Source: Prochlorococcus marinus subsp. pastoris str. CCMP1986 (GTDB lineage: Bacteria; Cyanobacteriota; Cyanobacteriia; PCC-6307; Cyanobiaceae). Taken from it: a DNA stretch of 32,000 nt. Position 1 is the stretch's first letter, and each line of letters opens with the position of its first letter. The DNA lies in contig NC_005072.1 in assembly GCF_000011465.1 (NCBI RefSeq), positions 1,140,001 through 1,172,000 of the forward strand. The letters are read 5' to 3'. Below the pieces are notes generated by a model. The model worked only from the letters and a program-made list of their open reading frames with translations, was not told the DNA's origin and searched no databases. A program made the translations under genes and the position numbers. Below are positions 1-32,000 of this stretch, one piece after another.

Positions 1-788
1 TAGGGAATTTAAGTGATTTATCCTCAAGAGCAATAAATATTTTAAAAAATGTTTCTTTAATTGCATGCGAAGATACTAGACAAACAAAAAAAATAATGAA
101 CAAATTCGAATTCACAAATAATCTTATAAGCTTCAATAAGCATAATTCTTTAAAAAAAATCCCAAGAATAATTAATGATCTAAACTCAGGAAAATCGGTA
201 GCCTTAGTCAGTGATGCTGGGATGCCAAGTATTTGTGATCCTGGGGAGGATCTTGTTAAGAATGTTAGGTCGAATGGATCAAATATAATTTGTATCCCGG
301 GACCATGCGCAGCTCTTACTGCCCTTGTATCAAGTGGTTTGCCTTCTTCTAAATTTATATTTGAAGGTTTTCTTCCAAAAAAAAAGTCACAAAGAGAAAA
401 AATTCTTTTTGAAATCAGTAAAAATGAAAAGACTACAATTATTTATGAATCTCCTCATCGCCTAAAGAAATTACTGAATGAACTAAAAATTTATTGCGGT
501 GGCGAAAGAGAAATTCAAGTCTCCCGAGAACTAACAAAAAAGTTTGAAGAACATATTGGTAATGATATTAATAACGTAATAAAAACTTTTCAAGAAAAAG
601 AGGTAATAGGTGAGTTAACTATAGTTATTAAGGGAATCAAGAAAGAAAGCAACTTATTAATTAACAAATCAGATTTAAAAAAAGAGCTTAACGAATTAAT
701 TAAGGCCGGATTAAGCTTATCAGCCGCATCAAAATACTTAGCAAAAAAACATGGAATTAAAAAAAGCGAAACTTATAATTTGAATTAA
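1..788 (+). CDS. rsmI: 16S rRNA (cytidine1402-2'-O)-methyltransferase RsmI, 5'-truncated by the window edge
   Basis: The reading frame stays open from position 3 upstream of the tracked ATG at 96 (GNLSDLSSRAINILKNVSLIACEDTRQTKKIM...). Tetrapyrrole-methylase/RsmI hallmarks are present: ACEDTR, SDAGMPSICDPGEDLV, PGPCAALTALVSSGLP, FEGFLP, ESPHRL. Confidence 0.85.
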   Translation, partial: GNLSDLSSRAINILKNVSLIACEDTRQTKKIMNKFEFTNNLISFNKHNSLKKIPRIINDLNSGKSVALVSDAGMPSICDPGEDLVKNVRSNGSNIICIPGPCAALTALVSSGLPSSKFIFEGFLPKKKSQREKILFEISKNEKTTIIYESPHRLKKLLNELKIYCGGEREIQVSRELTKKFEEHIGNDINNVIKTFQEKEVIGELTIVIKGIKKESNLLINKSDLKKELNELIKAGLSLSAASKYLAKKHGIKKSETYNLN

Positions 789-809
789 TATTTATATAAA
801 TAAAAGAAT

Positions 810-1028
810 ATGCCTCTTCGATTAAAAAACTTAGTTTTCAACGTAACATTCAATTCTTGTTTGTTTTTAATATTAATAATTGGTATTCAAAATAGTTCAA
901 AGAAAAGTAGTATTAATTTGTTGATAGATGAAACAGTAAATTTACCAATTAGTTTTATTATTGGATCAAGTTTCATAAGCGGATCTATTATTGGAAGTAT
1001 CCTAAGTTCAAATTCCGGTAATAAATAA
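810..1028 (+). CDS. Small two-TM membrane protein (possibly LapA/DUF1049-like), hypothetical
   Basis: 72-aa ORF with an ATG start and two hydrophobic segments (CLFLILIIGI; ISFIIGSSFISGSIIGSIL). It is tightly packed after rsmI. No motif gives a firm family call. Confidence 0.4.
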   Translation: MPLRLKNLVFNVTFNSCLFLILIIGIQNSSKKSSINLLIDETVNLPISFIIGSSFISGSIIGSILSSNSGNK

Positions 1029-1031
1029 TAA

Positions 1032-1688
1032 TTAAAGCGCTATTAATTTTTCAGAACTTACAATCCTTGAAATTCCGCGAGATCGCAAAATAGGTGCAAC
1101 TATTCTGAAAACATCTGTATTTGGAACCTTAATTACTTTTTGTTCCTTATTACAAAATCTCTTTGCAATTTTTAAATCAAAAAATATTGAAATAGTTTTT
1201 CTATTTAAATCATCAATTGGAAGAAAACTCCATTCTGGATAATCTTTTAATAGTTTTATTTCTAACTCAATTTTTTTATCAACTATCATATAAACCAAAT
1301 CTGGTAATTTAATTTCTGAAATTGACACTGATGATAAATCTTTTTGTTTTTCAGGCAGTTCATCAAGTAAAGGAGGAACCTCACAGAAAGATTGTACGAA
1401 AAAGCTCTCATTAGCACTATAGGTATCAATATCTTTCTTATTTTCTTCCTCACTAAAAGAATCTGTTTTTCTGAAATTAGTTCCACCTATAGTTTTTTTT
1501 GTTTGACTAGAAAAGGATATTTTTTTTTTAAATTTCTTAAAATCAATTTCTCCAAAAATTATCTTTAACTGTCTTGTTATTGTTTGTTGTGAAAATTGAA
1601 AACTTTTAGATATTTCCTGAATTGAATTGCCTTGAATAAATAAATCTTTTATTTGTTTTTTTTGTAGTTCAGAAACTTTCTTGGACAC
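1032..1688 (-). CDS. Hypothetical protein with an N-terminal helix-turn-helix motif
   Basis: 218-aa ORF with a GTG start at 1688. The N-terminus IQGNSIQEISKSFQFSQQTITRQLK resembles a short HTH (sigma-70 region 4 / resolvase-type). The C-terminal domain is unrecognised. It is divergent from manC. Confidence 0.5.
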   Translation of the reverse strand: MSKKVSELQKKQIKDLFIQGNSIQEISKSFQFSQQTITRQLKIIFGEIDFKKFKKKISFSSQTKKTIGGTNFRKTDSFSEEENKKDIDTYSANESFFVQSFCEVPPLLDELPEKQKDLSSVSISEIKLPDLVYMIVDKKIELEIKLLKDYPEWSFLPIDDLNRKTISIFFDLKIAKRFCNKEQKVIKVPNTDVFRIVAPILRSRGISRIVSSEKLIAL

Positions 1689-1785
1689 AAAATTTAATAT
1701 GGATTAATTTTTATTTTACTATATAAAATTATGCTAAATTTAAAAAAAAATCAACTCAGACTTAAAAGTGAAATAGTTTAAAAAT

Positions 1786-3243
1786 ATGATAAATAATTTA
1801 AAATCAGATTTAAAATTGCAGCCTGTAATTTTATCAGGAGGAAAGGGTTCAAGACTTTGGCCTTTATCTAGAGAATGTTATCCAAAACAATATTTAGAAT
1901 TATATGAGGGAAATAAGTTTTCGTTATTGCAGAATACTTTTTTAAGACTAAATCTCTTAGATAACTTAGAGCCTCCAATAATAATTTGTAATGAATCACA
2001 AAGATTTCTTGTGGCGGAACAAATGTTAAAGATAAATGTAGTGCCAAAGTCCATAATTATTGAGCCCGTAGGTAAAAATACAGGGCCCGCAGTAGCCCTA
2101 GCGGCAATTGCTGCAAATAAAAAAGGACAAGATCCAGCTCTTCTTATCCTTTCTTCGGATCATGTGATTAATGATTCGAAAGAGTTTACAGCAACCATAA
2201 TTGAAGGACTAATACATGCAAAGCAAGGAAAAATTGTCTCTTTTGGAGTAGTTCCAACATATCCAGAAACTGGTTATGGATATATTGAATCACTTGAAGA
2301 ACTAACCAATTTTAAGAAATCAAGTTCTATAAAAAGATTTATAGAAAAACCTGAAGAAGATAGGGCTAAACAATTTATTCAAAGCAATCTATTTACTTGG
2401 AATAGTGGGATTTTCCTATTTAAAGCATCAACTATTATTCAAGAATTCAATAGATTCGCTCCTGAAATTATTCATATTTGTAAGAAATCTATTGTTAGTG
2501 CAGTAAGTGATCTTGATTTTCTTAGATTAAACAATGAAATTTTTCAAAAATGTCCAAATGTTCCAATCGATATCGCAATAATGGAAAAAACAGATAAAGG
2601 TACTGTAGTTAGGCTAAATGCTGGATGGAGTGATATTGGAAATTGGGAATCTGTTTGGGATAATTCGACTAAAGACAATGAAAGAAACTCCACTAAAGGT
2701 AATGTTCTACTGATGGAATCTCATGGATGCTATTTAAGGAGTGAAAAAAGACTCCTTGTAGGTCTAGGACTAAAAGATCTTATAGTAATTGAAACTGATG
2801 ATGCCGTACTTGTAATTAATAAAAGCTCAGCTCAAAAAGTTAAGCATATAGTAGAGGATTTAGAGAAAAAAAATATTTCAGAAGGAAAAGTCAATAAAAA
2901 AATATACAGGCCATGGGGAAGTTATACTTCAATTTCTAATGGAATTACTTGGCAAGTAAAAAAATTAGAGGTAAATCCAGGTGCGAGTCTATCTTTACAG
3001 ATGCATTTTCACAGAACTGAGCATTGGATAATTGTTGATGGCACTGCAAAAGTTGAAATTAATAATCACGAAACGATCTTAAATCAAAACGAAAGTATAT
3101 ATGTTCCTATTCAGGCGAAACATCGATTATCTAATCCAGGAAACGAGAACTTAATAATAATAGAAGTACAAAATGGTAAATATCTTGGGGAGGACGATAT
3201 TGTAAGGTTCGAAGATATCTATGGAAGAAAAAAAGATCTTTAG
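1786..3243 (+). CDS. manC: Bifunctional mannose-1-phosphate guanylyltransferase / mannose-6-phosphate isomerase (type II PMI-GMP)
   Basis: N-terminal ILSGGKGSRLWPLSRECYPKQY nucleotidyltransferase motif. C-terminal cupin region RPWGSY...VKKLEVNPGASLSLQMHFHRTEHWIIVDGTAKVEI. The 485-aa length is typical. Confidence 0.9.
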   Translation: MINNLKSDLKLQPVILSGGKGSRLWPLSRECYPKQYLELYEGNKFSLLQNTFLRLNLLDNLEPPIIICNESQRFLVAEQMLKINVVPKSIIIEPVGKNTGPAVALAAIAANKKGQDPALLILSSDHVINDSKEFTATIIEGLIHAKQGKIVSFGVVPTYPETGYGYIESLEELTNFKKSSSIKRFIEKPEEDRAKQFIQSNLFTWNSGIFLFKASTIIQEFNRFAPEIIHICKKSIVSAVSDLDFLRLNNEIFQKCPNVPIDIAIMEKTDKGTVVRLNAGWSDIGNWESVWDNSTKDNERNSTKGNVLLMESHGCYLRSEKRLLVGLGLKDLIVIETDDAVLVINKSSAQKVKHIVEDLEKKNISEGKVNKKIYRPWGSYTSISNGITWQVKKLEVNPGASLSLQMHFHRTEHWIIVDGTAKVEINNHETILNQNESIYVPIQAKHRLSNPGNENLIIIEVQNGKYLGEDDIVRFEDIYGRKKDL

Positions 3244-3409
3244 AAAATCTTTATTTTGGCACTAATATAATTTTTGAAATAACAAATTTAAAACAATCTT
3301 GTTTGTATTCATTTTTATCAGTAAACTCTTAAGGTGGAGTTAAAAAATTAAAAACAAAATTCCTTCAAAATAATGATTATTCTGAATATTTTTTTTCAGG
3401 ATTTTTATT

Positions 3410-3483
<74 letters not shown>

Positions 3484-3638
3484 TAAATCAAAATTAATTT
3501 ATACATCTGATCATTAGATTATGATCAATTAAAAATTTCTTTTTGAAATTATAACTTTTAACCAATTTATAAATCGACATAAAATGTGAACTATTATATT
3601 AACATTAACTAACATTAATATATCTTCCAAGAAATTTT

Positions 3639-5000
3639 GTGAATTTTAATTTTATTCCGAGAATAGAATTCAAAGAGCTTTTTGTTAAATCTAATAAAAA
3701 TTTAAATGGTATTAATTATTTTAGAATTGGAGTCTTCTTATTACCAAGTGCCTTTAGTGTATCATCTATATTTCTAATAATTGCTTTAATCATTAATACT
3801 AAGAGCGAAAAGATTAATTATTTTAAAGACTACTTCAATTACCCTTTGTTCCTCTCAGGGATATTAATTTTAATAACTGCAATATCAAATTATTTATCAA
3901 ATTCTCAAATTGCAGATATGAGATTTGAGAATAGAATCCAATTTTTACTTGATATTGCAAATTGGATTCCTTTTTTTTATGTATTCTCATCATTTGGAAA
4001 TTATCTCTCAAATACAAAACTAAGGAAAGAATTTTCAATTTTACTTATTTCGGGTTCTCTCCCAATTTTTGTAAGTGGTTTTTACCAGTTTTTTTTATTT
4101 AAATTTAATATGCCTTTTTCACTTTCTGGGCCTTATAAGTTATTTAATGGATTAATTACTTGGTATCAGTATGTGATCCAACCTACAGGAGAATTAGGAG
4201 TAACAAGTATCTTTAATAATCCAAATTACCTTGGATGTTGGCTTTTAATTTTGTTACCATTTTCAATGTTTTTATCAATTCAAAAATACGAAAAAAGATA
4301 TCAAAAAATTTTTGCATTAAGTTTTTTAATATCGATAGTTATTCTGATAGCACTCTCTAAATCCAGAGCAGCTTTAGGCCTATTAGCATTATCTATACCA
4401 GCAACATTTGAATTGAATTTATTAATAACAACATTATTTTTAATATTTTATTTAAGTACGAATTTATTAATAATATTTTTTGCAAATACAGATTATCAAT
4501 CATCAATAAAACAACTAATACCTGAACAAATAATTAATGATTTTTCTCAAAGTAAACTTTTGGGAAATCCATCTAGAGAATTAAGATCTGATATTTGGTC
4601 GAGTGCAATAAATTTTATAAAGTTAAAGCCATTATTTGGTATAGGTGCAGGACTATTCCCATTAGTTTATATTTCTAGGAATGAATTAACTGAAGAAGTG
4701 AACAACTGGGTTGGTCATACTCACAATTTATTTTTGGAGTTAGCATTTAATTATGGCTTAATTTTAGCTTCTGTTATCAGCTTCTTTATACTTTTTCTAA
4801 TTATCAAAAGTTTTTTTGTAATCCGATTTAATAAATTAAAAGCTTGTAATAGTATTAATAATTTCAATAGGGCATGGTGGGCAGCGACGATATTATTAGT
4901 TTCATCTCAACTTGTAGATGTTCAATACTACGATGGAAGAATTTCTATTGTATTTTGGATACTATTATCAGGATTAAGGGCAATTATAAAAGAGGGTTAA
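3639..5000 (+). CDS. O-antigen ligase / polymerase family (Wzy_C-type) polytopic membrane protein
   Basis: 453 aa with a GTG start and about 10-12 hydrophobic segments. It carries the SKSRAALGLL, GIGAGLF and WVGHTHNLFLELAFNYGL motifs characteristic of the O-antigen ligase domain. Confidence 0.7.
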   Translation: MNFNFIPRIEFKELFVKSNKNLNGINYFRIGVFLLPSAFSVSSIFLIIALIINTKSEKINYFKDYFNYPLFLSGILILITAISNYLSNSQIADMRFENRIQFLLDIANWIPFFYVFSSFGNYLSNTKLRKEFSILLISGSLPIFVSGFYQFFLFKFNMPFSLSGPYKLFNGLITWYQYVIQPTGELGVTSIFNNPNYLGCWLLILLPFSMFLSIQKYEKRYQKIFALSFLISIVILIALSKSRAALGLLALSIPATFELNLLITTLFLIFYLSTNLLIIFFANTDYQSSIKQLIPEQIINDFSQSKLLGNPSRELRSDIWSSAINFIKLKPLFGIGAGLFPLVYISRNELTEEVNNWVGHTHNLFLELAFNYGLILASVISFFILFLIIKSFFVIRFNKLKACNSINNFNRAWWAATILLVSSQLVDVQYYDGRISIVFWILLSGLRAIIKEG

Positions 5001-5323
5001 TAGAGTAATAGTTAAATTAAGAAAGACATTTATATTAATTATTTTTCTTGAATTTAAATGCCAAAGGGTGTCTATCTCTAGATGAATTTATTGGTCTTGG
5101 AAGTGGAAGTTTAAAACTAAAATTTTGATTTTGATTTTTTCTATTTCATTAATTTTATAGAAAACCTTCTTAGTCTTTAAAATTCATATTCAAAACTTTT
5201 TGTCTTCTAATTTTTATAGGCAAATCTTCTAACCAGAATTTTTCATTCTACTTTAGTTATTTTTAATGTTCTGAATGCTTTTTGAAGAAAATTATAAATT
5301 CCAAAAATTTCTGGTAAAAATTT

Positions 5324-6697
5324 TTAAGAAGAAATACTTTTTGAAGATAAAGCTTTTGGATCTTTTTTAAGCAACTTAACAATCTCTATTAACATTAATA
5401 TTGAAAATAAAATATAAGGTAGAGATCCCAGTCCCCTTAAATAATTGGGTAAACCGTGAAACATATGACATGAAAGTGCATAAAAAGTTTGATAGAAATT
5501 CAAAAAACAAATCCACATTAAAAAAGAAATAAATAATCTTCCATTTTTCATTAATTTTTTATCGTAAATATATCTAATCATCATTGGCGAAACAGCGAAG
5601 AAGAAAAGAAAGAATTGCGGATGTCCTACTTTATAAAAAGTAAACGCAAATGCCAAAGTTAATATAACTGCTGGTAAAAGATCGATCTTATTTTTATATA
5701 TGAAAAATAGTACGATAAGTAATACTAAACCCATAGCGAATAAACTATATTCATCAAGATTAATTCCTACAATTCTTCTGAAGAAATTAAAGAAAGAGAG
5801 ATGCTTAGAATGCCTGTCGGCCGCATATAATATTGGGTTTAGGGTTGAATTACCCCAAATAATTATTGAAGTGAATAATATACTAATTATTGATAAAAAA
5901 TACGAAGTAAAAAAATTAACATCAATTCTTTTTTTCCTTAGGATAAATAATGGAGCAATGAAGACTGGGTAGACTTTTATCATCGTTGCTAAAGCAAGAG
6001 ATATACCAGACAGCAAGCTATTTTGTTTTGTATTGTTGGATAAAGATAGATATAACGATAAAACTATTAAACCAGCCACTGGGGTATCATTAAGTCCATA
6101 ATATGCAATGGTTAGTAGACAAAATGGTGAAAAAGCAAATACTGAAAATATTCTTATTTTTGAAAAAGTATCTAATTCTCTTTTAAAATTTAAGGGAGAT
6201 ATTGAAGATAAATACATTGGAATTGCAAATATACAAACGAATACAAATTTTGGTAAGGAATTGTTTATAACTGCTAATGGGGCAAAAATATTATGGATTG
6301 GTAAGTAAGCATTATCTGTTCCAATCCAAGGATCCAATCCTTGATTAATAATTGCCCAATGATTTAAATAAGCTTTATAGTCCATGACTCCATTCCTACT
6401 AGCTATAAATATCAGTCCTATCGAAACTAAACAATAAAAAGCAGTTAATTTTATTGATTTATATTCATTTTTTATATTAATAAACGTTCCATCAATTTTT
6501 TCATTGCTTAAAATTTTTAAAATAGCAGCTTTTAGTAAATATGAAGAGAAAATTGCAGATATTAAAGCCTGGGAAAAAATAATAAAAGTATTAATATCAT
6601 AATTAAACATATAGTATAGTTTGCAAACTAATGCTGCCTGAAAAATAATTACTGGCGTTGAAAAGATAAAAAAAAAGAGGTATCTATTAATTTTCAT
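5324..6697 (-). CDS. GT-C-like polytopic membrane glycosyltransferase candidate (DUF2029/GT87-like), paralog A
   Basis: 457 aa, multi-pass membrane protein. The first-loop motif MDYKAYLNHWAIINQGLDPWIGTDNAYLPIHNIFAPL resembles the D..Y...G..P(Y/W)....Y.P pattern of polyprenyl-phosphate-sugar-dependent GT-C enzymes. By eye it is roughly two-thirds identical to the ORF at 14292-15683. Confidence 0.5.
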   Translation of the reverse strand: MKINRYLFFFIFSTPVIIFQAALVCKLYYMFNYDINTFIIFSQALISAIFSSYLLKAAILKILSNEKIDGTFINIKNEYKSIKLTAFYCLVSIGLIFIASRNGVMDYKAYLNHWAIINQGLDPWIGTDNAYLPIHNIFAPLAVINNSLPKFVFVCIFAIPMYLSSISPLNFKRELDTFSKIRIFSVFAFSPFCLLTIAYYGLNDTPVAGLIVLSLYLSLSNNTKQNSLLSGISLALATMIKVYPVFIAPLFILRKKRIDVNFFTSYFLSIISILFTSIIIWGNSTLNPILYAADRHSKHLSFFNFFRRIVGINLDEYSLFAMGLVLLIVLFFIYKNKIDLLPAVILTLAFAFTFYKVGHPQFFLFFFAVSPMMIRYIYDKKLMKNGRLFISFLMWICFLNFYQTFYALSCHMFHGLPNYLRGLGSLPYILFSILMLIEIVKLLKKDPKALSSKSISS

Positions 6698-6829
6698 TTT
6701 TAGATAGAGTTATTGTTGAATTTATCATTTAATTTAAAAATCAATTCTTATATGTTTTACAATTGATATACATTAAATTTATTATAAAATATCTCTTAAT
6801 AAGAATTACTTCAAGTTATTAGTAATTAT

Positions 6830-7942
6830 TCAAGTTTTTTTCCACACAAATTTAGTAGATGCTGTGTAATTCCATATAAAACAAATAGCTATTCCAAATA
6901 TTTGTGCCCAAAATACATTTCCCAAAATATACGTATAAAAAGCTGTTGATAGCGCAAAATTCGTAATTAATGGTATGGATGTGATGAGAAGAAATCTTAT
7001 TAATCCAATTAATAGTAAATTCCCACTTAATTTATTTGATCTAAATGTTAAAGAGTTATTAATCAAAAAGTTTGATGTTGCAGAAACTAATATTGAAAAT
7101 AAAATAACTTGTTCAAAGTCTAAGTTCGTAATACTCATTAAAAAGTAAGTAATAGATAATTGAATAATTATTCCACTGATGCCTATGAGCCCAAAACTTA
7201 TAGCTCGGCGAGGAAGTAATTTAAAACTTAAATTATGCAATATTGAAATTACAAAATTCCATAAAATTGGCAATTCGATTATAGTTTTATCGTTTAAATT
7301 GGCATCTACGATAAGAGGTATTTCTCCAATTGATAGATTTCCTTTACTCATTGCAAGAAATTCAAAAATAAAATTAAATCCATCAATTTCAATCTTATTA
7401 ATTAATCTTTTACATACAGTCTTTCTTAATACAAAGAAACCTGTCATGCAGTCTGTAATGTGTGAATATTTGTTAGAAAGACAATACTTTCCAAGTTTGT
7501 TGGTAATTTTAGAAATTTTTTTTCTTTTCTTGTTCAGGCCTTTTATTTCAGAACTATAGTTAAATCGACTGCCTAATACTAAATCTAGATTATTTTCGAT
7601 TAACTTATCAAAGGCGGTTATCAGTGAATTTGGGTCATATTGACAATCGTCTTCTATTACAGCTATAAATTCTGATGATGATTCAATTATTAATTTCTTT
7701 ATTGAATTTGAAACTTCTGATTTTTTTACTTTATTAATTAGTTTGATTTTTTTATTCTTGAGAGATGAATTTCCTTCTATTCCTGCAAATTCAGTATCAA
7801 GGCTCAAAATAATAATCTCAATATCAAAAAGCTTTTTAAAATTATTTATCTTATTAAGCAAGATATATAAATTCTCGAATTTTTCGTTTTTTATAAGCAG
7901 GATAGTTATATTCGGTTTATCTTTTTTTTTAGTTGATCGCAT
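6830..7942 (-). CDS. Polyprenyl-phosphate glycosyltransferase (GT2, DPM1/GtrB-like) fused to a C-terminal GtrA-like 4-TM domain
   Basis: GT2 core motifs are VIEDDCQYDP (DxD...Q..P), LVLGSRF, DCMTGFFVLRK and GFNFIFEFL. The C-terminal ~130 aa has four TM segments with GtrA-type signatures (RRAISFGLIGISG..., FLINNSLTFR, IWNYTASTKFVW). Confidence 0.7.
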   Translation of the reverse strand: MRSTKKKDKPNITILLIKNEKFENLYILLNKINNFKKLFDIEIIILSLDTEFAGIEGNSSLKNKKIKLINKVKKSEVSNSIKKLIIESSSEFIAVIEDDCQYDPNSLITAFDKLIENNLDLVLGSRFNYSSEIKGLNKKRKKISKITNKLGKYCLSNKYSHITDCMTGFFVLRKTVCKRLINKIEIDGFNFIFEFLAMSKGNLSIGEIPLIVDANLNDKTIIELPILWNFVISILHNLSFKLLPRRAISFGLIGISGIIIQLSITYFLMSITNLDFEQVILFSILVSATSNFLINNSLTFRSNKLSGNLLLIGLIRFLLITSIPLITNFALSTAFYTYILGNVFWAQIFGIAICFIWNYTASTKFVWKKT

Positions 7943-8063
7943 GATATAAGTAACATATAAATAAGATCAAAGCTTTTAATAATTAAAATTTAACTATTAA
8001 TTATATTTAAATTAACTTCAAAATCTTAATTTAAAAACTTTTTTATACTTAAGAATAAATAAT

Positions 8064-9017
8064 TTATCTTATCTGATTAGAGGGCACATTATTTCTTTCC
8101 CTCTCAATAACCAAAGGCAATTTTAATGATCTTTGATTAATAAAACCAATATATTCTCCTATAATTCCTAAAGCGAATAATATAGTCCCTGCAAATAATA
8201 AGTTTGTAACAGAGATCATTGCAATACCAAAGGCAAATTTGGTCCAAAAAAGTACTTTCGTTATTATGACTATTAAAGAAAATATTATTGCTAAGCAGCC
8301 AAGGGTTAACCCAAGAAAAGTTATTAATCTCATGGGTTTTCTTGAAGAAGTAACAATTCCCAGAACTCCAAAGTCGATTAGAAATGATAAAGAAGCAGAA
8401 CTTTTCCCTGATTTTCTATCTGCACTGACATAGCTGATTGTTGACCATTTAAAACCTGTCGCACATACTAAACCTTTTACAAAAGGATAAGAATCAATAG
8501 AATCCCTTAAACTTTTAATCACTTTTCTATCGTAGATTCCGTAGCCCGTAGTATTCCTGACCATTTTTTGATCGGATAATTTTGATAAAACATAGTAATA
8601 TAATTTTTTTGTAAGAAAAAGAATTTTATTTTCCCTACTTGTTCTTCTGACAGCAAAAATTACTAAATTTTCTGTTTCTTCCCATTGTTTTATTAACTCA
8701 GGAATTAGTTCAGGCGGATCTTGAAGATCAGACATCAAGAAGATGTTTGCATCAGCGTCTGGAGCCAAAAGAACATTTGCTGATGATCTCACAAAACCAA
8801 AGTTTGATACGTTTAAAATATATCCTATCCTTTCATCTTTCTTCATTAATTCTTTAATGAAATCCAATGATGAGTCTTTCGAACAGTTATCTGCAAAAAT
8901 TATTGAGAAATTATATCCTTTAATATCTTCTAGGACTTTATCAATACGATAATAAAGCTCATCTAAGTTTTTTCTTTCGTTGAAGCATGGAATGCATATA
9001 GCAATTGATCTTTTCAA
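8064..9017 (-). CDS. Polyprenyl-phosphate sugar synthase, ArnC/GtrB-type GT2 with two C-terminal TM helices
   Basis: IAICIPCFNERKNL, FADNCSKDSS, MSDLQDPPELIP, then two C-terminal TM segments ending in the ArnC/GtrB-like GIIGEYIGFIN. The only in-frame start after the upstream stop is TTG at 9017. Confidence 0.75.
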   Translation of the reverse strand: MKRSIAICIPCFNERKNLDELYYRIDKVLEDIKGYNFSIIFADNCSKDSSLDFIKELMKKDERIGYILNVSNFGFVRSSANVLLAPDADANIFLMSDLQDPPELIPELIKQWEETENLVIFAVRRTSRENKILFLTKKLYYYVLSKLSDQKMVRNTTGYGIYDRKVIKSLRDSIDSYPFVKGLVCATGFKWSTISYVSADRKSGKSSASLSFLIDFGVLGIVTSSRKPMRLITFLGLTLGCLAIIFSLIVIITKVLFWTKFAFGIAMISVTNLLFAGTILFALGIIGEYIGFINQRSLKLPLVIERERNNVPSNQIR

Positions 9018-9094
9018 AATTGAAATTTCAAATTAATATTCAAGCATTATATTATTAAATGAAGTTAAAAAAGAATAAATAAGCTCTTATTTAA

Positions 9095-10144
9095 TTAAAT
9101 TAGTGTTGATGTCCAACTAATCATATCCTTAATACCTTTTTTGTAATTTATTTTAGGTTCCCAACCAAGTTTAATCTTAGCTTTTTTAATTGATGCGACA
9201 AAGAAATCTTGATCACTTTGTCTTCTTGGCAATTTATTATAAGAAAGTTGCTCTATATCTAATAGCTCAGACAACAAATTAAATAATTCTAATAAACTTA
9301 ATGAATTTTCTAAACCACCGCCGATATTAAATATTTCACCATTTAATTTTTCTTTTGCAAAAAATGCCTTTTCATATAGATTTACAAGATCATCCGCATG
9401 AAGAACATCTCTAACTTGTTTACCAGAGCCAGAAATTGTAAATGGTAATAACTTTTGATTAGATTTTTGCTGTTTTTTTTGTTCTATTGCTTTTTTGCAG
9501 AACCAACCTATCCATCCTTGATCTTTAGAGGCATACTGTCTCCCTCCATAAATAGAAGAATGTCTAAATACAACAGTTTTTAATCCATATATCCTTGCCC
9601 AATCTCGAACATATTGATCAGCAGAGCCTTTTGAACAGCCGTATGGAGTTGAAAAATCAAGAGGGAGATTTTCATTGAAACCCTCTGGATATTCTGAAAC
9701 ACTAAATCTAGTACTCATTTCTTTGTAATTCAACCATCCTAAATCTCCATAAACTTTATTTGTGCTGCTATAGGCTAATAAAGAATGAGGTGAATATTTG
9801 CGCATTGCCTCAAGAACATTAAATGTTCCTATTAGGTTGGTTTCTAAGTCAGTTCTTGGATCTTTAAGAGAGGTTGTCATTGCTACTTGACCAGCAACGT
9901 GACAAATATAATCAAATGGTCCATTAACCTCAAAAATATTTTCTAATTTATTTTTGTTTTTTATATCAATTTGGAAATTTTTTAAATTTTTATGATTTGT
10001 AGAGTTTTTGAGCCAACTTAAATTGATATCTGAGCCTCTTCTAACTAATGAGTCTATAATAAAAACTTCATAGTTCTTTTTAAGAAAGAAATTGGATAAA
10101 TTACTTCCTAGAAATCCACAACCACCTGTAATTAAAATCTTCAT
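9095..10144 (-). CDS. rfbE: CDP-paratose 2-epimerase (CDP-tyvelose epimerase)-like SDR
   Basis: MKILITGGCGFLGSNLS, HVAGQVAMTTS, YSSTNKVYGDL, PYGCSKGSADQY, VVFRHSSIYGGRQ..DQGWIGWFC, FTISGSGKQVRDVLHADD, FNIGGG..NSLSLLELF. This closely mirrors my recollection of Salmonella Tyv/RfbE along its whole length. Confidence 0.8.
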   Translation of the reverse strand: MKILITGGCGFLGSNLSNFFLKKNYEVFIIDSLVRRGSDINLSWLKNSTNHKNLKNFQIDIKNKNKLENIFEVNGPFDYICHVAGQVAMTTSLKDPRTDLETNLIGTFNVLEAMRKYSPHSLLAYSSTNKVYGDLGWLNYKEMSTRFSVSEYPEGFNENLPLDFSTPYGCSKGSADQYVRDWARIYGLKTVVFRHSSIYGGRQYASKDQGWIGWFCKKAIEQKKQQKSNQKLLPFTISGSGKQVRDVLHADDLVNLYEKAFFAKEKLNGEIFNIGGGLENSLSLLELFNLLSELLDIEQLSYNKLPRRQSDQDFFVASIKKAKIKLGWEPKINYKKGIKDMISWTSTLI

Positions 10145-10170
10145 CCAAGCAATTTTAACATATTAATAAT

Positions 10171-11025
10171 TTAAATTTTTTTTTCATATAAATTATTTAA
10201 ATCAGGCACGAACGAATTTGGTTCATTTTCTCTTTCAGGAATTACTCCATTTAATAACTGACCTTTGGCTTTTAATCTTTTCCATTCTTTTTTAGCAAAA
10301 TCAATAATTGATATCGGAGAGCCACTGCCAATATTAAAAACTAGTGGAGTACCCTTTATAACATCTTTTCTTGAACAGCAATTTATTAAATGTTCCGCAA
10401 CTTCTTCAACAGGTATGAAATCTCTAATTTGAGTACCTTTAGTCATCTTGAAATCTAGATTATTTAATGCCGCATTTCTTAAAGATGGCCAAAAATTCAT
10501 TTCATTTTGCCCTAATCCATAAGCTGAAAAAATCCTTGGGTAAATGAATTCTGTTTGATAATTTTTGCATAATGCTTCTAACATATAAAAACTTGCGACC
10601 TTACTTCTAGCATAATTATTTGTTGGAATTAAAGGGGCATTACTTGGAATCATTTTATATCTATCAGAGCTCAAACCATATTCATGGCAGGAGCCTGTAA
10701 AAATGCATCTTTTTACATTAGCTTTAATTGATTCTTCCATTAATTTAATTGATCCAAGGATATTTGTTTTTGTTAATTCTTGAATAGAAGCCTCTTTAGG
10801 ACTTACACCTGCTGAAGCCAAATTAAATAATATATCTACTTCTTCAAGGTCATACATATTTATATCTAGTAAATCTTTGTTAAGCCATTTAATATTTTTG
10901 TCATGATTTTGGCTACTTATATAAGATCTATTTAATGCAATGATTTCATATCCTTTTTTTTTTGCAAGATTTGTTAGATGTGAACCTATAAATCCAGAAG
11001 CGCCTGTTATAAATAATTTCATCAT
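10171..11025 (-). CDS. Short extended-SDR NDP-sugar reductase, candidate CDP-paratose/abequose synthase (RfbS/RfbJ-like)
   Basis: 284 aa with KLFITGASGFIGSH and a YARSK (YxxxK) motif. Its size and its position between rfbG and the rfbE-like gene fit the 4-ketoreductase step. Family-level call only. Confidence 0.55.
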   Translation of the reverse strand: MMKLFITGASGFIGSHLTNLAKKKGYEIIALNRSYISSQNHDKNIKWLNKDLLDINMYDLEEVDILFNLASAGVSPKEASIQELTKTNILGSIKLMEESIKANVKRCIFTGSCHEYGLSSDRYKMIPSNAPLIPTNNYARSKVASFYMLEALCKNYQTEFIYPRIFSAYGLGQNEMNFWPSLRNAALNNLDFKMTKGTQIRDFIPVEEVAEHLINCCSRKDVIKGTPLVFNIGSGSPISIIDFAKKEWKRLKAKGQLLNGVIPERENEPNSFVPDLNNLYEKKI

Positions 11026-11040
11026 TTAAATTTGGATAAA

Positions 11041-12123
11041 TTATGATTTTAAAAAATGTTCAAGATCTTCTTTACAATATTTTTCGGTTTCACTCGAAAA
11101 TAAATAATAGTTTTTGTACCACAAAAATGTTCTTTTAACGGATTCATCAAAATCCCATCTTGGTTCCCAATTAATTAAATCTTTTGCTTTATCTGTATTT
11201 AATCCGAGGAATCTTGCCTCATGAAAATCTTGTTTACTTTCAATAATTTTCCACGAAACAGGCCAAAACTCCTCAGCTTTATGAACTAAATCTAATACTT
11301 TTTTATTTGAGTCAAGATTTGGTCCAAAGTTAAATGAAGATGCTAGATTGATATTATTTTCAAAAAGTTTTTCAGCTAGTTTTAAATAACCAGATAAAGG
11401 ATCTAAAACGTGTTGCCAGGGTCTTACCGAATCGGGATTTCGTATAGTGATTATTTTTTCAGAAATTATAGACCTTATCAGATCAGGAATAATTCTGTTA
11501 TCAGACCAATCCCCTCCACCAATAACGTTTCCTGATCTTACACTAGCAATTAGTAGATTATTTTTTTGAAAGTTTGAATTACCACAAAAACTTGATCTAA
11601 ATGATTCTATAGCAATTTCGGCTGCCGCTTTACTACTACTATATGGATCATGTCCTCCTAAGGGATCAGTTTCTTTGAAATAATTTTCTCGATCATTATT
11701 TCTATAAACTTTATCAGTAGTTATACAAATGCAAACGCATTTATTTTTAATAAATTTCAATGAATTCAGTAGATTAAAAGTTCCCATTACATTTGTTTCC
11801 CAAGTTTTTAAAGGCTCTAAATAACTTTCAATAACTAATGGTTGTGCAGCCATATGGAAAATAATGTCAGGTTGAATATCAGATATCAATTTTTCTAAGA
11901 GACTTTGATTTGTAATGTCAGTAACATGATGATTTATCTTTTGCTGTAGTTTAAGTTCTTCAAATAAATTTGGGGATGTAATTGGTTCTAAACTAATTCC
12001 ATAAATATTTGCTCCCATTTGCAAAAGCCAATATGAAAGCCAAGAACCTTTAAAACCTGTATGCCCAGTTATTATTACTTTTTTTTTATTCCAAAAAGGA
12101 ATCTTGGGGTTTCTCAAATTCAT
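11041..12123 (-). CDS. rfbG: CDP-glucose 4,6-dehydratase
   Basis: FWNKKKVIITGHTGFKGSWLSYWL, DPYSSSKAAAE and RSGNVIGGGDW motifs typical of RfbG/DdhB. 360 aa. Confidence 0.85.
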   Translation of the reverse strand: MNLRNPKIPFWNKKKVIITGHTGFKGSWLSYWLLQMGANIYGISLEPITSPNLFEELKLQQKINHHVTDITNQSLLEKLISDIQPDIIFHMAAQPLVIESYLEPLKTWETNVMGTFNLLNSLKFIKNKCVCICITTDKVYRNNDRENYFKETDPLGGHDPYSSSKAAAEIAIESFRSSFCGNSNFQKNNLLIASVRSGNVIGGGDWSDNRIIPDLIRSIISEKIITIRNPDSVRPWQHVLDPLSGYLKLAEKLFENNINLASSFNFGPNLDSNKKVLDLVHKAEEFWPVSWKIIESKQDFHEARFLGLNTDKAKDLINWEPRWDFDESVKRTFLWYKNYYLFSSETEKYCKEDLEHFLKS

Positions 12124-12142
12124 ATTTTTTTTATAGAAAGCT

Positions 12143-12910
12143 CTACCAAATTTTCCAAGGCGCTTTATTAGATTCCCATAAATCTTGCAAAACCATCTTA
12201 TCTCTTAAAGTATCCATTGGCTGCCAAAAACCGCTGTGGTGAAATGCAGATAGTTGATTTAACTCTGCAAGTTTTTGCATTGGCTTTTGTTCCCATGAAC
12301 AAAAGTCGTTTTCTATAAAATCTATTGTTTCAGGTTGAAGCACAAAAAAACCGCCGTTAATCCAGTTACCATCACCTTTTGGTTTCTCATTAAACCCTAG
12401 AACTCTACCTCTTTCAAAAGCTAAAGAACCAAACCTTCCAGGGGGCTGAACTGCTGTAAGCGTCGCTTTTCTTCCTTTTTTAAAATGGAAATCTATTAGT
12501 TTACTTATATTTACATCAGCCAAACCATCTCCATATGTGAAGCAGAAAGTTTCATTCCCAATATATTCTTTTACTCTTGCAAGCCTTCCTCCAGTCAAAG
12601 TATCTTTACCCGTATCTACAAGAGTGACCTTCCAATCTTCAGAATCCACATTATGGGTAGTAATAGAATTCTTTTGAAGATCTACAGTAAAGTCTCTTGA
12701 ATGAAGATAATAATTTGCAAAATATTCCTTTATTAAATATCCCTTATAACCACAACAAATTATAAATTCTTTGATGCCATAACAACTATAAATTTTCATG
12801 ATATGCCATAAAATTGGTAGTCCACCAATTTCAATCATTGGCTTAGGTTTAATTGTTGTTTCCTCTGAAAGTCTCGTACCTAATCCACCAGCAAGTATAA
12901 CGGCTTTCAT
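12143..12910 (-). CDS. rfbF: Glucose-1-phosphate cytidylyltransferase
   Basis: MKAVILAGGLGTRLSEETTIKPKPMIEIGGLPILWHIMKIYSCYGIKEFIICCGYKGYLIKEYFANY is canonical RfbF/DdhA. The tracked start at 12928 is a TTG. The ATG at 12910 gives the canonical MKAVILAGG N-terminus. Confidence 0.9.
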   Translation of the reverse strand: MKAVILAGGLGTRLSEETTIKPKPMIEIGGLPILWHIMKIYSCYGIKEFIICCGYKGYLIKEYFANYYLHSRDFTVDLQKNSITTHNVDSEDWKVTLVDTGKDTLTGGRLARVKEYIGNETFCFTYGDGLADVNISKLIDFHFKKGRKATLTAVQPPGRFGSLAFERGRVLGFNEKPKGDGNWINGGFFVLQPETIDFIENDFCSWEQKPMQKLAELNQLSAFHHSGFWQPMDTLRDKMVLQDLWESNKAPWKIW

Positions 12911-12957
12911 ATTTTTATAATTTGTCAAAGTTATTTAAGTGGGAAAGGGATTTTTTT

Positions 12958-14157
12958 TTAAAATTTTGACAAAAATTCATTTATTGTTTTATGTAATCTA
13001 GTAAACATTCTATCAGTTAAACCATGGTGGACAGGTAATAAAACACCTTGCTTCATGATTAAATCAGAATTTTTATATCCATATTCACTAATTTTTTTTT
13101 CAATGTTTTTAGTCATGGGTTGTTTAAGAATATTGCCAGTAAACACGACTCTAGTTTGGATATTACGTTCTTCTAAATAAATTTGAAATTCTCTTCTTGT
13201 AAAAGGTGCATCTTCTTTGATTAATATTGGATAAGCAAGCCATGCTGTATCAACGTTTTCATTTTGTAACGGATTCATAAAGAATTGATTGTGGTTCTCA
13301 AAAAAATCAAATTGTCTATTGAAGTTCTTTTTTCTAGTTTGAATATTTTGGTTTAATTTTTTTAGTTGTGCTAAGCCAAAAGAAGCCCCAACTTCATTTC
13401 CTTCGACATTGTATCCCACTTTTTCAAAGACGAATTTCGCATCATATTCAATGCCTTCTAAAGAAACATTAAATCTATTGTTTATCGATTCACTTTTTTC
13501 ATCAAATAAAGATGAACTTCTTCCCCATGACCTTAATAGTTTAGCCTCAGATAAAACGTTTTCATCGTTTATAGCTAAAGCTCCTCCATTGCCAGCACAA
13601 TTAATGATATGTGATCCATAAAAACTTGTTATTGATATATCTGAATAAAAGCCACTACTTTTACCATCTATTTTTGCTCCTAACGTATCTGCAGAATCCT
13701 CAATAACAACTAAGTTATATTTATCCGCAATATTTCTTATTAGTGGCCAATTACAAAGATTTCCAAGTAAATTTGGCGCTAGTATAGCTCTCGTGTTTTT
13801 ATTAATATTTTTTTCAATTTGCTCGCAATCTATACAATAAGTGGTTAGATCAACATCTACAAAAACAGGAACTAAATTGTTTTTAACGAGGCAGCCGACA
13901 GAAGTTGAAAAAGTTAAAGCAGGAGTGATCACCTCTGAGCCTTCAGGTAAATTTAATGCTTCAATTCCTATGTATAGAGCAGATGACCCAGAATTCACAT
14001 ATAAACAATATTTTTTATCAAAAAGTTTGGCTATTTTGCTTTCAAATAATCTTGAGTAATTACCCATTTGAGTTGACTCACCAAGACATTTAATAACTGC
14101 ATCTATTTCTTCTCTGCCATATACAGTTTTTGCGTAAGAAATTGGCTCTAAATCCAA
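12958..14157 (-). CDS. rfbH: RfbH/E1-like CDP-4-keto-6-deoxyglucose 3-dehydrase homolog (DegT/DnrJ/EryC1 fold), atypical: no Fe-S cysteines
   Basis: VPVFVDVD, IADKYNLVVIED and SFYGSH match the RfbH pattern. The His at residue 183 (codon 13609-13611) sits where aminotransferases carry the PLP-lysine. GYNV..NEVGASFGLAQLKKL also fits. The last Cys is residue 187. The only possible start is TTG at 14157. Confidence 0.75.
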   Translation of the reverse strand: MDLEPISYAKTVYGREEIDAVIKCLGESTQMGNYSRLFESKIAKLFDKKYCLYVNSGSSALYIGIEALNLPEGSEVITPALTFSTSVGCLVKNNLVPVFVDVDLTTYCIDCEQIEKNINKNTRAILAPNLLGNLCNWPLIRNIADKYNLVVIEDSADTLGAKIDGKSSGFYSDISITSFYGSHIINCAGNGGALAINDENVLSEAKLLRSWGRSSSLFDEKSESINNRFNVSLEGIEYDAKFVFEKVGYNVEGNEVGASFGLAQLKKLNQNIQTRKKNFNRQFDFFENHNQFFMNPLQNENVDTAWLAYPILIKEDAPFTRREFQIYLEERNIQTRVVFTGNILKQPMTKNIEKKISEYGYKNSDLIMKQGVLLPVHHGLTDRMFTRLHKTINEFLSKF

Positions 14158-14291
14158 AACCTGCTAAATCTTTAATATATCATGTTTTTTTAACAATAAT
14201 GAGTCTTTTATGGCGTATAAATAAAGAAACTTCAAGAAATAAACTATAAATTTATATTATTTATAAGTCATCGTAGTTTGATAAAAAGTTT

Positions 14292-15683
14292 TTAAGATGA
14301 AAGACTTTCTGAAGATAAAGCTTTTTGATCTTTTTTTAATAATTTTATAATCTCAATCAACATTAATGTTGAAAATAAAATATAAGGTATTGCTCCAAAT
14401 CCTCTTATGTAAAAAGAGTAGCCTTTTGTCATTAAGCAATAAAGTTGATAAAAAGTCTCGTAAAAATTTAAATAACAAATCCACATTAAATATGAAATGA
14501 ATAATCTTCTATTTTTATGTAATTTTCTATCATAAATGTATCTGATAGTCATGGGTGCTGCAGCAAAGAAAAAAAGAAAAAACTGTGGATGTCCTAATTT
14601 ATAAAAAGTGAAGCCTGAAGATGAAGTTAGAATTACAGCTGGCAAAAGATCTATCTTATGTTTGTACATTAAAAAAAGTACAGTCAATAGCACTAAGGCC
14701 ATAGCATATATGCTGTATTGATCTAAGTTAAGACCTAAAATTTTTCGAGAAAAATTAAAGAAAGATAGATGTTTAGAATGCATTTCAGTGGCCCAAAAAA
14801 CTGATTTCAAGGTTGAATCCCCCCAATGGAATATAGAAATGCTTAGTATGCTAATTATTGATAAGAGATAAGAAGTAAAAAAAGTTATATCTATTTTTCT
14901 TTTTCTTAAAACAAATAAAGGTGCAACAAATATTGGATATATTTTCACCATCGTTGCCAATGCAAGTGAGATTCCAGATAAAACGCTATTGATATTTTTG
15001 AGATTTGAAATCGATAGAGATAAAGATAAAACAATTAAACCTGCTACAAGAGTGTCATTATGGCCGAAATATGCAGTTACTAATAAACAAAAAGGAGAAA
15101 AAGCGAAAATTAGGAAAATTTTTAATTTTGCAATTTCATCAATTTCCCTTTTAAAATTTAATGGAAAAATTGAAGAAAAATACATAGGGATTAAGAAAAA
15201 ACAACCCCAAAAAAGTTTTGGCAAAGAATTATTAATAGCTGCTAATGGTGCAACAATATTGTGAATTGGTAAGTAAACATTATCTGTTCCAATCCAAGGA
15301 TTTAAGCCTTGATTAATTAAAGCCCACTGATCTAAATAAGGTCTATAATCTAGTATTCCTTTATGACTAGCTACGTAAATAAGTATCATTGCAATTATGT
15401 AGTATAGAAAAGATATTTTTATTGCCTTATACTCATTTTTTTTATTTAAAGATTTTGCGGGAACTAAATCTTTATCTATGACTTTTAGAATTGTAGACCT
15501 TAGAAGATATGAAGAAAAAATTGCAGTAAATAAAGCTTGTAAAAGAATAACAAAATTAAAATTTTCATTAAAATTGGATATTCTATGAAGTTTGCAAACT
15601 AAGGCTCCCTGGAAAATAAATACTGGTGCTGAAAATACTAAAAGATAGAAATATCTATTATTCTTTATTCTAGAAAGAATCAT
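14292..15683 (-). CDS. GT-C-like polytopic membrane glycosyltransferase candidate (DUF2029/GT87-like), paralog B
   Basis: 463 aa, colinear with 5324-6697 from end to end. Examples: LDYRPYLDQWALINQGLNPWIGTDNVYLPIHNIVAPL; the C-terminus LIEIIKLLKKDQKALSSESLSS matches LIEIVKLLKKDPKALSSKSISS. Confidence 0.5.
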   Translation of the reverse strand: MILSRIKNNRYFYLLVFSAPVFIFQGALVCKLHRISNFNENFNFVILLQALFTAIFSSYLLRSTILKVIDKDLVPAKSLNKKNEYKAIKISFLYYIIAMILIYVASHKGILDYRPYLDQWALINQGLNPWIGTDNVYLPIHNIVAPLAAINNSLPKLFWGCFFLIPMYFSSIFPLNFKREIDEIAKLKIFLIFAFSPFCLLVTAYFGHNDTLVAGLIVLSLSLSISNLKNINSVLSGISLALATMVKIYPIFVAPLFVLRKRKIDITFFTSYLLSIISILSISIFHWGDSTLKSVFWATEMHSKHLSFFNFSRKILGLNLDQYSIYAMALVLLTVLFLMYKHKIDLLPAVILTSSSGFTFYKLGHPQFFLFFFAAAPMTIRYIYDRKLHKNRRLFISYLMWICYLNFYETFYQLYCLMTKGYSFYIRGFGAIPYILFSTLMLIEIIKLLKKDQKALSSESLSS

Positions 15684-16081
15684 TATATAGTTTTTAAATT
15701 AAATAAATGCTAACTCCTTATGCTTTTCCCAAGTATTAATTTTAAATAAAACATAAACAATTGAAATCAACTAAATAAAACCACTTATATAGATTTATTA
15801 TAAATTATTCTCACTAAAAATTTTAAAAATTTTTATCTTTTAGAATTACCTTGGTAATGGTTTCTTTATTTTTAAAAGTTTTAAAAAATTTAAAGATTTT
15901 CTCTTGAGAGAAAGCTTTAATAGTAATTTTTTAAATAAAAATTTGGGATCTTAAACTGTTTTACTTATTCTTGGATAAAAGGTTTATCTCCAATATTATT
16001 ATTCAAAGTTCCATTAAATTAAGGTTATTACTTTCAGCATAACTTTCAATTTCCCTTAAAAAAGATCCTGCTTTAGAAATA

Positions 16082-17035
16082 CTAATATATATTTTTTTTA
16101 AAGTCTTTAATAGTATTCTCAATACCCTCTTCAAGTGATATTTTACTTTCCCAACCTAATTTTTTAATCCTAGTAATATCCAATCTTTTCAGAGGAGTTC
16201 CATTGGGTTTTGTTTTATCCCAAAAAATAGAACCTTTAAAACCTACTTTATTTTTTATCAAAATTGCTAAATCTAAAATCGATATGTCTTTACCAGTTCC
16301 AACATTTAAGAAAGAGCAATTATTTAAACTAAATTGAAAATTTTCTAAGGTAAAAACTGATGCCTCAGCTAGGTCATCAACATGTAAAAATTCTCGTTTA
16401 GGGGATCCATCACCCCAACAAATCACCTGATCAAGATTATTAATTTCTGCAGTTACGAATTTTTTTATCAGTGCAGCAAAAACATGACTTTCATTATCTT
16501 GGTAATTATCATTTGGTCCATATAAATTTGTTGGCATGAGAGAAAAAGCATCAAAATTTTTTTGTTTCCTTAAAGCTTCACAAAATTTCATGCCAACAAT
16601 TTTTGCTAAAGCATAGTTTTCATTAGTTTTTTCTAAATAATTACTTAGTAAATATTCCTCTCGTATTGGCTGTGTGCATTTTTTGGGATAGGCACAACTA
16701 CTACTTAAAAAAAGTAACCTTTTCACAGAATTTTGATATGCAGCTTCAACAACGTTTGTTTGAATTTGAATATTCTCAATAATAAAATCATATGGGTAAA
16801 TGCTGTTTGCTAGTATTCCTCCTACTTTAGCTGCTGCAAGAATAACAATATCTGGACTATTTTCCTTAAACCAATTTTTAACTTTATTTTGATCCCTTAA
16901 ATCAATTTCTTTCCTTGAAACTGTAATTATATTTTTATATCCAAATTTTTTTAAAGCGCGACAGATTGCAGAGCCTGCCAGTCCATTATGACCTGCGACA
17001 AAAATAGAATCACTTTTCGAAATTAAATTCTTCAT
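16082..17035 (-). CDS. fcl: GDP-L-fucose synthase (GDP-4-keto-6-deoxy-D-mannose 3,5-epimerase/4-reductase)
   Basis: IFVAGHNGLAGSAI, SSSCAYP, YALAKI, PTNLYGPNDNY, REFLHVDDLA. 317 aa, immediately downstream of gmd. Confidence 0.9.
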   Translation of the reverse strand: MKNLISKSDSIFVAGHNGLAGSAICRALKKFGYKNIITVSRKEIDLRDQNKVKNWFKENSPDIVILAAAKVGGILANSIYPYDFIIENIQIQTNVVEAAYQNSVKRLLFLSSSCAYPKKCTQPIREEYLLSNYLEKTNENYALAKIVGMKFCEALRKQKNFDAFSLMPTNLYGPNDNYQDNESHVFAALIKKFVTAEINNLDQVICWGDGSPKREFLHVDDLAEASVFTLENFQFSLNNCSFLNVGTGKDISILDLAILIKNKVGFKGSIFWDKTKPNGTPLKRLDITRIKKLGWESKISLEEGIENTIKDFKKNIY

Positions 17036-17068
17036 AAAGAATAAATGATAATATTCAAAATAAAATAT

Positions 17069-18142
17069 TTATTGTTTAGCAAGTTTCAACTTATCAAATT
17101 CCACCATTTCGTGTATTAATTTTTCTAAAGTAATAGAGCTTCTCCATCCAAGTTTATTAATAGCTTTAGTAGGATCACCCAACAAACTATCTACTTCAGA
17201 TGGCCTAAAATATCTTTTATCAACTTTGATAATTATTTTATTATTTTCATTTCTAATTCCAACCTCTTGCAAACCTGAGCCCTCCCAGCGAATAGCTGGT
17301 AGATTTCGGTTTTTTCTATTCCAGCCGAGCTCACATGCTACCAATTCAATAAATTCTTTGATACTTTTATTTTTTCCAGTAGCTATTACATAATCATCTG
17401 CATAATCTTGCTGAAGCATAAGCCATTGCATTTTCACATAATCCTTAGCATGACCCCAATCTCTCAAAGAATTTAAATTTCCAAGATAAAGTATTTCATC
17501 AATACCTGAATCAATTCTCACAAGACCCCTTGTGATTTTTCTCGTAACAAATGTTTCTCCTCTCCTTGGACTTTCATGATTAAACAAAATACCATTACAT
17601 GCGTAAATACCATATGCATCTCTATAATTTTTTATTATCCAATATGAATACAATTTAGCCACGCCATAGGGACTTTGAGGGTTAAAAGGAGTATCTTCGT
17701 TTTGAGGGGATTTACATACTCTCCCATATAACTCACTAGTACTAGCTTGGTAAATTTTAGTCTTTTTTTCTAAGTTTAATATCCTAACAGCTTCAAGAAT
17801 TCTTAATGTACCAAGAGCATCGCAATTTGCCGTATATTCTGGAGTTTCAAAGCTAACAGCTACATGACTTTGTGCAGCGAGATTATAAATTTCATCTGGT
17901 TCAATTTCTTTTATTAACCTAATAATATTTGTACTGTCAACTAAATCTCCGTAATGGAGTATTAATTGTGGAGATATTTCATGTGGGTCTTGATATAAAT
18001 GATCAATTCTTTCAGTATTAAAACTACTCGATCGCCTCTTTATTCCGTGAACAATGTACCCCTTATCTAAAAGGAGTTCAGCAAGATAACTTCCATCTTG
18101 TCCAGTAATACCTGTAATTAATGCTACTTTTGAGCTATTCAA
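17069..18142 (-). CDS. gmd: GDP-mannose 4,6-dehydratase
   Basis: [73 protein letters not shown]. The in-frame start at 18142 is TTG and no ATG is available. Confidence 0.92.
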
Positions 18143-18247
18143 TTCGTTTCAAAAACTTTTTTTATTTTAGAGCATAAACCTATTTTCGAATAGTTAACAT
18201 AATTTTTATTTTTTTCAAAACAGATTAATTAATTACTCAATTAATAA

Positions 18248-19339
18248 TCAGATCTCACAATAAATGCTCAAATCTAGTTCCTCAAGATTTTTGATATAAC
18301 CATAAGGATTTTTCAAACCCCATCTCCAACCATCCCTACATATATCATCTAATGTTTTTCTTGCCTTCCAATTAAGTATAGAATTAGACAATCTACTATC
18401 TGCAAAAAGCACTCCACAATCTCCTATCCTCCTCTCTGAGAACTCATATTCAATTTTTATGTCATTAACTTTTTTAAAAGTATTTATTAACTCAAGTACT
18501 GTAGTTCCTTTACCAGTACCTAAATTTACTTTGATCAAATTATGTTTTGAATTTAATAACAAGCGTAATGCTTTTTCGTGACCATCTATTATATCCTCAA
18601 CATGAACATAATCTCTTAAACAGGTGCCATCCCTAGTAGGCCAGTCTTTCCCAAAAATATTCAATTTTTTATTATTATCTTTAGCCACCTCACAAATAAT
18701 TGGAAATAAATTATTTTTGTTTGAGATAGGATTTTCTCCTATTATTCCAGAGTGATGAGCTCCTACAGGATTAAAATATCTTAATATAGCTACTCCCCAA
18801 TTTTTTCTGAAATGTAGATCAGTTAAAATTTCTTCAATTGTTTTTTTTGTTTTTCCATAAACATTAGAAGGGATTAATGAACTATCTTCTTTGATGGGAC
18901 AATTTTGATTGTTACCATAAACGGCGGCACTACTGCTAAAAACTATATTTTTACAATCATATAACTCCATAACTTTAAATAAATTAATGGATCCTGAGAC
19001 ATTATATTCCCAATACTTAATTGGATTTTCCTCAGATTCACTAACAGCTTTTAAACCTGCAAAATGTAAAACTGCAATTATCTTTTGATTATTACAAAGA
19101 GCATGTTCAAAAATAATTTTTAATTTTTCAAAATTTGTTATGTCTGCTTTAAAAAATTTTATTTTATTATCAGCAAATTTATTTTTTTCTTTAAAAAATC
19201 TATTAACTCTGGATATTGACTCAAATGAACTATTTTCCAGAGAATCAACTATATAAATTCCATAACCAGCTTCAAGTAAATTTAAACACGCATGACTGCC
19301 AAGATAACCTGCTCCGCCTGTAATTAAAATATTATTCAT
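18248..19339 (-). CDS. galE: UDP-glucose 4-epimerase
   Basis: ILITGGAGYLGSH, SSSAAVYG, YGKTKKTIE (YxxxK), LRYFNPVGAHHSGIIGENP and RDYVHVEDI are GalE hallmarks. Confidence 0.8.
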   Translation of the reverse strand: MNNILITGGAGYLGSHACLNLLEAGYGIYIVDSLENSSFESISRVNRFFKEKNKFADNKIKFFKADITNFEKLKIIFEHALCNNQKIIAVLHFAGLKAVSESEENPIKYWEYNVSGSINLFKVMELYDCKNIVFSSSAAVYGNNQNCPIKEDSSLIPSNVYGKTKKTIEEILTDLHFRKNWGVAILRYFNPVGAHHSGIIGENPISNKNNLFPIICEVAKDNNKKLNIFGKDWPTRDGTCLRDYVHVEDIIDGHEKALRLLLNSKHNLIKVNLGTGKGTTVLELINTFKKVNDIKIEYEFSERRIGDCGVLFADSRLSNSILNWKARKTLDDICRDGWRWGLKNPYGYIKNLEELDLSIYCEI

Positions 19340-19389
19340 CCTGAGTTTTTAACGTTATGTTTTAATTTTTTTGAAATTGGAATATGAGT

Positions 19390-20415
19390 TTATATCCGAA
19401 CATATTCTTTATACCATTTTACAAACTTCCCAATACCCTCAGTAAGATTTATTTTTGGTTCGTATCCAATCCAATCACTTAGCTTATTTATATTAGCGGA
19501 TGTGGCGATAACATCTCCTGTTTGCATTGGTTTAAAAATCTTCTTGGCACTTTTCCCTATACTTAATTCTAAGAGTTCAATAAATTTCATTAACTTAATT
19601 GGATTACCATTGCCAACATTAAAAATCTTATGTTTTGCAAAAGATATTGAAGGGTCTGGTTTATCTCTATTAAAATTGTCAGAACTTTCAGCAGACTTAT
19701 AAACACACCCTACAATTCCATCTACAACATCATCAATATAAGTGAAATCCCTCATCATCTCTCCATTGTTAAAAATATTTATTTCATCACCAGATAAAAT
19801 TGCTTTAGTAAATATCATAGGTGCCATATCAGGTCTTCCCCAAGGTCCATAGACTGTAAAAAACCTTAGTCCTGTTGTTGGCAAGTCATAAATATGACTA
19901 TAAGAATGTGCTATAACTTCGTTACATTTTTTGGTTGCGGCATAAAAACTAACAGGATGATCTACAGATTGGCTTTCATTAAAGGGCATATTAGTATTGC
20001 CCCCGTATACAGAGCTACTTGAAGCATAAATAAAATTCCTTACATCATACTTTTTAGATAAATAAATTATGTTATGAAAGCCCACCAAGTTAGATTGAAC
20101 ATATTGATGTGGGTCGATTAATGAATAGCGAACACCAGCTTGAGCAGCCAAATTAACAACAAATTTTGGTTTGTATTTCGTAAAAAGTTTTTCTAATTCA
20201 TTTATGTTTTCAATTGAGAAATTAAATCCCTCATATTTTCCTTTATTAAATTTTGTAGATTTAATAATTTCTTTCAATCTATCTTTCTTCAGAGAAACGC
20301 TATAATATGAGTTTAAATTATCTACCCCAATAACTCTAAAACCTTTATGAACTAATTTTATTGAAAGAGAAGAACCGATAAACCCAGCGGAACCTGTAAC
20401 TAATATTGTATCCAT
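19390..20415 (-). CDS. UDP-glucuronate 4-epimerase (NAD-dependent epimerase)
   Basis: ILVTGSAGFIGS, ASSSSVYG, YAATKKCNE and LRFFTVYGPWGRPDMAP are typical of UDP-GlcA 4-epimerases (Cap1J/GAE type). Confidence 0.75.
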   Translation of the reverse strand: MDTILVTGSAGFIGSSLSIKLVHKGFRVIGVDNLNSYYSVSLKKDRLKEIIKSTKFNKGKYEGFNFSIENINELEKLFTKYKPKFVVNLAAQAGVRYSLIDPHQYVQSNLVGFHNIIYLSKKYDVRNFIYASSSSVYGGNTNMPFNESQSVDHPVSFYAATKKCNEVIAHSYSHIYDLPTTGLRFFTVYGPWGRPDMAPMIFTKAILSGDEINIFNNGEMMRDFTYIDDVVDGIVGCVYKSAESSDNFNRDKPDPSISFAKHKIFNVGNGNPIKLMKFIELLELSIGKSAKKIFKPMQTGDVIATSANINKLSDWIGYEPKINLTEGIGKFVKWYKEYVRI

Positions 20416-20595
20416 TTAAAAAGGAAATAATTTAAAATTTAAACTATTAAAGATGCAAAAGCCAGAATTATCAATTTCCTTTTTTAAAATTAAAAATGGA
20501 TTAAAATTTAAATAATTCTTATTTTTAATATTACTATTTTTAGTAAACAAAAATAAGTAATATAAAGAATAATATATGTTAATAATTTTGCAGAT

Positions 20596-21762
20596 ATGAA
20601 TGGCTACTTTTTAAAAATATCTTCAGTATTATTGTTATTAAATTTATTTGGAATTTTTCCGTTAAAAATATTCTCACAAGATCTTATTAAAAATGAAATA
20701 TATAAAAATAATATTCCAATAGATTATCTAGATTACATTCCTGATAATGAATATATCTTAGGGCCTGGAGATGTAATTTTAATTTTATTCAATAATAAAG
20801 AGCTTTATAATAAATTATTTACTATTCAGAATGATGGGACAATATTTAGTAATAGGTTGAGAAGAGTTTATATTGAAGGTCTTACCATAAATGAATTATC
20901 TATTTTATTAAATGAAAAATATAAAGAATTTTTTATTAATCCGAATATAAATATAGAAATTGTTAAAAGCAGACCCATTAGAATTCAAATATTAGGAGAA
21001 GTGGTTAGTCCTGGTAGTTATTTATTAGGTGGAAAGAAGGAATTTAATCAATTTAATGCTTTAATTAATGAAACAAGTAATATTAAAGATGAAAAAAGTA
21101 ATTTACTTTTTGAAGAATTAAATAAAGAGGGGGAAATAACGACTTCTAAGACTTTATTTGATGCAATTAAGGAAGCTAAAGGTATTACTCTTTATTCTGA
21201 TCTAGAAAACATAGAAGTAATTAGGAGAAATCCAATTAGCAAAGGCGGAGGAAAAATAAAAACAAATTTAAATTTTCTTAATTTCATAGAAACTGGAGCT
21301 CAAAAACAAAATATTAGTTTGATGGATGGCGACACCATAATTGTAAAAAAGAGTAATTATCCCCTTAATGAACAGTTTAGAAAGGCAACAAGTACAAATT
21401 TACAAAGTCAATTTAATAAGGTATTCATATCTGGAAGAGTAGAAGAGCCTGGAATGAAATTAATTAATAAGTCTGCTACACTAAATGATTTAATTCTTCT
21501 GAGTGGAGGTAATAAACCTCTTAGAGGAAATATTTATAATGTAAGATTTAATAATGACGGAACTCTAACTAGAAGTAAAATAAGATATAGAAGGAATGCT
21601 CCTGCAAATTCTAAGAATAATCCTATATTACGTTCTGGAGATATTGTAAGCTTAGACTCTAATCTTCTATTAAAAGGTTCGTCAACTATAAGTGAAATCA
21701 CTAGCCCTTTTGTAGGGATCTTCTCCTCCTATAGCTTTTTTAATATGCTTACGGAATTATGA
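20596..21762 (+). CDS. Polysaccharide export outer-membrane protein (Wza/KpsD-like; Poly_export + SLBB domains)
   Basis: N-terminal signal-like segment ISSVLLLLNLFGIFPLKIFSQ. Poly_export motif YILGPGDVILILF. Two SLBB-like segments ILGEVVSPGSYLL and ISGRVEEPGMKLI. There is no Cys lipobox. Confidence 0.75.
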   Translation: MNGYFLKISSVLLLLNLFGIFPLKIFSQDLIKNEIYKNNIPIDYLDYIPDNEYILGPGDVILILFNNKELYNKLFTIQNDGTIFSNRLRRVYIEGLTINELSILLNEKYKEFFINPNINIEIVKSRPIRIQILGEVVSPGSYLLGGKKEFNQFNALINETSNIKDEKSNLLFEELNKEGEITTSKTLFDAIKEAKGITLYSDLENIEVIRRNPISKGGGKIKTNLNFLNFIETGAQKQNISLMDGDTIIVKKSNYPLNEQFRKATSTNLQSQFNKVFISGRVEEPGMKLINKSATLNDLILLSGGNKPLRGNIYNVRFNNDGTLTRSKIRYRRNAPANSKNNPILRSGDIVSLDSNLLLKGSSTISEITSPFVGIFSSYSFFNMLTEL

Positions 21763-21771
21763 AAAATTTTT

Positions 21772-22464
21772 TTAATTAAGATTTTTTTTGTATGCATCTA
21801 CAATTAAACTTGAATTCGCATTTTCAAAATTCCAACCATATTTCCTACTAAATGATTTATTATTTCTCGTCCTGATTATAAATCCCAACTCAGAATTTAA
21901 TTTTTCATTAACAAGACTTCCATCAGATAAATATCCTTCCCTTAAGACACATTTAAAACCACAATTTTCTAATTCTGATTTTAAATATTCATAAGTAATG
22001 AATTGTTTATGATCAGAGGCATCAGCCCCTTTCCCATTTATTCCAGCATGTTCTCTGTAAATAGGATTTGGATGATTCCCATCTGGCACGGCAATTCTTA
22101 ATGTTCCATCTTCAATCAAATAATTATATATTAAATTTAAAGCAGACTTCATTTCCAATTTACTTAAATGTTCAAAGACATGCTCAGCTAAGGCTCTTTT
22201 AAGCTTTTTTTTATTTTTGAAAAGTCTGTGCCAGTTTTCTTTGCTTGAAATATCAAACCATTCTTCATTTGTTGATAACCAATCTTTTTGAGATGTAAGT
22301 GCTGCTCCAAGAATAATTTTTACTTCCTTAGCAAAAAAAAGGATTATTTTGAATTTTAAAAATCTAAATTTATATAGAAAAATTTTAAAAATCCTTCTAA
22401 TTAAAATTCTTAGTCTTTTTGGAACTATATTTCTGTAAATTAATTTTCCTCTATTAATTAACAT
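21772..22464 (-). CDS. Methyltransferase-fold-like protein (COG4627-like), function uncertain
   Basis: AEHVFEHLSKLEMKSALNLIYNYLIEDGTLRIAVPDG resembles the motif II/III region of small SAM-methyltransferase-like proteins found in glycan loci. The usual glycine-rich motif I is replaced by KIILGAALTS. Confidence 0.35.
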   Translation of the reverse strand: MLINRGKLIYRNIVPKRLRILIRRIFKIFLYKFRFLKFKIILFFAKEVKIILGAALTSQKDWLSTNEEWFDISSKENWHRLFKNKKKLKRALAEHVFEHLSKLEMKSALNLIYNYLIEDGTLRIAVPDGNHPNPIYREHAGINGKGADASDHKQFITYEYLKSELENCGFKCVLREGYLSDGSLVNEKLNSELGFIIRTRNNKSFSRKYGWNFENANSSLIVDAYKKNLN

Positions 22465-22467
22465 TTT

Positions 22468-23628
22468 TCAAGGATCTAGGTAAGTAGATAATACGCTAAT
22501 AACTGACTCAGAAGAAGCTTTATTATCATATTTTGAAGAAAGATTCAGAAACACCTCTTTTGGTAAGTGAGAATAAGAAGAGTAATTGTTAATAACTTGT
22601 TTTATCAATTTAGAAATACCATAGGGTTCAATCTCCATTGTTGTTTCTCCTAAGATTCCATCTATAAACAAAGAGGAAAGTCCTCTATTAACTATTGCAA
22701 CAATGGGGATACCCAAAAGACCAGATTCTAAAGCAACTCTTGATAAACCTTCTCCATAAGTACTCGGAATTACAATCAATTTAGAAGTTGCATAATAATT
22801 TATAGGTTCAATTACATATTCTTCTAATACGATATTTTTATCTAATAAAAATTCTTTTAAATCAGTATCAATATTTTTTATATCACTTTTTGGTGATACT
22901 ATTCTGAATTTTAAATTAGAATATATTGGATCACTTAATAAATAGTTAATAGCTGCTATAAACCTATAGAACCCTTTATCGACGGAAATTCTTCCAATAT
23001 AAGTAATGTACATATCATCTAATTGGAGTTGATTTTTTTTATTTAAAATTCCTAAATTTATCCTCTTTTTCTTAAGATTATCTGGATTAAAAATACGTGA
23101 GTCGATCCCAGTCCCAGGAATTATATTTATTTTTGAAATTTGAACTATTTTTTTTTCTAATAAATAAGCATAATCAGCATAATTTAAAACAAATATACCT
23201 TTATAAGGATTTAGAAAAATTATTCTATAAACTATTTCCAAAATTCTTTTAAGAATTCTAAATAATAATATTCTTGAAGAAAATATTCTTCCTAAGCCTT
23301 CTAAAGTCGCAAATCTAATTGAATTATTAAAAATCGGAAGTATTGATAAGATAATTGGACCAATAGTAAAACTAAATAAAAAAGTTTTCTTTTGATCCTT
23401 AGAAAAAAAATTTTTAATATAAAAAAAAATATAATTTACAAAATTATATTGTTTTACTTTGTTTAATAAAAATTTATTTTTATTTCCTACTGGCGGTCCT
23501 AATCTTAAATAAATCAAAAGAACTTCAATTTTTTTATTATTCAATTCTTCGATTAAAGGTAACTTAAAATTATGTAGGAACCAAAGTGTATTAGCAAATA
23601 AAATAACTTTATGTTTACTATCTTGCAT
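22468..23628 (-). CDS. Glycosyltransferase, GT-B fold (GT4-like)
   Basis: C-terminal EX7E region PSTYGEGLSRVALESGLLGIPIVA. 386 aa. Only 3 nt separate it from the downstream methyltransferase-like ORF. Confidence 0.7.
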   Translation of the reverse strand: MQDSKHKVILFANTLWFLHNFKLPLIEELNNKKIEVLLIYLRLGPPVGNKNKFLLNKVKQYNFVNYIFFYIKNFFSKDQKKTFLFSFTIGPIILSILPIFNNSIRFATLEGLGRIFSSRILLFRILKRILEIVYRIIFLNPYKGIFVLNYADYAYLLEKKIVQISKINIIPGTGIDSRIFNPDNLKKKRINLGILNKKNQLQLDDMYITYIGRISVDKGFYRFIAAINYLLSDPIYSNLKFRIVSPKSDIKNIDTDLKEFLLDKNIVLEEYVIEPINYYATSKLIVIPSTYGEGLSRVALESGLLGIPIVAIVNRGLSSLFIDGILGETTMEIEPYGISKLIKQVINNYSSYSHLPKEVFLNLSSKYDNKASSESVISVLSTYLDP

Positions 23629-23767
23629 TAAGAAATTTTCAACTTATTTAATAATAGTAAAATTAAAAATAGTTGTTTATAATTTTGCAAATTAACGTCA
23701 TGAAAACCCATGAAATTTTGTATCAAAATTACAAAAAAACATTTTTAGATTTACAAAATCATTAATA

Positions 23768-24445
23768 TTGTTATATGAAACACAAAAAATAAAATTGTTA
23801 GATAATGGTCATCATATAAATTTTTTTTATAATAATAAACTTTTCCTTCCCAAAGATAATAAATTAAGGCCAGCTTTGTTCCTTGACAGAGATGGTGTAA
23901 TAATTAAAGAAAAACACTTCATATCTAAAGCAACTGACGTCGAATTAGAAAATGGAATTAATGATCTAATATATTTAGCTAATATGCTTCAATTGCCAAT
24001 AGTAATTATCACCAATCAATCTGGAATAGCACGAAAAATCACAAAATGGGAAAATTACTTTAAAGTAACAGAAAAAATGATAAATCTTATAAATAAAGAC
24101 AATACTATAATTGCAATTTATGCAAATGGATTAGGTACAGAATCTCCCAACTATTCATGGAGGAAACCAAGTCCTTCTATGATTTTAAACGCAGCAAATT
24201 ATCTAAAATTAGATCTATCAAAATCACTTTTGGTTGGGGACAGATTAAGTGATTTAATTTCTGGTTTCAATGCAGGTTTATTAAATCTTTTTCATGTACG
24301 TACTGGACACGGAAACTTGGAAAGAGAGGATGTTAAAAAATTTTTTAGTAAAAACGATCATTCTGATTTAATAAAAATAAAATATATTAATAAAATAGGG
24401 GAAGAATTATTTCATGATCTCCAAGTTTTGGTTGGGCAGCAATGA
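23768..24445 (+). CDS. gmhB: HAD-superfamily D,D-heptose 1,7-bisphosphate phosphatase-like (GmhB-like); start codon uncertain
   Basis: HAD motif I FLDRDGVII, motif II ITNQSGI, the WRKPSP loop and motif IV VGDRLSDL. The tracked start is TTG, and no ATG lies upstream of motif I. That gives a ~35-aa N-terminal extension relative to typical GmhB. Confidence 0.65.
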   Translation: MLYETQKIKLLDNGHHINFFYNNKLFLPKDNKLRPALFLDRDGVIIKEKHFISKATDVELENGINDLIYLANMLQLPIVIITNQSGIARKITKWENYFKVTEKMINLINKDNTIIAIYANGLGTESPNYSWRKPSPSMILNAANYLKLDLSKSLLVGDRLSDLISGFNAGLLNLFHVRTGHGNLEREDVKKFFSKNDHSDLIKIKYINKIGEELFHDLQVLVGQQ

Positions 24446-25665
24446 GCTTGAAGAATGGAGAAATTATTATAATTGGTGGAGGAATTGTTGGATTAACAAT
24501 TGCATACCAGATTATCAAAAGAGGTATTTCGAAAAATATTATTATTTTAGAAAAAGAAAATAATTTAGGTTTGCATACCTCAGGCAGAAATAGCGGAGTC
24601 TTACACGCAGGAATATATTATAAACCTGGCTCCCTTAAGTCAAAAGTATGCATTGAGGGAGGCAAGAGACTTAAGGCATGGATAAAAGATAGAGGACTAA
24701 AAACAAATCCATGTGGGAAAATAATAATTCCTACTAAGTATGAACAAGATTCTCAAATAGATTTACTTTTTGAAAGGGGCTTAAAAAATGGAGCAAAAGT
24801 CGAAATTATTAATAATAAAAAACTGAAAGAAATTCAACCAAATACAAATTCCATAACAAATAGAGCATTATGGAGTCCTAATACTGCGGTAGTAAACCCA
24901 TTAGAGATAATAAATCAATTAGAAATTGAACTTAAAGATAAGGGAGTAATTTTCATAAAAGGAAGCAAAATAAGAAAGATAAATAAAAAGGAAAATAAAA
25001 TTCACACTGAAGATAATTTAATAATAAAGTATAAATATTTTTTTAATTGTGCTGGTCTTCAATCGGATAGGGTTGCACATATGTGCAATGTTGGCAAAAA
25101 CTTAACAATATTGCCTTTTAAAGGTTTTTATTGGAAGATAAAAAATAATGACGCTTTTGATATCAAAACGAATATATATCCAGTTCCTGATTTATCTGTT
25201 CCTTTCCTTGGCGTTCACTTCACGCCAAGTGGTGATAAAAAAAATATTTTTATTGGACCAACTGCGACAGTGGCTTTTGGTAGAGAAAATTACAAATTTT
25301 TTGAAGGATTAGAACCATTAATGTTGATTTCAAATCTATTTATTCTTTCAAAGCAATATTTGATGAATAAGAATAAATTTAGACAATATGTTCATCAACA
25401 ATCTCTTCAGGCTTTTGAACCATTCTTAATAAAATCAGCTCAGAATTTAATTCCATCAATCAAATTGAGTGATATTGAAATAAGTGAAAAACTAGGAATT
25501 AGGGCGCAGCTTTTTGATAATAAAAAAATGAATTTAGTAGATGATTTTATTTGTACAAATGATGAAAATTCTACACATGTTTTAAATGCAGTTTCTCCAG
25601 CTTTTACATCAAGTTTCTCACTGGCAGATTTAATAATTAATTCTTCAAAATTAAATAAAGAATAA
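24442..25665 (+). CDS. FAD-dependent oxidoreductase, L-2-hydroxyglutarate oxidase/dehydrogenase (LhgO)-like
   Basis: IIIIGGGIVGLTIA dinucleotide fold, then HTSGRNSGVLHAGIYYKPGSLKS. Also PFKGFYW...IYPVPDLSVPFLGVHFT, GIRAQL and HVLNAVSPAFTSS, matching the LhgO pattern end to end. ATGA overlap with the upstream gene. Confidence 0.75.
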   Translation: MSLKNGEIIIIGGGIVGLTIAYQIIKRGISKNIIILEKENNLGLHTSGRNSGVLHAGIYYKPGSLKSKVCIEGGKRLKAWIKDRGLKTNPCGKIIIPTKYEQDSQIDLLFERGLKNGAKVEIINNKKLKEIQPNTNSITNRALWSPNTAVVNPLEIINQLEIELKDKGVIFIKGSKIRKINKKENKIHTEDNLIIKYKYFFNCAGLQSDRVAHMCNVGKNLTILPFKGFYWKIKNNDAFDIKTNIYPVPDLSVPFLGVHFTPSGDKKNIFIGPTATVAFGRENYKFFEGLEPLMLISNLFILSKQYLMNKNKFRQYVHQQSLQAFEPFLIKSAQNLIPSIKLSDIEISEKLGIRAQLFDNKKMNLVDDFICTNDENSTHVLNAVSPAFTSSFSLADLIINSSKLNKE

Positions 25666-25666
25666 T

Positions 25667-26386
25667 ATGGACAAAAAGTTAAAAGTTTTATTATTAGCGG
25701 CAGGTTTGGGAACAAGATTAAAACCATTAACAAATAATGTCCCAAAATGTCTCGTAAAAATAAATGAAAAGCCTCTTCTACATTTATGGCTTGAAAAACT
25801 AGAAAATTTAAATTGCGAATCTATATTAATTAATACTCATTATTTACCTGATAAAGTTAACAGAGCCATTTATGAATGGGATGGGGAAAAATCCAAAATA
25901 TATACTACTTTTGAAAAAAATCTTTTAGGCACAGCAGGCACCTTAATAAGGAATCTTGATTTTTTTAATAATTCTGAAGGTTTAATTATTCATGCTGATA
26001 ATATGACTGATGATAATCTTGTTGAATTTATTAATGCTCATAATAAAAGACCTTGCAATACTATATTATCGATGCTTACATTCGAAACGGATAATCCAAC
26101 AGCTTGCGGTGTAGTAAAAATAGATAAAGATAATATAGTTCAAGAATTTCATGAAAAAGTAAAAAATCCGCCTTCAAAATTAGCTAATGGTGCTATTTAT
26201 GCTTTTGGCAATGATTTCATAAATTATCTTAAAAATATGGATAATAAAGTATTTGATATAAGCAAAGATATAATACCTTCATTAAATGGTAGAATATTGT
26301 CCTACAAAACTAGTGCGAATTTTCTTGATATTGGAACACCTTATAATCTAAAAAAAGCTCAAAAATTATTTAATAAAGATTTATAG
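25667..26386 (+). CDS. Sugar-1-phosphate nucleotidyltransferase (HddC/MurU-like NTP_transferase)
   Basis: VLLLAAGLGTRLKPLTNNVPKCLV, LLGTAGTL, IHADN, ANGAIYAF, FLDIGTP. Starts 1 nt after the upstream stop. Nucleotide specificity cannot be read from the sequence. Confidence 0.75.
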   Translation: MDKKLKVLLLAAGLGTRLKPLTNNVPKCLVKINEKPLLHLWLEKLENLNCESILINTHYLPDKVNRAIYEWDGEKSKIYTTFEKNLLGTAGTLIRNLDFFNNSEGLIIHADNMTDDNLVEFINAHNKRPCNTILSMLTFETDNPTACGVVKIDKDNIVQEFHEKVKNPPSKLANGAIYAFGNDFINYLKNMDNKVFDISKDIIPSLNGRILSYKTSANFLDIGTPYNLKKAQKLFNKDL

Positions 26387-26388
26387 TG

Positions 26389-27000
26389 ATGGAAAAAGTT
26401 TTTAAAAATTTTACAGAATTATACCTAAAGAATTTAGTTTCAAGTTTTGAACCAAAGATTATTGAAAAGATAGAAATACTTGCAAATGATTTAAATTTAA
26501 GCTGGAAGAATGGAGCTAATGTTTTTATATGCGGAAATGGAGGTAGTGCGGGAAATGCAATGCATATTGCAAATGACTTTCATTACGGAGTTGGTTGTAA
26601 AAGGGATCCACAATCAAATGATATAAAAAATAAACCAGGAATAAAAATTATAGCTCTGCCATCAAACCCGAGTATTATTACATGCTTGGCAAATGATATT
26701 GGTTATGAAAATATCTACTCTCACCAATTAAAAGTCCTTGGGAATCTAAATGATATATTAATTGTTTTATCAGGCAGCGGAAATTCTAAGAATGTAATAA
26801 ATGCTATAGTTGAAGCTCATAAAATTGGAATTAAAACTTATTCAATTACTGCTTTTGATGGAGGTAAATGCAAAGAGATTTCAAAAGAAAATATTCATTT
26901 TGAAATTAATGATATGCAAATAGCAGAAGATACTCAATTAATTCTTTTTCATATGTGTATGCAATGGCTTTCAAATACTAATAATCAAGAAATAGAATAG
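26389..27000 (+). CDS. gmhA: Phosphoheptose isomerase (SIS domain)
   Basis: FICGNGGSAGNAMHIANDF, ALPSNPSIITCLANDIGYENIY, VLSGSGNSKNVINA. The track starts at GTG 26386, which overlaps the upstream stop. The adjacent ATG at 26389 is preferred. Confidence 0.8.
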   Translation: MEKVFKNFTELYLKNLVSSFEPKIIEKIEILANDLNLSWKNGANVFICGNGGSAGNAMHIANDFHYGVGCKRDPQSNDIKNKPGIKIIALPSNPSIITCLANDIGYENIYSHQLKVLGNLNDILIVLSGSGNSKNVINAIVEAHKIGIKTYSITAFDGGKCKEISKENIHFEINDMQIAEDTQLILFHMCMQWLSNTNNQEIE

Positions 27001-27015
27001 TTATTAAAAAGTTAA

Positions 27016-28518
27016 ATGAGTAGTTTCATCACCCCAATTATTCAAATAAATGAAGCATGCAAATACAATAACTGTATCTTGGGTTATGGCCATTTCAACT
27101 CAATTCATACCGGGCATATAAGATATTTAAAACGTGCTAAAGATATAAATAATATTCTTTTAGTTGCAGTACTTAAAGATCCACAATTTCAAGGAGTTAT
27201 TTTTACTCAAGAGGAAAGAGCTGAGTCTATTGCACAATTAGGTATTGCTAATGCTATTGTTCTTCTACCTGATAACAACCTTGAAAAAGCAGTTAATATA
27301 ATAAATCCTAGAGAACTTATTTTAGGAAAAGAGTACGAGAATTCTAATATAAATAATATTAATACTACAGTTAAAAATTTAAAAGCTAAAAACAAAGCAA
27401 TCTATTTCCATGCTGGAGAAATAAACTATGCAAATACAGAGTTATTAACTATATCAGAAGATAATCTTAAAAAAGAAAGAGAAAAAGAATTTTTAAAAGC
27501 TTTAAAAAGACAGAATATTTCTTGTGAAAATCTTATAGAGACTAGTAAAAGAATTAAGAATACAAAATTAATTGTAATTGGAGATTCTATCGTTGATCAA
27601 TATGCATCGTGCGAAGCATTAGGTATGAGTGCTGAAGCCCCAGTAATTGTAGTAAAGGAATTAGAACAGAAAAATTTTGTGGGAGGAGCTGCAATTGTAG
27701 CCTCTCATATAACCAGACTAGGTTCTGAATGTGAATTTATCTCAGTTATAGGTTCTGATGAGCCCGGTAAATGGATTCATAAAGAATTAAAAAAAAATTC
27801 AGTAAAACCAAATTTATTTATTGATAAAAATAGACCTACAACCTTTAAAAAAAGATACATTGTTGAGAATCAAAAGCTTTTTAGGGTAAGTCGATTAGAG
27901 GATCATATGATTGACAAAGAAACAACAAAAAAGATTCTTGATTACGTTTATAAAGCAAGTTTAAATGCTAATGGAATTGTAATTTCTGATTTTGTTTATG
28001 GAATAATAACAGGTGAACTTTTAAAAGGAATTACTAAATTTGCTAACGAGAGTGGGATTAAACTTTATGGTGATCTTCAATGTAGTAGTCAAATAGGTGA
28101 TATTTCCAGAATGGAGGATTTCACACTTATTTGTCCAAATGAAAGAGAAGCAAGAATATCTATTCAAAATAAAGATATTGGTTTAGAGGAATTATGCAGA
28201 ATATTAATAAGTAAAACAAAATGTGAAAATCTTATTATGAAACTAGGTGCTAACGGTTTTATTGTTTACTCACATCAAAAAGGAGAATCTCCAAGGGTAC
28301 AAGCATTCCCAGCATTATCTGTAAATCCAGTTGACGTATCAGGCGCTGGAGACACTCTTCTTTCAATAATGGCTGCAGGTTTATCTAGTGGATCAAAAAT
28401 AATGGATGTAGCGGCATTAGCATGCTGTGGTAGTGCAATTGCCGTTGATACTATGGGCAACAACCCCATTGAAATTGAAAAAATTATTGATAAAGCAATT
28501 AAGATTTTTAATAAATAA
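27016..28518 (+). CDS. Bifunctional HldE-like protein with reversed domain order: N-terminal cytidylyltransferase-fold nucleotidyltransferase, C-terminal PfkB heptose-7-phosphate kinase
   Basis: N-terminal GYGHFNSIHTGHIRYLKRAKD..LLVAVLKD (HxGH motif). From about residue 180, KLIVIGDSIVDQYASCEALGMSAEAPVIVVKELEQKNFVGGAAIVASHITRLG. The PfkB signature DVSGAGDTLL is near the C-terminus. Confidence 0.8.
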   Translation: MSSFITPIIQINEACKYNNCILGYGHFNSIHTGHIRYLKRAKDINNILLVAVLKDPQFQGVIFTQEERAESIAQLGIANAIVLLPDNNLEKAVNIINPRELILGKEYENSNINNINTTVKNLKAKNKAIYFHAGEINYANTELLTISEDNLKKEREKEFLKALKRQNISCENLIETSKRIKNTKLIVIGDSIVDQYASCEALGMSAEAPVIVVKELEQKNFVGGAAIVASHITRLGSECEFISVIGSDEPGKWIHKELKKNSVKPNLFIDKNRPTTFKKRYIVENQKLFRVSRLEDHMIDKETTKKILDYVYKASLNANGIVISDFVYGIITGELLKGITKFANESGIKLYGDLQCSSQIGDISRMEDFTLICPNEREARISIQNKDIGLEELCRILISKTKCENLIMKLGANGFIVYSHQKGESPRVQAFPALSVNPVDVSGAGDTLLSIMAAGLSSGSKIMDVAALACCGSAIAVDTMGNNPIEIEKIIDKAIKIFNK

Positions 28519-28586
28519 TTGCAAATTAAAGTGTTCGTTTTTTATTTGAAAGTATAAAATTGTATCTACACATAATTCTAATTTAA

Positions 28587-29534
28587 ATGAATATTTTAGT
28601 AACTGGAGGAAATGGATATAAAGGGAGTGTATTAATTCCAAAGCTGCTTGAAAAAGGACACCACGTGACATCAATAGATATTAATTGGTTCGGAGAATAT
28701 CTCTTGCCTCATAAAAACCTTAAAGTCTTTAAAAAAGATATCAGAGAAATTAAGTTAGAGGATTTGAAAGGGATTGAAACTATTATTCATTTAGCAAATA
28801 TCGCAAATGATCCTTTGGTTGAATTAGAACCACAGTTAAGTTGGGAGGTTAATGTATTAGCTAGTCAGCAATTAGCTGAAAAAGCAGTTAAATCAGGAGG
28901 AGTTAAAAATTTCATCTTTGCTAGTTCAGGCAGTGTTTATGGCATTAGTGATAAAGAAAAAGTTACCGAAGAAACTGATTTATTACCTATTTCTGAATAT
29001 AACAAGACAAAAATGGTTGCAGAAAGGATTTTTTTAAGTTATAAAGATTCGATGAATATTTTTTGTATAAGACCTGCTACTGTTTGTGGAGTATCTCCAA
29101 GAATGAGATTAGATGTATCAGTAAATGTCCTAACATATTCTGCTCTATCAAAAGGAATTATTACTGTATTTGGCGGCGATCAAATAAGACCAAATATACA
29201 TATTGATGATATATGTGATTTATATATATTCTTTATTGATAATTATAAAAGACTTGAATCAGGATTCTATAATGCTGGTTTTGAAAACATTTCAATTATG
29301 GATATAGCAAAATATGTAAAAGAAATTCTTCCAAATACGATCATAAATGTTACACCATCAAATGATCCTAGATCATATCGTCAGTGTTCTGACAAAATTT
29401 TAAAGCTTGGCTTTATGCCAAAAAAGAATGTGAAAATTGCAATACAAGAAATAATTAAAGAATTCAAAAATAATAAATTAAATACAAATGAAACATGTTT
29501 TTCCGTTAAGTGGCTTAAAAAGTCATTTAAATAG
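28587..29534 (+). CDS. NAD-dependent NDP-sugar epimerase/dehydratase (extended SDR), specificity unknown
   Basis: MNILVTGGNGYKGS, FASSGSVYG, YNKTKMVAE (YxxxK), IRPATVCG. Last biosynthetic gene of the heptose-type operon. It does not obviously resemble HldD. Confidence 0.65.
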   Translation: MNILVTGGNGYKGSVLIPKLLEKGHHVTSIDINWFGEYLLPHKNLKVFKKDIREIKLEDLKGIETIIHLANIANDPLVELEPQLSWEVNVLASQQLAEKAVKSGGVKNFIFASSGSVYGISDKEKVTEETDLLPISEYNKTKMVAERIFLSYKDSMNIFCIRPATVCGVSPRMRLDVSVNVLTYSALSKGIITVFGGDQIRPNIHIDDICDLYIFFIDNYKRLESGFYNAGFENISIMDIAKYVKEILPNTIINVTPSNDPRSYRQCSDKILKLGFMPKKNVKIAIQEIIKEFKNNKLNTNETCFSVKWLKKSFK

Positions 29535-29557
29535 CTACAAATTTTTTTATTTTAAGA

Positions 29558-30517
29558 ATGTCTAAAAATGCACCTTTAGTCACTATTGGAATACTTTGTT
29601 TCAACGCTGAATCTTCAATTTTAAATGCCTTAAGTAGTGCATTAAATCAAACCTATAAAAAAAAAGAGATTATAGTTATAGATGATTGTTCAACTGATAA
29701 TTCATTAAAAGTTATAAAGGAAAGTAAATATATAAATGACATTAAGGTTTTTAAAAATAAACAAAACAAAGGTGCCGCTTATTCAAGGAATATCATAACT
29801 AAGAAATCAAAAGGTTCTTATATATGCTATATGGATGATGATGATTTCTCAGACAAAAAAAGAATCGAAATTCAACTAAAAGGAATAATTGATGAAGGAT
29901 TTAAGAAAAGTGATTGTGTAATATCTATTTGCAATATAAACAGAGAATATTCCTCTGGATATATAAAAGAGATGAAAGTATTTGGCTCAAAAGCTTTAAA
30001 ACCCAATAATTATGAAATGATAGATTTTTTACTTTTTAATGAAAAAAAAGCAAAAGTTGATTATGGTTTTGGATGTCCAGCTTGTGCAATGTTAATCTCT
30101 AAAAAAGCTTTAGAAATTGTTAAAGGTTTTGATGAAACTCTAAAGAGAGTTGAAGATATGGATATAACTATAAGACTTTCTAGAGAGGGTTGTAATTTTA
30201 TTAATTCAAAAAAGACCTTTGTTAATCAGCTTTCAACTCTAGGAGAAGATAAATTGCCTATTAACAATTTAAAATCTGAAATACAAATCATAAAAAAAAA
30301 TAAAAACTACTTAAAAAATAAAAATATTTATTCTTATAGTAGATTATGGCCATATTTGCGTTTCTACCATTTCACCGGAAATTACTTTTTTTTAATATTT
30401 TTTCTTATAGTTATATTTTTTATAAATCCCAAGAGAACTCTATACCATTTCATTTCATCAACAATAAATAGAATTAAACATGAGCATAAAATAAAAAATT
30501 TTAAAAAAAGGGACTAA
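29558..30517 (+). CDS. Glycosyltransferase family 2 with a C-terminal TM segment
   Basis: VTIGILCFNAESSILNALSSALNQTYKKKEIIVIDDCSTDNS, YMDDDDFSD (DxD) and a C-terminal hydrophobic FFLIFFLIVIFFI. Confidence 0.75.
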   Translation: MSKNAPLVTIGILCFNAESSILNALSSALNQTYKKKEIIVIDDCSTDNSLKVIKESKYINDIKVFKNKQNKGAAYSRNIITKKSKGSYICYMDDDDFSDKKRIEIQLKGIIDEGFKKSDCVISICNINREYSSGYIKEMKVFGSKALKPNNYEMIDFLLFNEKKAKVDYGFGCPACAMLISKKALEIVKGFDETLKRVEDMDITIRLSREGCNFINSKKTFVNQLSTLGEDKLPINNLKSEIQIIKKNKNYLKNKNIYSYSRLWPYLRFYHFTGNYFFLIFFLIVIFFINPKRTLYHFISSTINRIKHEHKIKNFKKRD

Positions 30518-30518
30518 T

Positions 30519-31619
30519 ATGAGAAATAATAAAAAAAGGATAATTGGATTTGTATGCACCAGTTTTGATAATGTAGCAGGTGGATTAGAAAGGCAAATTA
30601 TTAGAACTAGTGAAAGTTTAAATTTAAAAGGATACAAAATTTATATTATTAGTTTTGATAATAATTCAGCAAAATCTTTCTACCAAATTCCAAATCAGAT
30701 TGAGTGGTTAAAATGCGGAAATGGTCTTAAACCTCATACATCGGCAAAAAAATACCAAAGGTTAAAGCAAATTTTACATCTAAGAAAAACAATAAAAAAA
30801 TATAAAATTACAGATATTATTACTTTCCATCATGGAATATTTCCAAGAGTCTTTTTAGCTTCATTTGCATTAAAAATTATTCATATTGTCTCGGAAAGAA
30901 ATTCTCTTAAAAATTACGATTATATAAAATTGAATAAAATAAATTTAGGATTTCTTTCTCTATTTTTTGCTAATAAAATTACAGTCCAACTAAAATCATA
31001 TATAAAAGATTATCCATTCTTTTTAAGAAAAAAAATATATGTCATTAGTAATATTTTAAAGAATCCCTTAGAAAAATATAAAGCCCCAGACTTAAATAGT
31101 AATAAGGTTGCAATGGCTGGAAGATTATGTGCCCAAAAGAACTTTACTCCTCTTTTAGATCAAATCAAAAAATCAAATTCAAATGAAATTGAAGTATCAA
31201 TAGCTGGTGAAGGAGGGTTGAGATCTTTTTTAGAAAAAGAATATAACGAGCAAATTAAAAATTCTACCTTAAATTTAAGAGGAAATATTAAAAATATTGA
31301 CTCATTTTTTTCTGAATCCGCAATATTTTGTTTCCCTTCATTATGGGAAGGATATCCAAATTCGCTTGTCGAGGCCTTAAGGATGGGACTTCCAATTGTT
31401 ACTTCTAAAAGGATGAAATACTTAACAGAATTTGTAGAAAATAATGTCAATGGATTGATCCTTGATGATAATGATTTTCTATTTGAAATTAAGAAATTAA
31501 TAGTTGACAAGGAGAGATTAAATTTTATGAGTTTACAAAGCCACAATAAATATATTGCTTTATGCAAAAGAAATCCTATTAAAGATTGGATTAAACTAAT
31601 AGAAAGTAATTATCAGTAA
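30519..31619 (+). CDS. Glycosyltransferase, GT-B fold (GT4-like)
   Basis: EX7E region FPSLWEGYPNSLVEALRMGLPIVTS. Starts 1 nt after the upstream stop. Confidence 0.75.
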   Translation: MRNNKKRIIGFVCTSFDNVAGGLERQIIRTSESLNLKGYKIYIISFDNNSAKSFYQIPNQIEWLKCGNGLKPHTSAKKYQRLKQILHLRKTIKKYKITDIITFHHGIFPRVFLASFALKIIHIVSERNSLKNYDYIKLNKINLGFLSLFFANKITVQLKSYIKDYPFFLRKKIYVISNILKNPLEKYKAPDLNSNKVAMAGRLCAQKNFTPLLDQIKKSNSNEIEVSIAGEGGLRSFLEKEYNEQIKNSTLNLRGNIKNIDSFFSESAIFCFPSLWEGYPNSLVEALRMGLPIVTSKRMKYLTEFVENNVNGLILDDNDFLFEIKKLIVDKERLNFMSLQSHNKYIALCKRNPIKDWIKLIESNYQ

Positions 31620-32000
31620 TGCAACAAGAAGCTTTATTAACATGTGCATTTTCAACTTATAATGCATCAGAAACTATAGAATTTGCAATAGAATCTGCTT
31701 TTAATCAAACATATAAAAATAAAGAGTATTTAATAATAGATGACTGTTCAAATGATAATACTTTGAAAATTATTAGTGAAATAAATAAGAAAAAAAATAA
31801 TGTTATCCATATTGTCAAAAACGATAAAAATAGAGGTATAGGAGAAGTTAGAAATCAATTAATAAAATTATCGAATGGAGTATTTATTGCTTTTTTTGAT
31901 CATGATGACTACAGCCATCCAGATAGAGTTAAAGAGCAAATAAAATCAATTCAAAGATTCGAAAAGAAGCATAATATTCAATCAGAAAATTCACCTTTAT
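31619..32000 (+). CDS. Glycosyltransferase family 2, 3'-truncated by the window edge (absent from the ORF track)
   Basis: The ATG at 31619 overlaps the upstream TAA (TAATG). My translation is MQQEALLTCAFSTYNASETIEFAIESAFNQTYKNKEYLIIDDCSNDNT...FFDHDDYSHPDR, with the GT2 N-terminal and DxD motifs. The frame is open to the end of the window. Confidence 0.7.
   Translation, partial: MQQEALLTCAFSTYNASETIEFAIESAFNQTYKNKEYLIIDDCSNDNTLKIISEINKKKNNVIHIVKNDKNRGIGEVRNQLIKLSNGVFIAFFDHDDYSHPDRVKEQIKSIQRFEKKHNIQSENSPL

Follow-up and report, generated by a model that had tools for sequence, protein, structure and literature searches.

A cysteine-less RfbH/E1-like protein of Prochlorococcus marinus MED4 is a candidate cluster-free CDP-sugar 3-dehydratase

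The E1/E3 enzyme pair is the textbook case of radical deoxygenation by PMP plus an iron-sulfur cluster and, to our knowledge, is assumed to operate in all pathways leading to CDP-3,6-dideoxyhexoses (abequose, paratose, tyvelose, ascarylose, and yersiniose). A 32,000-nucleotide stretch of the genome of Prochlorococcus marinus MED4, referred to here as the window, encodes an RfbH/E1-like protein. According to a first-pass annotation, this protein retains the catalytic His, has none of the [2Fe-2S] cysteines, and may be a ColD-style dehydratase acting on a CDP-sugar or perform a different chemistry. The locus raises the question whether C-3 deoxygenation of a CDP-sugar can be sustained by a relative of E1 that has no cluster.

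The open reading frame (Table 1) starts with TTG and encodes a protein of 399 amino acids that is 100% identical to P. marinus MED4 CAE19664.1 (WP_011132839.1), whose RefSeq name is aminotransferase. A score of 273 bits against PF01041 identified it as a fold-type I DegT-family PMP/PLP enzyme, while its score against the NCBIfam RfbH equivalog NF011936 (307.8 bits) was below the cut-off of 423. The closest match among the known enzymes compared was E1 (AscC/DdhC/RfbH of Yersinia and Salmonella; structure 3BCX), which gave an end-to-end HMMER alignment of 220 bits with 32% identity and a TM of 0.89 to the AlphaFold model of the target (pLDDT 94). Both proteins have His at the Lys position and share the motifs IED..D.LG, SFY..H, WGR, and YD.K. 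All motifs reported earlier (VPVFVDVD, IADKYNLVVIED, SFYGSH, IEDSADTLG, and WGRSSSLFDEKSESI) were recovered from the reading frame. Cysteines were located at positions 24, 51, 89, 108, 111, 135, and 187, with none beyond 187, in agreement with the annotated last cysteine.

Table 1. Positions of the target gene, its motifs, and neighboring genes in the window.
Feature	Position	Strand	Evidence or remark
GT2 domain fused to GtrA-like transmembrane domain	6830..7942	-	PF00535 + PF04138
GT2 polyprenyl-phosphate glycosyltransferase-like (ArnC/PgfS-like)	8064..9017	-	NF047588 147 bits, NF007986 93 bits, PF00535
CDP-tyvelose 2-epimerase homologue, 349 aa	9095..10144	-	437 bits to 9RL0, 378 bits to 1ORR
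SDR, 284 aa, candidate CDP-4-keto-3,6-dideoxyhexose 4-reductase (paratose/abequose-synthase-like)	10171..11025	-	PF01370
RfbG, CDP-glucose 4,6-dehydratase	11041..12123	-	TIGR02622 531 bits (cut-off 278)
RfbF, glucose-1-phosphate cytidylyltransferase	12143..12928	-	TIGR02623 445 bits (cut-off 300)
Target, Cys-less RfbH/E1-like protein, candidate PMP/PLP-dependent sugar 3-dehydratase	12958..14157	-	PF01041, NF011936, 3BCX, AlphaFold
Motif WGRSSSLFDEKSESI	13483..13527	-	Conserved stand-in for E1 C251-x-C253-x7-C261 cluster loop
Motif SFYGSH	13609..13626	-	His183 (codon 13609-13611) at Schiff-base Lys position; preceded by Ser182
Motif IEDSADTLG	13678..13704	-	Ala156 in column of E1 ligand Cys193
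Fcl-like gene	16082-17035	-	414.8 bits, below Fcl cut-off of 500
GMD	17069-18142	-	2-4 kb upstream of target (with Fcl-like gene)

In the HMMER alignment with 3BCX, His183 of the target corresponded to E1 His220, which is Lys in the H220K mutant (3BB8), IEDSADTLG was positioned opposite IEDCCDALG, and WGRSSSLFDEKSESI opposite WGRDCYCAPGCDNTC. A MAFFT alignment with Salmonella RfbH yielded identical columns. The actual sequence of Salmonella RfbH reads C193-X57-C251-X-C253-X7-C261; the corresponding target residues are A156, S215, L217, and I225, the last three in a segment modeled with a pLDDT of about 81-85. Mapping of the ligand columns against E1 and RfbH placed no cysteine at a ligand position. 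The annotated location of the catalytic His, the pairing of the two segments with the E1 cysteine sites, and the absence of all four ligands were thus each upheld. Asp154, within IEDSADTLG, is the cofactor-binding Asp. No conserved column of substitute Cys ligands was found in 81 close and 38 distant members of the clade to which the target belongs, in which the lowest number of cysteines per protein was two. Because the clade has no conserved cysteine column and some of its members contain only two cysteines, the target is predicted to be unable to bind an E1-type cluster.

The genome scan was based on alignment A2, alignment A1 being too diverse for the purpose. Of the 111 cluster representatives in the sample, 38 or more belonged to the Cys-less clade. 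The four cysteines were retained in each of the 39 that represent the 4-Cys clade. In a neighbor-joining tree, calculated without support values, the target fell in a large clade of its own, separate from ColD. SFYGSHIIN and WGRS(S/T)SLFD were kept by all 120 closest homologues and WGRSSSLFDEKSE(S/A)I by 99 of them; the cofactor and fold residues D154, S178, Y180, H183, R213, and K241 were at least 90% conserved in the clade. His occupied the Schiff-base position in all but one of 125 aligned cluster-representative sequences, the exception having Lys. This residue was preceded by Ser in 48 of 67 Cys-poor proteins and by Ala in 36 of 39 4-Cys proteins. Since these motifs are kept in 120/120 homologues and the four cysteines in 39/39 4-Cys representatives, the Cys-less pattern is not attributable to chance. 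As judged from the aligned sequences, the Cys-less state is a trait of the clade, neither local decay nor an oddity of Prochlorococcus, and the replacement segment WGRSSSLFDEKSE is under strong constraint. The clade is very large and taxonomically broad and, from the same comparison, is marked by this replacement motif and a remodeled active-site motif of its own. Loss of the cofactor ligands would also be expected if an E1 gene had decayed and left a non-functional remnant. Such an origin is extremely improbable in view of the intact reading frame, the size and age of the clade, the strong conservation of the replacement motif as well as of the catalytic His and cofactor residues, the synteny kept across phyla, and the confident structure prediction.

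The genes downstream of the target pointed to a CDP-sugar pathway. The RfbF gene begins 29 nt downstream and is followed by that of RfbG, which presumably makes the substrate of the target. Comparison of the 284-aa SDR with Salmonella CDP-abequose synthase gave an identity of 27% across 246 aa (E 1e-18), consistent with a putative function as 4-reductase, and both structures matched by the next gene product, 9RL0 and 1ORR, are CDP-tyvelose 2-epimerases. Judged by its position, the ArnC/PgfS-like GT2 protein is likely responsible for the initial transfer of the completed sugar, and the GT2-GtrA fusion protein may act in the same pathway. GMD and the Fcl-like gene are located upstream on the same strand, and in another locus (L073) a clade member lies beside GMD without RfbF or RfbG. 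These observations would be compatible with a true ColD analogue at this locus, with GDP-4-keto-6-deoxy-D-mannose from the nearby GMD as substrate and the Fcl-like protein as colitose synthase. However, gaps of 15-29 nt pack the target together with RfbF, RfbG, the reductase, and the CDP-tyvelose-epimerase homologue, whereas a membrane-protein gene lies between the target and GMD/Fcl. Moreover, GMD was near the gene in 7 of 83 loci, as compared to adjacent RfbF in 75 of 86 related loci, which makes this alternative very unlikely.

These 86 loci, 73 of which had an adjacent RfbG, spanned Cyanobacteria, Alpha- and Gammaproteobacteria, Bacteroidota, Verrucomicrobia, Chlamydiae, and Gemmatimonadota. 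Operon partners (RfbF, RfbG) and downstream enzyme families were the same as those of E1. ThDP-dependent YerE/JanthE-like enzymes were encoded in 25 Cys-less (set A) and 19 4-Cys (set B) loci, with up to 57% identity between the two sets; TyvE-like proteins in 7 and 5 loci, respectively; and homologues of the 284-aa SDR in 7 and 10. YerE-type enzymes take CDP-4-keto-3,6-dideoxy-D-glucose as acceptor (PMC9306805). Because of the adjacency of RfbF and RfbG and the match of the downstream enzymes to those of 4-Cys E1 loci, CDP-4-keto-3,6-dideoxy-D-glucose is most likely the product of the target.

Some clade members were fused to an RmlB-like 4,6-dehydratase, to RmlC, or to RmlD-type 4-reductases, enzymes that act immediately before or after a 3-dehydratase. 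In 20 multidomain relatives, Cys-less as well as 4-Cys, the partners were exclusively SDR, RmlD, RmlC, and inteins, and never FNR or Fer2 domains. Clustering of neighbors revealed no partner family peculiar to Cys-less loci; the families found only in set A were glycosyltransferases and GtrA-like proteins.

The protein might not be a deoxygenase in vivo, and instead be a His-type 4-aminotransferase that forms CDP-4-amino-4,6-dideoxyglucose, or else convert the 4-keto sugar in a different PLP-dependent reaction. It shares fold and Pfam family with the DegT/DnrJ/EryC1/StrS sugar aminotransferases (GDP-perosamine synthase, PseC), its RefSeq name is that of an aminotransferase, and SpnQ catalyzes transamination when no reductant is supplied (PMC8987622). 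However, those aminotransferases have the Schiff-base Lys, which is missing in essentially the whole clade in favor of His. In addition, the neighboring or fused 4-ketoreductases, TyvE-like proteins, and YerE-like ThDP enzymes need a 4-keto and specifically a 3,6-dideoxy-4-keto substrate, and neighbor clustering detected no consistently adjacent N-acyltransferase or N-formyltransferase. An aminotransferase function is therefore quite unlikely.

The absence of an E3 reductase gene near the target had also been noted in the first-pass annotation. In the window, Pfam searches of the 28 ORFs that were 100 aa or longer found no FNR-like or Fer2-domain ORF and phmmer searches with Salmonella RfbI found no homologue among all ORFs of at least 70 aa, so that the observation itself was correct. 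Its value as evidence was assessed by an E3 adjacency search of 164 loci, with the Salmonella rfb locus (L169, RfbI) as positive control. No E3 was detected at 83 Cys-less loci, with flanks totaling 1369 kb, but the 81 environmental 4-Cys E1 loci yielded only one full E3 and two partial FNR-like ORFs nearby. Because adjacency is this rare (1-3/81) for 4-Cys E1 as well, absence of an adjacent E3 is not diagnostic and is almost weightless as evidence; E3 adjacency was dropped as a discriminator.

The same rarity is in line with electron supply by general reductases, reported for SpnQ (PMC8987622), and would be compatible with an E1-type reduction without a cluster of the enzyme's own. In such a reaction, a ferredoxin or flavodoxin reduced by FNR would dock and reduce the PMP-glucoseen directly, and PMP would be regenerated without glutamate. 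The target is nearest to E1 in sequence and fold, and a plant-type ferredoxin of 101 aa is encoded 3.3 kb from the Cys-less gene of locus L060. However, this was the case in only one of the 83 loci, and neighbor clustering showed no redox partner family enriched beside Cys-less genes. We know of no precedent for direct PMP-glucoseen reduction without an enzyme-bound cluster, and both characterized enzymes of the reductive route known to us have the four cysteines. Direct reduction is consequently considered unlikely.

E1 requires the E3 reductase and NADH, whereas the target, without the four [2Fe-2S] ligands and a conserved substitute, presumably cannot take electrons in this way. Where E1 has Ala-His and GEGG, the target has Ser-His and (A)GNGG, and it has no second His. 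SpnQ, the TDP-4-keto-2,6-dideoxy-D-glucose 3-dehydrase of the spinosyn forosamine pathway, resembles the target in being His-type and having no dedicated E3 gene, but it belongs to secondary metabolism and has a TDP-sugar as substrate, retains the [2Fe-2S] motif that the target lacks, and needs ferredoxin/flavodoxin reductase systems, relying on general cellular partners (PMC8987622). ColD (WbdK; GDP-4-keto-6-deoxy-D-mannose 3-dehydratase) and the C. jejuni HS:5 and HS:11 GDP-heptose C3-dehydratases have the same fold, are His-type, carry a Ser-His dyad, and contain no Fe-S cluster. They accomplish C3 deoxygenation with PLP and L-glutamate alone (PMC8987622, PMC10440746). ColD aligned with the target at 153 bits, 27-28% identity, and TM 0.86, and the Ser-His dyad is common to both (S182-H183 of the target, S187-H188 of ColD). 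In contrast to the target clade, which is associated with CDP-glucose genes, ColD uses GDP-sugars in a GMD/ColC context, has a RAHGW motif, and possesses a second His and the glutamate of (M/G)EGG. In close members of the target clade the corresponding sequence is INCAGNGG. Since the second His is absent from the clade and the GEGG glutamate is replaced in these close members, the active site is not simply ColD-like. The remodeled motifs suggest that recycling chemistry or amino donor might not simply be those of ColD.

PDB 9WVY ("putative NDP-4-keto-6-deoxyglucose-3-dehydratase") was considered as a solved member of the clade and rejected; it scored only 90 bits against the target and fell short of E 1e-30 when clade member P0143 served as query. 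Literature searches retrieved no description of a characterized cluster-free CDP-sugar 3-dehydratase, and those on MED4 locus tags and Prochlorococcus dideoxyhexoses retrieved nothing relevant.

Taken together, the target probably acts as a 3-dehydratase of CDP-4-keto-6-deoxy-D-glucose that has no cluster and does not depend on E3. The part of the first-pass proposal according to which it may be a cluster-free CDP-sugar dehydratase is in line with its non-Cys ligand columns and CDP-glucose operon, while a place in the ColD family is contradicted by the scores (153 vs. 220 bits for E1) and the separate clade. In the mechanism envisaged, RfbF and RfbG would provide CDP-4-keto-6-deoxy-D-glucose, whose C4 ketone would form a ketimine with the PMP of the target. 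His183 would take the C4' proton and the 3-OH would leave, giving a delta-3,4-glucoseen intermediate; the steps from ketimine to glucoseen are common to E1, ColD, and SpnQ. Because there is no [2Fe-2S] cluster to supply electrons, a ColD-like resolution is proposed: the intermediate would most likely be hydrolyzed to PLP and an enamine, which would tautomerize and hydrolyze to CDP-4-keto-3,6-dideoxy-D-glucose and ammonia. A transamination with L-glutamate, or a different amino acid, as donor would restore PMP. Such glutamate-driven chemistry is the best inference and was reached by elimination. Counted against it are the closer relationship of the target to E1 than to ColD and the inability of E1 to recycle PLP with glutamate (PMC8987622). 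Reduction of the product by the 284-aa SDR and epimerization by the TyvE homologue would lead to a tyvelose- or paratose-like CDP-3,6-dideoxyhexose destined for a cell-surface glycan.

Reconstitution of E1/E3 is difficult. One group did not obtain the combined activity and abandoned an enzymatic route to CDP-tyvelose (PMC7851689). If the proposed function is correct, a single oxygen-tolerant enzyme with no requirement beyond PLP and glutamate would give enzymatic access to CDP-3,6-dideoxyhexoses and to the acceptors used by YerE-type carboligases. In that case, thousands of genes would also be mislabeled, both by "E1, EC 1.17.1.1" (KEGG, JGI) and by "aminotransferase" (RefSeq).

The clade as a whole probably performs the 3-deoxygenation step of E1 without iron. 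A wider reading, to which we give slightly less than an even chance, is that it represents a third class of sugar C-3 deoxygenase, derived from E1, that has lost the cluster and the need for E3, still supplies CDP-4-keto-3,6-dideoxyglucose (dTDP equivalents in some members), and is the predominant way to make 3,6-dideoxy and acyl-branched sugars. It would hold this place in marine bacteria of high abundance (Prochlorococcus, SAR11, SAR86, SAR116, OM43, SUP05), in Legionella/Coxiella-like bacteria, and possibly on phage genomes. An iron-free replacement in bacteria of the iron-starved ocean is an appealing, if speculative, ecological idea. If the proposed function holds, neither Fe-S protein would take part in dideoxyhexose formation in most environmental bacteria that possess an rfbF-rfbG-rfbH cassette.

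In this window from Prochlorococcus marinus MED4, the predicted dehydratase (CAE19664.1, WP_011132839.1, UniProt Q7V0Q1; 100% identity) was compared with E1 (RfbH/DdhC/AscC), the [2Fe-2S] CDP-4-keto-6-deoxyglucose 3-dehydrase. The first-pass annotation had described its RfbH-type motifs, a catalytic His183 and an absence of cluster-ligand cysteines, and all of these sequence statements were borne out. Cysteines occur solely at positions 24, 51, 89, 108, 111, 135 and 187. An HMMER alignment with E1 (3BCX) placed IEDSADTLG opposite IEDCCDALG, WGRSSSLFDEKSESI opposite WGRDCYCAPGCDNTC and His183 at E1 His220. The proposed alignment of ligand columns, made independently with MAFFT against Salmonella RfbH from the real rfb locus (L169; C193-X57-C251-X-C253-X7-C261), showed A156, S215, L217 and I225, and no Cys. 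In a PDB search (HMMER), E1 3BCX ranked first (220 bits) and ColD, the cluster-free GDP-4-keto-6-deoxymannose 3-dehydratase, second (153 bits). The NCBIfam RfbH equivalog scored 307.8 bits, under its 423-bit cut-off. The AlphaFold model (pLDDT 94, pTM 0.92) matched E1 best (TM 0.89), with aminotransferases and ColD behind (TM ~0.86). Submitters named the protein "NDP-hexose 3,4-dehydratase" and RefSeq "DegT/DnrJ/EryC1/StrS family aminotransferase"; aminotransferase or other chemistry is distinctly unlikely, and the protein behaves as a predicted 3-dehydratase in every testable respect. Database names for P0001 and P0102 likewise disagree, with "CDP-4-dehydro-6-deoxyglucose reductase, E1" also in use and, for one homologue, "NarL family transcriptional regulator".

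The 120 closest homologues, mostly from marine metagenomes, shared at least 73% identity with the query, and SFYGSHIIN and WGRS(S/T)SLFD were kept in 120/120; that the Cys-less protein is an inactive relic is barely credible. For a wider sample, the 150 top-ranked representatives from clustering at 50% identity were taken, and 125 of them were alignable over the motif region. All but one of these 125 had the catalytic His, and the family fell into three groups: 4-Cys (RDWGRDCWC...C), ColD-like (RAHGW) and many Cys-poor types. A neighbour-joining tree of 111 near-full-length sequences, calculated without support values, placed Salmonella RfbH within a 4-Cys clade, ColD-like sequences in a clade of their own close to the aminotransferase outgroup, and the query within a Cys-less clade that is large (38 representatives or more). 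Judged by sequence, the missing ligands are a clade-wide trait and not a curiosity of the query, which is set apart from E1 by cluster motif and curated score, and from ColD by phylogeny and context. No Cys column reached 85% conservation in both the 81 close and the 38 distant clade members, and some members have only two cysteines. At the column of E1 Cys193, Cys persisted in 74% of distant members versus 5% of near relatives, a pattern suggestive of descent from an ancestor that carried the cluster.

Ligand loss was accompanied by further active-site changes, although these correlations (39 4-Cys versus 67 Cys-poor proteins) are not independent of phylogeny. The residue preceding the catalytic His was Ala in 36/39 4-Cys and Ser in 48/67 Cys-poor proteins; a second His (E1 His221) was kept in 34/39 and 24/67, and the Glu of GEGG in 37/39 and 22/67, respectively. 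The resulting Ser-His dyad equals S187-H188 of ColD, while the clade's motif (SH-I/V, AGNGG) exactly matches neither E1 nor ColD. Outside the window, five E1-like cluster representatives (P0125, P0150, P0170, P0210, P0263) contained a ~250-aa intein exactly within the IED(S/C)CDxLG motif, between IED(S/C) and CDxLG. The last residues of the intein are VHN, and the +1 extein position is occupied by the Cys that corresponds to Fe-S ligand Cys193 of E1. An insert in P0198 occupies a second site, directly after SFYPAH.

As previously stated, no FNR-like or Fer2-domain ORF was found in the window. The weight given to this lack of an E3 reductase (RfbI/AscD) was not upheld. Motif screens and phmmer searches used Salmonella RfbI, which passes both the Fer2 and FNR screens, as positive control and phmmer query. 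They found no FNR-like gene in 1369 kb of flanks at 83 Cys-less loci, and a single small ferredoxin; direct reduction of the intermediate by a soluble ferredoxin or flavodoxin is unlikely. The comparison set, 81 loci from metagenomes with genes for 4-Cys E1-type proteins (L088-L168; 723 kb of flanks), yielded only one full E3 (L151) and two partial FNR-like ORFs. In L131 and L114, FNR-like ORFs of ~230 aa without a ferredoxin domain adjoin E1. With one E3 in 81 loci, a dedicated adjacent E3 is a trait of enterobacterial clusters and not of E1 genes generally, so that its absence discriminates poorly. The absent cluster, not the absent E3, is the telling feature.

The query gene lies within a long polysaccharide-biosynthesis island. 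Directly downstream, at gaps of 15-29 nt, follow four same-strand genes (RfbF, RfbG, an SDR and a CDP-tyvelose 2-epimerase homologue), then polyprenyl-phosphate-type GT2 glycosyltransferases and GT-C-like membrane proteins. On paper, the query and these four genes form a full CDP-tyvelose or CDP-paratose type pathway, minus E3. Two membrane proteins bracketing the operon, together with a GT2 and a GT2-GtrA fusion alongside them, suggest sugar transfer in the periplasm from a polyprenyl-phosphate carrier. The Fcl-like gene upstream scored 414.8 bits, short of the NCBIfam Fcl cut-off of 500, and may be colitose-synthase-like.

Features of the window
Feature	Position	Strand	Remarks
Query ORF	12958-14157	minus	TTG start, 399 aa
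RfbF, glucose-1-phosphate cytidylyltransferase	downstream of query	same as query	TIGR02623, 445 bits
RfbG, CDP-glucose 4,6-dehydratase	downstream of query	same as query	TIGR02622, 531 bits
SDR, 284 aa	downstream of query	same as query	27% identity to Salmonella CDP-abequose synthase
CDP-tyvelose 2-epimerase homologue, 349 aa	downstream of query	same as query	437 bits to 9RL0, 378 to 1ORR
Polytopic membrane protein	5324-6697	minus	weak GT87 (GT-C-like) Pfam match
Polytopic membrane protein	14292-15683	minus	weak GT87 (GT-C-like) Pfam match
GDP-fucose-type module, GMD and Fcl-like gene	16082-18142	minus	just upstream of CDP module
ManC	1786-3243	plus	GDP-fucose-type set
Heptose-like nucleotide-sugar module	23768-28518	plus	HAD phosphatase, DAO-family FAD oxidoreductase (407 aa), NTP transferase, SIS isomerase, 500-aa protein (cytidylyltransferase-like domain N-terminal to PfkB kinase domain)

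When each GTDB species was represented by a single genome, scanning recovered 80 loci whose proteins were 55-75% identical to the query, in Prochlorococcus, SAR11, SAR116, SAR86, Methylophilaceae, Pseudothioglobus, Endozoicomonas, Legionella, Coxiellaceae, Parachlamydiales, Flavobacteriales, Bacteroidales, Verrucomicrobia and Gemmatimonadaceae. Across species-scan and metagenome loci, RfbF was present in 75/86 and RfbG in 73/86, most commonly as abutting genes in the order RfbF-RfbG-dehydratase, whereas GMD occurred near the Cys-less gene in only 7/83. The clade is thus linked to the CDP-glucose and not the GDP-mannose pathway; use by the query of a GDP-sugar supplied by the neighbouring GMD is highly improbable. 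The best species-representative matches to the MED4 protein were non-cyanobacterial (L007-L022: Methylophilaceae, SAR116, Alphaproteobacteria, Pseudothioglobus; 72-75%), equal to or above other Prochlorococcus (69-73%), an indication that the cassette has moved horizontally between marine bacteria. A triad of RfbF, RfbG and Cys-less dehydratase also occurred on ten IMG/VR contigs classed as viral (L170-L179; 64-68% identical to the query), one of which (L173; triad at 6190-9194) additionally encodes a GT25, a pyruvyl transferase and a divergent RecA/UvsX-like ORF.

Cys-less and 4-Cys loci shared downstream families: ~600-aa ThDP enzymes (25 and 19 loci, respectively; up to 57% identity between types), TyvE-like epimerases (7 and 5) and SDR284-like reductases (7 and 10). 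Both types also have RmlC-like epimerases and split transketolases as neighbours. The ThDP enzyme beside the Cys-less gene of L001 matched JanthE (8RPH, a link taken from the published paper; 380 bits) and 5AHK; after it come an HpcH/HpaI aldolase, a methyltransferase and an SDR. This layout is that described for acyl-branched sugar clusters, in which CDP-4-keto-3,6-dideoxy-D-glucose is the acceptor to which YerE-type enzymes couple pyruvate or keto acids made by an aldolase (PMC9306805). Natural fusions of Cys-less domains (P0124, P0138, P0164, P0188) to an RmlB-like 4,6-dehydratase (42% identity to Salmonella RmlB), RmlC and RmlD-like reductases join steps directly before and after the 3-dehydratase. 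They suggest single-polypeptide dTDP-3,6-dideoxyhexose pathways, and some clade members therefore probably use dTDP-sugars. From shared families and fusions, both dehydratase types look interchangeable within pathways, which argues for NDP-4-keto-3,6-dideoxyhexose as their common product.

E1, SpnQ and ColD are the only 3-dehydratase types listed as characterised: E1 uses a cluster and E3, SpnQ a cluster and general reductases, while cluster-free ColD hydrolyses a PMP-hexoseen adduct and remakes PMP from PLP with L-glutamate (2022 review, PMC8987622). GDP-heptose C3-dehydratases of C. jejuni work in a ColD-like manner (PMC10440746). Since no cluster is possible in the query, only the ColD route offers a precedent for completing C-3 deoxygenation, and the query would rather probably hydrolyse the adduct and remake PMP with L-glutamate. 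The main reservations are that E1 itself cannot recycle PLP (PMC8987622), that the clade is closer to E1 than to ColD, and that its motif fits neither.

The literature searched, which covered the work of Liu and Holden only in part and is thus not proof, held no description of a cluster-free, CDP-specific 3-dehydratase. The analysis showed systematic mis-annotation of the clade, whose members are potentially simple biocatalysts where E1/E3 reconstitution failed (PMC7851689). Of real but bounded interest to specialists, these results put the generality of the E1/E3 paradigm in question.
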